Positions 1 through 64,000 of a stretch of DNA of 64,000 nt are shown here, one piece after another (the first letter of the stretch is position 1; each line of letters begins with the position of its first letter). The position numbers and the translations under genes are program-made. The DNA comes from an uncultured Candidatus Bathyarchaeia archaeon (lineage in GTDB: Archaea; Thermoproteota; Bathyarchaeia; Bathyarchaeales; Bathyarchaeaceae): the NCBI GenBank assembly GCA_964510635.1, contig CAZEBS010000005.1, positions 32,016 through 96,015 on the forward strand. Reading direction: 5' to 3'. A model generated the notes under the pieces. That model was not told the DNA's origin and did no database searches. It saw only the letters and a program-made list of their open reading frames with translations.

Positions 1-1469
1 TTTTTTCTGTTCTCCCTCAGGTCTTTGGTTTTTCCAATAAACAAAGGCGAATACAGATTCTTCAATTTGATTTCTTCAGGAAGTAGCCCATATTCCTCTT
101 TCAGGATTTCCACAATTCTGGGCAGACAGAAACCTCCATGACATCGACCCATACCAGCCCTAGTACGATACTTCACAGCAGAGATTGTCCGTGACGAAAA
201 AGGGTTGTTTAGGGCATCTACGACTTCTCGTTTGGATACATGTTCACACCTACACACAATCTCGCCATAATCCGGGTCTTCTTTGATTAAGGCAGCTTGC
301 TCACTTCGTGATGCCTCACTAAAGGGAGTTGTTCGTTTCCTTACGGGATCAAAAGCTGATTTTTCCTTCAAATCCACTTTCCTTATAATCATTTGAACAA
401 CCATTTTTGCTATAGCTGGAGAAGAAGTGAGACCAGGAGATTCCATTCCGACTAGATTAATGAAGTTTTCAGCATCCTCTTGGATGATAAAGTCACGAGA
501 CGTCTTCTCCTCTGGTGGAGTAATCTTATTTCGCACTGAAGAGAAGCCGTAGATGATCTCTTTCAGGGGGATAGAGGGGAGCAACTCCTTTGCGCCCTCA
601 ATTAGTTGTTGGACTTTCTCTTTGGTTGTTCTTGTGTCTTCTCGTTCGTTTATGAATTCGGCGCTGGGTCCAATCAGGACGTTTCCATCTAGTGTGGGCG
701 TAAGATGAACTCCTAGAACCCCTGCAACCTTTGGCGGCACGGGGTAGATCATGCTGTTGATTAGGCTACTGCAGTTCTTGTCGAGAATTAGGTATTCGCC
801 TCGGCACGGATACTGTTTGTAGTTATCTAAGCCGATCATGGCGGAAATTTTGTCTGCGTAGAGTCCTGCACTGTTCACTATGATGTCGGTGTAGAAGATT
901 CCTTGATTGGTTGTCACTTTGTAGCCGCTGCTCTCCTGTTTTATTGCGGTTACCTCAGTGTTGACGTGAATCTTCAAGCCGTTGTTTAGGGCGTTTTCAG
1001 CCAAAGCAATGGTGAAAAGATAAGGTGGAAAGATTCCAGCCACAGGAGAATGCAGGGCATAGAGGGCGTCTATGTTGGGTTCACGTTTTTTCATTTCTTT
1101 TCCAGAGATGATGGTTAATCCTTTGACTCCATTTCCTTCTCCCACAGCCTTTAAGTCCTCTAGGTCTTTGAGTTCCTCGTCTGTTCGGGCAATTACATGT
1201 TTTCCACAGAGTTTGAAGGGCACATCGAGTTGTTTAGCCAATTCTGGGAACATCAGCCTTCCTTCAACACATAGTTTTGCCTTCAAACTCCCTTTCGGGT
1301 AATAAAGTCCTGTGTGAAGGACTCCGCTGTTACCTTTACTGACGCCAGAACAAACGTCGTTCTCCTTTTCCAACAGCACTGTTTCGATTCTGTACTTGGC
1401 TAGTTCTCTTGCGATAGAACAGCCAACCACACCAGCCCCTATTACCAACACTTCGCTTTTTCTGCTCAT
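1..1469 (-). CDS. FAD-dependent oxidoreductase (GlpA / L-2-hydroxyglutarate-oxidase-like) with C-terminal BFD-like [2Fe-2S] domain; 3' end runs off the window
   Basis: Not in the ORF track because it is open to the window edge. My own minus-strand translation from the ATG at 1469 gives MSRKSEVLVIGAGVVGCSIARELAKY (GxGxxG Rossmann). Later comes DPDYGEIVCRCEHVSKREVVDAL...AGMGRCHGGFCLPRIVEIL (CxC...Cx4C, BFD-like). Confidence 0.8.
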   Translation of the reverse strand, partial: MSRKSEVLVIGAGVVGCSIARELAKYRIETVLLEKENDVCSGVSKGNSGVLHTGLYYPKGSLKAKLCVEGRLMFPELAKQLDVPFKLCGKHVIARTDEELKDLEDLKAVGEGNGVKGLTIISGKEMKKREPNIDALYALHSPVAGIFPPYLFTIALAENALNNGLKIHVNTEVTAIKQESSGYKVTTNQGIFYTDIIVNSAGLYADKISAMIGLDNYKQYPCRGEYLILDKNCSSLINSMIYPVPPKVAGVLGVHLTPTLDGNVLIGPSAEFINEREDTRTTKEKVQQLIEGAKELLPSIPLKEIIYGFSSVRNKITPPEEKTSRDFIIQEDAENFINLVGMESPGLTSSPAIAKMVVQMIIRKVDLKEKSAFDPVRKRTTPFSEASRSEQAALIKEDPDYGEIVCRCEHVSKREVVDALNNPFSSRTISAVKYRTRAGMGRCHGGFCLPRIVEILKEEYGLLPEEIKLKNLYSPLFIGKTKDLRENRK

Positions 1470-1810
1470 AGTGAGTTATCTTCCACTCATTAACAGTGAT
1501 AGAAAGAAAAGATTGTGTGTGCTCTAATAAAAATTGTTTTTTTCCTCTATGTTGAGTACGCAGAGGTGATTGGGTGTTTACTTTTCACAATTTGCTGCTT
1601 TGGCATCGTAACGAAAGTTTGTTTTTGTTCAGCCATCTGCAATAGTAAACGGTGACTTGAAACAACGAACAAAGCTCTTGTTAGTTTTGTTTTTGATTCT
1701 GAATGTGAACAACCCATCTTAACAGCAATACAGATTACACTTTCATATGATTTAAATGGAAAACACAGAAAACATCTTTTAAACAGACGTGCACGTGGAA
1801 GCCAACTAAA

Positions 1811-2140
1811 GTGTCTAAGGGACATAATGTGGTTGAAAACAGCAAAGACTGGAACAGTTTCTTTGCCGAAGCCGTAGATGATACGCTGAAACATATTTTC
1901 AAAGAAGCTGGAGCCAGAGTCATCTACGAGTTTTTGGAGAACCACACACGTTTGAAGCTGGAAGAGGTTGCTGATAAACCCCAAGTCTTTTCTGCCAGTT
2001 TGGAGAGGCTCATGGTTTCGGCAGCGCGAGTAATAGAGAAGGTGATTCTCACGAATTTGTACTCTAGAATGGGGTTGAAGTTCAAGGAAAAACCCGGGTA
2101 CGAATTCTCGGATTACATAAAAGAACTGAGGGAGGTATGA
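1811..2140 (+). CDS. small hypothetical protein (109 aa), likely co-transcribed with the downstream histidine kinase
   Basis: ORF track. GTG start. The stop lies 4 nt before the kinase start, and GGAGGT at 2131-2136 serves the next gene. No motif recognised. Confidence 0.5.
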   Translation: MSKGHNVVENSKDWNSFFAEAVDDTLKHIFKEAGARVIYEFLENHTRLKLEEVADKPQVFSASLERLMVSAARVIEKVILTNLYSRMGLKFKEKPGYEFSDYIKELREV

Positions 2141-2144
2141 ATGA

Positions 2145-4751
2145 TTGGGTGCCGTACTCTTGGGAACCTACTTATCACTTCTTTCAATAGTTTTTGCGTT
2201 GTTCTTCTGCTATTTGGTTCAGCGAGAGATAGATAAACGCAAACTAATGTTTCTGCTCGTTTTTGTTTACAGCTTTTTTATACGTATACCAGCTATGATT
2301 CCCGGATTTGAAGACGCCCAGATTCAGAGTACAATAGCTGACTGGGGTCCTCTGCCAGTTATATCAGCTATCTTGATTGTGGTGATCTCCAATCTTTTGA
2401 GGCAGAAAGATTTCAATAAATCATTCAAAATTTTTATCCTCATCTTAGCTACATCTGCAGGTATGATTTTTCTTCCAGTTCCTGTGAGCCCCCATCCCGA
2501 ACTCTTATACCCAGTTATATCTGCGGTCACGATTGTCGCATCAGGTTACTTGATTTGGAGTAGAAGGAAAGTTCCAGACCTCATGTTTTTGCTTGCCATG
2601 ATATGCTTCACTTTAGCTGAAGTTAAGGGCATAGTGGATTCAGGAGTAGAGTTTGTCGTTTTTGCTTATACGTGTGCTTATATGTTCCTAGCTCTCGTTT
2701 TCGTAACCGCTAGAGAAAATGGGGGAAGTGACGTCGCATCTTTCTTTGCTCTTGAAAGAGAACTGGAGAAGACACAGCAAGAGCTTCAAATCTCACAGAA
2801 CCAACTTACGAGGGCTGTGGATAACTTCAAATCTTTAGTGAATGTCATCGCCGAACCTGTGGTGATTGTTGACCATAAGGGTAATTTTTTGGAAATCAAC
2901 GACAAGGTAAACGAAATGACTGGATTCAGCAAAGCAGATTTGATTGGAAAAAACTTTCTGAAAACAGATATTGTCACAGCGAAAAGCAAAGCGATCTTAG
3001 TCAAGAAACTAGCGAAGAGAATGATGGGAAGAAGCATTAAACCTTACGAAATTGAAGCGAAAACAAAAGACGGAAAGAGCATATATCTGGAGGTAAACGC
3101 TCAGAAAATCGAGTATGAAAACAAAAAGGCAGAGTTGGTTGTATTTCACGACATCACTGAAAGAAAAGCGATGGAAAAGAAACGTGAGAAATACGCTGAG
3201 CAGCTAGAGGAAAAAGTGAAAGAACGAACTAAAACTTTGAAAGAAAATGAAGAAAAACTTCGAAGCATATTCAATTCATCTCCAGATGCCATCGCAGTCT
3301 CTGACCTTAAAGGAAACATAATTGAATGCAACAAAGCAACCTTAGATTTCCTTGGGCTTCAAAAAGACGAAATAATCAGCAAAAACGGATTAACGTTCGT
3401 TGCGAAACAAGACCAACAAAAAGTGAAGAACACCATGAAGAAGGTTCTCAAGAATGGCCCACTAATAAGTATAGAATACACTGCCTTGAACAAAGACGGC
3501 AACGAATTTCCAGCAGAATTCTCTGCAAGCGCAATCAAAAACCATTCAGGTAAACCCACAGGTTTTGTGAGTATAATTAAAGACATCACCGAACGCAAGA
3601 GAAAAGAAGATGAATTACACAAAAGTGAAACAGAAAACAAAGCCATCCTGAATGCAATACCTGACTTAATGTGGCAGATAAACAAGGACGGAGTCTTTCT
3701 AGAATTCATATCAGCAAATGACTTCCCCACACTAATTTTACCAGAGCAAATTTTAGGTAAGAACATCCATGACGTGGCGCCGAAATGGTTTGCAGAAAGA
3801 GTCATGCGACACACCAAACGAGCATTCCAAACCAATGAGATACAAATCTTTGAATACCAGCTTCCATTCACATCGGGAAGCGACAAAATGCATGAATATG
3901 AGGCACGACTTGTTGTAGGCGGTAAAGACACAATCCTCGCTATTGTACGGGACATTACCGAACGCAAACGTATGGAGAATAAACTGAGACGCTATTCCGA
4001 GCAGTTAGAAGAGTTGGTGGAGAAGAGAACCAATGCTTTGAAGGAGTCACAGGAGCGGCTTGTCAAATCCGAAAAACTAGCTGCGATTGGACAGGCAGCA
4101 ACAATGGTGGGTCATGACCTCAGGAACCCTTTGCAAGCAATAGAAAACGGAATATACTACATCAACGCTGAACTGTCAAAGCTTCAGGTTTCCCCGAAAA
4201 TCACAGAAACACTCCAAGCCATCCATAACTCAGTTGACTACGCCGACAACATAGTAAAGGATCTGCAGAATTTTGCGTCAAAAAGGGAACCACTATTCAA
4301 AAAAACAGACATCAATACACTAGTCAAAGAAACATTCACACAAATAAAACAGCCAGAAAACGTGGAAACAATAATAAAATTAGATGAATTGCCAAAAATA
4401 CATGCGGATACTGACATGATAAAACGTATTTTTGTGAACCTGGTCACTAATGGGATACAAGCGATGGAAGAGAAAGGAGGAACTATGAAGGTGTCGACCA
4501 GAAAAGCGAATGAATTTATTGAAGTAAAATTTGAAGATACAGGTGTGGGAATAAAAAAGGAGAACCTGAAAAAAATATTCACCCCCTTCTTTACCACAAA
4601 AGCTCAAGGCATGGGCGTGGGCTTGCCAATCTGCAAAAGGTTTATCGACATTCATGAAGGAAGCATTGACGTAGAAAGCAAAGAAGGAAAAGGTTCAATT
4701 TTCACGGTTAACTTACCTATACAGATGAACGGAGGTGTAAAATGTGACTGA
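2145..4751 (+). CDS. membrane-bound sensor histidine kinase with three PAS domains
   Basis: The N-terminal ~200 aa contain several hydrophobic helices. Three PAS-like modules each end in DITERK. The H-box is MVGHDLRNPLQAI. HATPase_c motifs are NLVTNGIQAM, DTGVGI and GMGVGLPICK. Confidence 0.9.
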   Translation: MGAVLLGTYLSLLSIVFALFFCYLVQREIDKRKLMFLLVFVYSFFIRIPAMIPGFEDAQIQSTIADWGPLPVISAILIVVISNLLRQKDFNKSFKIFILILATSAGMIFLPVPVSPHPELLYPVISAVTIVASGYLIWSRRKVPDLMFLLAMICFTLAEVKGIVDSGVEFVVFAYTCAYMFLALVFVTARENGGSDVASFFALERELEKTQQELQISQNQLTRAVDNFKSLVNVIAEPVVIVDHKGNFLEINDKVNEMTGFSKADLIGKNFLKTDIVTAKSKAILVKKLAKRMMGRSIKPYEIEAKTKDGKSIYLEVNAQKIEYENKKAELVVFHDITERKAMEKKREKYAEQLEEKVKERTKTLKENEEKLRSIFNSSPDAIAVSDLKGNIIECNKATLDFLGLQKDEIISKNGLTFVAKQDQQKVKNTMKKVLKNGPLISIEYTALNKDGNEFPAEFSASAIKNHSGKPTGFVSIIKDITERKRKEDELHKSETENKAILNAIPDLMWQINKDGVFLEFISANDFPTLILPEQILGKNIHDVAPKWFAERVMRHTKRAFQTNEIQIFEYQLPFTSGSDKMHEYEARLVVGGKDTILAIVRDITERKRMENKLRRYSEQLEELVEKRTNALKESQERLVKSEKLAAIGQAATMVGHDLRNPLQAIENGIYYINAELSKLQVSPKITETLQAIHNSVDYADNIVKDLQNFASKREPLFKKTDINTLVKETFTQIKQPENVETIIKLDELPKIHADTDMIKRIFVNLVTNGIQAMEEKGGTMKVSTRKANEFIEVKFEDTGVGIKKENLKKIFTPFFTTKAQGMGVGLPICKRFIDIHEGSIDVESKEGKGSIFTVNLPIQMNGGVKCD

Positions 4752-5199
4752 AAACAAACCAAGAATCCTCATTGTTGAAGACGACGAAAACATACGAAAA
4801 ACCATGCAGAACATACTTCAGCAGAAAGGATATGAAACTGATACAGCTAAAACCGGACTAGAAGCAGAACACAAAGCAAAGGATAGAATCTACAACTTGG
4901 CCCTGTTAGACATCAAGCTGCCAGACATGGAGGGAACACAACTCCTAGCAAAACTACAAGAAAGCTCACCAAAGATGATGAAGATAATGGTCACAGGCTA
5001 CCCTAGTCTCGAGAATGCCATGGAAGCCCTGAACCAAGGAGCAGACGCCTACGTAACAAAACCCGTTAAACCTGCGAAACTTCTGGAACTCATAAAGGAA
5101 AAACTGGAAGAACAAAACCAAGCTGAGAAGATGACAGAAAACAAAGTTACAGATTGGATAAAAACAAGGGCACGCGAACTGGAAGATAATAATAGCTAG
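4744..5199 (+). CDS. single-domain response regulator (CheY-like receiver)
   Basis: RILIVEDDENIRK...LALLDIKLPDMEGTQLL...MVTGY...KP is a receiver signature. The GTG start overlaps the kinase stop. Confidence 0.9.
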   Translation: MTENKPRILIVEDDENIRKTMQNILQQKGYETDTAKTGLEAEHKAKDRIYNLALLDIKLPDMEGTQLLAKLQESSPKMMKIMVTGYPSLENAMEALNQGADAYVTKPVKPAKLLELIKEKLEEQNQAEKMTENKVTDWIKTRARELEDNNS

Positions 5200-5342
5200 G
5201 AAAAGGTTTTATTTTCTTTAGTCAACATTTTTGAAAGGAGTCAGTAGAACGGGATAGCGCTTTTACACTATCCGAGGCTAGTTTGCTCTTTCACTGACCA
5301 GCTAGGTCTCGGAAACCCGTTTGAATGTAGAGGAGATGGAGA

Positions 5343-5861
5343 ATGAGTTACGAGAGGAAGTGGAAACTGTTGGCTGACCTGCTGACAGAAGTTCAAGAAA
5401 GGGGGGAGAAGATTCCGGCAGATGTGCTAAATGACCTGCGCTCCGCCAAGACCATGATCCAAGTCTTGAAAGCTGACCCAACGCACATAGAAAGCATTTC
5501 TCGAATTGACACATACCTGAGAACTGTCGAATCGTACACCATCTTCACTATGGAGAAACAAGGGAAAGAAAACGTGGAAGAGTGGCTGAAAAAACTCAAA
5601 GAACCAGAAAGAGTGGAGAACAACGAAAAAGGGAAAACGACTAGCAGATTTGTCACCAGAGTTCCCCGAAACAAGAATTGGATGCGAATCCAGATTTCAG
5701 AAGACATACATAGAGAGGAAATGAAAAAACTTGCAAAAGAGAACGGGCTGTCTTACAGACTAGAGAAAAACGGGTACATCATTGTTTACGGCGACAAGGA
5801 AAACATAAAATCTCTTGTCAAAAGGCTGGCGGAGCAGTTTCGCGGCGCCAGAAATGGCTGA
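5343..5861 (+). CDS. hypothetical protein (172 aa)
   Basis: Clean ORF with GGAG upstream of the ATG. No motif I can name with confidence. Confidence 0.5.
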   Translation: MSYERKWKLLADLLTEVQERGEKIPADVLNDLRSAKTMIQVLKADPTHIESISRIDTYLRTVESYTIFTMEKQGKENVEEWLKKLKEPERVENNEKGKTTSRFVTRVPRNKNWMRIQISEDIHREEMKKLAKENGLSYRLEKNGYIIVYGDKENIKSLVKRLAEQFRGARNG

Positions 5862-6002
5862 GAACAGCCTCAAAACTTTTGTACTAGTTAGTTTAATCCT
5901 CTAGTGTAAACACAGTTTATTTATAGAAGATAATATAGAGAAGTTGTGAAACACACGGGAGATTCCCGGCTATGTAAAACACCGAGGACGAATTAGAAAA
6001 AG

Positions 6003-9000
6003 ATGCCTTACATTAAGAAGATAGAACTCAAAGGCTTCAAGTCCTTCGGCAACAAAACCGCCACCGTTACGTTAGATAAAGGCTTCACCGCCGTCACTGG
6101 ACCGAACGGAAGCGGAAAAACAAACATAGCAGATGCGGTCCTCTTCGGATTAGGCGAACTCAGTGCCAGAAGAATGCGCGCGGCAAGCCTCTCCAAACTA
6201 GTTTATCACGGTTATCCCGAATTACAGGTTAAAAAAGCGAAGACTGCAAAAGTTGTCCTCCAGTTTGACAACTCTGATAGCCGCTTGCCCGTGGAAACGA
6301 AGACAGTTACGATTTCCCGTGAAATGAACAGGACAGGTCAAAGTACCTATCGTCTTAATGGAAGAAGAATTTCAAGAAGCCACATTCTTAACATTCTTTC
6401 TATGGCAGGAATCAGCCCAACGGGACACAACGTTGTTTTGCAGGGAACAATAACGCGAATTGCTGAGATTTCTGCGCCTGACCGCAGAAGAATGATATCG
6501 GATTTGGTTGGAATAGCTCAGTATGATGCTGAAAAGGCTGAGGCAGAAGAGAAACTTCGGGCGGCTGAGATTTCTATCCGCACAGCCATGGGCAGAATAG
6601 ATGAGGTGCAAAAGAGAGTAGATGACTTGGAAAGAGAACGTAACGAGCTGCTTCGTTACATGTTTCTTCAGAAAGAGATCAAACGGTTTGAGGCCACGAA
6701 AATTTTTGGGGAGATAATGGAAGCCCAGAGGAAGAAAGCTGATGTGACTTCAAAAATTGAGGCGGTTCGGAGCAAGGTTGAGAAGTCGAGGCAGCTGAGG
6801 GAGGAACTTAGGACTCAGCGGCATGAAGCGGAAACAGAGTGGCGAAAACTTGGCTCAGAAATGATTGAAGAGCGGGGAACGCGTCTTCTTGAGGTTCAAT
6901 ACAAGATAGGGGAAGTCAAGTCGAAGATAAGTGAGCTGACGACTAAGATTGGAGCTGGAACCGCAAGCCTTGATGGGCTCAGAAAGGTGATGGAGAACAG
7001 CATACAAAAACTGGAAGCTATTAAAAACGAGGTCAGAGACAATCGAAAGGAGGTTCGAAGATCAAAACGCGAACAAGAGCGTCTCCTCACGGAAATTGCC
7101 CAGAAACAGGCAGAATACGATAAAGTCTCAGACGAGGCAGCTCAACTGCGGTCCAGTTTGGGAGAAAACAGCAAAAAAATCAGAGAGGCTGAGGAGAAGC
7201 TGGAAAAGCGTACCCAAGAACTAGTTAATCTTCGCAGCAAGGCTATCAAGAGCCGAACATCATTGAATGTTCTTACGCGGCAACGAAACGAACTTGTAAA
7301 ACGAAAGGAGAACTTCGAATCCAATCTCACTGCCCTCAAAAAATCCTATGCAGACCTCAAGACGGTGCAAAAAGATCAGATGAATCGTTCCAAAAATCTG
7401 GAAAAATCAATAGAGAGAAGACTTGCACAAGAAGAAGCTGTGAAGTTAGAGATTGCCCAAGCTGAGAAGATCGCGAAATCCGCACGAGAGGCAGTAGTCG
7501 AATTCGCCACTCAAAGGGAAATGGCTGAAAAAGTTGCAACTGAGGAAACGGCGCTCAGGAACATCGAAGAGTTGGCGGATTTGGGTGTAATTACAGGGGT
7601 TCATGGGCGCCTCAAGGATTTGATTAAAATCGAGAGGGGCTACAGGAAAGCTGTGGAAGCGACGGCAGCTGGTTGGCTTGATGCCATGGTTGTTCAGAAC
7701 TTTGATGCAGCGTTTATGTGCGCTGAGACTCTGAAGCGCATGAAGTTGGGTAGAATCAAGATAATTCCGCTTGAAGAAATGTCCACAATCAATTCTATCA
7801 GCACCCCGGCGATTAGGGGAGTGAACGGCACCGCCTCAAATTTCGTCAAATGCAGCAAAAAATTTGATCCTGCAGTAAGTTTTGTTTTCGGGGACACACT
7901 TGTAACAAAAGATGACAAAACTGCTTTTGCCGCTTCCCGGAATGGCCACCGCACAGTCACCCTTAACGGAGACCTTTATGAGGCGCAGGGAGGCTTCGAA
8001 AGTGGCTATTACCGAGCCCCAGTTGACTACTCTTCAATAATTCCCAGCGAGACAGCTGTAAAGAGTCTTGATGAAGCTGTGGGAGCTCTTCATAGGCATT
8101 TGTCAAAAAGGGAGAACGACATAAGCGGTTTCCAAGAAGAAATTGAAGGAATCAGGGTGGAGATCGCCAGCTTAGCTGAAACCATCGGAACGCTTGGAAG
8201 TGAGATTGGAAGAGTACGCCAGAATGTTAAGCACACGAGAAAGAACATCAAACGCATCGAGAAGCATGTATCAAAAATCAACGAAAAAAGAGAAGAAGAG
8301 AAGACCCAGCTAGGGAATCTGAGGGCACAACGTAACGAACTAAAAAATGAAATGCAAAAGCTCCGCGAGGAAATAGCTGAATTACGTCTAAAAACGGACC
8401 CGGCAAGGATTCAGGAGATGGAGATTCAACGCGAGAAAACAGGGAACGAAGTCATTGAGATGCGTCAGATAATGGGTAACATTGAAACAAACCTTGCCAC
8501 TCTTCAATCTACCTTTGGAAACGTCCTCAAAATAGGCGCAGACAACATTAGAATCCAGCTGCGAAAGATGAAATCCCAGATCGCAACGGTTGAGAAGGAA
8601 GTGGATGCAGCCATCAAAGAAAAAGTGGCATTTGAAGAGAAGCTTCTGGAACTGGGAAACACCAAAGAAGAGCTTTCTCGAACAGTTCTAAACGCAAAAC
8701 AGGAATCCCAAAAATTCACTGTCCAAATCGACGACATTGACAAAAAGCTGCAAAGATTGGATGCCGTATATGAACGTTCAGATAGACTCTACAATGAGCT
8801 GCAATTCACTCTTCAAACATGCGAAATGAAACTGGAACAGCACTCTCAGCGACTGCAGGAACTTGGCTATGATGAGCCGATGCAGATTTCGCCTGAACAG
8901 ATAGAGACCGCTGAGACATCTCTTAGGCTTCTGCGTCTTGAGTTGAATCGCCTTGGCGCTGTGAATCAGTTGTCGCTGGATCACTACTCTGAGCAGGCGT

Positions 9001-9551
9001 CACGATACAAGGAACTGTCCATACGCATGAATGAACTTGAAAAAGAAAAACAGTCTATCCTCGCGTTCATGGATGAAATTGAAAGGAAAAAACGGGCAGT
9101 TTTCATGGAAGCTTACAACAAGATTAACGAGAGCTTCAGCACATACTTCACAAAGTTAACAGGCGGAGGCGAAGCTTCGCTGATGCTGGAAAATCCCGAA
9201 AACCCCTTCGCTGGAGGAATGGATATGAATGTCCAGTTTAGAAACAAAGCAGCTATACTCGTAAACGGAGCCAGCAGCGGCGAAAGGTCAGTGTCTGCTG
9301 TCGCATTCATTTTTGCCCTGCAAGATTTCATGCCCACAGCCTTCTACCTTTTCGATGAAATTGACGCTCACCTTGACCCATTCCATGTATCCAGGTTGGG
9401 AGACCTTCTTTCTGAGATATCCGCAGAGTCCCAGTTTGTGGTTATCACGTTGAAGCCAGAGATGGTCAGCAAGGCAAAGAAGGTGTGGGGAATCTACGAA
9501 CGCAGTGGATACTCTCACGTTGTTTCAGCCAAAATTAAGGAGGCAGCCTAA
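6003..9551 (+). CDS. smc: chromosome segregation protein SMC
   Basis: Walker A GPNGSGKTN at the N-terminus. Long coiled coils flank a hinge (GVHGRLKDLI...). The C-terminus has the signature SGGERSV and Walker B LFDEIDAHLD. Length 1182 aa. Confidence 0.95.
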   Translation: MPYIKKIELKGFKSFGNKTATVTLDKGFTAVTGPNGSGKTNIADAVLFGLGELSARRMRAASLSKLVYHGYPELQVKKAKTAKVVLQFDNSDSRLPVETKTVTISREMNRTGQSTYRLNGRRISRSHILNILSMAGISPTGHNVVLQGTITRIAEISAPDRRRMISDLVGIAQYDAEKAEAEEKLRAAEISIRTAMGRIDEVQKRVDDLERERNELLRYMFLQKEIKRFEATKIFGEIMEAQRKKADVTSKIEAVRSKVEKSRQLREELRTQRHEAETEWRKLGSEMIEERGTRLLEVQYKIGEVKSKISELTTKIGAGTASLDGLRKVMENSIQKLEAIKNEVRDNRKEVRRSKREQERLLTEIAQKQAEYDKVSDEAAQLRSSLGENSKKIREAEEKLEKRTQELVNLRSKAIKSRTSLNVLTRQRNELVKRKENFESNLTALKKSYADLKTVQKDQMNRSKNLEKSIERRLAQEEAVKLEIAQAEKIAKSAREAVVEFATQREMAEKVATEETALRNIEELADLGVITGVHGRLKDLIKIERGYRKAVEATAAGWLDAMVVQNFDAAFMCAETLKRMKLGRIKIIPLEEMSTINSISTPAIRGVNGTASNFVKCSKKFDPAVSFVFGDTLVTKDDKTAFAASRNGHRTVTLNGDLYEAQGGFESGYYRAPVDYSSIIPSETAVKSLDEAVGALHRHLSKRENDISGFQEEIEGIRVEIASLAETIGTLGSEIGRVRQNVKHTRKNIKRIEKHVSKINEKREEEKTQLGNLRAQRNELKNEMQKLREEIAELRLKTDPARIQEMEIQREKTGNEVIEMRQIMGNIETNLATLQSTFGNVLKIGADNIRIQLRKMKSQIATVEKEVDAAIKEKVAFEEKLLELGNTKEELSRTVLNAKQESQKFTVQIDDIDKKLQRLDAVYERSDRLYNELQFTLQTCEMKLEQHSQRLQELGYDEPMQISPEQIETAETSLRLLRLELNRLGAVNQLSLDHYSEQASRYKELSIRMNELEKEKQSILAFMDEIERKKRAVFMEAYNKINESFSTYFTKLTGGGEASLMLENPENPFAGGMDMNVQFRNKAAILVNGASSGERSVSAVAFIFALQDFMPTAFYLFDEIDAHLDPFHVSRLGDLLSEISAESQFVVITLKPEMVSKAKKVWGIYERSGYSHVVSAKIKEAA

Positions 9552-10243
9552 TGCCACAATCTATGGAGAAACCTTACTATTTCCAGCCCCCCTTGAGTAT
9601 ACTGTTTGAGATTCACAGATTAGAGAAGGTTATGCCTTGGGACGTCAACATTGCCTATCTGCTAAAAACTTTCTTGACCGAGATGGAGGACAGGGGAGAA
9701 ATAGATTTCAGAGCTTCAGGTGTGGCGTTAGATTCATCCACCACCATCTACCTGATGAAAACCAAGCTCCTGCTAAAACTTGAGGAGCCTCCACCACCAC
9801 CCAAAAGCGCACCAGATTTCATCCCTCCACCCATGTTCCTTCCCCTCCGCTACGAATTATCTTCAACAACTTTAGAAAACCTGCTAGATGTGCTGGATGA
9901 GGTTCTGAAAGGCGAAACCGTGCGCCCTCCACCAATGCCTCAACCAATCTTACCCACCCCCGAGGTTCTCCCTCCAGTTGACCTCTACCTGCTTGAAATC
10001 GACAAACACATGAAAATCATTTACGCCCAGCTCCTCCAACTTGCAAGAGAAGGGGAACTGATAGCATTCTCCAAGCTTGTTGCTGGACTAGAAAAAATTG
10101 AGGCAGTCAAAACATTCATTATTCTCCTGTTTCTTGCCCAGAGGGGAAAGATAGGGTTGTGGCAGGAGGAAGAAATAGAAGAACTGTACATAACCGTCAC
10201 AGGAGACCCTACCTTTGAAGGAAAGCGAACAGAATTCATCTGA
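9551..10243 (+). CDS. scpA: segregation and condensation protein A (kleisin ScpA)
   Basis: The start overlaps the smc stop (TAATG). N-terminal PLSILFEIHRLEKV...DVNIAYLL, a proline-rich linker, and a C-terminal winged-helix-like AVKTFIILLFLAQRGKIGLWQEE. Confidence 0.85.
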   Translation: MPQSMEKPYYFQPPLSILFEIHRLEKVMPWDVNIAYLLKTFLTEMEDRGEIDFRASGVALDSSTTIYLMKTKLLLKLEEPPPPPKSAPDFIPPPMFLPLRYELSSTTLENLLDVLDEVLKGETVRPPPMPQPILPTPEVLPPVDLYLLEIDKHMKIIYAQLLQLAREGELIAFSKLVAGLEKIEAVKTFIILLFLAQRGKIGLWQEEEIEELYITVTGDPTFEGKRTEFI

Positions 10244-10811
10244 CGAACTTAAACATGAGAAGCTGAAACATAAATTAGCCTTACTTGAGGCAGGGCTCTA
10301 CGTGGCAGGGCGCCCCCTTGACCTGAAGACATTAGCAAATGTAGCTGGAACCCGTTCTAAAAAAAAGGTTATAAAACTCGCTAGAGCTTTAGTGGTGAAT
10401 TATAGGAACCGTGACACAGCCCTTGAGGTCCTTGAACTTGAAGGGGAGCGATTTGTCATGCAACTGAAAGCTGAGTACACGGGCAAGGTTAGGAAGTTAG
10501 CCACAAGACCGCTTCTTTCTGCAGGTCCACTGAAAACCTTATCGTATATTGCGTTTAGGCAGCCGATTCTTCAGACGCAAGTGATCGATGTTAGAGGGCA
10601 CCATTCCTACGGTCACCTTAAGCAACTGGAGGATATGGAGCTAATTTTTCGGGAAGGCGTGGGAAGAAAAAAGATGATACGAACAACAGAGTTTTTCGCT
10701 GACTTCTTTGGTTTAAGCCATGACCTGCGAACCATGAAACGGCAACTCAAAACCGTGTTCCAAGACATCGCCAAGCCAGAAACAGAAGAAAAGACCAAGG
10801 CAGAGGAATAA
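10215..10811 (+). CDS. scpB: segregation and condensation protein B (ScpB)
   Basis: LLEAGLYVAGRPLDLKTLANVAG and LSYIAFRQPILQTQV...GHHSYGHLKQLEDMELI are tandem wHTH motifs typical of ScpB. TTG start overlaps the scpA 3' end. Confidence 0.85.
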   Translation: MKESEQNSSDELKHEKLKHKLALLEAGLYVAGRPLDLKTLANVAGTRSKKKVIKLARALVVNYRNRDTALEVLELEGERFVMQLKAEYTGKVRKLATRPLLSAGPLKTLSYIAFRQPILQTQVIDVRGHHSYGHLKQLEDMELIFREGVGRKKMIRTTEFFADFFGLSHDLRTMKRQLKTVFQDIAKPETEEKTKAEE

Positions 10812-10878
10812 ACTGTAAAGATAAGCTTATATGTCAAGTTTTGCTAGTCTCATCGATACCTATTGAGATGATGTAAGC

Positions 10879-11271
10879 TTGTCAGTATGGCACGGAGATC
10901 AACATAAACGCAAAGATTCGGGCGGAAGAAAAACAGCCAACCGAAAGAAAAGAAGATACGAAAAAGGCTACTTTCCAGCGGAAACAGCGCTGGGCAAACC
11001 AAAGAGCAGAATTGTTAGGAAGCATGGAGGTAACGAGAAGGTTCGACTTTTAGCAGTTAACCAAGCAAACATCTCGGATGCTTCTGGAAAAACTTCGAAG
11101 GTAGAAATACTTCGTGTAATAAAGAACCCGGCTAACGTAGATTACGATCGGCGAGGAGTAATCACAAAAGGAACAGTGATTGCAACGTCATTGGGAAATG
11201 CGCGTGTAACCTCCCGCCCTGGACAAGACGGTATCGTAAATGCGATTCTTGTCTCCAAAAAGGGTGACTAA
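10879..11271 (+). CDS. rps8e: 30S ribosomal protein S8e
   Basis: Basic N-terminus HKRKDSGGRKTANRKKRRYEKG and the C-terminal ...RVTSRPGQDGIVNAILV pattern. TTG start as in the track. Confidence 0.9.
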   Translation: MSVWHGDQHKRKDSGGRKTANRKKRRYEKGYFPAETALGKPKSRIVRKHGGNEKVRLLAVNQANISDASGKTSKVEILRVIKNPANVDYDRRGVITKGTVIATSLGNARVTSRPGQDGIVNAILVSKKGD

Positions 11272-11280
11272 CGCACATTT

Positions 11281-11565
11281 TTATCTGCGTAGTTTAGAAA
11301 GTTCTTCTGCAATTTTCTTCACAGTTTTATCTTTCGATTCCGTTTTGGGAAGGACAAGTAGGCCAGTTTTCAACCATGGAGAACTTGGATGCGCGGCGTC
11401 AGACACTAGTTCAGGTTGCAGACCCAGCCTTTTTGCGGCTCTCTGAATCTCCTCCAGTTTTGGTGCGGATACGGCAAGTTTTTTTGGTACCCTTCGTCCA
11501 TTTGCTCGGGTCTTGTTTGCGTCAAAGTAAACGGACCAAAGGACGATGTTGTTTTTATTCCGCAT
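11281..11565 (-). CDS. srp19: signal recognition particle protein SRP19
   Basis: IVLWSVYFDANKTRANGRRVPKKLAV..P.LEEI is the canonical SRP19 N-terminus. Confidence 0.9.
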   Translation of the reverse strand: MRNKNNIVLWSVYFDANKTRANGRRVPKKLAVSAPKLEEIQRAAKRLGLQPELVSDAAHPSSPWLKTGLLVLPKTESKDKTVKKIAEELSKLRR

Positions 11566-11848
11566 TTTGATCGGTTCTGCTATCGATTTGGAGCGTTTTA
11601 TTAGTTGTGGTAGTCCTGCTCTGGTCCCAAGGGATTTTTTGGGTCAGTTGCTTTGAAGCAGTTACGTCCAGAGACAGACAGGGATTTTTTCATCAAAAAT
11701 GTAAGTAATTTAACATTTTTTCATGGTGAATTTTGTTTAAAATTCTCTTATTTTGCACAAAATTTTCAATTTCAGGAATCGATTGTGCAGCTCAGGAAAG
11801 AGCCTCAGAAACGTTTAAATAAAGCGCTCCGTGTGAACAATAGGTTTT

Positions 11849-12124
11849 GTGAGGGGAAAAAGGGTTTTGAATAGAATCGGTCACGTCCTTCACGTGAGCA
11901 ACACAAAAAACATGATAATTAAGGCGGAAAGCATCCCCCGCATCGGTGACAAAGTGGCGAATGAAAAACTCAAGCCCGTGGGAACAGTTTTTGACGTTTT
12001 TGGTCCTACATCCTCCCCGTACGTAGCTGTTAAACCCAACGGCCAAAGCCCAGAACAATTGGTAAACCACGTTCTATATGCTGTCCCTTCCAAAGCGGGA
12101 AGAAGAAAGAGGAAAAAAAGGTGA
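11849..12124 (+). CDS. gar1: H/ACA ribonucleoprotein component Gar1
   Basis: [21 protein letters not shown]...[31 protein letters not shown]. It sits directly upstream of tfb with a 4-nt GTGA overlap, a conserved archaeal arrangement. Confidence 0.85.
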
Positions 12125-13056
12125 CGAAAGAAAACATGCCACAACCCCCGATGATTCGAAAGTGTCCAGAATGTGGAAGCACCCGTCTCATGCGAGACTA
12201 TGAATGCGCTGAAATAGTCTGCATGGGCTGCGGCTACGTCGTTGCCGCTAAACTCGCAGATCAAGGACCGGAATGGCGAGCATTTGATGATGAGCAACGC
12301 GCTAAACGTGCTAGAGCTGGTGCTCCCATCACATTCACGATTCATGATAAGGGTCTCTCGACCATGATTGATTGGCATGACCGGGATGTTTACGGCAAGA
12401 GGCTTGCTCCAGGTCAGAAGGCTCAGATTTATCGGTTGAGGAAGTGGCAGCGCCGAATTAGGGTTTCTGATGCCACGGAGAGGAATCTTGCTTTTGCCCT
12501 TTCTGAGATTTCTAAGATAGCTAATAATCTGAATTTGCCCAAAAACATTCTTGAGACAGCTTCAGTTATTTATCGTAAAGCGGTTAAGGAGCGGCTCATT
12601 AGGGGAAGGTCTATTCAGGGAGTGACTGCAGCTGCTATTTATGTGGCTTGCCGACAGTGTGGAGTAGCTAGAACTTTGGATGAGATTGCGGGGGCTTCTG
12701 CTGTGAACAAGAAAGAGGTTGGAAGGAGCTACCGTTTTCTGATAAAGGAGCTGAATTATTTTATTCCGCCTTTGAAGCCTAGTCAGTACATAACTAAGTT
12801 TTCTAATCAGTTGACGATGCAGGGAAAGGTTGAGGAGATTGCTCATAAGATACTTGCTGCAGCTAAAGAGTTGAAGCTTACGTCAGGAAGGGGACCAACA
12901 GGTATAGCCGCGGCAGCCAGCTACATTGCGTCAGTTCTGACGGGAGAAAGAAAAACTCAGAGGGAAATCGCTGAGATTGCTCAGGTGACAGAAGTAACCA
13001 TAAGGAACAGATATAAGGAATTGGTTGAAAGGCTCCAGTTCATACTCTACCTCTAA
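12121..13056 (+). CDS. tfb: transcription initiation factor TFB (TFIIB homologue)
   Basis: N-terminal zinc ribbon CPECGS...CMGCG, a B-finger/linker, and two cyclin repeats ([34 protein letters not shown]). The start may instead be the ATG at 12136. Confidence 0.95.
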
Positions 13057-13095
13057 CAACCCCAACTTTTGGTACAGTGCAGGGGGTATTGTATG

Positions 13096-13842
13096 CTATT
13101 CCTTTCTGAAAACATATATCGCCCATCCCATAGTTTCCCTGCCTCCTTGAAGATAGATATGCTTCTCGCGCGTCTTCCGTTTCATTAGTTCGCGGATATC
13201 AGGGTCGTCGGGATGGGTTCTGACATACTCATCAACAGCCCACCATTGAAGCGTCTCATAGTGGTCCCAATCGTCGTGGTCACTCACGAGCGTGTAAAGG
13301 CAGTTTAATCCTTCGTTCTCTCCCACTATTACATTGTTCTGATGAGTACCAAAGTCATCTCTGTTGATTCCTTCTACCTCCAAGTACTCTTTACTCGGTT
13401 CCATCAACCAGAAAGGTTCTCCCACTACAATCAGCCCCCCATTCTTCACCATTTCTTTCAATGCTTGAATCGTCCCCCGGTGACCACCGTACACCCAACT
13501 CGCCCCGATACAAAGGGCTGCATCAAAGGAGGAAGGAACTTCAGGTCTATAATCCGCCCCATCCATCTCCACAAATTCAATATCCGAGTCTGGTACTCGC
13601 CTTTGATGCTTTTCCATGCAATCTCGAATGTAGTGGGGAGAAATATCTACGCCTATACCTGTAATAGCATAGAGTTCCGTCAGCCTGATAAGAAACTCTC
13701 CTTTTCCACAGGCTATGTCTAGGACACGTTCTCCTTGCTTAAATCGGAGGAGTTGGCACAGCCGCTCAAACTTCTCGGTGTTTAATGGATTGCACAGGTG
13801 GTGTCGTTTATGGGTGATGTCATAATATTTCCATGGGTCCAT
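13096..13842 (-). CDS. class I SAM-dependent methyltransferase
   Basis: Motif I VLDIACGKGEF and post-I VDIS. I prefer the ATG at 13842 (MDPWKYY, AGGTGA 7 nt upstream) over the track start at 13926, which would run into a repeated intergenic element. Confidence 0.8.
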   Translation of the reverse strand: MDPWKYYDITHKRHHLCNPLNTEKFERLCQLLRFKQGERVLDIACGKGEFLIRLTELYAITGIGVDISPHYIRDCMEKHQRRVPDSDIEFVEMDGADYRPEVPSSFDAALCIGASWVYGGHRGTIQALKEMVKNGGLIVVGEPFWLMEPSKEYLEVEGINRDDFGTHQNNVIVGENEGLNCLYTLVSDHDDWDHYETLQWWAVDEYVRTHPDDPDIRELMKRKTREKHIYLQGGRETMGWAIYVFRKE

Positions 13843-13920
13843 TATTAGTTCACCTAAAGCAGCCAGAACTAGTAAAAAAGTCACTAATAGTGTTTTCCAA
13901 CATAGGTAGCGCGCATTTCG

Positions 13921-14006
13921 GCACACAGAAAATCAGAAAAAAGACTGTTTTCAACAATGTACCTCTATTAGGTTCCTAATATGATTGTTATGGTGCGTAG
14001 GTGATT
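13921..14006. repeat. copy A of a three-copy conserved intergenic element (palindrome TATTAGG-TT-CCTAATA at 13966-13981)
   Basis: Hand alignment with 43384-43455 and 58431-58480. Shared sequence is CAGAAAA(A)TCAGAAAAAA..TTTTCAACAAT...CT.CTATTAGG.TCC.AATATGA, and A and B also share GTAGGTGATT. Confidence 0.7.
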
Positions 14007-14131
14007 ACTTTGCCGCATCGTGGGCAGTGGATGTGGCGTATGCTGTTTTGGGAGTTCCAGCCTGAGATTACGGCGTCTTTTTTTGGTAGAAGATAACCGC
14101 AGTGGGGGCAGGTGTAATGGTTTTTGGGCAT
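13988..14131 (-). CDS. 47-aa zinc-ribbon protein (below track cutoff)
   Basis: My own translation is MPKNHYTCPHCGYLLPKKDAVISGWNSQNSIRHIHCPRCGKVITYAP, with two CxxC pairs. Third gene of a tight small-gene string. Its 3' end overlaps repeat copy A, which lowers confidence. Confidence 0.4.
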   Translation of the reverse strand: MPKNHYTCPHCGYLLPKKDAVISGWNSQNSIRHIHCPRCGKVITYAP

Positions 14132-14137
14132 ATTCGT

Positions 14138-14272
14138 TTATACTTCCTTGTAGAAGTTTAGGATGTTTCGTGCTGCTCTCTCTGGGATTCCGTGTTTTAT
14201 TAGCAGTTTGTAAAGCTTTTCGGAGTCCTCGGCTGTAAGCTTCTTGACTTTGAAGAGACGCAACACATTCAC
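14138..14272 (-). CDS. 44-aa hypothetical protein
   Basis: My own translation is (V)NVLRLFKVKKLTAEDSEKLYKLLIKHGIPERAARNILNFYKEV. Its GTG overlaps the upstream TGA (GTGA), and AGGAGG lies just upstream. Confidence 0.3.
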   Translation of the reverse strand: MNVLRLFKVKKLTAEDSEKLYKLLIKHGIPERAARNILNFYKEV

Positions 14273-14439
14273 CTCCTAGCTGTAGCTTCGCCCATTTCTA
14301 CCAGTCTGGCTCTGATGGCTTCGGCAACAAACTCGGTCACACTTCTGTATCCCAAATCTGAGCGTTCTTTAACGATGGCTTTCACTTTGTCGTATAAGCC
14401 TGACGGAACATTCACAGAACAATAACCCTTAACAGGCAA
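14269..14439 (-). CDS. ribbon-helix-helix (CopG/MetJ-like) protein, 56 aa
   Basis: My own translation is (L)PVKGYCSVNVPSGLYDKVKAIVKERSDLGYRSVTEFVAEAIRARLVEMGEATARR, a beta-strand/helix/helix pattern. It is paralogous to the protein at 48271-48486. Confidence 0.55.
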   Translation of the reverse strand: MPVKGYCSVNVPSGLYDKVKAIVKERSDLGYRSVTEFVAEAIRARLVEMGEATARR

Positions 14440-14474
14440 CAGCCTCGCCCCTCATTTTTTACATGTACCCGCAA

Positions 14475-14483
14475 AGTATATAA
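14475..14483. promoter_or_regulatory. TATA-like box (AGTATATAA) in the divergent intergenic region between two RHH genes
   Basis: An AT-rich TATA-like sequence about 35 nt upstream of the minus-strand RHH start (14439) and about 105 nt upstream of the plus-strand RHH ATG (14587). Confidence 0.3.
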
Positions 14484-14586
14484 CAGTTGCTTATTATCGC
14501 TTATTTTCTTTCATAAGACCTAATGAAGCCTAACAATATTGGATAAAGTCTAAAGAAACCCTCGTTAATATGCTGACGTGATTAAA

Positions 14587-14745
14587 ATGCCTAAAGTCAA
14601 ACTGACGGTTACTGTTACACCCGAAATTTTCAAATGGATTGACGAAGAAGTCAAAAACGGGTTTTTTGCAGACAGAAGCCACGCAGTCCAGTACTCATTA
14701 ATGAAAGTCAGAGAACTAATCAAAAAAGGAGAAATCAAGTTTTAG
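14587..14745 (+). CDS. ribbon-helix-helix protein, 52 aa
   Basis: My own translation is MPKVKLTVTVTPEIFKWIDEEVKNGFFADRSHAVQYSLMKVRELIKKGEIKF, a typical RHH layout. Confidence 0.5.
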   Translation: MPKVKLTVTVTPEIFKWIDEEVKNGFFADRSHAVQYSLMKVRELIKKGEIKF

Positions 14746-14822
14746 GACGATCTGAAACTGAGGCATTTATCATAGTGTAACGCCGAAGTTACTTCAATTG
14801 GGCATATTATTAATTGTGGATT

Positions 14823-14870
14823 TAACTATCATAAGAACTGTAAATAATTATGTAACTATCCTGAGAACTG
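14823..14870. repeat. 18-nt imperfect direct repeat pair (TAACTATCATAAGAACTG / TAACTATCCTGAGAACTG), starts 30 nt apart
   Basis: Read directly: 16 of 18 positions match. A GGGATG-N7-CATCCC hairpin follows at 14871-14889. Confidence 0.6.
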
Positions 14871-15065
14871 GGGATGGAAATTGCATCCCATGCAAGTGGA
14901 GAAAATCATCTCCAATCACTCAGATATAATACTTTAAGTATGAAATAAGATTGGACATGATGGTGGGGATCAGGAACGTATAAAGAGCACCCAGCGTTTG
15001 AAAAGCCAATTGATGAAAATATTAAAATTTGGCGTTATATTGATTTCACAAAATATGTATCTCTA

Positions 15066-15755
15066 TTGGATAAAAAAGCACTATTTTTTTCCAAGATAGA
15101 AAAACTTGATGACAAATTTGAGGGAGCACCTTCACGAGTAAGGATGCAAAGTTCTGTAAAGAGGGAGGCTTTTTTAAAAAAAATTTTTACGAAAGAACAA
15201 ATTGAGTTTATGAAGAAGCAAAATCGTGAATTTGACAAAGCTTTGCTAAGAAAATGGACTGTTGTTAATTGCTGGAGTATTAGCGATTATGAATCTGCTG
15301 CCATGTGGAAAATTTATCTTAAAAGTAATGCAGGAGTAGCAATTCAATCCAGTTTTAAAAGTCTTACCAAAAGTTTTGATGTTTGTAAGGATCATGAAAT
15401 ATGGATCGGAAAAGTAAAGTATATTGATTATGATAAAGACTTAATTCCATTTCATAATATTTTTTTCCGAATTACAAGTAAGAGGAAAAGTTTTGAGCAT
15501 GAAAAAGAACTGCGAGCAGCAGTTGTAAAAATCCCAGACCCCATAGTTTTTCCATGGCAAGATAACGACCCTTTTCCCAAAGGACTATACGTGTCAGTGA
15601 ACTTGGATGTATTAATTGAACAAGTAATAATCTCTCCAACTGCTGAGGAATGGTTTATTGATCTCGTAAAATCTTTGATGACAAAATACAACTTAAACAA
15701 GAAGGTTGTGACATCATCTTTGACAGATGATCCATTTTCTGAGACGCTATCATAG
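15066..15755 (+). CDS. DUF2971-like protein; conserved N-terminal motif lies upstream of the first canonical start (possible frameshift)
   Basis: The frame is open from 14961 and encodes ...KIWRYIDFTKYVSLLDKKALFFSKIEKLDDKFEG, the DUF2971-type N-terminal signature. The first in-frame ATG/GTG/TTG is the TTG at 15066. An ATGATG at 14957 is out of frame by one nt. Confidence 0.6.
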   Translation: MDKKALFFSKIEKLDDKFEGAPSRVRMQSSVKREAFLKKIFTKEQIEFMKKQNREFDKALLRKWTVVNCWSISDYESAAMWKIYLKSNAGVAIQSSFKSLTKSFDVCKDHEIWIGKVKYIDYDKDLIPFHNIFFRITSKRKSFEHEKELRAAVVKIPDPIVFPWQDNDPFPKGLYVSVNLDVLIEQVIISPTAEEWFIDLVKSLMTKYNLNKKVVTSSLTDDPFSETLS

Positions 15756-15893
15756 ACTGAACAATGTGAAATCCTTTCTATGAGTTGAATAACTTCTGAA
15801 TATTTTTTCACAGCATACAGATTTTGGATTACTTTACCAGAGACCCGCACAAAAAATGGGTGTGGTTAATAGTTGGGAGTGTTAACCACGGGG

Positions 15894-16895
15894 TTATATG
15901 GGGTAGTTTCCGCAGATTTTGCAGAAGCCGATTTTTGTGTCAACGTATCCTTTGCATTTGGGGCATTTTCTTCCCACAGGTTCACCGTAGACTTCGGAGG
16001 GTTTTCCGAAAGTTTTTCTGAAAATCTCATAGTATACCAGTTGCTCTTTGGAAATTAATTCCACATCGTCTTCTTCCAGAACTAGCTTCTTTTTCTCCTC
16101 AAAATCTGCTGTCGGCATCTCTTTTTCAAAGTAGTCTGGCAGAACCCATGTTCCAGTTCCTCGTTCCAGAGGCGCTTTTCCTCGCCAGATTACCTCGTCT
16201 GGAATAAAACCATCATAGGCTTTACGGAGAATCCATTTGCCAAATTTCTCGCCATTATGAAGGTTCACTTTGAGGTTTACTGGAAGCTTCTTCGCGTAAT
16301 CCATGAACAGGGGATCAAGATAGGGCTGACACACTTTCACGCCAATTGAATCGCCCATAGGCGTAGAGGAGAAAGCCATTTCGCCCCACATATCAGACAA
16401 TGCCTTAGCAAACTCGGCTTCAGACAGATGAAACTGCCAGGGATAGCCGAAGAGCTCGTCTAAAGCATCGCCAGTGAGAACACTTTTGATGCCCTTCTCT
16501 TTCGCTACCTTCAGTCCTATGTATGCGGGAAGAGTGTTTCTGACATCCATGGGGTCAAAAGTCTTCAGCACCTTCACAACATCTTTTGCAGCATCAATTG
16601 CAGCTTCCACGTTAAAGGCGTAGGTTTCATGATTAAGCTTAAGAAACTCCACCATTTTCTTGACATACTGGGTGTCTTTAGGCTTTCCCTGCTGAAAAGC
16701 AACAGTTATCGCAGGAATGTCCGGGTTAAATTTGACTGCCTCATAGGCTATTATGCTTGTGTCAGTTCCAGCTGAAAACAAAATTCCTTCAGCCATATTG
16801 TTTTTGACAACTGTGCTAACTAAAGCACGAGCCTCAGGCAAAAGTTTAGCTAAATCCTGTTCAACGGATTTCATATCATATTCTTCCTTTACCAT
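15894..16895 (-). CDS. asparagine-synthetase-domain (PP-loop ATP pyrophosphatase) protein with C-terminal zinc ribbon; no glutaminase domain
   Basis: ILFSAGTDTSIIA matches the AsnB-type SGGxDS PP-loop. The C-terminus is CPKCKGYVDTKIGFCKICG. Confidence 0.75.
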   Translation of the reverse strand: MVKEEYDMKSVEQDLAKLLPEARALVSTVVKNNMAEGILFSAGTDTSIIAYEAVKFNPDIPAITVAFQQGKPKDTQYVKKMVEFLKLNHETYAFNVEAAIDAAKDVVKVLKTFDPMDVRNTLPAYIGLKVAKEKGIKSVLTGDALDELFGYPWQFHLSEAEFAKALSDMWGEMAFSSTPMGDSIGVKVCQPYLDPLFMDYAKKLPVNLKVNLHNGEKFGKWILRKAYDGFIPDEVIWRGKAPLERGTGTWVLPDYFEKEMPTADFEEKKKLVLEEDDVELISKEQLVYYEIFRKTFGKPSEVYGEPVGRKCPKCKGYVDTKIGFCKICGNYPI

Positions 16896-16916
16896 AATTT
16901 GTAGGTGGCGACTATT

Positions 16917-17192
16917 TTAGTCTTCAATCCCAGTTTCTTGAATCCAAAATGTGAGGCTGGCCCCACTTTCATCCGAGCTTATGCCAATCATGTGAGCTTC
17001 CCCGCAATTCTCGCAAGTTAACATAACAAGTTCTGATGTGATTCTACAGACCCTGAAAACAGTGTTTTCGCAAATCATGCACTTCGTTTCGTTTTTCCTG
17101 CATTGGCTTACGGACCTTTCGCTTTTCAAGCGGCATTCGCTATTCACTATCCAAGCCCCAATTTTTTTGTTTAGCTGTGTGTGAAGTACCAT
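16917..17192 (-). CDS. Cys-rich small protein (91 aa), probable zinc-binding
   Basis: Seven Cys, including CMICENTVFRVC and CENCG. It lies immediately upstream of the AsnB-like gene on the same strand, with a 21-nt gap. Confidence 0.45.
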   Translation of the reverse strand: MVLHTQLNKKIGAWIVNSECRLKSERSVSQCRKNETKCMICENTVFRVCRITSELVMLTCENCGEAHMIGISSDESGASLTFWIQETGIED

Positions 17193-17505
17193 GGGTCATT
17201 GATTTCTGCTGGATTGTAGGTTGATTTTGTTTCTGGTTTGCATTCGGTTTTTTCAATATTTTCCATGGTCACCCATCTTCACCACCATTCAATTAAAGCC
17301 CATATCATTGGAGACAACTATATAAAAATTGCGGAAAAATGAACAACCATTCTCCTAAACGGTTAAGAAAATGAACAATATGTCGGCGGTCTTCTACAAA
17401 AGAAATTTCAACCAACATCAAAGGCTCAAGCCAAATAACCAAAAAACTTCAGAGCATTGAAAAAACTTTTAATGAAATCACTCAACTAATATTGAGGATT
17501 CACAG

Positions 17506-17910
17506 TTGCCAGAGTGCCCCCGATGCGGAACCACAGTATACGCCCCAACCAAAACATGGTCCATGGTTGGCAGACCCAGCAAAACGGGCGAACGATTCAA
17601 ACTCACAATAGGACTGTTCACATGCCCCAAATGCAAAAAAGGATTCCGAGAAGTTTTGGGAAAAGAAAAAGAGAGGGTAACTCTTAAAGGCATGGTAAAT
17701 GAGATAAAAGGAATTGAAAGGAGGCTTGTACACACTTTGGGGGACTTAAAAGAAAAAATCGAGAAACTAAAACTTCAGAAAGCTGAACTTCTGGACGAAA
17801 TAGAGGGACTCAAGAGAGCAGGCGAAGAAAAAGCTGACACCCTAGAAAAGGAAGTAACATCCCTTCGAGAAGAAGTAGAATCCCTGAAGGAGATACTAGG
17901 CGACTACTAA
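17506..17910 (+). CDS. zinc-ribbon plus coiled-coil protein (134 aa)
   Basis: CPRCG...CPKCK is followed by a heptad-rich tail. The tail is paralogous to the protein at 58534-58716. Confidence 0.6.
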   Translation: MPECPRCGTTVYAPTKTWSMVGRPSKTGERFKLTIGLFTCPKCKKGFREVLGKEKERVTLKGMVNEIKGIERRLVHTLGDLKEKIEKLKLQKAELLDEIEGLKRAGEEKADTLEKEVTSLREEVESLKEILGDY

Positions 17911-18079
17911 TACAGCCCCACAAGAAATCCGAAAAACTCTCAGAGAACAGCCTCTACCAAGCAGACAGTTTTGAAGCCGTAGCAAAGACCAAATCATTCA
18001 TGCAAAAAGAAAGCTACGGAAAGAAGATAATCTGGAAAAGTTTGAAACATAATTCAGAAACAGAGAAAACTGATTCCAG

Positions 18080-18340
18080 TTATGGGCGTTTTTTGTGGCG
18101 CGAATCCATCAGGAGACGTTTTTTTATCAGGTCCTTTACTTCTTCGTGGAACTGATAGTCTTTTTCCAGTTTTAGGAACTCGTTGCTGAATCCTTCGAAT
18201 CCTGTCGGAATTTCCAAGCTCAAGGTGATAAAGGGTTTTCCAATAGCCATCTCAAATTTTCGTTTAGCCTCTTCATACTCGCCTTCTGGTTGTTTATCTC
18301 TTGATTCAATCCATTTCTTTACCAAACTATTCACATCCAT
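18080..18340 (-). CDS. hypothetical protein (86 aa), last gene of a three-gene membrane operon
   Basis: 10-nt overlap with the upstream permease gene. Confidence 0.45.
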   Translation of the reverse strand: MDVNSLVKKWIESRDKQPEGEYEEAKRKFEMAIGKPFITLSLEIPTGFEGFSNEFLKLEKDYQFHEEVKDLIKKRLLMDSRHKKRP

Positions 18341-19611
18341 AAATTGAATCGCACAAGCAGATAAAGGCTTGCGAAGCCTAACTGAACAAGTGAGGTAATC
18401 ACACCCACTTTCGTGAACTCCGTAAAGCTCACAGATACTCCTTCACGTTTCAGGGCACCTATAGCCATCATAGTCACAGAACCACTCAACGGGGTAGTTG
18501 CACCGCCCAGATTCGTTCCAAGAACCAACGCCGACCACACAGGTGCCGAGTTCAATCCTGCAGTTCCGCCAATTATCGGGGAAAAAGTTAGGGCAATTGC
18601 AATGTTACTTACCGCAGTGCTTGCCAAACCGCTAACCCAAAGAGTTGCCATACTTGCCCCTAATTCGCCTTCTCCAACCGCTTGGAAAAGTTGCTGAGAT
18701 AAACCGTCCAAAAATTTTGTACTTTCTAAACCACCAACAACAAACATGAATCCTGCAATAAAGAATATTGTTTCCCAGTCTAGTTTCTTGAAAATTTCTG
18801 TAGGGTCAGCTCCGCTCAGCGCCAATGCAACGATGGCGCATCCTAAAGCTACAGCTTCTGCTCCAATCCCAAAGTTTTCTAGCGTCAAGAAAAGTACCAC
18901 TAGAAGGATAAGGATGAAAATGGAACGGTAGAAGAGTTTCTTGTCTTCCACGCTCTCCCATGGATCATATTTCGGCAACTCCTTTTTTTCGCCGAGCCTT
19001 GACTTGAAGAGCATATACAAAACAAAGATGGTTATCGCCCAGAGGGCAATTTCACAAACTCCCAAGTAGCCGATAAAGGATGTGAAGCTTAGCCCCGCTT
19101 TAGAACCAATTATCATGTTAGAAACTGAGCCAATCAGGGTGCTTGTACCGCCCAGATTAATCATTATCATAGCAGAAATGAAGTAGGGCACAGGATCATA
19201 ACGTAACAGCTTTGTTATAGTCGCCATGGCAGCAGCAATGAGCAGCATCGCCGTTGGGTCGCTGAGAAACACTGAAACAGCAGCAGCGATGACACAGACA
19301 GAAACAAAAAGTACACTAGGATTTCCCCGCGAAACTTTGACGGCGTACAATGCTCCGAAACGGAAGAGACCACTCCGCTCAGCCACTTCCACCACAATCA
19401 TGATGCCCAGCAACAGAAAGATTAGTCGCATGTCGATGAAGCCCAGAGCCATATCATAATCAAACACCTTGTAGAGAAGACCAAAAAAAGCTGAAAGCAA
19501 AGCTCCGAGCATGGCAGCGACTGACATTGGAAGGATTTTTGTTGCTGAAATGAGAATTGTTAGAACATAGATGAGAATGAAGATTATTTGAGCGGCGTCC
19601 ATGTTATTCAC
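18331..19611 (-). CDS. ArsB/NhaD-superfamily (citrate-transporter-like) anion permease
   Basis: About 10-12 hydrophobic helices over 426 aa, with internal duplication and Gly-rich loops (NLGGTSTLIGS / NLGGATTPLSGS) typical of this superfamily. Confidence 0.7.
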   Translation of the reverse strand: MNNMDAAQIIFILIYVLTILISATKILPMSVAAMLGALLSAFFGLLYKVFDYDMALGFIDMRLIFLLLGIMIVVEVAERSGLFRFGALYAVKVSRGNPSVLFVSVCVIAAAVSVFLSDPTAMLLIAAAMATITKLLRYDPVPYFISAMIMINLGGTSTLIGSVSNMIIGSKAGLSFTSFIGYLGVCEIALWAITIFVLYMLFKSRLGEKKELPKYDPWESVEDKKLFYRSIFILILLVVLFLTLENFGIGAEAVALGCAIVALALSGADPTEIFKKLDWETIFFIAGFMFVVGGLESTKFLDGLSQQLFQAVGEGELGASMATLWVSGLASTAVSNIAIALTFSPIIGGTAGLNSAPVWSALVLGTNLGGATTPLSGSVTMMAIGALKREGVSVSFTEFTKVGVITSLVQLGFASLYLLVRFNLWM

Positions 19612-20146
19612 TGTTCTTCTTTTTGTCAGCCATTTTAGCTAGTCCATCTGCTACAGATTCAGCTTTTCGTTCAACTATTCGATAGAGTATCCGTCCAATA
19701 TCATAGAATAGGACAATTATCATTCCAAGAGCAACATATGTAGTAACGATTGTCAGGGGGTCTTTGATGCTCGGCGCTAAATTTGAGATAATGGGGTAAA
19801 GAGCTGTTGTAATCAACAGAATAACTATAATGTATATTGCGTCTCTCGCTGCTCTCCTAGGAGACCTCTCTTCCTTTATTCCCAGACGTTTCACAAAGAT
19901 GTCAGTTAAAATGTCACTCAACACCAAACCATCCGCCAAGGCACGTATCAGAAAAATGGCTGTAAATATCAACGCAATAGCTCCCACTAAGGCTCCAGCG
20001 TTTAGTATATCGATTCCTGGAAGGGGTATGTCTCCCATCAGTGGCGGAACAATGGTGTTTATCAAATAGAAGATAATTGCCATGACCAGACTCATCGTTA
20101 ACCGAGGAAATCTGCGCCGAACTTCTTCACCAATAGGCTTCCCCAC
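19604..20146 (-). CDS. membrane protein (180 aa, about 4 TM), function unknown
   Basis: Hydrophobic helices. 8-nt overlap with the permease gene. Confidence 0.55.
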   Translation of the reverse strand: MGKPIGEEVRRRFPRLTMSLVMAIIFYLINTIVPPLMGDIPLPGIDILNAGALVGAIALIFTAIFLIRALADGLVLSDILTDIFVKRLGIKEERSPRRAARDAIYIIVILLITTALYPIISNLAPSIKDPLTIVTTYVALGMIIVLFYDIGRILYRIVERKAESVADGLAKMADKKKNSE

Positions 20147-20561
20147 TAATCGTCCATCCTCAAGAATTACTCGTAAGATTTAACACTCCAAGAATATTAA
20201 CACTGCGGATTAGAACTCAACAAATAGACAAAAAAACTTCAGCAAAAATCTTGAAAAACGGATAAAAATTATAGGAACCCTTTGAGGGCACACATGTTTC
20301 AAAGATTTTTGACAAAAACAAGACACAGCACATTAACTACAAAAGAACCTTGAAACTGAGTGAATTATCGCTACAGTTGGCGAAATTTGGTGATGGAAAA
20401 GTTGGTGGTTTTAGTTAAAAAAGCGTCTTTGATGGAGCCACTTTTGTATAGTTTACTGAAACTTTTTGTTGCCAGAATCGCCAATAGGCGTCTTTTACGC
20501 AATTTCCATGGCGTTAAAGCTTTTGTGCTAGAACATACTAACAATCCATTTAACATTTAAC

Positions 20562-20915
20562 ATGAAAGGGGTTACCGTGAAAAAAGAAGAATTGAAGAGA
20601 ATGGCCGTTGTGCTGCAGGAGTTGGGACTAAGTTACTCAGAGACGGTTGAAGTCATAAATGAAATGGCTAAGGACACAAACAACGCCAAAAAGTTATGGA
20701 GAGACGGACACAAATCTAAGCTCATCAAGCTCGCCATCACTCTGATAACTTTTCCGGAACCCACACCCATAAGCGAGACTGTGGGCGCCGCCGTTCTAGT
20801 GGCTGGGCTTGTTCAGAACAGAAGAAAAAAGGCAACATTACATGTGGAAGATGTTTACAAAACCTTCCAAGACGTAAACAATGATATACTGAAAATCAGG
20901 AATTTCAGAAAATAG
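20562..20915 (+). CDS. hypothetical protein (117 aa) with one hydrophobic segment
   Basis: ORF track only. Confidence 0.4.
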   Translation: MKGVTVKKEELKRMAVVLQELGLSYSETVEVINEMAKDTNNAKKLWRDGHKSKLIKLAITLITFPEPTPISETVGAAVLVAGLVQNRRKKATLHVEDVYKTFQDVNNDILKIRNFRK

Positions 20916-20950
20916 CAACCTTAAGTTGCTCTAAACAGCATGCCCCTCAG

Positions 20951-22159
20951 TCAAGTGTGAGGTTTTTTGTCTGGAACCAATTCTTTTAGTTTTTCTTCTG
21001 GTGCGCCCAGACAGTAGAGGATTCCAGCAAGGTTGTCCTTGGTTATGACGCCAGACGCCACCTTCTGAAGAACCTCCTTTGGATAGAGGGCAATCCCCAG
21101 CCCAGAATTTTGGAGCATAAACTTGTCGTTTGCCCCATCGCCCACGGCAACAACTTGTTCCATCAAAAGGTTTTCTCGCTCAGCAATCTCCCGCATTAAC
21201 TCAGCCTTTCGTTCCGCATCAATTATGGGTTCCACCAGCTCGCCGGTTAGTTTTCCATCTTCGATTACAAGCTTGTTGGCGTAAACGTAGTCGATTCCGA
21301 GTTTTTCTTTAATTTTTTCAACAAATTGGGTGAAGCCTCCAGAGATAAGGGCTATTTTGTATCCTAGGGCTTTGAGGGCGGTTATCAGTTCCTCAGCGCC
21401 TGGGGTTACATCCAAGTTTTCGACTATAGAATCAAGGATCTCCTCATCTAAGCCTTTCAAGAGGCGAACCCTTTCTTTGAGTGCCTGTTTGAATTCGATC
21501 TCTCCGTTCATGGCTCTTGAGGTGATTTCGCTGACTTTTCCGCCGACTCCAGCAGCCTTTGCCATCTCGTCAATCATCTCAGCGTCAATCAATGTACCGT
21601 CCACATCAAAGACGATCAGCCGTTTTGGTCTGCGGAAAACTGTGTCCTTCTGAAAAACAACATCTTGCCCAACCGCCTTGCACTCGCGGCTTAAGGCTTC
21701 TTTGAAGTCTTCGATGGGAATGGAGACATCGTTTATGTCGATAAGTATCTCCATAGCATTTAACTCCCCATAGGCTATCATGCGTATTCGTTCAATGTTT
21801 GCGTTGTTTTGAGAAAGAAACCGTGAAACCTTTGCCACAATGCCTGGGCGGTCCTTTCCGAGAGTTGTTAAGAGCACAAGTTTTTTGCCGCTCTTTCGTC
21901 TTCCAGCCGGAAGAGGTTCTATTGTAACATCTAAACCGATCTGTTTCCCGATGTTCATGAGTTGAGTTTTTAGGCTCTCGAAGGGTACCGATATTTTGCG
22001 GCAGTCCACTATCATGAAGATGGCGAAGAGCCCCCTCATGCTGAAGGCTTCGATGTCAATGATGTTGCCGTTTACCTTGGCAACAGATTCTGTTATCTCA
22101 GTAGTTAAACCTGGTTTGTCTTTTCCAGTTGCTGTAATCACTACGAAAGGCTTAGACAT
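20951..22159 (-). CDS. serB: phosphoserine phosphatase SerB with two N-terminal ACT domains
   Basis: HAD motif I is IVFDVDGTLID. Also SGGFT and GDGANDKFML. Two ACT-like repeats are present (VVITATGKDKPGLT..., LVLLTTLGKDRPGIV...). Confidence 0.9.
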   Translation of the reverse strand: MSKPFVVITATGKDKPGLTTEITESVAKVNGNIIDIEAFSMRGLFAIFMIVDCRKISVPFESLKTQLMNIGKQIGLDVTIEPLPAGRRKSGKKLVLLTTLGKDRPGIVAKVSRFLSQNNANIERIRMIAYGELNAMEILIDINDVSIPIEDFKEALSRECKAVGQDVVFQKDTVFRRPKRLIVFDVDGTLIDAEMIDEMAKAAGVGGKVSEITSRAMNGEIEFKQALKERVRLLKGLDEEILDSIVENLDVTPGAEELITALKALGYKIALISGGFTQFVEKIKEKLGIDYVYANKLVIEDGKLTGELVEPIIDAERKAELMREIAERENLLMEQVVAVGDGANDKFMLQNSGLGIALYPKEVLQKVASGVITKDNLAGILYCLGAPEEKLKELVPDKKPHT

Positions 22160-22277
22160 GTTGGCACTTCCCCTCAGAAGAGCGTTTTTCCAATCAGCGA
22201 ATAGTCTCCCTCTCCAGTTAAATAAATATAGCTTTCGGCGATGATGCCAGTTTTTTCTGCTGACTAGATTTTGTGGA

Positions 22278-23216
22278 TTAGATGAGTGTTTGGAACAGCA
22301 GGTATGACGCCAACAGGATTACGCCGCCAATTTTGGAGATTCCACCTCTTGTGAGAAAACGCCAGAAGATTACTGTTGTTATCAACAGGAATGGAAGAAG
22401 CTCTGTGAAGATTGCCGTGTCAACTGCAAAGGGGGAAACCAGAAGAACCAAACCCAAAACAAGAGTGAGATTTGTGAGGTTAGAGCCGATTATTCCTCCG
22501 ATTGCCAAGTGAACACGTCCACGTCGGACAGCCGAAAAGTCTGTGGTTAGTTCAGGAAGAGAGGTGCCGATGGCGATAACTTTTGCTCCAAGCAGGATTG
22601 CCGGAGCCCCAAGAAGTGATGCAAGTTCGAGTCCAGACGTAACTACCAAGTTCGCTGCCACAATAACACCTATCAATGCAACCAGCAGCATCAAAACAAT
22701 TTTTGGCAGGCCTTTCCTCTCAGGAGGAGCCACTACCCCATTTGATTCAACTGCAGGCAACCTCTTTTTTGCCATGAAGTATGTGTTCACCACAAAAGTT
22801 GCCAATAGAATTACGCCAACAATGGGGCTTGACACTTTGAATATTACGAGAAGAAGAGGAATTAAGGAAGTGATTAAGAGGATGTCCGTAAGTTCAGTCA
22901 AAAGGTTTGTGCAGCATGTTTTGAGGTAACCTAAAATGCCTAGTAGCCCTAGAACTGCTCCTATGTTAAAAACGTTTGAACCAAGAATGTCTCCCACGCT
23001 TATTCCGGCTTCTCCTTGAAGAACAGCGAAGAGGGCTACAATTATTTCAGGCACTGAAGTTAATGTGGCAAGAAGGATGAATCCTGCAGACATCTCGCTT
23101 AAGCCAGTGAGCTCAATAAGTTTCTCTATAGCCTTTATTGTGTAGTGACTAGAAAAAGCCAGAACAACTAATGACCCAACAAGAATCAGCAGCTGGACTA
23201 TGATATTGTCAATCAC
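22278..23216 (-). CDS. Ca2+/cation antiporter (CaCA family, YrbG/MaX1-like)
   Basis: Two alpha-repeats, GDILGSNVFNI and GGIIGSNLTNLT, with about 10 TM helices. Confidence 0.85.
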   Translation of the reverse strand: MIDNIIVQLLILVGSLVVLAFSSHYTIKAIEKLIELTGLSEMSAGFILLATLTSVPEIIVALFAVLQGEAGISVGDILGSNVFNIGAVLGLLGILGYLKTCCTNLLTELTDILLITSLIPLLLVIFKVSSPIVGVILLATFVVNTYFMAKKRLPAVESNGVVAPPERKGLPKIVLMLLVALIGVIVAANLVVTSGLELASLLGAPAILLGAKVIAIGTSLPELTTDFSAVRRGRVHLAIGGIIGSNLTNLTLVLGLVLLVSPFAVDTAIFTELLPFLLITTVIFWRFLTRGGISKIGGVILLASYLLFQTLI

Positions 23217-23520
23217 GGTGTCAAACCTAGAATGTTCTGTTGATTGGAATTAGATATGTGTTACCAAAAGAACACACAAAAATGGGAAAAATCACGGCTA
23301 GTCACAGACCCCAAGTTGACTAGTTGGCAGAACTGCACTAAAACTGCTTAAAATTTAAATGGGCTTTCACAGTTAGTTAATCAAAAAATTCATGAGATTG
23401 GTATGCTGTTGATAACAAAATTTTTGCATCCCCGTCTTGAAACGTTCACTGCGGAACAAACAGGTCAATCAGGATTCGGCACAACAACTTATGTACAACA
23501 TGTCCAGAAGGTGAATTAAC

Positions 23521-24501
23521 ATGGTCATGGAACTTGTAGCCGAGTTACTAAAGTTAACAATTCTTACAGCCTTGGCTATAGCAGGAGTATTAATTATCAC
23601 CTTATGGAAGAAGAATCAGACAATAAAAGTAACTTACATCAGGTTCGTCATTCAAGCAGCATCCTTGGCCGCAGTATTCTACTTGTTTACGTATTCTGTA
23701 AGACCACTCTACATATTGGCGTTTATTCTCATAATGACTATTGTTTTGGGACGATTCTTCTGCGGCTGGATCTGCCCCTTCGGCTTATACATGGATGTGC
23801 TCACCCTAATCAGAAAAGCCCTCAAAATACGCTACAGAATCATCCCAGACAGACTCAACAAGCTCTTGCACAACCTCAGATACGTGATTGTAATCCTCTT
23901 TCTAGTTCTAGCTGCTGTTCTGTACATAATAGACCCGCCCGCAACAACAAAGGAGTTAACGCTTACTGCATTAGGTTTAGCGGGTGTTTTCGAACAGATG
24001 TATCTCTTGCTTGGTCCCGTGGTGCCGCTTATTGTACCTTGGACGGGCCCCCTAGAAATTGGCGGATTAAACTTTAGTTTCCCCTACGTTCGAGAAGTGA
24101 TGTTATACTCTGGCGACGATTTTGCCACAGTCGGCGCGTTAATTTTCTTGGCACTGGTAGTTGTAGGCTCATTCTTCATAAGACGTTGTTGGTGCCGCTT
24201 CTGCCCAACAGGAATATCGATCGCTGTCGTGAATAAGATCAAGGGTTTCAAGTGGGCTCCATTACTTCACCTTGACAAGAACGAAACAAAATGTACTAAA
24301 TGCGGAATATGCAAAAGAGTGTGCCCAGTGCAGGTTACTGAAGTTTACGAACAGACGGGAGGAAAAGTAATGACTTCAATGTGCATGCTCTGTTTACGAT
24401 GTGTTGAGATGTGTCCTTACGAGGGTTGCTTGAGAGTAAACTTGGGCGGAAAAACCGTTTTCAAGTCTCGGAACTGGTTGGAACCGTCAGAACTTGATTA
24501 G
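23521..24501 (+). CDS. NapH/MauN-like membrane 4Fe-4S protein
   Basis: TM helices with FCGWICPFG and CWCRFCPTG motifs. The C-terminus has two ferredoxin motifs, CTKCGICKRVCP and CMLCLRCVEMCP. Confidence 0.8.
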   Translation: MVMELVAELLKLTILTALAIAGVLIITLWKKNQTIKVTYIRFVIQAASLAAVFYLFTYSVRPLYILAFILIMTIVLGRFFCGWICPFGLYMDVLTLIRKALKIRYRIIPDRLNKLLHNLRYVIVILFLVLAAVLYIIDPPATTKELTLTALGLAGVFEQMYLLLGPVVPLIVPWTGPLEIGGLNFSFPYVREVMLYSGDDFATVGALIFLALVVVGSFFIRRCWCRFCPTGISIAVVNKIKGFKWAPLLHLDKNETKCTKCGICKRVCPVQVTEVYEQTGGKVMTSMCMLCLRCVEMCPYEGCLRVNLGGKTVFKSRNWLEPSELD

Positions 24502-24650
24502 ACGCCATAACGGGTTTTTGGTGTTATCTGTTTTTCAGCAGCATTTTCCATTTTAGATGATATGCTGAAGGTGTAACATGGGTTCAAGAAATTCTTAAAA
24601 GCGATGTCGAATTATGAATGTTGCATAAAAGATAGTAATTTACCATTCCT

Positions 24651-27605
24651 GTGAGTGAACTAATTATGGTCTCTCGATCAAAGAAACTGAAACTGTTTTT
24701 GTTGGCTGATTTAATAATTCTGGCTCTTGTAATTCCAGGTTACTTCTATGTTGAGGGACAGATTTTAGAACCTGCCAACTTTCAAGTAACAGATTTGACA
24801 GTTAATCCTGATTGGATACAAGTTGGAGAAACTTTCGAGATATCGGTTAACGTAACTAATACTGGAGACAGGAGCGGTAACTACACAGTAACCCCAGCAA
24901 TAGATGATATTCCGATATCAACAAAAACAGTGCAGCTTGCAGGTGGAGAAACTACAACAGTCGTATTCACAGCCACACAGGCAACTGAAGGCAACCACAC
25001 AGTTGCAGTGGGGGACGTGACTGAAACATTCCAAGTCAGTTCGGAAGCACCAAACAAACCAGCTGAACTGCAATTAACGGATCTGGTAACTAGCCGAAAA
25101 GAGGCTGAAGTCGGAGACCACATAATTGTTTCAGTTACGGCAACAAACGTCGGCGACGAAGCGGGGGAGTTCTCGTTGGAACTGTTCGTTAACGATCAGA
25201 AGAGAGAAACAAAAAGCATCCAGCTAGATGCTGACGAAACCACATCTGTACAGTTTGAAATTATTGAAAACTCTGAAGGCGAATACACGGTTAAGTTAGG
25301 GTCGTTGACCACATCATTCACAATCACTTCTGAGGCTCAACCAGTTAAACCTGCAGAGTTCCAAGTAACCGATTTAACGGTTAATCCCTCCTCCGCAATA
25401 GCAAGCGAAGCTGTAAAAATCTCAGTTAAGGTAACTAATGTCGGAGAGGAATCTGGAAGCTACACTGTGAACCTCAAAATTGATGGCACAACAGCAGACA
25501 CAAAAACTGTCACATTGTCTGGCGCCGCAACCCAGCTTATTGAATTTAGTGTAACGGAAACAAACGCTGGCACACACACTGTTGAAGTCGGCGGTCAATC
25601 AGGAACATTCACTGTTGAAGCCCCTGTTGTTGCATCAGACAAAATTGATTTGCTGAGGGTGTTTGTAAGTCCATATGAAGTGTGGATAGGAGAGACAGTA
25701 ACTATCACAGTTAAAGCCAGCAACACAGCAAACGAAGAGGCAGTCCTTGGCGCAAGGCTTCTTGTCGCGGGCGAGGCTGTTGCAACAAATACGGTTACTT
25801 TGGCTGCAGGGGAATCTGATGGAACACTTCAATTTACAGTTACAGCAGGTCCATCAAACGAGGAGACAACAAAAGGTTACCCCGTCGAGATAATAAACCT
25901 CGGCAACCAAAGCGACAGACTAAAAGGCTATTTCACAGTTGCCCCAAACGGCTTCCACACGCTCTCTATTAATAGGGCAGGCGGCGGCAGCAAACCAATG
26001 ATATTCATTCTGGATGGCGTAACATACGAAAGCCCATATGTTAAACTTTTGCCCGTGGGAGAATACAGCATCAGCACAGACAAAACTGTCGATGTTGGAA
26101 CAGGAGTAGTAGAGTTTGATCACTGGAATGATGGGGTGACAAGTGAATCAAGGACCATAGTCTTGGACAAGTTCCTTTCAGTGCTTGCTCATTATATCGT
26201 AATCAGCGGATATGCGTCATGTCCTTCACTGTATTACTGGAATGGAACAGACTATGTCTATGTCACAGAGGTTTCGAACGCGGGCTGGCTAGGATACATA
26301 GACTACATTGAGGAGGATGGTGACATCGTGTTCGGTGGAGGAAACCCATGGGACCACGTTAAATTGGACGCAAGCCAATTACAAACAAGAACAGAAAACG
26401 GTCAAGAATATTACGATATTGTCCTCTTCCAACAATGGGATGAAATCTTCTACATGGACACCGCATACATGGTCGTTGTTGACCACCCCAGCGATGTCGA
26501 CGCATACTCAACAATGGTCAATTACGTCAACCGCGGCTTCTACGGCCAAATCTACACCGTAGACGGAGACAACTTATTAACACCAATTTCTGCCATAAAC
26601 GAAAACGGAGAAGATGTTCTAGCTTTAATCGCGGAACAGGACGACGCCTTCACTCCAGCCATCAATGGAGTCGACAGCCCATCATGGGACAACATTAAGG
26701 TAAACCAGTTAACGCTAGATTTGGGAGACTTATCTGATGCACAGGAAATCAAACTGGTAATCAACGGAATGGTCGATTGGGGACCAGCTGGACCATATTA
26801 CGAGTGGATAGATCAGTTTAAGACAGCAGCCGCCCAAGGTTTAGTGCCAAATGGTACACAGATTAACCCGCCCGCGTACATGGAAGTTATGGATGCACAA
26901 GGTAATTGGATACGAGTCCCACAGGATAGGCAGATGCCGATTCCTGGAGACTATGTTCCCAGAACCTTCTCTGTGGACTTGAATGGGCTTTTCCCCGCAG
27001 ACGTAACCGAATACAAGATCAGAATCACCAACTTCTGGAATGTAACGTTCGATTACATCGGAATTGACATTAGCCCACAAGAAGACATAACAGTTACTGA
27101 AATTCTTCCTGAGGCATTTTTTGAGCCGCTGGTGTTTGCTGACACAACTTCGACCGCTTCAGGAATGTTCACAAAGTATGGTGACGTAACAGAGTTGCTT
27201 CTTGAGGCAGATGACATGTATGTTATCGGAATGCAGGGTGACCGAGTGGCACTAAAGTTTCCTACATCAAGTCTTCCGCCTCTTGAAGAGGGTACAGAAA
27301 GAAGTTACTTCCTGTATGTAGCCTCATGGTTCAAAGACACGATAGGTAATTGGGGTTACGGATTTGATTTCACAGTAGAACCGTTTCCTTTCCGGAACAT
27401 GAGTGGGTTCCCATACCCAGACACAGAAAGCTACCCCACCAGCGAAGAGTATACGCAATACATCAACGAATGGAATACACGAGCAGTGAACATGCCTGAA
27501 AGGAACTCTAGCATGCCTCTCGTAGCTGAATTTATGAAGTATATGGCGTTTGCAGGAGCGGCTATAGCAGCAATACTAGTTACTCTGATATGGAAGAAAT
27601 CTTAA
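24651..27605 (+). CDS. large surface protein with four tandem CARDB-like repeats, an about 550-aa C-terminal ectodomain and a C-terminal TM anchor
   Basis: N-terminal signal-anchor helix. Repeats of about 95 aa read FQVTDLTVNP..V.V.NVG...G.YTV.L.IDG....KTV.L.G..T..V.F......G.HTV.VG. The C-terminus is AFAGAAIAAILVTLIWKKS. Confidence 0.85.
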   Translation: MSELIMVSRSKKLKLFLLADLIILALVIPGYFYVEGQILEPANFQVTDLTVNPDWIQVGETFEISVNVTNTGDRSGNYTVTPAIDDIPISTKTVQLAGGETTTVVFTATQATEGNHTVAVGDVTETFQVSSEAPNKPAELQLTDLVTSRKEAEVGDHIIVSVTATNVGDEAGEFSLELFVNDQKRETKSIQLDADETTSVQFEIIENSEGEYTVKLGSLTTSFTITSEAQPVKPAEFQVTDLTVNPSSAIASEAVKISVKVTNVGEESGSYTVNLKIDGTTADTKTVTLSGAATQLIEFSVTETNAGTHTVEVGGQSGTFTVEAPVVASDKIDLLRVFVSPYEVWIGETVTITVKASNTANEEAVLGARLLVAGEAVATNTVTLAAGESDGTLQFTVTAGPSNEETTKGYPVEIINLGNQSDRLKGYFTVAPNGFHTLSINRAGGGSKPMIFILDGVTYESPYVKLLPVGEYSISTDKTVDVGTGVVEFDHWNDGVTSESRTIVLDKFLSVLAHYIVISGYASCPSLYYWNGTDYVYVTEVSNAGWLGYIDYIEEDGDIVFGGGNPWDHVKLDASQLQTRTENGQEYYDIVLFQQWDEIFYMDTAYMVVVDHPSDVDAYSTMVNYVNRGFYGQIYTVDGDNLLTPISAINENGEDVLALIAEQDDAFTPAINGVDSPSWDNIKVNQLTLDLGDLSDAQEIKLVINGMVDWGPAGPYYEWIDQFKTAAAQGLVPNGTQINPPAYMEVMDAQGNWIRVPQDRQMPIPGDYVPRTFSVDLNGLFPADVTEYKIRITNFWNVTFDYIGIDISPQEDITVTEILPEAFFEPLVFADTTSTASGMFTKYGDVTELLLEADDMYVIGMQGDRVALKFPTSSLPPLEEGTERSYFLYVASWFKDTIGNWGYGFDFTVEPFPFRNMSGFPYPDTESYPTSEEYTQYINEWNTRAVNMPERNSSMPLVAEFMKYMAFAGAAIAAILVTLIWKKS
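24768..25900 (+). repeat. coding tandem repeats (4 CARDB-like modules) inside the surface-protein gene
   Basis: Repeat boundaries were read from the translated protein, at approximately aa 40-135, 136-233, 234-328 and 329-415. Confidence 0.7.
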
Positions 27606-27624
27606 ACAAAAAAAAGGGAGAAAA

Positions 27625-28851
27625 TTAGGTTCTGGCGGCTGCTTTCTCCAGAGCCACAACTCCGGGCAGCTGCTTCCCCATAAGGAACTCTATTAGAGCG
27701 CCTCCTGCAGTGCTAACGTAGGACATTTTTTCGGCCAGCCCCAATTTTTCTACGGCGGCAACGGTGTGTCCTCCGCCAACAAGAGAGAAGCCTTCAGAGT
27801 TAGCTACCGCATTAAGAACAATCTCAGAGCCCTTCTTGAATTCTGGATTCTCGAAGACACCCACAGGACCACTGACCACGATGGTTTTGGCTTTAAGTAT
27901 TATATCAGCGAACTTCTTTGCGGTTTCTGTTCCAATGTCCAAGACATTATAGTTTGTCGGAAGCGCGTCAACAGTAATTTCCTGTCGTTTATTGTCAACG
28001 TCCATAGCTAAGTCAATGGGAACGATAACGGCTCCAGGATATTTGCTCATGAGTTCCTTTATTCCTGGAACTAGTCCCATCAGCTCTTTCTTCTCCAAGA
28101 AGGCCATATTTCCAGGACCCAAGTCAAAACCTTTTGCCACCAGAAAGATGTGCCCGATTACTCCGCCTGTTAGAACGTAGTCTGCGATGCCGTTCTTCAG
28201 CACATAGTTAGATATGTCAAGAGAGTCGTCGCCTTTTGCACCGCCAATCACAAACACTGAGGGCTTTTCAGGAGCCTCCAGAACTTTACCTAAAGCTTTG
28301 AGTTCCCGCTCCATTATTCTGCCAGCGGCGCTGGGTAAAACAGCTGTGAAGCCGACCATTGAGATGTGTGCCCTGTGAGCCGCAGCAAAGGCATCATTAA
28401 TGAAGATGTCTGCCAGAGGAGCCAAGTTTTTCACGAAGTCGGTTTTAGAGTGCTCTTCAGGCGACGCCTTCTTTTGCTCGTTTGAAACGCCTCGAACGTT
28501 CCCTAAGACCAGAACTTCTCCGCTCTTCAACGCCTTGATGGCATTTTGAGCAGCCTCTCCGAAGACATCATCCACATACTTCACGGGCATGCCTAACGCT
28601 TTGCCGAGAAGCTCAGCATGCTGATTAAGAGGAATAAAGTCTGCGTCTCCAGGTCTGCCTTGATGAGCTAAAATCACTGTTTTTGCGCCTTTTTGAACAA
28701 GTTCTTTGATGGTTGCGTCTGCGTGGGCACGGATTCTTTTGTCATTGATGATTTTTTTGGTTTGTGGGTCAAGGGGCGAGTTAAAGTCGACTCGCACAAA
28801 GACTGATTTGTTTTTTAGGTTGAAATCGTCTATTGTCAAGAATTTTGGCAT
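27625..28851 (-). CDS. pgk: phosphoglycerate kinase (archaeal type)
   Basis: FLTIDDFNLKNKSVFVRVDFNSPL...ILAHQGRPG...GGG..A. Confidence 0.95.
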   Translation of the reverse strand: MPKFLTIDDFNLKNKSVFVRVDFNSPLDPQTKKIINDKRIRAHADATIKELVQKGAKTVILAHQGRPGDADFIPLNQHAELLGKALGMPVKYVDDVFGEAAQNAIKALKSGEVLVLGNVRGVSNEQKKASPEEHSKTDFVKNLAPLADIFINDAFAAAHRAHISMVGFTAVLPSAAGRIMERELKALGKVLEAPEKPSVFVIGGAKGDDSLDISNYVLKNGIADYVLTGGVIGHIFLVAKGFDLGPGNMAFLEKKELMGLVPGIKELMSKYPGAVIVPIDLAMDVDNKRQEITVDALPTNYNVLDIGTETAKKFADIILKAKTIVVSGPVGVFENPEFKKGSEIVLNAVANSEGFSLVGGGHTVAAVEKLGLAEKMSYVSTAGGALIEFLMGKQLPGVVALEKAAART

Positions 28852-28910
28852 TTTATCACCTACTTAAAAAAAGGAAAGGGGTGGGATTTGAGAGTTTTGT
28901 TGTTTTCCTT

Positions 28911-29930
28911 TTAGGCCATCTTGCAGATCTTTTCGATCATCCGTGCCATCTTAACGGAGTAGCCCCACTCGTTGTCATACCAGACAAGGACCTTAACCAA
29001 GTTGCCCATGACCATAGTTAATGAACCGTCAATTATGGCTGAGTTACTGTTGTGTACCAGATCTGATGAAACAAGTGGCTCTTCACTATATTCCAGGACA
29101 CCTTTCAGTTTTCCTTCTGCTGCCTTCTTGAAAGCCGTGTTGACCTCATCAGCGGTAGTCTCTTTCTTCAGCACCGCCACCAAGTCAACTATGGAAACGT
29201 CAGGTATTGGAACACGTAGTGCCATGCCGTTCAGTTTTCCATTAAGCATAGGAAGCGCTAAACCAACTGCTTTAGCTGCGCCGGTGGTTGTCGGAATCAT
29301 GTTGAAGGCTGCTGATCTAGCTCGTCTCAGGTCCTTGTGTTGCATGTCAAGAAGTCTCTGGTCATTGGTTACAGCGTGAACTGTAGTCATGAGACCTTTC
29401 TCGACACCAAATGTGTCATTTAGAACTTTTGCCGCTGGCGCCAAACAGTTAGTAGTACATGAAGCCAGAGAGATTATGTTATGCTCTTTTGGGTCATAGA
29501 GGTCGTCGTTTACTCCATAAACAACTGTTAGGTCAGCGCTGGTTGCTGGACTCATAGGCGCGGAGACAAGAACTTTCTTTGCCCCAGCCTCTAAGTGCTT
29601 CGCGGCTGCGTCTCTTGCTCTAAATCTTCCTGTTGACTCAACTGCAACATAAACGTCCATGTCTTTCCATGGCAGTTTCGCGGGGTCTGGTTGTGCCAGA
29701 ATTTTCAGCTCTTTTCCATCAACTATGAGGGATGAACCTTTGACTTTTACGTCGAAGGGGAATTTTCCATGTGTTGTGTCGTTTTTCAGCATGTGCGCCA
29801 GAGTTTTTGCATCGGTTAGGTCGTTGACTGCTACAAAGTTTATGTCTGCACCTTCTTCAAGGGCTGCTCGGTAGAGGAGCCTCCCTATTCTTCCAAATCC
29901 ATTTATTGCTGCATTCACCATTTTAGTCAC
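28911..29930 (-). CDS. gap: glyceraldehyde-3-phosphate dehydrogenase, class I (bacterial/eukaryotic type)
   Basis: NGFGRIGR, the catalytic SCTTNCLAP, and WYDNEWGYS at the C-terminus. Confidence 0.95.
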   Translation of the reverse strand: MTKMVNAAINGFGRIGRLLYRAALEEGADINFVAVNDLTDAKTLAHMLKNDTTHGKFPFDVKVKGSSLIVDGKELKILAQPDPAKLPWKDMDVYVAVESTGRFRARDAAAKHLEAGAKKVLVSAPMSPATSADLTVVYGVNDDLYDPKEHNIISLASCTTNCLAPAAKVLNDTFGVEKGLMTTVHAVTNDQRLLDMQHKDLRRARSAAFNMIPTTTGAAKAVGLALPMLNGKLNGMALRVPIPDVSIVDLVAVLKKETTADEVNTAFKKAAEGKLKGVLEYSEEPLVSSDLVHNSNSAIIDGSLTMVMGNLVKVLVWYDNEWGYSVKMARMIEKICKMA

Positions 29931-30182
29931 CTTTATTCAGGGGTGCAACTGTAATCAGTTTCAGAATATTAACTTTATTGCAGTCTTTAACAGTAAGAAA
30001 AAAGAGAAAAGGGTCTATTTCTCTAGCCGAAAATGGCAAGATAATGAAGCTTTGTCACTTTCGACAGGAGAAATAGAATTAGCTAAACATTTAGGCGTTG
30101 TTTATTTTTATAGCCTAAGGAGTGGAAATTACAAGTAGGAAAAATAATGGTTGTAGTGTCAAAAAAATAGGGACAGTTTAGG

Positions 30183-30686
30183 CTACGCAACGTAATAAAC
30201 CACGTATGTAGCCCAACTACTACCTGGAAACTCGAAGTAATAGTCCTCGCAGGTTGCTCTAGCCCATGCAGTCTCTTCCTGTCCACAATAAGCTCCAGTT
30301 CCTTCTACGACAGCATGAATTGCAATAATTATATTTTCTTCAGATATATCACCTAAAGGAATAACGTAGCTAAGCCCATTCTTGTATTCGAATTTTCCGA
30401 CTTTTGGATTACCACTTTTAGTTTGAGGTATATCACTTAACACTTGACCAATAGCAACATGAGTTTCGGTTATCACCCAATCAACGCCAAAAATATCAAT
30501 ATGAAGGTCTACGCCATCGTCCCAAATTTCAGCATAGCCAGCATTGATGTATTGTCCAGCAATAAGGTCAACTACCAAAGGAGACCCTTGAGGTTCTGCA
30601 AAAGCTATAGCAGCTGTACTAAACAAACCAATGATAAATAAAGATACTATCAAAGATGACATGACTTTTTTGATTATCTCTTCCAC
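30183..30686 (-). CDS. secreted hypothetical protein (about 160 aa)
   Basis: Signal-peptide-like MSSLIVSLFIIGLFSTAAIAFA. Confidence 0.5.
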   Translation of the reverse strand: MEEIIKKVMSSLIVSLFIIGLFSTAAIAFAEPQGSPLVVDLIAGQYINAGYAEIWDDGVDLHIDIFGVDWVITETHVAIGQVLSDIPQTKSGNPKVGKFEYKNGLSYVIPLGDISEENIIIAIHAVVEGTGAYCGQEETAWARATCEDYYFEFPGSSWATYVVYYVA

Positions 30687-31038
30687 CTCCTATACGTATT
30701 AGTGACTTTTTATTTTTCAGCATCATTATTTAATATGTACGGAAATTAGTTCTATTTCTATAATAGACAAGAAAAAGCGGATTTAGGGAGTAAACTATAA
30801 CATATACACAGCCAATCTACCTATTTTATAAGAGCGAATCACAAAAATTAGCGAATCAAAACAGTTTTTCTCACAAACACAGATTAACTATTTCTACAAT
30901 CAAAAATAACCAAACACTGAAACGTTCTTCTCAACAAACAGTGTAGACAGTGCACAAGAGTGCATAAAGAAAGTGCTTAGCCGAGCAAACTAAGCAACGT
31001 AACATAAGTTGATTACAAAGAAAGAAAAAAAGGGAGAG

Positions 31039-32379
31039 TTAGCGAAGTTTTCGCAGAAGCAACTCTGCAGTCAAGACCATGGGCTCCCAAGTTTCTGACA
31101 CTGGAGGCGCATAGCAGGTTTCGGCTTTCGCAAACTCTTGGATAGTCATTTCGTTCAGTATAGCAAAGGATAGAACGTTTATGCGCTGAGTTACTTCTTC
31201 GCCGCCAATGATTTGACCACCAATCAGTTTCCCTGTTTCCTTGTCTGCAACGAGTCTGACTCTGACAGGTAATGCTCCCGGGAAGTAGTCAGCCCTTGTT
31301 TTCGAAACAATGGTTGCCGAAGCAGGTTCCAATCCGGAACGTTTAGCCATGAACTCTGTAAGTCCAGTTCCTCCAACTTCAGTGTCAAACAATCGTGTAA
31401 TCCATGAACCTAAAGCACCATTAAATGTGGAGTATCCTCCAGCAGCGTTTATTCCTGCAACTTTTGCTTGCCTTACAGCAGTGGTTCCAAGCTGACTCAT
31501 CATAGGTCTACGAGTAATTAGGTATATTGACTCGGCGCAGTCTCCAACCGCATAAACATCCTTGATGTTGGTTTCCATTCGCACGTTGGTTTTTATGCCT
31601 TGTCTTCCAAGGGTTACTCCAGCATTTTTTGCTAATTCAAGGTTTGCTCTTACTCCAGTGGCTACAACAACCACATCTGCTGGAATTACTTCTCCTGCAA
31701 CTTTGACTCCTGTGACTTTGTCGTCTCCAAGGAACTCTTCTGCTCCTTTTCCGACGATAATGTTCAAGCCTTTCTCTTCAAGGGCTTTTTGGACGTGATC
31801 AGCCATTGCTTTGTCCAGTAGCACAGGAAGAACGTATGGTAGAAATTCAACAACCGTAGTTTTTAGTCCCCGCTCAAGGCAGGCTACGGCAACTTCAAGA
31901 CCAATAAGTCCTGCGCCGATGATTACTGCCGATTTTGCTGTTTCGATTGCTTTGTTGATTTGTTTTCCATCATCTATGGTTCGAACAGCAAAAATTCCTT
32001 TTTTGTCGCGTCCCTTTATGGGAGGAATGAAGGGGTCAGCGCCTGTGGCTATGATTAAGCTGTCATAAGAAAGAGTTTCTTTGTTTCCGCTCTTGTCCGT
32101 TATATCAACCGTTTTTGCTTCCGCATCAACAGTTGTTACGGTGGTCTCAAGTAGAAGGTTCAGTTTCATCATTTTATAGAACCTTTCAGGAAAAACTACC
32201 AAATCATCAAAAGTTTTTATGTGTCCACCCAGAACAAAGGGGAGACCACAACGGGAGTACGCCGCCTTATCTTCTCTTGTTATTAGAGTTATTTCTGCGG
32301 TTCTATCGGTTTTCCTAGCTGCAGAAGCCGCATCAAGACCTGCAGCGTGAGCTCCAATAATAACTATTTTTCGCGTCAT
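31039..32379 (-). CDS. CoA-disulfide reductase / NADH oxidase family flavoprotein
   Basis: KIVIIGAHAAG, a single redox Cys in YSRCGLPF, and a second Rossmann fold AVIIGAGLIGLE. Confidence 0.9.
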   Translation of the reverse strand: MTRKIVIIGAHAAGLDAASAARKTDRTAEITLITREDKAAYSRCGLPFVLGGHIKTFDDLVVFPERFYKMMKLNLLLETTVTTVDAEAKTVDITDKSGNKETLSYDSLIIATGADPFIPPIKGRDKKGIFAVRTIDDGKQINKAIETAKSAVIIGAGLIGLEVAVACLERGLKTTVVEFLPYVLPVLLDKAMADHVQKALEEKGLNIIVGKGAEEFLGDDKVTGVKVAGEVIPADVVVVATGVRANLELAKNAGVTLGRQGIKTNVRMETNIKDVYAVGDCAESIYLITRRPMMSQLGTTAVRQAKVAGINAAGGYSTFNGALGSWITRLFDTEVGGTGLTEFMAKRSGLEPASATIVSKTRADYFPGALPVRVRLVADKETGKLIGGQIIGGEEVTQRINVLSFAILNEMTIQEFAKAETCYAPPVSETWEPMVLTAELLLRKLR

Positions 32380-32479
32380 TTACAGCTCAACCTTAGCTGT
32401 CAGATAAATAACAGGTTTTCATATTAATCTTATTCTCACTGGATACTTTGAACAGAAAATGAGCAAAAAAGGGCTAGCT

Positions 32480-32662
32480 TTACTTCTTTGCAAGAGAATA
32501 CGTACGAGTTTTTGGGTCGCTGTCGATGTCCCCGTCGCTGAAGAGTTTCTTTAGAGCATTGTATACTTTCTTTTCGGATTTTTCAAGGGCTTCTGCGATC
32601 TCAACGAGAGTCAAGGGCTTTTCCGCGAGTAACTTCACTATATCTTTATGGATCTTTGCCAT
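32480..32662 (-). CDS. small winged-helix DNA-binding protein (60 aa)
   Basis: IVKLLAEKPLTLVEIAEALEKSEKKVYNALKKL is wHTH-like. Confidence 0.5.
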   Translation of the reverse strand: MAKIHKDIVKLLAEKPLTLVEIAEALEKSEKKVYNALKKLFSDGDIDSDPKTRTYSLAKK

Positions 32663-32807
32663 TATTGATTCCAGCCTAATTGTTATACAGTAATTGTATG
32701 TCCTAGATAAAAAAATTTTTAGTGAAAAAAGTGTTTGGGCTAAACCCTCATGATGTGAACCTTAACATGTTTTTCTAGGAAAAAGAAGGCACTTATCTGT
32801 AACCCGT

Positions 32808-33233
32808 TTAACCCTCTTGTGCGAGTTCCTTGTGCCATTCCACAGCCGCATCGAAGTTGAGGATGTTTTTCAAATCTGCATCCAAGTTTGTTGGGGCTAC
32901 GATTAGAAGCCATCCCTCGCCGTAGGGGTCTTCGTTGAGTAATTCAGGTTTGGATTCGAGTTCTTCGTTTACTGATTCGATTGTGCCGCTTATGGGGGCA
33001 ATAAGGTCTGAAACTGCTTTCACGGATTCTAGTGTTCCGAAGGGTTCATTTTGGGTTATTTCGTCGCCTGCGCTGGGAAGTTCAACATATACTATGTCGT
33101 TGAGTTGTTTTTGGGCAAAATCGATCAATCCAACTTTTACTTTGTCACCTTCAACTTTAGCCCAGAGGTATTCTTTGTGGTAGTACAGGTTTTCAGGCAC
33201 TTCAGAGTCGTCTACTTTGACCATATTTTTCAC
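32808..33233 (-). CDS. gcvH: glycine cleavage system H protein (lipoyl carrier)
   Basis: YHKEYLWAKVEGDKVKVGLIDFAQ and the lipoyl-lysine motif LESVKAVSDLIAPISG. Confidence 0.9.
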   Translation of the reverse strand: MKNMVKVDDSEVPENLYYHKEYLWAKVEGDKVKVGLIDFAQKQLNDIVYVELPSAGDEITQNEPFGTLESVKAVSDLIAPISGTIESVNEELESKPELLNEDPYGEGWLLIVAPTNLDADLKNILNFDAAVEWHKELAQEG

Positions 33234-33385
33234 CTCAATCAGTTATTGTATTGTGAGTCTGTTTATCTTAAAAACGTAGCGATTCGACAAGACGAACACA
33301 AACTAGCAGAACCCAGAATGAAGTCATTGTGAGAGCGAAAATAACTTATTCTCATTAGAAGATACAGAAAAATGAGGCGACAAGG

Positions 33386-33778
33386 ATGCTTGAGCCGATA
33401 GAAGAGGCAAACGCGGCAGACTGGAAAGAGCGAATCCTTGAGGCAAAAAAATTGGTCGTAGTGCAGTTCTGGTCTCCATACTGCCCCCATTGTCGAGCAA
33501 TCAAACCAGTTTATGATGAGCTTGCAGCAGAATATGGAGATAAACTGAAGTTCACCAAAATTAATGTTACAGATAGCCCCGAAAACCAGCAGCTTGCCGC
33601 AAAACACGGCATAATGGGAACGCCTACATTCCTGTTTTTTTGTGGAGGAAGACCCATTAACGGTGTTGTTGGGGCACTTGAAAAAGAAGACTTGGCGCAG
33701 GCAATAGAGTTCACTATCGCGAAACACAGTGAGTGCAGCAAAAAAAGCACCCCCTTAAGGTTGTCGTACATCAGCTAA
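33386..33778 (+). CDS. thioredoxin
   Basis: The active site WSPYCPHC sits in a thioredoxin-fold context (VVQFWSPYCPHCRAIKPV...GTPTFLFF). Confidence 0.9.
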   Translation: MLEPIEEANAADWKERILEAKKLVVVQFWSPYCPHCRAIKPVYDELAAEYGDKLKFTKINVTDSPENQQLAAKHGIMGTPTFLFFCGGRPINGVVGALEKEDLAQAIEFTIAKHSECSKKSTPLRLSYIS

Positions 33779-33789
33779 CAGCCTAAAAA

Positions 33790-34779
33790 TCAAAGCGGTA
33801 TGTCTTCGAAAATCTGGGAACAGCAGAGAGACGAGAAAGAGATTTCCAGATTCAGTGATTCTGCCAACTGGACAGTTTCCTCGACGGGAAAGGCTATACC
33901 GTTTACTCCAGCTTTAACAGCAAGCAAATCGGTTCTTTTTCTATGCTCGCTTTTGGGTCTCATGCACCCCAAAGCAATGGGAATGTTGGGCATCAATAAC
34001 TTGGAAGTTACCAGAATTTTGGCTATGTCTTCGGGTTCGGGTGGAGTTACCTTTTCCATGGGTGTTCCGCGGATTGGCATGAAAGCTATTGCTATGACTG
34101 CCGAAGGCGAGTATTTTGCGATCATTTTCAGTGCATTAAGTTCGCCTTTCAGTTCCCCGTAATGTAGCCCTACCAGCACATGTGGAACAAAGGGAATTCC
34201 GACTTCATGGAAAGCCCTTAAAGACCTGTCATAATCTTCAACTCTGACGTCAAGGTGATACACTTCGCGGATTGTTTCGTCAGAGCCAATTATGTCGATT
34301 AATGCGGCGTCAACTCCAGCAGCCTTTAACCGTTTTGCAGTTGAAAAGGCGATTACTCCTGTGTGAACTATAACGGTTAGACCCAGATTCTTCTTTATTT
34401 GGGCGATGACGTCCACGAACCTGTCGATGGGAATGGAGCCGTCTGGAAGGCAGCCTCCGCTTATGAGGCAGCCAGCTGCTCCATCCTTTTTCAGTTTTGC
34501 ACAGACATCAAAGAGTTCTTCTGGGCTATGAACAGGAACCATGGTATCCAACACTCTGCCGTTGCAGTGCTGGCATTTGAGGGCGCAGGAGGAGCCTGTG
34601 ATTGAGATTGAAGGAAAAGAGTTGTGAGATGAACGAAAATATTTGTTCTTGTAGTAGACAAAACTTGGCGCATAGAACCGAATCTTCCCCGTCAGGTTAG
34701 GAAAAGATCCTCTCTCAATTAAGGAAACTAGCTCCTTTTTCGGCATCTGCCATACGGTCTCAGGGTCTAGGTGTGACAT
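33790..34779 (-). CDS. radical SAM protein (candidate LipS-type lipoyl synthase subunit)
   Basis: CALKCQHCNG is a CxxxCxxC motif. GCLISGG is a glycine-rich SAM motif. There is a C-terminal CC pair. It sits next to gcvH. Confidence 0.75.
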   Translation of the reverse strand: MSHLDPETVWQMPKKELVSLIERGSFPNLTGKIRFYAPSFVYYKNKYFRSSHNSFPSISITGSSCALKCQHCNGRVLDTMVPVHSPEELFDVCAKLKKDGAAGCLISGGCLPDGSIPIDRFVDVIAQIKKNLGLTVIVHTGVIAFSTAKRLKAAGVDAALIDIIGSDETIREVYHLDVRVEDYDRSLRAFHEVGIPFVPHVLVGLHYGELKGELNALKMIAKYSPSAVIAIAFMPIRGTPMEKVTPPEPEDIAKILVTSKLLMPNIPIALGCMRPKSEHRKRTDLLAVKAGVNGIAFPVEETVQLAESLNLEISFSSLCCSQIFEDIPL

Positions 34780-34846
34780 ACAGGTTTACCATCGCTGTGG
34801 TCTTCTAAAAAACTTTTGAAGTTAAATTGAGGATAACATAGAAAAG

Positions 34847-35179
34847 TTATTTCTTTAGGGGCTCAGGCTTTTTTCTTCCATCAAAGACATGATGCAATGC
34901 AAGAATTGGATGATGTAGCAACATTCGGGGTCCAGAATAGCGCATAACTTTTGTTATCTTTGCCTTCATGTCCGGTTTATAGCAATGAACCAAACATTTG
35001 CCGCAAGTTGATTTGCTCTCCTGAAAAGGGCACTTTGACAAACGCATCATCGCATATTCCTGAAGGTTTCTACATTCTGGGCAGAGTTCGTCATCAGTTC
35101 CGTGATGTTTACGGCAATAAAGATGTATCATTGCATCGACAGTTTTTTTCTCGCGTTTTATTCGAGGGCCATCAGCCAT
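34847..35179 (-). CDS. nitrous-oxide-stimulated-promoter (YgbA-like) family Cys-rich protein
   Basis: KREKKTVDAMIHLYCRKHHG...LCPECRNL..YA..RL.KCPF...K..C..C.VHCYKP.M...I..VMRYSGPRM. Confidence 0.7.
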   Translation of the reverse strand: MADGPRIKREKKTVDAMIHLYCRKHHGTDDELCPECRNLQEYAMMRLSKCPFQESKSTCGKCLVHCYKPDMKAKITKVMRYSGPRMLLHHPILALHHVFDGRKKPEPLKK

Positions 35180-35352
35180 TTTTCAGTTCTCCGGAAAAAG
35201 CCTTGGAAAAAAGGTAGGGGAAAGCCCCACATAAGAAGTTACCGTTTTTTAAAGTTCCAGAAGGTGATTGGTTCTGGCAGCATTTTTGGTAGAGATAAAT
35301 ATGGGCATCGAATTACTACAATGCAGATTTCAGAAATGTTCGGTGCCGCAAA

Positions 35353-36354
35353 ATGAGTACAGGATGCTTTCCTGAGAGAGTTCGTGTTTCCATCGGCTCA
35401 GCCATAGTCCTTGGCTTACTAAAAGGCAGGCTAGATGCTAAGCCCACAACTGCGTACCTCCTCCTGTGTCGAAACAAGAAGTGCGCCGCCAATTGTGGCT
35501 TCTGTCCCCAAGCCAAAGAAAGCAAGGGAAGAGCGGACATGCTCTCCAGAGTCACTTGGCCCCCATTCCCTACAAGACAGGTAATCGATGGTCTAGAAAT
35601 ATCTGTAAAAAGTGGCGCAATGAAGTGGGTTTGCATCCAATCACTGAATTATCCAGAAGCCTTCAATGACGTTTTTTTGTTGGTTAGGGAAATCAGGTCT
35701 AAAGTCGCGGTGCCCATTTCCGTTTCATGTAAGCCCCTAGACAGGCAGAAAATGAAAATGTGGGCAGATGCTGGCGTTAACAGGATAAGCATTGCATTGG
35801 ATGCCGCCACAGAGAAGATTTTTGACAGGGTTAAGGGAAGAAACGTGGGTGGACCGTACCTTTGGGAGAGACAACGGAAGGCTTTGAAGGAAGCAGTTGA
35901 AATCTTCGGAGAAGCATCCGTCAGCACACACCTTATTGTGGGTTTAGGAGAAACAGAGAAGGAGATTTGCCAAACTATTCAATGGTGCGTCGATTCAGGA
36001 GTCTATCCAGGACTGTTTGCCTTTACGCCAATTCCCGGAACCGTTCTTGAAAACAGTTCCCCGCCTTCCCTGAGCAGTTACCGGAGGGTTCAGCTCGCCC
36101 ATTACTTATTAACCCACAAACAAAACAGGTTTGAAGACATGACATTCGACAGCGGCGGTTGCATCACTGACTTCGGAGCATCTAAGGAACTGGTGCTGGA
36201 AGCCATAGACATTGGCGAGCCGTTTCTAACTTCGGGGTGCCCAGGATGCAATAGGCCATACTATAACGAGAGACCTGGTGGTCCACTCTACAATTATCCA
36301 AGGCAACTGCTGCCTGAAGAGATTAAGGAAGCAAAAAGGATTTTGGGGTTCTAG
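35353..36354 (+). CDS. radical SAM protein, biotin-synthase-related (candidate second LipS-type subunit)
   Basis: CAANCGFCPQ is a CxxxCxxC motif. IVGLGET is BioB/LipA-like. The C-terminus has CPGCNRPYYNE. Confidence 0.75.
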   Translation: MSTGCFPERVRVSIGSAIVLGLLKGRLDAKPTTAYLLLCRNKKCAANCGFCPQAKESKGRADMLSRVTWPPFPTRQVIDGLEISVKSGAMKWVCIQSLNYPEAFNDVFLLVREIRSKVAVPISVSCKPLDRQKMKMWADAGVNRISIALDAATEKIFDRVKGRNVGGPYLWERQRKALKEAVEIFGEASVSTHLIVGLGETEKEICQTIQWCVDSGVYPGLFAFTPIPGTVLENSSPPSLSSYRRVQLAHYLLTHKQNRFEDMTFDSGGCITDFGASKELVLEAIDIGEPFLTSGCPGCNRPYYNERPGGPLYNYPRQLLPEEIKEAKRILGF

Positions 36355-37019
36355 ACCCAGACTTTTTTGGGTTTTCTCATTAGCAGAACAACAACTGTTA
36401 TGCTGGCGACAATGGTTGTGGCAATGAAAACGTACATCAGATTTCGGGTAGAATCGGAGTCTCCGTGGACTTCTGATTTCAATTTGTTGTATTCTTCGAG
36501 GATAGATTCGTGTGTAGCACATAGTTCGTCATAATCTGCTTGAAGCTGCTCTAACGCTACATCTTCGATGTACGTTAAGACAAATCCTGAGGACAGAATC
36601 TCGAAGGACACTCCCAGCGCTTTCCAGTTACAGCTTACTTCTCCATAGGTTAACCCTGGAGAGAGGTCAGCGGGTATTGTTATGTTGTAGTATATTTCAT
36701 GAATAGCAAGGGGAACATCGTCCAGATGGTCGATTTCAGCCAAAGCAACTCTGTTTGTGGCGTTTATTACGCCATAGAGGTTTAGGGTAATGTAGTTGAT
36801 GTAAATCTGCTGTACATCAGATGCACTTGTTCGTACAGTGACAGTTATGTTGTCGCCGGGGCGGGCGTGAACAGGAGCAGCGATGTCAATTCGTAGACCT
36901 CCATAGTCTAGAGGAGTAACAGTCTGTGTTTCTTGTGAGACCGCATTGGCAACTCCAGAGAAAGCTAAAGTTAAAAGGAACACACATAACATCATTACAC
37001 ACAATTTTTTGGCTGCCAC
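36351..37019 (-). CDS. membrane-anchored extracellular protein (222 aa)
   Basis: Signal peptide MMLCVFLLTLAFSGVANA and C-terminal TM LMYVFIATTIVASITVVVLLMRK. Confidence 0.55.
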   Translation of the reverse strand: MAAKKLCVMMLCVFLLTLAFSGVANAVSQETQTVTPLDYGGLRIDIAAPVHARPGDNITVTVRTSASDVQQIYINYITLNLYGVINATNRVALAEIDHLDDVPLAIHEIYYNITIPADLSPGLTYGEVSCNWKALGVSFEILSSGFVLTYIEDVALEQLQADYDELCATHESILEEYNKLKSEVHGDSDSTRNLMYVFIATTIVASITVVVLLMRKPKKVWV

Positions 37020-37157
37020 TTTTCTTACCTCTCAAAACCACTATCCCCTCATTTCCTTCAGAGAAATATTTAACAGTTATTCCTTTCTGGAATTTGAGGC
37101 CCTATTCTAGGTTATGAAGACTACAAAATTTGCCAGAAAAAACGATTTTTGCGCAGT

Positions 37158-37388
37158 TTACCGTATTGAACGGATTAAACTTTGGTACAAATAAATGAAA
37201 TAAACTAAAGCAAAGATAGTCAAAAGAATCTCGAAGGACAGAATCGTTTGGTTCTGCTCTGTTGCCCTGAAAATCCCTGTTTGAGATATGTCCCAGAAGA
37301 CAAGCATCTGTAGAAAGATGGCGCTACTAACGCAACCAAGACCCAAACTGTGAAACAGGAATCGTAGACTGAATGGCGCTTTGCTCAT
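37158..37388 (-). CDS. small 2-TM protein (76 aa)
   Basis: ORF track. Two hydrophobic helices. Confidence 0.35.
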   Translation of the reverse strand: MSKAPFSLRFLFHSLGLGCVSSAIFLQMLVFWDISQTGIFRATEQNQTILSFEILLTIFALVYFIYLYQSLIRSIR

Positions 37389-37504
37389 TTTTATTCAGCT
37401 ATTGCTTACGCTGAGACTTTATCTCACTTATGAAAAACAAATAAAGAGAGAAAAGATGGATTTTAACTACCTATTTCTAGGCAGTTAATCTGGTGAACTA
37501 TAGG

Positions 37505-40213
37505 TTATCTCCAGCGCCAAATCTTTCGGTTATAGAAGATTTCAGGCAGTATTAACAGTCCTGATAGCGATAGGGGTATAACTATTGCCCAGTCCTCAAG
37601 TCTTAATGGTACTGTCTCAAATAAGCCTGTGAGAGGCACTAGCATTGTTGCAATTGCTGAGACAACTACAGCGAAGAGTAGCCACTTGTTCGAGGTGAAC
37701 CCAACCCTGAATGCATTCTTTCGTTCTGATCTACAGTTCCAAACAACCATCAATTCACGTATGGTAGCTTGTATGAAAGCCATTGTTTGCGCACGATGAA
37801 AATCGTCACTTCCTGGAACGCCGTCTCCCAACACATAAAACATCACAAAGAACAGGACTCCTGTCCCAAGGAATTGGGTTAAGAAACTCATTATGATCGA
37901 AGCGAACCGTCCATGAAGTATGCCCTCTTTTGGGTCTCGAGGAGGCTTTTCCATCAAGTCTTTCTGGGGCGGGTCTAAGCTCAAAGCTAGGGCGGGACCG
38001 CCATCTGTTATCAGATTTATCCACAGAATCATGCCAGCCGCTAAGGGCAGTTCTAGACCCAGCAAAGCAAAGAGTCCTATAACGAGAAGTTCGTCGAAGT
38101 TGGAACGCAACAGGAAGAAGGAGAATTTCCGTATGTTATCGTATATGGCTCGTCCGCCTTCAACTGCGGTGACAATTGTGGCGAAGTTGTCGTCTGCTAG
38201 CACCATGTCTGCAGCTTCTCGAGTAACGTCGGTTCCTGTTATGCCCATGGCTATGCCGATGTCTGCCTGTTTGAGGGCGGGTGCGTCGTTGACTCCGTCT
38301 CCGGTCATGGCGACGATGTGCCCTTTGTCTTTGAGTGCTTTTACGATTCGAAGTTTGTGTTCAGGAGAAACACGAGCGTAAACAACAGCCTTTTCGACAA
38401 TCTCCTCGAATTCTGCGTCACTCATCTTGTCTAGTTCAGCGCCTGTGAAAGCCAAGTCGCCTTCGTTCATTATGGTTAATTCTTTAGCAATGGCAACTGC
38501 TGTGAGTTTGTGGTCTCCTGTAATCATGACAGTTTTTATGCCTGCTTTCCGGCACAGTTCATTGGCGCCTTTTGCTTCGGCTCTGGGCGGATCAATCATT
38601 CCAGCCAAACCAATGAAAACTAGGTCGCTCTCCACTTTCTCTTCATTATATTTCTTGGTTCCAGTTGTCGGTAACTCTTTGTAGGCTACAGCCAAGACAC
38701 GGAGAGCCTGATTTGCCATCTCCTCGTTTGTCTTTAAGATTTTTTCTTTTTCTTTACTGGTTAGTGTAACTGGTTTGCCATCCTTGAGAATGTATCCTGA
38801 GCGGTCTAAAATGATTTCGACGGCTCCCTTAACGTATGAGAAGACCTGTCCCTCAGGTGAAGTGTGAACTGTCGTCATACGCTTTCTCTCGGAAGTGAAG
38901 GGAACTTCCTGAAGACGGGGACAACTATTATCAAGGTCTTTTTTGGGTATTCCCGCCTTTGCGGCTGCTACAATTAGCGCTCCCTCGGTGGTGTCTCCGA
39001 GTACTTTTTGTCCGTCGTAGCTGGCGTTAGAGCATAATGTGGCAGCCTTCAACAGCAAATCAAGAGATTTATCCTCTTTCGGGTCAATAGAGGCTCCATT
39101 TAGGATGAACTCTCCTTTTGGTTCGTAACCGGCACCGGTCACATCAATCATTTTGTCGTTGGCGTATATTTTGCGCACAGTCATTTCGCCCTTGGTCAAG
39201 GTGCCTGTTTTGTCAGAGCAGATGATGTCTGTGGCGCCCAAAGTTTCTGCGGATGAAAGCTTCCTTATGAGGGCATTACGTTTTGCAAGTTCTCTGGCGC
39301 CTAGGGCAAGGGAGACTGTTACAACAGCAGGTAAGCCTTCAGGAACAGCTGAAACAGCAAGGGCGATTGAGACTTCAAAGGCATTTAGTATATCACCAAT
39401 CCCGCCTCTTCCAAGAACAAAGAGCTCATACAATTCTAGGGCAAAGATGATTGCACACACAACCACAATTATTAATCCCAATTTCTTGGCGAACTTTGCC
39501 AGTTTCTGCTTGAGAGGTGTGTCCACCTTTTCCACGGATTGAACCATTTTGGCGACTTTGCCGAATTCCGTTCCCATACCAGTGGAGGTTATTACGGCTT
39601 TGCCTCTGCCGTAAGTTATGTGGGTTGCCATGAAAACAGAGTTTTTTCTGTCCGCTACAGCCGTTTTTTCGGCAAGAACTTCGTCCATTTTGGACACGGC
39701 TGTAGATTCGCCGGTTAAAATTGCTTCGTCGGTTTTCAGGTCAACAACATCAAGGAGTCGGGCGTCGGCGGGGATACGGTCTCCTGCTTCCAAGAGAACG
39801 ATGTCTCCGGGCACAACATCCCGTGAAGGAATAATCAACTCTTTTCCGTTCCTTAGAACCCTAGCTTTTGGGGCAGTGAGATTTTTCATTGCTTCCATTG
39901 CCTTTTCTGATCGGTATTCCTGAACGAAACCGACTATGGCGTTGAGGATTACAATGACCGCTATGGTTGCGGCGTCTACGAGCTCGTTTATTGCAACAGA
40001 AACGACGATTGCGAACAGAAGCATCATAACGAATATGTCCTTGAATTGACCAAAGAATATCTGAATGGGACTGATCCCTTCTTTGGCCAGAAGCTCGTTG
40101 GGTCCGTACTCTTCGAGTCGACGTTCAGCTTCTTCATCGCTTAAGCCTGCTTCGGTGGATTTCAACGAATCTAGAAGTTTTTCCTTTTCCAGAGCGTGCC
40201 ATTCAGTGCTCAT
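37505..40213 (-). CDS. P-type ATPase, type II (Ca2+/cation-transporting)
   Basis: Motifs TGES, ICSDKTGTLT, MITGDH and MTGDGVNDAPALK, with 10 TM helices. I prefer the ATG at 40213 (MSTEWHALEKEKLLDSL...EAERRLEEYGPNEL) over the track start at 40306. Confidence 0.95.
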   Translation of the reverse strand: MSTEWHALEKEKLLDSLKSTEAGLSDEEAERRLEEYGPNELLAKEGISPIQIFFGQFKDIFVMMLLFAIVVSVAINELVDAATIAVIVILNAIVGFVQEYRSEKAMEAMKNLTAPKARVLRNGKELIIPSRDVVPGDIVLLEAGDRIPADARLLDVVDLKTDEAILTGESTAVSKMDEVLAEKTAVADRKNSVFMATHITYGRGKAVITSTGMGTEFGKVAKMVQSVEKVDTPLKQKLAKFAKKLGLIIVVVCAIIFALELYELFVLGRGGIGDILNAFEVSIALAVSAVPEGLPAVVTVSLALGARELAKRNALIRKLSSAETLGATDIICSDKTGTLTKGEMTVRKIYANDKMIDVTGAGYEPKGEFILNGASIDPKEDKSLDLLLKAATLCSNASYDGQKVLGDTTEGALIVAAAKAGIPKKDLDNSCPRLQEVPFTSERKRMTTVHTSPEGQVFSYVKGAVEIILDRSGYILKDGKPVTLTSKEKEKILKTNEEMANQALRVLAVAYKELPTTGTKKYNEEKVESDLVFIGLAGMIDPPRAEAKGANELCRKAGIKTVMITGDHKLTAVAIAKELTIMNEGDLAFTGAELDKMSDAEFEEIVEKAVVYARVSPEHKLRIVKALKDKGHIVAMTGDGVNDAPALKQADIGIAMGITGTDVTREAADMVLADDNFATIVTAVEGGRAIYDNIRKFSFFLLRSNFDELLVIGLFALLGLELPLAAGMILWINLITDGGPALALSLDPPQKDLMEKPPRDPKEGILHGRFASIIMSFLTQFLGTGVLFFVMFYVLGDGVPGSDDFHRAQTMAFIQATIRELMVVWNCRSERKNAFRVGFTSNKWLLFAVVVSAIATMLVPLTGLFETVPLRLEDWAIVIPLSLSGLLILPEIFYNRKIWRWR

Positions 40214-40456
40214 TTCAACCGCCTTTATTACAGACTGAGAGATTTGAATTTTAAAGGTATCTTCTCTTAAAAAGCATTTCTTACATTTGGCAAAAAAATT
40301 TTTCACAAAATCGCCAAAGTCGGAGTAAATAGCAGAGTTTGAGCTTAGATGGTAAATTATGTTGTGTAAATTGATGATGTTCAGGAGTTCTACGAAAAAC
40401 TTAAAGCAAACAACCTTAGACCCTAATAGTTCTAAAATGAGGATGGTTTAATTACG

Positions 40457-42499
40457 ATGATAATTGATTGGACAATTGCGCCGATTACTGCTGCAGTGTC
40501 AGTATTAGTAGCAATTTATCTTTATTTCTACATTAACAGACAAAGTAGCGGAACAGAAAAGATGCAGGAAATTTCGAACGCCATAGCGGAGGGCGCCAAA
40601 GCATTCCTCAAAGTGGAGTTCAAATATCTCGGAGCTTTCGTTGCTGTAGTAGCCATAGTATTAGCAATATTTCTTAACCCGATTATGGCAGTAGCCTACG
40701 TTTTTGGTTCAATATGTTCTGCGGTTGCAGGTGTGCTGGGAATGACAGTTGCACTGAAAGCAAACGTCAGGTCAGCAAACGCAGCAAAAGAGGGACTTAA
40801 CAAAGCCTTTCCCATAGCTTTCCGTGGAGGAGCAGTTATGGGCTTAGCCGTAGTTGGATTGGCTTTGCTTGGATTAAGTCTTGTTTATGCTGTAACTGGT
40901 GACCCAGAACTTGTTCTTGGCTTCAGCTTTGGAGCAAGCGCAATGGCACTGTTCGCCAAAATTGGAGGTGGAATCTACACTAAAACTGCTGATGTTGGCG
41001 CAGACCTAGTAGGCAAAGTGGAGATGAACATACCAGAAGACGATCCTAGAAACCCTGGTGTAATCGCCGATAATGTTGGCGATAACGTTGGTGACGTCGC
41101 AGGCATGGGCGCAGATCTTTTCGACTCTTACGTGGCAAGCATTGTTGCAGTTATGACACTTGGCGGAGCTGATGCCCTAGTTGGTTTTGGCTTTAAGTGG
41201 ATATCTTTTGTTGACGTGCCGCTGGTGTTTGCTGGACTTGGAGTTGTAGCTTCAATTTTGGGAGTTGCAATAGTTCGAGTGGGCAAAAAAGGAAACCCCG
41301 GAACGGCACTCAATTTGGGAACATACCTGACATGCATCATCTTTGGTCTACTTACGCTTGGAGCGACATTTTATCTAGAAATTAACATTGGCGCTTGGGC
41401 AGCAGCAGTCATTGGATTGGTTGGCGGTGTAGTAATTGGAATCACAACAGACTACTTCACTTCGATAGACAAGTTTCCAGTAATCAAAACAGCTGAAGCA
41501 TCACAGACAGGCTCTGCAGTCAACATAATCACAGGCTTTTCCTACGGACTGCTAAGCATGTTCCCGGCACTGCTAGGAATTGCTTTTGCATCTGTAGGCT
41601 CATACAAAGTAGCTGAATATTTCATTCAGGCAGAGGGAGCAGGGGTTTATGGCATCGGCATGGCAGCAGTTGGAATGCTGTCGATTGTTGGCATGATTGT
41701 AGCAGGCGACGCTTTCGGACCTATTTCTGATAACGCAGGCGGAATTGCAGAACAGGCAGGACTAGAAGAAGAAGTTCTTGACATTACTGCAAGTCTTGAT
41801 GCAGCGGGCAATACGGCTAAGGCCATAACCAAAGGTTTTGCTATTGGAGCAGCAGGATTAACAGTTATTGCGTTGCTTGCAGCGTTCCAAGAGATAGTTC
41901 AATCCGAAACGGGTACAATGATTACCTTTGATTTGATGGACCCGTTGGTTTTGACTGGTGCCCTTATTGGTATTGCGATACCGGCAGTGTTTTCGGCGAT
42001 GGTAATGCTCAGTGTTGGCAAAAACGCGTTCATTATGATTGAAGAAATCCGCAGACAATTCAAAGAGATTCCTGGTTTGCTAGAAGGCAAAGAAGGCGTT
42101 AAGGCAGATTATGCATCCTGTGTTAACATTGCCACGAAAGGTGCACTAAAAGAGTTGATTCCTCCAAGCGTTCTTTCTATCGGCATCACTTTGGCGGTAG
42201 GATTCATTGGCGGAATACAGGCACTGGGCGGCTATCTGGCAGGAAGCATCTTCTCGGGGCTCATCTTTGCCCTGTTGATGTCTAACGCTGGCGGACTATG
42301 GGACAATGCGAAGAAGTACATTGAGGCGGGCGCCTTTGGCGGTAAAGGCTCAGAGCCTCACAAGGCTGCTGTTGTAGGCGACACTGTCGGAGACCCATTC
42401 AAGGACACTGCGGGACCGTCATTGAATACGCTGATAACTGTGATGTCTCTGGTAGCTTCAGTGTTTGCTCCAACAATAGTGCTGTACGCGCTGATGTAG
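40457..42499 (+). CDS. hppA: membrane H+-translocating pyrophosphatase; a Lys in GNTAKA suggests the K+-independent type
   Basis: [29 protein letters not shown] and [11 protein letters not shown]. The K+-independence call is an inference from the A/K determinant position. Confidence 0.95.
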
Positions 42500-42508
42500 A
42501 AAACGCAT

Positions 42509-43306
42509 CTAAATGGATGATTTACCGAGGAAATTCCAATCCTCGGTCACAAACCTTTCTTTTCTTATTTTTTCAGCAAGCTTCTGCTCATATTCTGTAA
42601 GTGTTTCTTCAATAAACTGTACACCTAAGGCTTTCTCGAAGCCCTTAACCAGAGCTTGGTATGCGTCTTCTGTAGAGAACTGTGAATTGAGTTCTTGTCT
42701 TGTGGAGGTCAGCTTTCTCTTTGAAACCTTTAGTACGTCATCTAACGTTTTTGCCCAAGGAACCTTCAGAAAAGTGAACATTCTTGTGTGGTCAATGTCC
42801 AGCAGGAAGGTTCCGTGCTGTAGCAACACGCCTTTTTTGCATGATTGGGCGTTTCCAGAGATTTTTTTTCCTTTTATTGTGAGGTTGGGGCACCGCTTTG
42901 GGTCTGGTGGACGGTACTCGGCTTTTGCTCCAAGGATTTTGACTGCTTCATTGAGTCCGCGGCATATTTTCTGGTATGCACCAGGCATGTCTAGGGTTTT
43001 GCATCCTAAGTCGTTTAGTTTGGCTGTTATGCTGTAGGTGATTTCGCCTTCTGAGTCGTGGTATACGGCTCCGCCGCCGCTTGTTCTTCGTACAATGTCT
43101 ACGCCGTGTTTTCTGCAGTTATCCACATGAACTTCGTTGTCTAGTTTTTGGAAGCGTCCTATGGAGACGGCTGAGGGATTCCACCTGTAGAAGCGGAGGG
43201 TGTTGGGGACTCTGTTTTCGATTCTGGCTTTCATGATTGCTTCGTCGACTGCCATGTTTGTATACGCGTCTGATGTTTGGGGTTTAAGCAGTCTCCAGTG
43301 GTTCAT
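42509..43306 (-). CDS. lplA: lipoate-protein ligase A family protein
   Basis: [34 protein letters not shown] and LQHGT. I prefer the start at the ATG at 43306 (MNHWRLL, GAGG upstream). The track start at 43405 runs into repeat copy B. Confidence 0.9.
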
Positions 43307-43383
43307 CTTTGCTGCCTCAGCAGGGTAAAAATGTGCGGAGGCTTTTAAACTTGAAGCATAGAATGCGATGATTTCGTGCTGTG

Positions 43384-43455
43384 CAGAAAAATTCAGAAAA
43401 AACATTTTTTCAACAATCTTCTGCTATTAGGCTCCAAATATGATGGTAGGTGATT
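43384..43455. repeat. copy B of the three-copy intergenic element (palindrome TATTAGG-CT-CCAAATA at 43425-43440)
   Basis: Hand alignment with copies A and C. Confidence 0.7.
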
Positions 43456-43776
43456 GTTTAGGTTATAGTTAATCAGCACCGAATCTTGAATATGTGATTC
43501 GATGATTTTATGGCAATAGTTAAATGCCACTGTTTTCTAGTATCTGCTCTAACAAATTCAAGGGCTCCTCTCAAGATGACAGTGTTACAGCAGACCCCGA
43601 AGCAATACATTGTATCGCCCACCTCAGCCTTATCGTATGTGCTCAGTTTCTTCACATCCACATGCCTACAAAAAGTCACAACTTATATTGCAGGCACCGC
43701 AAACACATTTCGAGAAGGAGTCATAAGCACTTCAAACTGCAAAACCCAAAAGTTGGTTAAAAAGTAAGGTGTTCTG

Positions 43777-45111
43777 ATGGCAAGCGAAATCGAAACAGGA
43801 ACAAGGTACATTCCTGAAATGTCCAAGAAAGAGATCGAGGAACTGGGGAACTCAATCAAAGCTTCATCCATTAAGGTGATTGAGGACAACATCGAAAGAA
43901 TGAAAAAAGCATGGAAGAACCGACCTGAAGCCATGGAGTATTTCGATGAAATCTCAAACTTGTTTGGGCGCCGCGAAAAAGAGATTCGTGAACAGAAAGC
44001 GGCTGGAAAAAAGGTCATCGGCTACTCCTGCATTCTTGCTCCCATTGAACTGATTCTGGCTGCCGACGCAATTCCAGTTCGCATAGGCTCAGGATGGTAC
44101 GACACAGCAAAACTTGGAGACCGAATCATGCCAGTTGAAATCTGCCCAGTGATACGCTCTACGGTCGGCGCAAAAATGGTAAGTCTAAGCCCATATCTTG
44201 AACTCAGCGACGCCATAATAATGCCCCTCACATGCGACGGCAGAACCAAACTTAGCGAAATGCTGTCAGACTTCAAGCCAATATGGTACATGAATCCTCC
44301 CCGAGTCAAAGATGACTCCCACACCTTGGACATGTGGAAAGAGGAAATCATGGTAATCAAAGAAAAAATCGAGAAACTGACAGGAAACAAGATTAACAGA
44401 CAAAAACTCAAAGAAGCAATAGAGACAATGCAACAAGCAACAAAGGCGTTCCGTAGGCTGCAGGAGTTTCGGAAAGGAAATCCAGTCATAAATGGAAGAG
44501 ACGCAATGCTTGTGAACCAAACAAGCCTCTGGGACGACATTAAACGTTGGACCCAAAAAGTGAATGAACTGTGTGATGAACTGGAAAAACGCCTTGAGCA
44601 AAAGGAGTATTCTTCGTATCCTGACACATCAAGAGTTATGATTACGGGAACCCCAATGTTGTGGCCTGACAGCTGGAAGGTTCCGAACCTAATCGAAGAG
44701 TCTAACCCCCAAGGCATTGTGGTTGTGGATGAGCAATGTTCAGGAGACAGAATTCTCTATGACCCAGTTGGAGTAGATGAGTGGACAATGAGTGACATGT
44801 TGACTGCAGTAAGCGAAAGATACCTTATGGCATGCACGTGTCCCTGCTTTACTTCAGAACACGGAAACGAGGACCGAATCAACTGGATTATCGACAGAAT
44901 TAAAGAGTACAAGGTTGACGGCGTAATCTACTACGTGGTCAGAGGCTGCATCCTCTACGCCATGGAATACGCCCGAATCAAGCGTGTCCTCGACAAAATG
45001 AACATACCCGTTTACTATCTTGACACAGAGTACACCCGAGAAGACGTCGGACAGATGAAAACAAGGGTTGAAGCTTTCCTGGAGATGCTCGAAGCAAGGA
45101 TGGACATTTGA
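43777..45111 (+). CDS. 2-hydroxyacyl-CoA dehydratase / benzoyl-CoA reductase B/C / double-cubane-cluster protein family
   Basis: At 444 aa, the length and layout are typical of the HgdB/BcrB family. Conserved-looking Cys sit in GYSCILAP, EICPV, LTCDG, EQCSGD, CTCPCF and RGCILY. Two activase genes follow. Confidence 0.8.
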   Translation: MASEIETGTRYIPEMSKKEIEELGNSIKASSIKVIEDNIERMKKAWKNRPEAMEYFDEISNLFGRREKEIREQKAAGKKVIGYSCILAPIELILAADAIPVRIGSGWYDTAKLGDRIMPVEICPVIRSTVGAKMVSLSPYLELSDAIIMPLTCDGRTKLSEMLSDFKPIWYMNPPRVKDDSHTLDMWKEEIMVIKEKIEKLTGNKINRQKLKEAIETMQQATKAFRRLQEFRKGNPVINGRDAMLVNQTSLWDDIKRWTQKVNELCDELEKRLEQKEYSSYPDTSRVMITGTPMLWPDSWKVPNLIEESNPQGIVVVDEQCSGDRILYDPVGVDEWTMSDMLTAVSERYLMACTCPCFTSEHGNEDRINWIIDRIKEYKVDGVIYYVVRGCILYAMEYARIKRVLDKMNIPVYYLDTEYTREDVGQMKTRVEAFLEMLEARMDI

Positions 45112-45125
45112 GGAGACAAAAGTAG

Positions 45126-45908
45126 ATGATTTCTGCTGGAATGGACTTAGGAACCCAGAGAGTGAAAGTAGTCATCCTGAAAGACAACCAGATAATAGCA
45201 AAAAGCCAACAATTTTCAGGATTTGAACCAACCAAAGCCGCTGAACAAGCCCTCCAAGAGGCACTACAGAACGCCAAACTATCCCGCGAAGACATACAAC
45301 ACATCACAGCAACAGGCGCAGGAGTAAACATGGCTCCCTCCGCAGACAGCACAATAAGCATGATGGGAGCAGACGCCAGAGCAGGAGCCTACTATTTTCC
45401 GTCAGCAAGAACAGTGATAGATATTGGAGCTGAGGACGCCCGGGCAGTAAAATGCGACGAAAGAGGAGTTATGCTGGATTTTGTTGTGAACGCAAGGTGT
45501 GCAGCTGGAGCAGGCACATTCATCGAGGCTATGGCAAGAGCCTTAGAAGTTGAGTTAGAGGATTTGGGCTCCCTGTCCCTGAAGGCAGAAAGAGCAAGCC
45601 CCATAAACGCCAGTTGCGTAATCTTCGCAGAGTCTGACGTTGTTTCCCTGATTCACAAAGACGAACCGAAAACTGAAATCGCCCGAGCCATCTTCGACGC
45701 CATGGCTGAACGGGTTGCCTCCATGGTGCTTCGGTTGGGAATAAATCAGGACATTGTTCTTGTTGGGGGAGTGGGCAAAGATGAGGGGTTCGTTGCTTCT
45801 CTTAAGAGGAGACTGGGAACAGAAATACTGATACCAGAGGACCCAATATACGCTGGCGCGGTGGGCGCCGCCTTAGTTGCCGCCAAAAGAGCTGCGAGGA
45901 GGCGATAG
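45126..45908 (+). CDS. BcrAD/BadFG-type activase ATPase (acyl-CoA dehydratase activator-like)
   Basis: The ASKHA fold starts with GMDLGTQRVKVV. Cluster-bridging Cys are in NARCAAGAGTF and INASCVIFAESD. Confidence 0.9.
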   Translation: MISAGMDLGTQRVKVVILKDNQIIAKSQQFSGFEPTKAAEQALQEALQNAKLSREDIQHITATGAGVNMAPSADSTISMMGADARAGAYYFPSARTVIDIGAEDARAVKCDERGVMLDFVVNARCAAGAGTFIEAMARALEVELEDLGSLSLKAERASPINASCVIFAESDVVSLIHKDEPKTEIARAIFDAMAERVASMVLRLGINQDIVLVGGVGKDEGFVASLKRRLGTEILIPEDPIYAGAVGAALVAAKRAARRR

Positions 45909-45912
45909 AGAG

Positions 45913-46815
45913 ATGGAGAACAAGGAAGGAAAACAGGAATACTGGAGATGGCTTGAATACCGCAGTGTTATGCCAGGCAAAAACTGGGAGAACGCTGAAG
46001 TATTAACCGCTGGAGTGGACGTTGGTTCTGTGGGCTCCAAGGCAGTTGTCATGGCGGATGGAGAAATTTATTCGTGGAGTGTAATGCGGACTGGTTCTAA
46101 CAGCTCTGACAGCGCCAAGAAAGTGCTGGAATGGGCAATGGAAGATACTGGGATGTCCGTCAAGGACCTCAACTACATTGTAGGAACAGGCTACGGCAGA
46201 GTTAACGTTCCCATGGCTAACAAAGCCATCACAGAAATCGCGTGTCACGCCAAAGGCGCTAACCACATCTGGGGACCTACAGTAAGAACAGTGCTGGATG
46301 TAGGCGGACAGGACGTCAAGGCAATCCGAGTTGACGAGACAGGCAAAGTAGTCTCTTTCCTGATGAACGACAAGTGCGCCGCAGGCACAGGACGAGGAAT
46401 GGAAGTCATCGCTGACCTCCTGCAGATACCCATCGAAGAGGTCGGCAAAGTATCCCTGAGCGTAACCGAAGACCCCAAACCAGTCAGCAGCACCTGCGTA
46501 GTGTTTGCGAAGACTGAAGCGGTTGGACTGTTACGTCAAGGATGGACAAAAGAAAAAGTGTTAGCAGCATACATGAGAGCCATGGCTATCAGAATGAGCG
46601 AGCTAATAGAAAAGGTGGGTTGCGAAAGGGACTTTGTCATAACTGGGGGACAATCCAAAAACATCGGAATAGTACACAGAGTAGAAGAAATCTTAGGAGT
46701 CAAACGGCTTCCAGTTCCAAACCTAGAGCAGACTGGACTTGACCCCGTTTCTGCTGGCGCAATAGGAGCAGCCCTGTATGCCAAGGCACTACACGAAAAA
46801 TCCCTTAGACGTTGA
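45913..46815 (+). CDS. second BcrAD/BadFG-type activase ATPase
   Basis: GVDVGSVGSKAVV, NDKCAAGTGRG and SSTCVVFAKTE. I prefer the ATG at 45913 over the TTG at 45877. Confidence 0.9.
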   Translation: MENKEGKQEYWRWLEYRSVMPGKNWENAEVLTAGVDVGSVGSKAVVMADGEIYSWSVMRTGSNSSDSAKKVLEWAMEDTGMSVKDLNYIVGTGYGRVNVPMANKAITEIACHAKGANHIWGPTVRTVLDVGGQDVKAIRVDETGKVVSFLMNDKCAAGTGRGMEVIADLLQIPIEEVGKVSLSVTEDPKPVSSTCVVFAKTEAVGLLRQGWTKEKVLAAYMRAMAIRMSELIEKVGCERDFVITGGQSKNIGIVHRVEEILGVKRLPVPNLEQTGLDPVSAGAIGAALYAKALHEKSLRR

Positions 46816-47123
46816 GGGTGATAAAAGTAATAACATATTATGGCTACCAAGACGGATCAGGCGAATACTATATCGTAATTGACGCAGAAAGATGCAACAG
46901 CTGCGGCGAATGCATAAAACAGTGTCCGCAGGGTGCCCTAAAAATGGAGACCATGTTCATTGACCTTGAGGACAAAGAGGTAGCCGCAGTCACAGAAGAG
47001 CACCGCAAAAAAATCAGATACACATGCGCTCCCTGCAAACCCGAAAACGCTGTTGTGCCTTGCGTCAAAGCCTGTGACCAAAAGGCAATAACATGTATCT
47101 GGAAGCCCATGAACGGAAAATGA
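46812..47123 (+). CDS. small ferredoxin-like 4Fe-4S protein
   Basis: CNSCGECIKQCP plus a second irregular Cys group, CAPCKP...PCVKACD. Confidence 0.65.
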   Translation: MRVIKVITYYGYQDGSGEYYIVIDAERCNSCGECIKQCPQGALKMETMFIDLEDKEVAAVTEEHRKKIRYTCAPCKPENAVVPCVKACDQKAITCIWKPMNGK

Positions 47124-47220
47124 ACAGGAACAAGGCACACAATATTATACCTTGGAAAATAGTATCCAAAGATATTGCAAAAACGAAGGACAGAAAGTGA
47201 ACCAAAAAAAGGATGAAGTA

Positions 47221-48234
47221 ATGGGTTGCCCAGTCCCAAAAGTAAACGATGTGATGAAAGAGTCATGGGACTACCTGATAGTTTTGGATGCTTGCAGACA
47301 TGATTATTTTAAACTTGAGTATGAAAAATTTTTTCAGGGCGAGTTAGAGAACCGTATATCCTTGGGTTCAGCAACATCAGAATGGTGTCGAAAACAGTTC
47401 AAAGGCTACTTCCCTGATGTAATATATGTTTCTGGAAACCCATATATCAACTCGAGAAAAGCAATTGCAGGGTTTGATGCCAAGAAACATTTTTACAAGG
47501 TCATAGATGTTTGGGATTTCGGATGGAATGAAGAATTGTGGACAGTACCCCCAGAAGAGGTTACTGCTGCGACGTTAAATTTAATCGGCAAATTCCCAAA
47601 AAAGAGGGGGATAATTCATTATCTGCAACCTCACGTTCCTTATATCTCACCAAAATTCAAGATAAACCTCAAAGGTGCACCGGTTATAACTGGATGGCGC
47701 AATCACGCCCGGAACTCCAACTTAGGTGAATCAAAAGTTAAGAGATGGTTGAAAAGCCTAGTGAATAAAATTTCGAGAATTTTAAAACACCATATACATG
47801 TCCTATTCATAAAGATTGGGCTTAACCGCCAATACGAATTGCGGAAACTGTTTGGTTTGCCTCCCGCTAGACCAATGGAGGCCACGTGGAGATTGTATGG
47901 CGTAAAAGGACTCAGAGAAGCTTACAACGAAAACCTCAAAATTGTTTTGGAACACGTAACCGTATTATGTATGGAAATACTGCGCCATAAACCGTCAGCA
48001 CAGATAGTAGTTACTGCAGATCATGGTGACCTCCTAGGAGAAAACGGAAATTTTGATCACTACCCTGGAAGTAAGGATTTGGTGCTGTTAGAAGTTCCTT
48101 GGCTAAAAGTCAAAAGTGTAAAAAAGTCTGGAATCACACAGTTGCACACATCTTTCACTAAACCTGTTGAAGGAAGTTATAGAACAACATTAAAGGAAAA
48201 AATAAAAAGAATGAAAAAATCAGGAAAAATTTAG
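47221..48234 (+). CDS. alkaline-phosphatase-superfamily protein (sulfatase/phosphodiesterase-like), function unknown
   Basis: LIVLDACRHDYF, HYLQPHVPY and VTADHGDLLGENG resemble the metal-site motifs of this superfamily. The start is uncertain (TTG 47152 or ATG 47221). Confidence 0.5.
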   Translation: MGCPVPKVNDVMKESWDYLIVLDACRHDYFKLEYEKFFQGELENRISLGSATSEWCRKQFKGYFPDVIYVSGNPYINSRKAIAGFDAKKHFYKVIDVWDFGWNEELWTVPPEEVTAATLNLIGKFPKKRGIIHYLQPHVPYISPKFKINLKGAPVITGWRNHARNSNLGESKVKRWLKSLVNKISRILKHHIHVLFIKIGLNRQYELRKLFGLPPARPMEATWRLYGVKGLREAYNENLKIVLEHVTVLCMEILRHKPSAQIVVTADHGDLLGENGNFDHYPGSKDLVLLEVPWLKVKSVKKSGITQLHTSFTKPVEGSYRTTLKEKIKRMKKSGKI

Positions 48235-48270
48235 TGAATCACGCACACACAACAAAAGTTGCTCTAAATG

Positions 48271-48486
48271 CTAAAAGTAACCCAAGTTTTTCAATCGCTT
48301 TTTGATTTGTTCTTTGTCATTGCAGTTTCTTTGTTCATTATTTTCCTCTTCGCTCACAACTTCTCTTAGAACAAAATCAATGTAATCTTCTACGCTCCTG
48401 AACTCTCCACCGCTTTCATTAACCCTAGACTTAACCAATTCATACAAATTCTTTGAAACATTAACAGTAACGTGGTCTTCACTCAT
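48271..48486 (-). CDS. ribbon-helix-helix (CopG-like) protein
   Basis: MSEDHVTVNVSKNLYELVKSRVNESGGEFRSVEDYIDFVLREV resembles the protein at 14269-14439. GAGGTG lies 6 nt upstream of the ATG at 48486. Confidence 0.55.
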   Translation of the reverse strand: MSEDHVTVNVSKNLYELVKSRVNESGGEFRSVEDYIDFVLREVVSEEENNEQRNCNDKEQIKKRLKNLGYF

Positions 48487-48724
48487 TACGGGCACCTCGA
48501 CTACCAAAACAAGATTCTAAATAGTAATAAGCTTTTATCAAGTTCTCTTTGTTTTTGGCTGCTACTTGCTTGCTGTTGGCAAGGGGCAGATTTGGACCAA
48601 ACTTGCCTTATCTGACATAGTCTATTCAGGCATTTCTGGGAAATTGGAAAATCAAACAGGTAAATGAATAAATGCTAAGTAGTGTTTCCAGAAATTAAGT
48701 GGTGGTAGAACGAAAAAAGAGACG

Positions 48725-49411
48725 TTATTGTGGATGTGGCTTGCGTAGCGCATGTTTAACAGTATTCGCTGTTTCCACATGTACTAGCCGATGGTTTTTT
48801 CCGCATATTGGACATGACCAAACTTGCCCTGTGTCAACCTCTTTTCTAGGTGGCTTTGGTTTCAGCAGCATCTTTTTTTCTTCCAGTTTCTCTTCTGGCG
48901 TGGACTTTGAAAGCGACCAAGCTCTTTCAAGCACAAAAAGGGTTATGATTTCTTTTTCATTTTCTGGCTTACACAAAGTAACCAAATATTTACCAGGTGC
49001 TTTTTTTCCAGTTGCCTCTTCATATGATTTGATTTCGTAGTTTTCTCTGATTACGGCTGGAACATCTTCGACGGTGGCGACAATCCTTCGATTAACCCTA
49101 TTGTTCTCATCCGCTTCCGTTAAAGAAATCACGTCATAGAGCATGCCCTCAATAGTGCTTTCTTGGAAAACCATGGTTCTTCCTTCCAGCTGCGAGAAAA
49201 GGATACCAGCAGGACATTTCACAGCTTTAACCAAAATCTTTCCCTGCTCCCGGTCTTTACAAAGTTTTAGAAGCCACTTGCCAGTAAGGAAGTCTTTAAC
49301 TGTGTAATAGCTTACTTCGCCGTTCCTTAATTGGCGCAAACTCATGTCGTACCATGCATCGTCTGGTCGTGTTTCAATTCGTCTAACTTTGATATGGTTC
49401 AGAAACTGCAA
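48725..49411 (-). CDS. hypothetical protein (228 aa) with C-terminal CPICG zinc-knuckle-like motif
   Basis: ORF track. It lies 150 nt downstream of the S-layer-like gene on the same strand. Confidence 0.5.
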   Translation of the reverse strand: MQFLNHIKVRRIETRPDDAWYDMSLRQLRNGEVSYYTVKDFLTGKWLLKLCKDREQGKILVKAVKCPAGILFSQLEGRTMVFQESTIEGMLYDVISLTEADENNRVNRRIVATVEDVPAVIRENYEIKSYEEATGKKAPGKYLVTLCKPENEKEIITLFVLERAWSLSKSTPEEKLEEKKMLLKPKPPRKEVDTGQVWSCPICGKNHRLVHVETANTVKHALRKPHPQ

Positions 49412-49562
49412 AAGACTACACTCCTTGATATCTTGTTGTTTTTCATGCTAAAAATGATTGTGATGGAGTGTCGATTCTCGTTGGTGACAGGAAAAATGCT
49501 TTACGCTAAATCATTAAAAAGAAAAAAAGGGAGAGATTTTGCCCCTATTTGAGGGGACTTTT

Positions 49563-52028
49563 TTAGGCTATTTTGCGCTGAATGATGAATACTCCAGCTA
49601 TTGAGCCGATTGCTGCGATCAGTGCAAGGACCACTGCGATCCACACTGGCAGCATGTCGACTGGTAGTGCAGTATCAACATCACTTTGAACTGCTTCGAT
49701 GTCAGTCTTTGCGCCTGCGAGGTCCACTTTGACAGTGCCTAGGTCAGTTTCAACCGTTGCCAAGCTTCCTTCAATCGCGGTTATTTTACCTGAGATTGTT
49801 CCGAGGCTAGTTTGGATTTCGACGACGTCGCCGGCAATTTCACCGACAACAGCATCGATGGAATCTAGGCTGGTTTCAATGCTGCCAAGAGATGTGTCAA
49901 GGGTTGCAATAGTGTCATCTAGAGCAGCGATTACAGCATCCAACTCGTCGAGATCAACAAGGACTTGGCCTATTGCGCTCTCGAGTGTTGCTACACTGCC
50001 AGATATGGATGATACGGTTGCACTCAGGCTTGTGAGACTTGTTTTAACGGTGCCACAGTCAGTCTTGATTGTTGCAACATTGCTATTGATTGTAGTGATT
50101 GTTGCGCCAATGGATGTTAGGTCAGTTTGTATGGTGCCTACAGCAGTTGAGATGGTAGCGACAGTGCCGTCGAGTGCCACGATTGTGGCTTCAAGGTTAG
50201 CGATTGAAACGTTCAGTTCACCCATGGTTGTTAGCAGAGTTGCCATGCCGTCGTTGATTGCAACTACTGTTGCGTTGATGCTGATTAGGTATTCAACGAT
50301 TGGGTCGCCTACGGTTGTGACGACGAAGTTGTCTTTAGCAAAGATAGTCCACATCATACTTCCTTCGTAGTCAGCGATTACGCTTACTACATGCAAGCCT
50401 GGTCTAAAGCCAGCAGCAGCGAACTCGGTTAGGATGTAACCGGTGCCGTTGATTGCCCAGCCCCAGTCTTCGTCATCGCCGAAGTACATCGAGTTGTCGA
50501 TGTAGAAGAAGAAGTCTTCAGGACCTCCTTCATAACCGATGGCGAAGCCTGTTCCTTCGACCTGAACAACTTGGCAGACTGTATTGTTTATTTCGTCAGG
50601 TATTACGTTGATCCTTGCTAGGACAGTGAATGTGGCAGAAGCGATAGTTACTGTACCGTTAGCGGTTCGTGCTGCAACAAGACGAGGACCACCCCATGAT
50701 TGAGGTACAGTCAATGGACCTCTGACCCAACCAGAGCTGGCTATTGTCTCGTTTGACAACAGAACGTAACCGCCACCTTGTGTGTTCTGGAAGTATATTG
50801 TGATGTATTGGCCTACATAGTCAAGGAAGTTGGTTCCAGTTACTGTGAACTGATCACCGACATATCCCATTGTAGGAGTGAGGGTGATGTATGGAACCAT
50901 TTGGACTGAAACGGTAAAGTTGTATTCAACACTGAAGTTGTCTATTACTCTGAAGACGTAGGTGCCTGTTACTAGAGCTGGAATGGTCAAAGTTGTGTAG
51001 CCGTTTCCACCAGTTCCGTTTAGTGCTATTCCGCTTGCCACCAGAGTGGTGTTCAAGTAGACAGATGCGCTACCGGAAGCGGGGAACCAGTTGAGAGTAA
51101 CGTTGTAGAATCCACCAGTGTTCAAGGTCAATGCTGTTTGGTCGGATGCATGTGCCCTGAAGGTACCGGTTGGTAGGTAGACTTCTCTGTAGGTTTGAAC
51201 GAATAGCCATGAAGCGGCCAATAGTGTAGTGTTGTGATTGGTTACAGTGATGTTGACGTTGGCTGTCACTGAGGGGGAAGTGGTACACAGACCCTGCAAG
51301 TCCATGATGTTGAATGGAACGTCGAAGCCAGTCCAAAGCCAGCCAGACACGTTGTGGGTTGTTGAAGATACAAAGTAGTCCACTAGTTGAGCGCCCTGAG
51401 TGATGTTGTACACAATTCCAGTTTGAATAGCGTAGCCGCTAACAGTCACCAGAGTATCTGGAGCGCCTGCAAGCGGAGTTGCACCGAAGCCTGTGGTGAA
51501 CCTGATACGGTTCGTTGAAACACCGACTTCCGATCCAACTATAATATCTCTCGGGGATTGGTCAGCTATCTTAATCCAGTAGTCAACATTGGAACCCTGA
51601 ACAAGCAGAGGAACCGTGCCGTTAATCCAGCCATTACCTACAATATAACTGTAGGCTCTGCCTTCTGCATCGAATGGTGCAGGAACACTTCCGGCTGAGA
51701 CAGGAATTGTCTTTGCTGTCGTATTAGTTACATCGCCCAAGTAGAAGGGACCAGCATACCAGCGGTCACCTGCACTTCGGTCGATCTCGGAGCCTCCGTA
51801 GGTGGAAAGCCAAAGCCACACCTGGGCTCCAGTTATTGTCATGCCTGCTGTAGTGATGTTGACATAAGTACCTGCTTGAACAGACAATGGGTCTGCGGTT
51901 AGGTTGTCAACATAGACGGTAGGTCTGTTGGTTATTGTTGCTGAAGCAAAGGGGATTGCTGAGAGTGTTGAAATGGTAAGTAGTGCGATGATGATTATTC
52001 CTAGTTTTTTTGAAAATCTGTTCTGCAT
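49563..52028 (-). CDS. S-layer-like surface glycoprotein with about 200-aa coiled-coil stalk and C-terminal TM anchor
   Basis: Signal peptide LGIIIIALLTISTLSAIPFASA. There are many N-x-S/T sequons. A Thr/Ser-rich segment has strict 4-3 hydrophobic spacing. The C-terminus is LPVWIAVVLALIAAIGSIAGVFII. Confidence 0.8.
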   Translation of the reverse strand: MQNRFSKKLGIIIIALLTISTLSAIPFASATITNRPTVYVDNLTADPLSVQAGTYVNITTAGMTITGAQVWLWLSTYGGSEIDRSAGDRWYAGPFYLGDVTNTTAKTIPVSAGSVPAPFDAEGRAYSYIVGNGWINGTVPLLVQGSNVDYWIKIADQSPRDIIVGSEVGVSTNRIRFTTGFGATPLAGAPDTLVTVSGYAIQTGIVYNITQGAQLVDYFVSSTTHNVSGWLWTGFDVPFNIMDLQGLCTTSPSVTANVNITVTNHNTTLLAASWLFVQTYREVYLPTGTFRAHASDQTALTLNTGGFYNVTLNWFPASGSASVYLNTTLVASGIALNGTGGNGYTTLTIPALVTGTYVFRVIDNFSVEYNFTVSVQMVPYITLTPTMGYVGDQFTVTGTNFLDYVGQYITIYFQNTQGGGYVLLSNETIASSGWVRGPLTVPQSWGGPRLVAARTANGTVTIASATFTVLARINVIPDEINNTVCQVVQVEGTGFAIGYEGGPEDFFFYIDNSMYFGDDEDWGWAINGTGYILTEFAAAGFRPGLHVVSVIADYEGSMMWTIFAKDNFVVTTVGDPIVEYLISINATVVAINDGMATLLTTMGELNVSIANLEATIVALDGTVATISTAVGTIQTDLTSIGATITTINSNVATIKTDCGTVKTSLTSLSATVSSISGSVATLESAIGQVLVDLDELDAVIAALDDTIATLDTSLGSIETSLDSIDAVVGEIAGDVVEIQTSLGTISGKITAIEGSLATVETDLGTVKVDLAGAKTDIEAVQSDVDTALPVDMLPVWIAVVLALIAAIGSIAGVFIIQRKIA
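49670..50300 (-). repeat. heptad-periodic low-complexity coding region (stalk) of the S-layer-like gene
   Basis: In LDGTVATISTAVGTIQTDLTSIGATITTINSNVATIKTDCGTVKTSLTSLSATVSSISGSVATLESAIGQV, hydrophobic residues fall at spacings 4,3,4,3... for more than 70 aa. The pattern continues to the TM anchor. It produces a long spurious antisense ORF (49699-50370). Confidence 0.7.
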
Positions 52029-52064
52029 TTTTCTTTCCTCATTTTAACGTATCTTCAGTCATAC

Positions 52065-52080
52065 GATATATAATATATAT
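52065..52080 (-). promoter_or_regulatory. strong TATA-like box (GATATATAATATATAT) upstream of the S-layer-like gene
   Basis: It lies 37-52 nt upstream of the ATG at 52028, with a TTGCG-N6-CGCAA inverted repeat just beyond it. Confidence 0.45.
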
Positions 52081-52142
52081 GTTGCGTTCACACGCAAATA
52101 TTCGAAAAATGAAATGTGCACAAAAAATATACAAAATGGTGT

Positions 52143-52730
52143 CTATGTGCACAACACAAATTCTACGAGAACCAAACCCTTCATGAACTCACTTTTGACA
52201 GTTTTGTACTCCATTCCAGCGAGTGCACCTTCAATAAACTTGAGAAGTAGCTCGGTTCCTTCGTTAGTTAGAGCGGTTGAAGTGCATCTGAACTTGATTT
52301 TGCCGTCAATCTTCTTGACATCAACCTCATTCAGGTCCCATCTTGCCGCCTGAAGAAGATCAGCCAAGGATTGAACTGGATTTTCAAATTTTTCTGTAAG
52401 ATATTTGCCGTACCATTTCCCGCTCTCAAACCATACGTTCAGCAGCTTTTCTTTGTCTGTTGTGTAAGCTTTCTTTATTAAGAAATCGAACACAATTAAG
52501 GGCGTGAAGACTGCGCCCGAGGCCTTTTGGGACTGCAGAATTTCAAAATAACGAACCATACCCGTAAGGTCCTGACCCGACTTAAAGACCCTCACCGCTT
52601 GACGTAAAGCATCTTCAACGTATCTGTTGAGGGGCTTCCCCTCTTTGCTTGAGGCTTCCATAAGTCCATCCAGAAGTGCCTCAGGGATGGGAATCAGCCG
52701 TTTACCTTTACCTCGACCCTCAGACATCAA
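52143..52730 (-). CDS. RHH-like N-terminus plus V4R-like C-terminal domain protein (paralogue 2)
   Basis: The N-terminal RLIPIPEALLDGLMEASSKEGKPLNRYVEDALRQAV is RHH-like. The C-terminal half aligns by eye with the neighbouring gene. ATGA overlap at 52727-52730. Confidence 0.55.
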   Translation of the reverse strand: MMSEGRGKGKRLIPIPEALLDGLMEASSKEGKPLNRYVEDALRQAVRVFKSGQDLTGMVRYFEILQSQKASGAVFTPLIVFDFLIKKAYTTDKEKLLNVWFESGKWYGKYLTEKFENPVQSLADLLQAARWDLNEVDVKKIDGKIKFRCTSTALTNEGTELLLKFIEGALAGMEYKTVKSEFMKGLVLVEFVLCT

Positions 52731-53317
52731 CTTTCCCTCCTATGTGCCTTCAATCTAATTGTACCCCTTGAAACGTCTTTATTAAACCGTGTGTAACCGA
52801 AAGTTTTCAAGGCGCTTTCAAGGAATGCCGCAAACAAAAAGGTGTAAGACTCAGAAAACCGTGGACTGATTATTCGAATGGAAACATTACCGTTCTCATC
52901 TCCAATGTCTAATTCAGATGCGTTCCAAGTGAAAGCCGCCAAGTCCCGCTTAAAAACTGAAAAGGGGTCATCAGCCCCACTTGAGATGTAACTTTTAGCA
53001 AGCCAAACACCAGCTTCAACCCAAGAATTCAACGACCTGCGCTTAGCCTTTTCATGGGCAACGTCAGCCATCTCATACCACAAACTTTCCAAACCAAGAA
53101 TAAAACTTGCCTCCTTCGCAGCCTTCAGCAACCCACGCTCATCAAGAAGAACTCGAAAACTGACCCCCATCTCCTCTGCTTCAAAAGTAAGCTGCAACAT
53201 TTCGTTGATGAAAGCGTATAAGCTGTAGCCTTTCTGTTTGGCAAGTTTACTTGCGCGTTCAATGAGGTCTTGACGAGCAGCAAAGGTCTTTCGTCTAACT
53301 TTGCGTTTTTTTTCCAC
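52727..53317 (-). CDS. RHH-like N-terminus plus V4R-like C-terminal domain protein (paralogue 1)
   Basis: TFAARQDLIERASKLAKQKGYSLYAFINEMLQLTF is RHH-like. WVEAGVWLAKSY...ISPRFSESYTFLFAAFLESALKTFGY parallels WFESGKWYGKYL...CTSTALTNEGTELLLKFIEGALAGMEY in the neighbouring gene. Confidence 0.55.
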   Translation of the reverse strand: MEKKRKVRRKTFAARQDLIERASKLAKQKGYSLYAFINEMLQLTFEAEEMGVSFRVLLDERGLLKAAKEASFILGLESLWYEMADVAHEKAKRRSLNSWVEAGVWLAKSYISSGADDPFSVFKRDLAAFTWNASELDIGDENGNVSIRIISPRFSESYTFLFAAFLESALKTFGYTRFNKDVSRGTIRLKAHRRES

Positions 53318-53575
53318 TTTTTCACCATTCTGTGTAATCGGTTAAATCACGCACAAACTGTTCCTGAAATATATACATCTGGTATATTCGGAAAGTTACA
53401 TAATAAAATTGCCCTATTATAACGCCTGTATCATAGAGACAACATAGAAAATGTGGAGTCTAACACAAAAAAGGTGAAAATGCAAGAAAAACGCCGCTAA
53501 CACCCGATGTTCACCATTTTTTGTCAAACACTTCAGGTCTGAGGCTAACAAGTCTGCTTCTATAAAGTTTTGGTG

Positions 53576-55654
53576 TTAGAAAGACTTCTGGTGCTTTTCC
53601 CAGAAAGCCGTTATGTTCTCCCCACACTCCACAGGATTCTTCACTGGTCTCATCTCCTTCTGGTAGTAGCTTGGAAGCAGCTGCCTGATGCTTGGGCGTA
53701 TAACTCTTTCATCCAGCATCACTATACATCCCTTGTCTTCTGCTGACCGATGGACGCGTCCACAGGCTTGAACCAGACGGAATATGGCGGGCGTCAAATA
53801 TGCGTAATCTCGTCCCTTTCCTAGGAACTGAGAGTCAAAGTAGTCTATCAGCGCCTTCTGATACACGCTCCATGTTGCATAAGGCAACCCCACAGTCACT
53901 ACACAAGTTAACAGGTTATTGGGATAATCCATTCCTTCACTGAATTTTCCACCCATAACCCCAAACAGTGCGTTACTGTTTGAGCGGTGTAGTCTCTCCA
54001 TAACGTCTTTTTGTCTGGTTTTGCGTTCCTCCACAATCATTGTTCGGTCAAGGTCTGTATGCGAAAGGATTGTGTTCATCAGGTGATAGCTGGTGAAAAA
54101 GACTGCCATGTTGCCCCTGTTTGCCATTGATATGGCTTTGATGTGTTTTGCCCATTTCTTGAGCATCTGGTCGGTTCTCTGCTCATATCTGGAGGACACA
54201 TCGCTGGCGGCTAGTATCATCCGGTTCTCAGGTGGAAACGGGGAATCGAATTCTCTGAGATGGACGTTTTCTTGGCTACGGAGTATCAGGTCCCGGTAGA
54301 CTTTTGGGGGAGAAAGGAAACCGCTCATGACAATGCTGCCTTTTGCCTGTCTCAGAACAGGATCTGTTATTTCCCTGCCGTCTAGGCTTCTGACTTCCAT
54401 GTATATTCTGTCTCCCCAATCCTTCTGGATCAAGTGAACGTACTTGTCGCCGATTCTCTGGAAGAAGTTCTCCACGAAGTCGCCTACCCTGTGGGTGTAA
54501 CTGAAGATTCTGTCAGACCCAAGTTCCTGCCGCTTCTCTCTCACATGTTCGCCGTATTCGTGGAGGGTTTCGGCGGCTTTTTCGTTGGATGTTCCGCTCC
54601 ACTCAAGGAAGCGGTCGGCGATGTCTTGGGGGTCCAGTATTTGAAGACTTGATTTTCCTAAGCCTTTTTTGACGTAGCGGAAAACGTTGTCGTCTAGCAC
54701 GTTAAGGTAGTCTCGAACTTCGTCCAAGTTTTGGTGGTCAAATTTTTCGGTTTCTTTGAGGGCGTTTTCGATGGTGGTTTGTGTCATCCTGTCTGAAAGG
54801 AGTTCACGGGCAAAGTTGGGGATGTTGTGGGCCTCGTCGACTATGAGGTAAACGTCTGATGGGTCCACTCCCCAGCTCTGGAGTAGGGCTTGCCTTACTG
54901 GCGGATTGAAGGTATAATTGTAGGTTCCTAGGAAAATGTTTACTTTGCTGAGAACCCGCTTCAGTGCCTCGTAGGCGCAGAAGTCGCGTTTAGCCATCCG
55001 GTAGGTTGCTTCTTTTGGGTCAAGGATTTTTTTGGCGCATTCTAGAGCCAGCATTTCTGCTTCCCGTTTCTTTCTGTGAATGTTCCAGTAATATTTACAG
55101 AAGGGTTTGGTGTTGGATTCACAGTTTTTCTTGAGTCTTCTGCATTCTTCAAGAAAGTCATAGTATGAGCCTCCGCTTCTCATCCGCAGCGGGCACATGT
55201 CCTGTTTGCTGAAGAAGGAGACAGTCAAAGGATTCTGTTTTAAGCCCTTCAGTTCTTTTAGGAAGATGTGGAGTTGGCTTCTTGTTCTGAAGCTGATCAG
55301 AAGCTTGCTTTCTCCAAGTCGAGGCAGGACACTGAGTAGTGATGCTAGAGATTTTCCTATGCCGCAGGGGGCGCTGCCCACGAAGACTTGGTTGTTTTCT
55401 AGGGCGTGGGTTGCTTCTTCGATGAACTTTACCTGTCCCTTGCGTACTTCGTAGCCTCTGGGTAGCCATTTGTCGCCTGAGGCGTCGGTTTCGGGTTCTG
55501 GTTTGGGCGTGATTATGGCGCGTCTGGGGTGGCGGCTGCCGTGTACGATTCTGGCGCTTAGGTATGTTCCGCATTCTCGGCAGAAGTGGCTCTGCTTGAA
55601 CTCTGCAAGGGAATACTTTTTTCTGCATTTTCGGCAAACGTAGATTCTGGTCAA
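53576..55654 (-). CDS. XPD/Rad3 (DinG-family) Fe-S DNA helicase with an extra N-terminal zinc ribbon
   Basis: The zinc ribbon is CRKCRKKY...CRECG. Walker A is GSAPCGIGKS, and the DEAH box is VDEAHNI. Four Cys between motifs I and II form the Fe-S domain (CPLRM...C...C...C). C-terminal helicase motifs are present (GKFSEGMDY, QACGRVHR). Confidence 0.9.
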   Translation of the reverse strand: MTRIYVCRKCRKKYSLAEFKQSHFCRECGTYLSARIVHGSRHPRRAIITPKPEPETDASGDKWLPRGYEVRKGQVKFIEEATHALENNQVFVGSAPCGIGKSLASLLSVLPRLGESKLLISFRTRSQLHIFLKELKGLKQNPLTVSFFSKQDMCPLRMRSGGSYYDFLEECRRLKKNCESNTKPFCKYYWNIHRKKREAEMLALECAKKILDPKEATYRMAKRDFCAYEALKRVLSKVNIFLGTYNYTFNPPVRQALLQSWGVDPSDVYLIVDEAHNIPNFARELLSDRMTQTTIENALKETEKFDHQNLDEVRDYLNVLDDNVFRYVKKGLGKSSLQILDPQDIADRFLEWSGTSNEKAAETLHEYGEHVREKRQELGSDRIFSYTHRVGDFVENFFQRIGDKYVHLIQKDWGDRIYMEVRSLDGREITDPVLRQAKGSIVMSGFLSPPKVYRDLILRSQENVHLREFDSPFPPENRMILAASDVSSRYEQRTDQMLKKWAKHIKAISMANRGNMAVFFTSYHLMNTILSHTDLDRTMIVEERKTRQKDVMERLHRSNSNALFGVMGGKFSEGMDYPNNLLTCVVTVGLPYATWSVYQKALIDYFDSQFLGKGRDYAYLTPAIFRLVQACGRVHRSAEDKGCIVMLDERVIRPSIRQLLPSYYQKEMRPVKNPVECGENITAFWEKHQKSF

Positions 55655-55792
55655 CTTTCTCCTCTACCATACAAGGTTGCATAGAGATATTCTTTGTTGA
55701 CATATTCGGTTCATAAGTAGGAAATTGGGTGTGGCACCGTAATCGATAAGAGTGCGGGTTTCATTTGTTGTTGAGTGTTAGGGGAATGAAGA

Positions 55793-56110
55793 ATGGTTTA
55801 TTGTGTAAAGTGTGGCTCAAAGCTGGTTGATGATGCCTTGTTTTGTTCTTCTTGTGGCGCCGCGGTTGGGAAAGTGAAAACTGAGGAATTTTCTGTATTG
55901 GCTGACGACCTTATTGAGCGCGTAAAGGAGCTACTTCATGAAGGCAACGTCACCCGAATAATCGTGAAAGACGAGAAAGGAAAGGTTCTGTTTGAGATAC
56001 CTGCCACAGTCGGAGTTATCGGCGCTGTTCTTGCTCCATGGCTAGCAGCATTAGGCGCAATAGCCGCAATAGCCACAAACTGCAAGATAGTAGTCATAAG
56101 ACGAGAATAA
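55793..56110 (+). CDS. zinc-ribbon plus DUF4342-like protein
   Basis: YCVKCGSKL...CSSCG is followed by GNVTRIIVKDEKGKVLFEIPATVGVIGAVLAPWLAALGAIAAIATNCKIVV. Confidence 0.7.
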   Translation: MVYCVKCGSKLVDDALFCSSCGAAVGKVKTEEFSVLADDLIERVKELLHEGNVTRIIVKDEKGKVLFEIPATVGVIGAVLAPWLAALGAIAAIATNCKIVVIRRE

Positions 56111-56455
56111 AACCAAAACAGCATCTTGCATGGTTTTCCAGAAAAAGCTATTTTTGGAAGTTTAACTACCGCAAAAAATTATTTTGCGTCTTGAACTCTG
56201 GTTTAGCAGGATCTATAATTTTCTCTGAAGATAATCGAAGAAAATACTGTTTTGATAGCTTAACCACCGTGAAAATCCATCTTTGGCTTTAAATTGCGCT
56301 TTTGTAAATAGACGCGCTTTTAGTATATAATTGTTGGAATTTTTTTGGTTTCAAGTAATTATCATGTCATATAGAAGAACAGAATCTAAAGAAAAACTGT
56401 GGATAAATGTTAAATATTCAAAGCTCGAAGAGATAATTTTGGGGGAGTCTCAATT

Positions 56456-58267
56456 TTGATTAAAAAAGCGGCACTCTGCATGTGTCTGATTTCTATATCT
56501 TTAGTTATTTGTATTTCTATCACGAAAGCTCAAGATACTGTTTATCCCTTAGTCGCATTATCCTCTAATGAGATTAGTTTCTATGGTAAAGAAGGTAGTG
56601 ATATTGTATCTTATGATCTGAGAGTGATAGGGCTAGTTGATAAAGATGTCACAGTGAAACTATCTTCTGCTACATTATACGATAACAAGTCAAGTAATAG
56701 TATTACCCTTGAGGCCAGCGAAGTTCCCGAAAAGGTGAAGAAAAATATTGAGCAAACAATCACTTTGGAGCTTAATATTGCGGGGAAAAAACCAGGAACA
56801 TACAAAGGAGCAATTATAGCTACAGCTCAAACAACTGACAATATAACAACAACCAATATTCCAGTAACGGCCAAAATTGAAGAAGATACTCCATGGTATA
56901 TTCCAATTGGTGAAGCGAGTCTTGTGATCGTCACTATTGTTCTGATTGGGGTTGCTCTTGGGATTCCGGAAAACACAGAAAAATTTCTTTGGGGACGTAA
57001 AGTTTATTCAAAAAGGCCATGGGTAATTATCTTAGGAATAATTGTTGTTTCTTTGTGGCTTGTTTCACTTGTAAGTACGGATATTGGTGAACCAAGCAAT
57101 ATGGTTACCACCGTGCTAGTTACACCTTTCATTCTTTATGTAATAAGCTATGTAAAGGATAAGAGAACTGAAAGGCTGGAAAAAGAAAAAGTTTCACGGA
57201 CAGTACAGAATGAAGGAATAAAAGAAGATGTTAACTTAATCAGAAGCTTAATTGGAGAACTTTCTTCGCACTGTGCAAGTTTCAATCCATATTATTGTGA
57301 AATAAAGTTGGGTATACCTCCTACTAATTATGTAACGGAAAAACAGGTTGTTTATCACAGTAGTGGAATAATATCTGGGGAAGTGTGGAAGGATAATCGA
57401 AAACAAGGTATTGTAGCAGATATCCATACTCTTTATTTAGAAAAATATTATGACTTTGTTCCAAAATACAATCACCTGTATCGAATGGCTAGATATCTTA
57501 TTCAAAATCCAAAAAAAATAAAATCACCCAACACACTACAGGGTTTCTTAAGCTTATTTGACGAATTCAGGGAGAAATTTGGTGAACTTGAGAAGATACT
57601 TTTTGTCTATCTTTCATATATCCTTGAGTTGTGGTCGAGAACAAGATTATCACCAATGAAAGTTAACTATCCGCGAATATCCAGAACTTTGCTGAATAAA
57701 CTTATTGACTATGAAATATTGAAACCTGGATTGCAAATTGAAGAATTGGGTGGGTTTAAAGAAGACAAATTGTCCAAAAAGTTACAACAAGATGTTATGG
57801 AAGACAAGACTAAAAGCCCCAGAGAACTACAAAAAGTAGAATCTCTTATGGAAAATAATACGGCAAGGGAGTTATTAACTAAATTCAAAGAAGCTGTGAA
57901 GGACAACAATAAGCAAGCTCTCGCCTGTTACGATGAATTAGATAGCTGGGTAACACAGAAGTTCAGGAATAAAATTGACGATTGGAAATTTAGTGCTAAA
58001 GATATGGAAAAAATAACTAAAGAAATCTATAGCGCAGATAACATCACCAAATTCTTCGATAAGTTTCAAAAAGATTTTTATGAAAAATATTATAATTTGA
58101 AGAAATCTGACGTTCTTAAATTAACGGGATTGCCCACATTACCAGATGAAGAAGAACCCGAGAAAAAAGAATACACTCTCAAAATTGGTAATCTATACAA
58201 AGAACAACCGAAAGAGGGTGAACCAACACCCACCAAAGACCCCTTTGACGTACACCACATAAAATGA
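56456..58267 (+). CDS. membrane protein (603 aa): signal peptide, about 130-aa beta-rich ectodomain, 3 TM helices, about 370-aa helical cytoplasmic domain
   Basis: TTG start with GGGGGA upstream. Signal-like CLISISLVICISITKA. TM segments are ASLVIVTIVLIGVALGI, WVIILGIIVVSLWLVSLV and VTTVLVTPFILYVISYV. No family recognised. Confidence 0.6.
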   Translation: MIKKAALCMCLISISLVICISITKAQDTVYPLVALSSNEISFYGKEGSDIVSYDLRVIGLVDKDVTVKLSSATLYDNKSSNSITLEASEVPEKVKKNIEQTITLELNIAGKKPGTYKGAIIATAQTTDNITTTNIPVTAKIEEDTPWYIPIGEASLVIVTIVLIGVALGIPENTEKFLWGRKVYSKRPWVIILGIIVVSLWLVSLVSTDIGEPSNMVTTVLVTPFILYVISYVKDKRTERLEKEKVSRTVQNEGIKEDVNLIRSLIGELSSHCASFNPYYCEIKLGIPPTNYVTEKQVVYHSSGIISGEVWKDNRKQGIVADIHTLYLEKYYDFVPKYNHLYRMARYLIQNPKKIKSPNTLQGFLSLFDEFREKFGELEKILFVYLSYILELWSRTRLSPMKVNYPRISRTLLNKLIDYEILKPGLQIEELGGFKEDKLSKKLQQDVMEDKTKSPRELQKVESLMENNTARELLTKFKEAVKDNNKQALACYDELDSWVTQKFRNKIDDWKFSAKDMEKITKEIYSADNITKFFDKFQKDFYEKYYNLKKSDVLKLTGLPTLPDEEEPEKKEYTLKIGNLYKEQPKEGEPTPTKDPFDVHHIK

Positions 58268-58430
58268 TGTTGGCAAACGCGAAGAAATCAAACACAAGAT
58301 GTTTATAAATAGTTTTATCCCTATTTAATCCGCGAAAAACAGTTTTTGAATTCTTGACCTCCGTAAAAAATGATTTTGGGCGATAAATCGAGTTCTAGGC
58401 GGGATTCAACTTTATTAGGAAGTTGGTTGT

Positions 58431-58480
58431 AGAAAAATTGGATTTTTCAACAATCATCTGCTATTAGGCTCCTAATATGA
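58431..58480. repeat. copy C of the three-copy intergenic element (perfect palindrome TATTAGG-CT-CCTAATA at 58462-58477)
   Basis: Hand alignment with copies A and B. Confidence 0.7.
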
Positions 58481-58533
58481 AAGCTTCTGTGTGGTGGTTT
58501 GGCTGGGCTTCGGTTGCAGATAAGATAGGCGTT

Positions 58534-58716
58534 TTAGAGGATGTCGAGCATTTCTTTCAGGGATTCTGCTTCTTCTCGCAGTTGGGCTACTTCCTCTTCT
58601 AGGGTTGTGGCTTTTGTTTCTGCTTTTTCTCTGAGTTCTTCCAGTTCCGCCAGAAGATCAGCTTTCTCGCTTTCCAGCTTCGTTATCTTTTCTCGGAGAT
58701 CTCTTAAAGTAGGCAT
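58534..58716 (-). CDS. 60-aa coiled-coil protein, paralogue of the C-terminal half of the protein at 17506-17910
   Basis: LRDLREKITKLESEKADLLAELEELREKAETKATTLEEEVAQLREEAESLKEMLDIL aligns with LGDLKEKIEKLKLQKAELLDEIEGLKRAGEEKADTLEKEVTSLREEVESLKEILGDY. Confidence 0.45.
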   Translation of the reverse strand: MPTLRDLREKITKLESEKADLLAELEELREKAETKATTLEEEVAQLREEAESLKEMLDIL

Positions 58717-58923
58717 AATTTCTCGTTAATCTCCATCTACCGCTTCCCCATAGGTTCCGCGGTTCATTGCTACTTAACAGACTAGCCAAAATCGGCTAAA
58801 AACTTTTAGGTGCAATAACGTTCGGACCATACCGTGAACGGTGTATTTACGTCTTCTGTACCGTTGTTATAAGGTATACTCTGGAAAGCTTTAAGCGGTA
58901 ATCAACGAACTATCTGAAGGAGG

Positions 58924-59214
58924 ATGAAGTGGATGAGGATGCGAACTTTTTTGGCATATTTTCATCTGCTGAACTTCGTGATCATGATAATTGCAACAGT
59001 CTATGTTCTGAACAGTCAATGGGGACAACTGGAAGAGTGGATGCTAACCCTCTACGTCTACTATATAATACTGGGGCTCTCTGGCGTGTCCATCGCCACT
59101 TGGATTGCCATAGACGGAAAACGGCTAGAACGTTATGCCGTCCACATAAAAAAGCTAGAAGAGAAACTCGTAGCCTTGGAAAAGAAAATCAGACTCATAA
59201 AGCCCCACAACTAA
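58924..59214 (+). CDS. small 2-TM protein with C-terminal coiled-coil tail (96 aa)
   Basis: ORF track. Hydrophobic segments are LNFVIMIIATVYVL and YYIILGLSGVSIATWIAI. Confidence 0.4.
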   Translation: MKWMRMRTFLAYFHLLNFVIMIIATVYVLNSQWGQLEEWMLTLYVYYIILGLSGVSIATWIAIDGKRLERYAVHIKKLEEKLVALEKKIRLIKPHN

Positions 59215-59319
59215 AAAAGTGCCTAAGTTTAGGTTACTTCCAATATCCACGGGTAACTCGAAAGTTTTTCGAAATTTTGCCATTTTTTGATATACTCCCA
59301 TTCATCTTTTCACCTCCTT

Positions 59320-60351
59320 TTATTGCCATTCATTTTCCTCTAGAAAGAAACTTAATTCTTCCTCTTCGTTCTCGATTTCCCATTCTTCCGTATCGTCTAG
59401 TTTTTCCGTGTAGCCTTTAGATTTTACTCTTTCGTTATGCTCCATAACTTGACTTAAGGGCGATTTGAAAAGCCTAGAGAAAAAGCCTTTCTTCTTTTGT
59501 GGTTGTGGTGTTTGTGGTTTTGGTTTAGTTACTGGTTTGATTTCATAAGGCTTTTCTGAGGTAGTGAACTTAGGGAATTTCACTATCGAATCGTTTGCAG
59601 TATAAAGAAAAGTTCCTCTTTCAAAGTTTAGGATTTCAGTTTTGTATTTGCTGTTTCTGAGCAATCGCCTGACTTTAAGCTCATAATCGTCAAGTGAAAC
59701 GTTACCCAACAAAAGCCTAACTCTTCCCCGAATCCGTGTGTTTAAATCCTGTAACCTCTGAGAACACATCACAAAATGCAAATCAAGATTTCTGGATTCA
59801 GAAAATATTTTCCGCATCCTGTTAAAGAGTTTCTTGCTGATTGTTGAACTGTCAAAGATGTTTTGGCTCTCTTCTACTATGAAAACGATTCTTTCAGTTT
59901 TGTTGTAATTTTTGTAAAGTCTCAGGTATGCCCTACGGTAAAAATGGTTTACTACCGAATAGACGAAAAAGGCGATTCGTTCGATGTCTCGAATCTCTAA
60001 AGTGAAAATCAAATCTTTGTTTTCCGCTAAGGCTTCTTTGATTTCTTGACCTCTAAGAACCGAATAATCCCTTTCATGTCGAAGGAAATAGTTTTCTACG
60101 TCTATCTCGTGTCGTGTCTCTGTAACGTCTCTGTCATGAATCCGCATGAATGGAACTGATTCAAACTCTTTGCAGAACTTAGGAAAAGTTTCAAAGATTA
60201 TTACCCTAGTTTCTGGGAGCTTTCGAAGTTCTGAAGCTAAGACTTTAAGAGCGTTTGTCTTACCTATGCCTTTATTCGCAATCAGTAGCAAATCGCCAAA
60301 GCTGAGAACGTCTTCAATCAACGGTTTTAGTTGCTCATTGTTTTGTTGCAC
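59320..60351 (-). CDS. compact FtsK/HerA-superfamily P-loop ATPase with acidic C-terminal tail
   Basis: Walker A is LLLIANKGIGKTN. Walker B is RIVFIVEESQNIF. SESRNLDLHFVMCSQRLQDL resembles the E(G)RK.G...(T/S)QRP..L motif of HerA/FtsK/VirB4-like ATPases. The tail is DDTEEWEIENEEEELSFFLEENEWQ. Confidence 0.7.
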   Translation of the reverse strand: MQQNNEQLKPLIEDVLSFGDLLLIANKGIGKTNALKVLASELRKLPETRVIIFETFPKFCKEFESVPFMRIHDRDVTETRHEIDVENYFLRHERDYSVLRGQEIKEALAENKDLIFTLEIRDIERIAFFVYSVVNHFYRRAYLRLYKNYNKTERIVFIVEESQNIFDSSTISKKLFNRMRKIFSESRNLDLHFVMCSQRLQDLNTRIRGRVRLLLGNVSLDDYELKVRRLLRNSKYKTEILNFERGTFLYTANDSIVKFPKFTTSEKPYEIKPVTKPKPQTPQPQKKKGFFSRLFKSPLSQVMEHNERVKSKGYTEKLDDTEEWEIENEEEELSFFLEENEWQ

Positions 60352-60704
60352 TTTTCACCACAGCATTTTTTGGTTAAACCTATGTGAAAACGGGTTAAAA
60401 AACGTTTGTTTTGGGCTTATTTTGTGATTTAGAGCGTAAAAACAGCTTATTTTTGGTGAATTGCACATAGGCGTCTTTTTGAACATTCACGTTTCTAAAA
60501 CTATACTTTTAGGAAACAGAGCGGTTTCCGAAACCTAACACATACAGGTTTTAAATAAGGAACCTTAACGCAACATGTTTAATGGTTCTCTAAACAATTA
60601 CATTGTTAATTCTTTTGTTCTCTAGATGGTCAAGTATTTTGAGCGATTTCTTAGAACGTTTTTTGAGAAAGGGTTTTTTAGAAAAAATTTGAGGGGGTAG
60701 GGGG

Positions 60705-61373
60705 CTAATCCCAATCTCGTGAAATAATGAAAAACATTGCCAGAAGTAAGCAAAAACCCACTATAACGGGTATGGCAATTCCAAATATAAAATTTGATTC
60801 AACTTTCATATAGCTCAAAAGCCCTAAGTAAATTACCATAAATGCACCATAACCACCTCCTAAACCTGAAAGCCATTTTATTAGGGCGTTTCTCTCAAGA
60901 TTGCTTTTTTTGGCTTTCCACTCAGAATATTTATCAAAAAGACTATTTTCTGAATCCTTCAATAGTTGAATACAGTCGTCAAGAGAATTGGTATTTCGAG
61001 AATTGTTTTCTGCTTTAACTAATTGCTGTCGAGTTTTTTCTAATTCAACATTGATAGAAGAGGTATCAATAAATATGAACTTATCCAAAGCCCTCACGAG
61101 TTTTGAAGTTTTTTCCATGATTTTCTCGCATATTTGTTTATGCAAAGAAAATTCTAATGCGAGCAATTTTTCATTGGCATTCGCATTTTTTCCAGATAGT
61201 AAATCTTTCGTCCACTCGATATAAAAAATACCCAGTTTACGACTTGATTCTCTTAAATCTATTTCATAGAGTGTTTCTGCACCAATAACCTCACTCATCA
61301 GTTGTGTAAATTTCATGAATTGATTAGCGGTATCAAACGGAAAAGATTGCGTATTTTTACCCCCTTCCGTCAC
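60705..61373 (-). CDS. membrane protein: about 165-aa helical N-terminal domain plus two C-terminal TM helices
   Basis: The GTG start at 61373 overlaps the upstream gene by 17 nt; an alternative ATG is at 61316. TM segments are GGGYGAFMVIYLGLLSYM and FIFGIAIPVIVGFCLLLAMFFII. Confidence 0.55.
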   Translation of the reverse strand: MTEGGKNTQSFPFDTANQFMKFTQLMSEVIGAETLYEIDLRESSRKLGIFYIEWTKDLLSGKNANANEKLLALEFSLHKQICEKIMEKTSKLVRALDKFIFIDTSSINVELEKTRQQLVKAENNSRNTNSLDDCIQLLKDSENSLFDKYSEWKAKKSNLERNALIKWLSGLGGGYGAFMVIYLGLLSYMKVESNFIFGIAIPVIVGFCLLLAMFFIISRDWD

Positions 61374-61551
61374 CCTTCAATAATTTGACGAACATGTAAG
61401 CGAGAAACGCAAAAGCAATTAGTGAACCTAAACCAAAAAAATTACTTGCCCAATCATTTTGTCCTGTTGCCACAGACGAAAAAGACAAAACTAAAGCTAA
61501 AGCAGCAATAGCCAATATTCCGTAAGCAAAGAATGAAAAATTAATTGCCAT
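61357..61551 (-). CDS. 64-aa two-TM protein
   Basis: FSFFAYGILAIAALALVLSF and FFGLGSLIAFAFLAYMFV. AGGAG lies 8 nt upstream of the ATG. It sits 76 nt downstream of the SIR2 gene. Confidence 0.5.
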   Translation of the reverse strand: MAINFSFFAYGILAIAALALVLSFSSVATGQNDWASNFFGLGSLIAFAFLAYMFVKLLKGDGRG

Positions 61552-61627
61552 ATCTTCACACTCCTACCATATATTTTAATAATTCAGCTTTAACTTTTTC
61601 CGCCTTTTTGAGTTTAGCCTAAATTAG

Positions 61628-62710
61628 TTAAAGTGCTTTATCCAATTCTTCAGTTACCAACACAGTTGAAAGTAACTGGTAAGCTTTCTGAGAGCCAAAT
61701 GGATAATTAAAACATTTAATTTGTTTTTCCAATCGTTTTTCTCCAATAATTAGATTATCGGTCACGTCTTTTGTAGCTGATGGAGAAAGTACAATCAAAT
61801 TGTGTTCTTTGTTTGCTCTAAGATAATCTAAAAATGTATTGTTTATCTGAGGGTCTCTAAAAGAAAAACCAATAACCAAACAAACTTTATGCGAATTTAA
61901 GACTTGCTCAAAATATTTTTGCAGTATCCTGAAAGGTTCACCTTTTGTATAATCCTTTTCGGCTGGATAAATAAGTAGGTTCTCTGTGTACCTTTTGGTT
62001 CGTTGAGAAATTCTTTCTTCAATGGGTACCCGTTCAATTCTATTCTGTGAAGTTTTACGCCAATCTAGTGAACCATGCAATTTGTAAAGTCTAATATTTC
62101 GAGCAAACGGTTGGGATGTCTTTCTTTTGAACTCTTCAGGATGCCAAAATTGTCTATTATTTCTTTTATCGGTTCTAAAACCACATGAAAAAACACTATT
62201 CTCAGAATTCATACAAAAGTTTTCTATGATGCTGTCATAGTTTGTAGTAAAAACGTGGATATCTAACTGATTCCAAATTTCAACGAATGAAAAAAGCCGT
62301 TGGTATTCTTTAAGAGCCTTGTCAAGGATATTATCGTTAAATTCGTATTGACTAAACAATTCATTTATTATGTTTTGTTTTAATTTGTTACAATAACGCA
62401 GAAATGAATTCCAGTCCATTTCGAGACCAGATATGTTTAATACAGCTTCATTTTTCCTAAAAAGTGTCTTTAAATAATCTGCGGAATCTGGATTAACAAT
62501 AGGGTCAAGTATCTTAAGTACATGTTCAATATCAGATACTTTCGGTAAACTGAGGATTGAGTTAAGAATGCCTAATTCTAGAGGTTCTACAATCTTCTTT
62601 AGTTCAGTCACAAATTCCGAAGTGGTCGGGTAATCAAAAGCCCTCGAAGCTCCTGCTCCCAGAAAATAAGAAACCTTCTGAGGTTCTTCACGCTCATTGT
62701 TCTTGGACAT
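61628..62710 (-). CDS. SIR2_2-family (defence-type SIR2-like) protein
   Basis: YFLGAGASRAFDYPT, VFTTNYDSIIE, LYKLHGSLDW, LLIYPAEKDY and CLVIGFSFRDPQIN reproduce the order and wording of SIR2_2 motifs (GAGxS, TTNYD, KLHGS, IGxSxxD). I prefer the ATG at 62710 over the TTG at 62725. Confidence 0.85.
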   Translation of the reverse strand: MSKNNEREEPQKVSYFLGAGASRAFDYPTTSEFVTELKKIVEPLELGILNSILSLPKVSDIEHVLKILDPIVNPDSADYLKTLFRKNEAVLNISGLEMDWNSFLRYCNKLKQNIINELFSQYEFNDNILDKALKEYQRLFSFVEIWNQLDIHVFTTNYDSIIENFCMNSENSVFSCGFRTDKRNNRQFWHPEEFKRKTSQPFARNIRLYKLHGSLDWRKTSQNRIERVPIEERISQRTKRYTENLLIYPAEKDYTKGEPFRILQKYFEQVLNSHKVCLVIGFSFRDPQINNTFLDYLRANKEHNLIVLSPSATKDVTDNLIIGEKRLEKQIKCFNYPFGSQKAYQLLSTVLVTEELDKAL

Positions 62711-62857
62711 GCATCCCAACTTCAATGATTTATGATTTCATTAGGGTACCTATGACTGCATAAATCTTATAAATTTCTTTTCTTCAGCGGTTCATCTTCC
62801 GTAACGCACGTCTATGAGACCTCAAAAAAGCCTAGTTTTAGACCTCAGAGGGAAGAG

Positions 62858-63106
62858 TTAAGGATAATGACCGAATTTTATGAAATAATCACGTTCTGAT
62901 ATTTGGTTTGCTGTTTGCGTTTGGATGGTCTTAAGAAAGGTGATAAATTGTCTATCAAAGATTTTTGGGTCAAGTATAAGATGCATTTTTTGGAACATCA
63001 AAATTACGTTTCCAGTTGATGAACAATATCCGAAATAGACTCCATTCTTGTTTAAGTAGTGGTGTTCACCTTTACATTCTGGGCAACTTTTCCATTCGCA
63101 CGTCAT
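62858..63106 (-). CDS. small hypothetical protein (82 aa) with N-terminal CPEC motif
   Basis: GAGGTGA lies 5 nt upstream of the ATG. No family recognised. Confidence 0.45.
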   Translation of the reverse strand: MTCEWKSCPECKGEHHYLNKNGVYFGYCSSTGNVILMFQKMHLILDPKIFDRQFITFLKTIQTQTANQISERDYFIKFGHYP

Positions 63107-63124
63107 TTCTTCACCTCTTTTCAG

Positions 63125-63253
63125 TTAAACGATTCTATAGCTTCGATTCTGTAGTTTTTCTCTAAGCCATTTTTCCTGTTCTTCATCTGGGAGGTTAGAG
63201 AGCGTATAATCTAAATCCCATTTCAGTTGCTCAATAGTTCTTTTCTTAGGCAT
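63125..63253 (-). CDS. 42-aa hypothetical protein (below track cutoff)
   Basis: My own translation is MPKKRTIEQLKWDLDYTLSNLPDEEQEKWLREKLQNRSYRIV. GAGGTGA lies 5 nt upstream. The gene begins 6 nt after the upstream stop. Confidence 0.3.
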   Translation of the reverse strand: MPKKRTIEQLKWDLDYTLSNLPDEEQEKWLREKLQNRSYRIV

Positions 63254-63259
63254 TCTTTT

Positions 63260-63874
63260 TCACCTCTTCTTTTTCTTATCACCCTCATAACCTAACTCCC
63301 TCAGTTTCTCATTGATTTGTTTAAGTCTAGCCTCATGTTCATGAAGCATATCCAAATTCTCTTTTACTTTACCGTCCTTGATAACTTCACCAAAATTCTC
63401 AATCCATTTTTCAACTTTGGCTTTTTGTTCCAACAGCCTTTTTATGTTCGGGAGATTTTGAATCCGTTTTTTGTCCTCAATGCTGTCCTTTTTAAAATCA
63501 AATTTATCTTTGCGGATTCCCGAATTGGCTTCACGAATTGAGAGTTCACGTTCCTTTAATTCGAGTTCTTCCCTTCTTAATTCGTTTGATTCTTCACGCT
63601 TTTTCTGTCTCTTCTTTTCTCGCTCCAATTTATCACGTTTCATTTCTGTGGTAGTTCTGCTATACCTCTTCATATGTTCATCAAAACATTCTTGACCATG
63701 CATTTTGACAAATCCCTCTTTGTGAAGTTGAAGGAAATCTCTAGCCACAACCTGAAAAGCTGGAAGACCTTTAGGATTTGGTCGGCTTCTAATATAGTCT
63801 AGTAGCTCGCTAGTTGCACTTATCCTTATGTTGTTTTTCGGTTGTCTGTTTCCGCTAGACTTAGTTCCTACCAA
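63260..63874 (-). CDS. RHH-like N-terminus plus long charged coiled-coil protein (204 aa), first gene of the island gene string
   Basis: NIRISATSELLDYIRSR...LPAFQVVARDFLQLH has a strand-helix-helix look. It is followed by KRDKLEREKKRQKKREESNELRREELELKERELS. TTG start with GAGGTAA upstream. Confidence 0.5.
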   Translation of the reverse strand: MVGTKSSGNRQPKNNIRISATSELLDYIRSRPNPKGLPAFQVVARDFLQLHKEGFVKMHGQECFDEHMKRYSRTTTEMKRDKLEREKKRQKKREESNELRREELELKERELSIREANSGIRKDKFDFKKDSIEDKKRIQNLPNIKRLLEQKAKVEKWIENFGEVIKDGKVKENLDMLHEHEARLKQINEKLRELGYEGDKKKKR

Positions 63875-63924
63875 CTTTTTACCTCAGTTTAATCAAACAT
63901 TTGAAAATATAGAAGTAAGTTATC

Positions 63925-63933
63925 AAATATAAA
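63925..63933 (-). promoter_or_regulatory. TATA box (TTTATATTT on the minus strand) for the island gene string
   Basis: It lies about 50-60 nt upstream of the start at 63874 and is immediately flanked by the palindrome array. Confidence 0.45.
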
Positions 63934-63940
63934 CCTTTGC

Positions 63941-64000
63941 TTAATCATCTGATTAATTTAATTAATCACCTGATTAAATCTGAATGATTAATCACATGAT
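63941..64000. promoter_or_regulatory. array of three 16-bp palindromes TTAATCA-NN-TGATTAA (operator or iteron-like); the third is cut by the window edge
   Basis: Read directly: 63941-63956 is TTAATCATCTGATTAA, 63962-63977 is TTAATCACCTGATTAA, and 63988-64000 is TTAATCACATGAT. The starts are spaced 21 and 26 bp apart. Confidence 0.7.

Follow-up and report, generated by a model that had tools for sequence, protein, structure and literature searches.

The window, a stretch of 64,000 nucleotides from a Candidatus Bathyarchaeia archaeon, carries on its minus strand the gene for a standalone SIR2_2 protein (61628..62725), recognised from the open reading frame, the Pfam family PF13289 and homologues. 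Translation from TTG 62725 gives 365 aa and from ATG 62710 gives 360 aa, and the latter is the more likely start; it is used by a gene caller, and homologues also begin there. An earlier note on this DNA had read a SIR2_2 motif series from the sequence, and all four motifs are present in the order given, namely GAGAS (residues 23-27), TTNYD (containing N162 and D164), KLHGS (containing H217) and IGFSFRD. The search with PF13289 that the note had suggested returned a match above the curated threshold (54.7 bits, E = 1.5e-14, versus a Pfam gathering score of 24.5), and GAGAS, N162, D164 and H217 are invariant in an alignment of 43 family sequences. A housekeeping sirtuin (PF02146) was considered and rejected, as Pfam gives only PF13289 for this protein at E values up to 0.1, in keeping with the note's view that the N/D/H positions are intact and that the protein is not of the housekeeping type. 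Among the PADLOC models Aga_SIR2 scores best (2e-29) and other SIR2 models also match, and the description of the protein as a bare SIR2 domain is upheld, with no SLOG, APAZ, STAND or DSR extension detected by Pfam or PADLOC. In all, 432 homologues were found, with identities of 35-57%; the clade members are typically about 350-370 aa long (340-400 aa overall) and mostly archaeal, with named homologues from Bathyarchaeia, Heimdallarchaeota and Nitrososphaeria. A tblastn search of deposited phage and archaeal-virus genomes with the protein gave one weak partial match.

Among proteins of solved structure, its nearest relatives are SIR2 subunits from SIR2-HerA (Nezha), with entries from E. coli (PDB 8j4u and 8su9), S. 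aureus (8yhx) and Paenibacillus (8w9l). Searched against the PDB, the family profile of the window protein had as its three best matches 8j4u (6e-23, over the full length), 8yhx (9e-20) and 8w9l (2e-19), which are identified as SIR2-HerA SIR2 subunits in PMC11514289, PMC11472057 and PMC13434337, and every well-scoring solved relative in that search is an antiphage NADase. These subunits, of 381-428 aa versus 360 here, have the same GAGAS, TTNYD and KLHGS core; N162 and H217 align with their NYD and HGS motifs and are the alignment counterparts of N226/H287, the conserved dyad of S. aureus Sir2, in which mutation of H287 abolishes NADase activity (PMC11514289). The window protein differs, however, in its low identity to the solved proteins, in the mostly archaeal membership of its clade, and in scoring 40 bits against the NCBIfam SIR2_antiphage equivalog, which has a cut-off of 500. 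Between its GAGAS and TTNYD motifs lies a helical insert of about 120 residues. Judged from the sequence, we take the gene to be a real and intact SIR2_2-type, defence-like gene with a whole NAD-binding and catalytic core, and its product to be a predicted NADase.

The same SIR2_2 catalytic domain is found in Thoeris, DSR and SPARSA, each of which was considered and rejected. The ThsA models of Thoeris match the SIR2 part only (6e-8), there is no SLOG, and no TIR was seen among the scanned window neighbours; for SPARSA, the window genes contain neither APAZ nor Piwi, and Piwi is also missing from the 94 genes that neighbour clade members; and DSR1/DSR2 proteins have about 1000 aa with a C-terminal sensor extension, versus 360-365 aa here.

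The membrane cassette and the ATPase downstream of SIR2

SIR2 is followed, after a 76-nt spacer that holds a TATA-like TTAAAATATA stretch and GGAG, by a cassette of two further minus-strand genes. The first, p64 (61357..61551; ORF and homologues), encodes 64 aa with two hydrophobic helices, and the second, p222 (60705..61373; ORF and AF2 model), encodes an all-helical protein of 222 aa whose model (pLDDT 83.6) has an N-terminal four-helix bundle and a long stalk helix running into the first of two predicted transmembrane helices, both C-terminal (TM1, residues ~168-188; TM2, ~195-218). Open reading frames and AF2 agree here with the earlier description of p64 as a 2-TM protein of 64 aa and of p222 as a protein of 222 aa that is helical and has two TM helices at its C-terminal end. 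The 17-nt overlap of the two genes, which had also been claimed, is real if p222 starts at GTG 61373. Gene callers place the start at the ATG of codon 20, giving 203 aa and no overlap with p64; homologues (36-41% identical) align from query residue ~7-12, upstream of Met20, and hence favour the GTG start and the overlap.

For p64, searches of Pfam, PHROGs and PADLOC gave no significant family, only T4SS_pilin at E = 0.09, and for p222 a fold search of the PDB gave no match with E below 0.3 and tblastn of deposited phage and archaeal-virus genomes no match. The p222 family is rare (14 clusters among 1.84 billion representatives), and each p222 homologue that was retrieved (L170, L171/172 and L173/174) has a p64 homologue (63-88% identity) directly before it; this adjacency, overlapping or abutting, rests on three independent loci besides the window, and p64 is the better conserved of the two proteins. 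With the 432 homologues of SIR2, the 14 clusters of p222 and the conservation of p64 across four loci, these genes are no chance open reading frames. By blastn the cassette forms a unit of nucleotide similarity of about 965 bp (60637..61601, minus strand) that includes neither SIR2 nor the ATPase. Specifically, window positions 61601 to 60637 match L171 at 89% and L172 at 90% identity, and positions 61552 to 60677 match L170 at 76%, with unrelated flanking sequence among the window, L170, L171 and L172. The similarity starts just 27 nt past the SIR2 stop codon, and SIR2 is missing from L170, L171 and L172, which are all the other loci with enough upstream sequence. The p64-p222 pair is a discrete two-gene membrane module, separate from SIR2.

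Beyond the cassette, after a gap of 353 nt, lies the gene for a 343-aa minimal P-loop ATPase of the FtsK-HerA superfamily (59320..60351, minus strand; homologues, AF2 and Foldseek), where the earlier note had placed an FtsK/HerA-type ATPase, an assignment now matched at the level of fold. The protein has a Walker A (KGIGKTN, residues 27-33) and a Walker B motif (FIVEESQN), a beta-hairpin insert (residues 67-98), a disordered linker and an acidic C-terminal helix. In the family alignment KGxGKTN and hhhhEESQN do not vary, and there are at least 152 homologues with 53-85% identity. Pfam gave no DUF87 match and a profile of the ATPase found nothing among PDB sequences, leaving the fold search as the informative comparison. 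With the AF2 model (pLDDT 81), Foldseek gave a probability of 1.0 for HerA, the STIV2 B204 packaging NTPase, the PH1 virus ATPase and A32-like ATPases; the best match is HerA of SIR2/HerA complexes (8e-7, TM to query 0.51), and the TM scores to target are 0.68-0.71 for STIV2 B204 and 0.70 for the PH1 ATPase. Hence the protein has the Walker motifs and RecA-like core of the superfamily (HerA, A32/B204-type packaging), but it differs in having no N-terminal HAS beta-barrel, Walker A being reached already at residues 27-33 of the model, and in its own beta-hairpin insert and acidic C-terminal helix. Neither the single sequence nor the alignment found relatives in IMG/VR, and a tblastn search of the deposited genomes of phages and archaeal viruses gave no match. 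A PADLOC match to mad8 (1.5e-6) was taken as generic P-loop similarity, the text of the MADS preprint being without domain information on mad8.

The integrated element and its cargo region

These genes lie in an AT-rich integrated element, part of which is inside the window (56100..64000, from the GC profile, with the left boundary approximate). From about position 56000 to the window end the GC content drops from about 0.44-0.49 to 0.33-0.39, in line with the AT-rich island described earlier. With a length of about 12.3 kb, the element reaches about 4.5 kb beyond the window, as far as a tyrosine integrase, and a second assembly (L164), identical to window positions 58444-64000, extends to the integrase (PF00589) and then into housekeeping genes. 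Upstream of SIR2 are three small same-strand genes (62858..63874, minus strand; 204, 42 and 82 aa), which are also called in L164. The 82-aa product is rich in Cys and resembles a zinc ribbon, and the three have no family matches and no relatives in any fetched locus except L164; for the other element genes, Pfam gave essentially nothing besides the integrase. A comparison of window positions 55.5-56.7 kb with 67.8-69.3 kb of the extended sequence gave no same-strand direct repeats (att) longer than 10 nt. Searches for tRNAs and Rfam families in the window gave nothing, and so no tRNA integration target was identified, and the idea of a provirus was not confirmed because tblastn with the ATPase and p222 found no match in virus genomes. 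A large secreted or membrane protein, p603, is encoded at the element end.

The integrase and several small-gene families are common to other ATPase-bearing elements, the hosts of which are probably archaeal, as judged from the named homologues and from archaeal-type neighbours in related loci. Within this element family the ATPase is a core gene of high conservation. Among the four or five contexts of the ATPase that were collected independently of SIR2, what lies beside it varies: a type IIG restriction-modification (R-M) gene (3e-131), a CBASS-type cyclase (2e-116) with SLATT_4, and SduA-like and PDC-S35/TIR genes in L175, a type II methyltransferase in L176, a fused MTase-REase in L179, and an SRPBCC protein with p64-p222 in L170. 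The region beside the ATPase is a variable cargo and defence hotspot across sibling elements. Defence hotspots of P2/P4-like prophages and satellites are known in bacteria, and the likeness would lie in a backbone gene with a slot holding SIR2, R-M, CBASS-like, Shedu-like and TIR genes; the element family described here differs from them in being uncharacterised and in having almost no annotated genes.

The neighbourhoods of SIR2 itself were collected from contigs that are mostly short metagenomic fragments. Among 94 neighbours at 39 loci the commonest Pfam family occurs only three times, and neither HerA/DUF87 nor Piwi is found. Either p64 or p222 is present in none of the 38 SIR2-family loci having at least 1 kb of downstream sequence. 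The SIR2 clade is without a recurrent partner gene. Defence genes are enriched both among the SIR2 neighbours and in the sibling slots.

Proposed roles and competing explanations

The explanation that we put forward as the fairly probable one is that independent modules have become juxtaposed in the cargo region of an integrated archaeal element, and that they do not form a three-gene system. The ATPase, the element's conserved core gene of FtsK-HerA type, would probably act in DNA packaging or transfer, with variable cargo accumulating alongside it. From family membership and context we infer a defence role for SIR2, which would most likely be an NAD+-consuming effector that arrests an infected cell's growth upon entry of a competing virus or element, and would thus act as a single-gene abortive-infection or exclusion function borne by the element. 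Since SIR2 has no conserved partner, its trigger is probably sensed by SIR2 itself or by factors encoded away from it, and the helical insert between GAGAS and TTNYD is a candidate self-sensor. The p64-p222 cassette, which would be translationally coupled and probably has its own promoter, may move among elements independently of SIR2; because it occupies the same variable slot, it is most likely a further accessory membrane module of the exclusion or defence type.

To our knowledge, all characterised SIR2 antiphage effectors are restrained by a fused or adjacent sensor, be it SLOG, HerA, APAZ-pAgo or the DSR C-terminal region. If the bare SIR2 clade, which is widespread and mostly archaeal, were shown to defend, the question would become how such a minimal SIR2 is triggered, and the thin experimental record of archaeal defence would gain an addition. 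What is outlined here is an uncharacterised family of archaeal integrative elements that have a minimal FtsK-HerA ATPase and a defence-gene hotspot in common. The hotspot beside the ATPase offers a practical place to search for new archaeal defence genes, of which p64-p222 is one candidate.

We hold a bolder reading in two parts to be rather unlikely as a whole, namely that the SIR2 clade provides NADase defence by a single gene without HerA, sharing its ancestry with SIR2-HerA and here perhaps activated by the element's ATPase, and that p64-p222 is a novel cassette acting at the membrane in exclusion or abortive infection. Were the ATPase to activate SIR2, the core motor of a mobile element would have been co-opted as an immune sensor.

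It is unlikely, in our estimation, that the locus is a miniature SIR2-HerA system in which the ATPase senses and activates, SIR2 depletes NAD+ and p64-p222 happens to be inserted between the two. In its favour, the three best PDB matches of the SIR2 profile and the top PDB match of the ATPase model all come from SIR2-HerA systems, and the SIR2 gene directly precedes that of the ATPase in L082, L167 (adjacent locus tags DRO91_03855/DRO91_03860) and L114. Yet of 51 SIR2-family loci only 3-4 have the ATPase nearby, and it occurs without SIR2 in L170, L175, L176-178 and L179-180; in L168 the SIR2 gene is split and lies on the opposite strand, 4 kb from the ATPase. Among the close relatives of SIR2 that score 250 bits or more and whose contigs continue for about 0.8 kb or further downstream, the ATPase is present in L082 and L167 but not in L165, L081 or L083/L181. 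Whereas SIR2-HerA has a conserved HerA partner, the window SIR2 has a nearby ATPase that co-occurs sporadically and is set off from it by the two-gene cassette and the 353-nt gap. In SaSir2-HerA the N-terminal barrel of HerA plugs into the Sir2 ring (PMC11514289), and it is this barrel that the ATPase lacks. Moreover, HerA/DUF87 HMMs match nothing past Walker A (for the PADLOC HerA model E = 0.026, in that region alone), small viral packaging ATPases fit the model equally well or better (TM to target 0.7), and the ATPase is far more conserved (53-85%) than SIR2 (35-57%).

Quite unlikely, too, is a structural role for the cassette, with p64 as a capsid or pilin-like protein and p222 as a membrane assembly factor working with the ATPase. 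The size of p64 and its two hydrophobic helices fit the description of capsid proteins of the His1/wyrdvirus type, and in wyrdviruses a capsid protein of that kind occurs together with an adhesin, a five-gene block and an ATPase that has no TM segment (bioRxiv 10.1101/2021.07.29.453957). The stronger conservation of p64 relative to p222, the closeness of the cassette to the ATPase, which it precedes in the window as well as in L170, and the presence of p603 at the element end would also suit this role. However, the cassette is absent from six ATPase-bearing elements (L082, L167, L168, L175, L176 and L179), which have no small 2-TM gene in common, and the 14 clusters of p222 compare with at least 152 ATPase homologues. 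The T4SS_pilin match of p64 is the only one from PHROGs or Pfam, and the ATPase and p222 are unmatched in virus genomes, as is the ATPase in IMG/VR. The more specific identification of p64 as a capsid protein of spindle-shaped viruses (His1/SSV1-type) drew no support from PHROGs or Pfam; only its generic character of two helices and ~65 aa fits, and p64 is missing from those six elements.

SIR2-fold enzymes include deacylases and ADP-ribosyltransferases. It is improbable that the window SIR2 serves such a function outside defence, as a deacylase, as an ADP-ribosyltransferase acting on host or element proteins, or in the manipulation of NAD+ metabolism. The breadth of the fold family and the absence of a conserved sensor partner are compatible with such a function, as is a close homologue (P0016, 48% identical) that is a lone chromosomal gene with purine-biosynthesis genes on one side and a gene of the alpha-amylase family on the other. 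Against it stand the matches to PF13289 and to the defence SIR2 models but not to PF02146, the antiphage NADases that make up all well-scoring solved relatives, and the enrichment of defence genes among the neighbours and in the sibling slots.

Least probable by our reckoning, and very improbable, is the model of the earlier note, that SIR2, p64 and p222 act jointly (the membrane proteins serving to sense, to anchor or as a further effector) in a recent, lineage-specific system, which would suit their common strand, the 76-nt gap and 17-nt overlap, the lack of any terminator-like site found in the SIR2-p64 spacer and their shared place in a slot where defence genes gather, but which is opposed by a combination seen only at this locus, assembled twice (window and L164), by conservation tests that are negative from the SIR2 side as well as the p64-p222 side, and by a cassette that forms a module apart and has an upstream region to itself. 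The claim of a three-gene defence system does not hold and is not carried forward here, because the membrane genes are not conserved beside SIR2 in relatives, an outcome that the note itself had named as fatal to it. Its expectation that PADLOC's models would put the three genes in no named system proved correct, and in this window SIR2 and p64-p222 could be co-transcribed by read-through.

Conservation of the three-gene neighbourhood

The earlier note had proposed that SIR2, the small membrane protein p64, and the helical membrane protein p222 form an undescribed archaeal defence module. Genome, metagenome, and viral collections yielded 163 related loci for comparison; to these we added the contigs of the closest SIR2 homologues, and searched p64 and p222 with phmmer against all six-frame ORFs of the retrieved loci. 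In none of the 38 SIR2-family loci that extend 1 kb or more downstream does p64 or p222 lie beside a SIR2 homologue, and SIR2 is absent from the retrieved p222 contexts, of which three (comparison loci L170, L171, and L172) contain sufficient upstream sequence. The three-gene system is not a conserved entity, and the proposed module has to be given up.

The p64-p222 pair is a self-contained, translationally coupled cassette that adjoins SIR2 in this locus only, as follows from the lack of SIR2 co-occurrence, the module boundaries, and a putative promoter of its own. A p64 homologue precedes p222 in every retrieved context (L170, L171/172, and L173/174), and in L170 and L171 the gene upstream of the pair is on the opposite strand. 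At the nucleotide level the window resembles L171 (89%) over positions 61601-60637, a stretch that begins 27 nt past the SIR2 stop codon and stops ~68 nt past that of p222. The 76-nt spacer between SIR2 and p64 contains TTAAAATATA, then GGAG, upstream of the p64 ATG, and looks like a promoter belonging to the cassette.

Both genes are on the minus strand, and their membrane topology is as described earlier: the p64 ORF (61357-61551) encodes two hydrophobic helices, and the AF2 model of p222 (60705-61373, GTG start; pLDDT 84) consists of an N-terminal four-helix bundle and a 60-residue stalk helix leading into TM1, followed by TM2. The 17-nt overlap claimed for the two genes hinges on the GTG start of p222, and although gene callers chose a later ATG that gives 203 aa and zero overlap, the segment upstream of this ATG is shared by homologues of merely 36-41% identity, so that the 222-aa form is probably correct, and with it the overlap. 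The p222 family is rare, with 14 clusters in a search of 1.84 billion representative proteins; a fold search gave p222 no PDB match below E = 0.3, and no family was found for the pair in Pfam, PADLOC, or PHROGs. An accessory membrane role, in exclusion or abortive infection, would be most consistent with the rarity and position of the cassette. A structural role, as a two-helix capsid protein or a pilin-like component, is the weaker alternative because the cassette is absent from the other elements examined.

SIR2 as a candidate NAD+-consuming effector

The SIR2 gene (61628-62725, minus strand) is a 365-aa ORF from a TTG, and the ATG at 62710 (360 aa) is preferred by the gene caller and by homologue N-termini. 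The four motifs reported earlier occur in the order GAGAS, TTNYD, KLHGS, and IGFSFRD, and the SIR2 call was right, with SIR2_2 as the sole matching Pfam family (54.7 bits, threshold 24.5). PADLOC matches are to Argonaute-associated and generic SIR2 models (down to 2e-29), and the NCBIfam SIR2_antiphage equivalog gives 40 bits against a cut-off of 500. The majority of the 432 homologues are standalone proteins of 340-400 aa, an architecture kept over ~50 loci, and those with names come from Bathyarchaeia, Heimdallarchaeota, Nitrososphaeria, and other Thermoproteota MAGs. The catalytic core of SIR2_2 is shown to be intact, with GAGAS, N162, D164, and H217 invariant across 43 aligned sequences. 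The sole fusion among the top 120 matches is P0018, a 632-aa homologue (47% identity over 87% of the query) in which PF18884 is joined to SIR2_2.

The best PDB sequence matches of the clade profile are three SIR2 subunits of SIR2-HerA, their identities confirmed in the literature: E. coli 8j4u (6e-23, full length), S. aureus 8yhx, and Paenibacillus 8w9l. In this alignment the clade's Asn and His fall on the conserved dyad of SaSir2, and mutation of the dyad His in SaSir2 abolishes NADase activity (PMC11514289). In SIR2-HerA, the N-terminal beta-barrel of HerA docks into the Sir2 ring and HerA binding turns the NADase on (PMC11514289). Two defining features of that system, the HAS-barrel HerA partner and the conserved two-gene pairing, are missing here, since in the ATPase downstream of p222 (343 aa, 59320-60351, minus strand) Walker A falls at residues 27-33 and the AF2 model lacks an N-terminal barrel, and the pairing of this ATPase with SIR2 is not conserved. 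Domain content and neighbourhood rule out Thoeris ThsA (SLOG), SPARSA (APAZ, pAgo), DSR (long extension), and a housekeeping sirtuin (PF02146).

The SIR2 clade is without a recurrent partner. The 94 genes closest to SIR2 in 39 loci of the clade include neither HerA/DUF87 nor Piwi; their most frequent Pfam family, HNH, occurs 3 times, and defence-type neighbours (TIR, REase, Mrr, PIN, PD-T4-1, PDC-S35) are scattered. One homologue of 48% identity stands on its own, with purine-biosynthesis genes on one side and an alpha-amylase-family gene on the other. From family membership and genomic context we predict that SIR2 is an effector that would consume NAD+ and arrest the infected cell to the benefit of element and host, its trigger being sensed by SIR2 itself or by factors encoded elsewhere. 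The SIR2 gene belongs to the cargo of a mobile element and occupies a slot that in sibling elements is filled by bona fide defence genes. What remains of interest is the SIR2 clade, sizeable and made up of short proteins that lack a partner and are akin to the HerA-dependent ones, together with a family of archaeal elements, undescribed so far, that has a defence hotspot.

The integrated element and its cargo slot

The AT-rich island, recognized earlier and borne out by a GC content of 0.33-0.39 between ~56 kb and the end of the window, is an integrated mobile element. The locus is also present in another public assembly (L164), which matches the window exactly over 58444-64000 and extends further; its low-GC stretch ends ~4.5 kb past the window end at a 392-aa tyrosine integrase (PF00589), after which housekeeping genes follow, placing the element at ~56.1 kb to ~68.5 kb in extended coordinates (~12.3 kb). 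No att repeat was found at the element ends and no tRNA in a tRNA scan of the window, and our searches gave no family assignment for genes other than the integrase, SIR2, and the ATPase. At the element end, a 603-aa protein (56456-58267, plus strand) with a signal-peptide-like N-terminus, ~4 TM helices, and a long helical C-terminal half matches no family and has no relative among the fetched loci; it may serve the element as an adhesin or envelope protein.

The AF2 model (pLDDT 81) and Walker motifs place the ATPase in the FtsK-HerA superfamily, in line with its earlier description. Its family, far tighter than that of SIR2, numbers at least 152 homologues (53-85% identity), with invariant Walker A (KGxGKTN) and Walker B (hhhhEESQN). 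Fold matches include HerA from SIR2/HerA and NurA/HerA complexes (E ~1e-6, TM to query ~0.5), and the model covers the small viral packaging ATPases STIV2 B204 and PH1 ATPase better (TM to target ~0.7). In the family alignment (A2), a poorly conserved linker precedes a strongly acidic tail, usually ending in an aromatic (W or F), that looks like a conserved docking peptide.

SIR2 is immediately upstream of the ATPase in L082, L114, and L167, the last a contig of a Heimdallarchaeota MAG on which the two genes carry neighbouring locus tags; the order in L170 is p64-p222, an SRPBCC protein, and the ATPase, with no SIR2. In L168 the SIR2 gene is broken into two overlapping ORFs (236 and 210 aa; L168:801-2044, minus strand), through either decay of the copy or a frameshift in the assembly, and lies 4 kb from the ATPase on the other strand; the ATPase of L114 is split likewise. 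Contexts picked independently of SIR2 hold other cargo beside the ATPase. In L175 (CAZUQX010000007.1, GCA_964623205.1) a dense defence island surrounds it (L175:3173-13341), containing a type IIG R-M enzyme (3e-131), a CBASS-type cyclase (2e-116) adjoining a SLATT_4 protein, a Shedu-like SduA_C protein, and a PDC-S35/TIR protein; L176-178 hold a type II methyltransferase with two unknown genes, and L179-180 a fused MTase-REase. The integrase and several small-gene families are common to the sibling elements and that of the window. The simplest reading is an integrative element family in which a conserved ATPase stands alongside a variable cargo or defence slot, occupied in the window by two separate modules, SIR2 and p64-p222.

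A conserved five-gene same-strand block (about 112, 180, 180, 247-311, and 74 aa) precedes SIR2 and the ATPase at L082:3353-5748 and L167:213-2999, and one of its 180-aa proteins has a 190-aa homologue in the window's element past the window end (extended coordinates 64896-65468). In wyrdviruses a five-gene block before the ATPase resembles this arrangement, a likeness of gene layout alone.

Elsewhere in the window

Three 1-kb bins of lower GC, 15001-16000 (0.345), 30001-31000 (0.360), and 48001-49000 (0.377), stand in surroundings of 0.41-0.49 and may be other small insertions. A cluster at 43777-46815 (plus strand) encodes a 444-aa protein and two ATPase-like proteins of 260-312 aa, and since JGI gives the name 'benzoyl-CoA reductase subunit D' to a protein that clusters with the 260-aa one (45126-45908) at 90% identity, it suggests that the host has an anaerobic 2-hydroxyacyl-CoA dehydratase or benzoyl-CoA reductase-type system.
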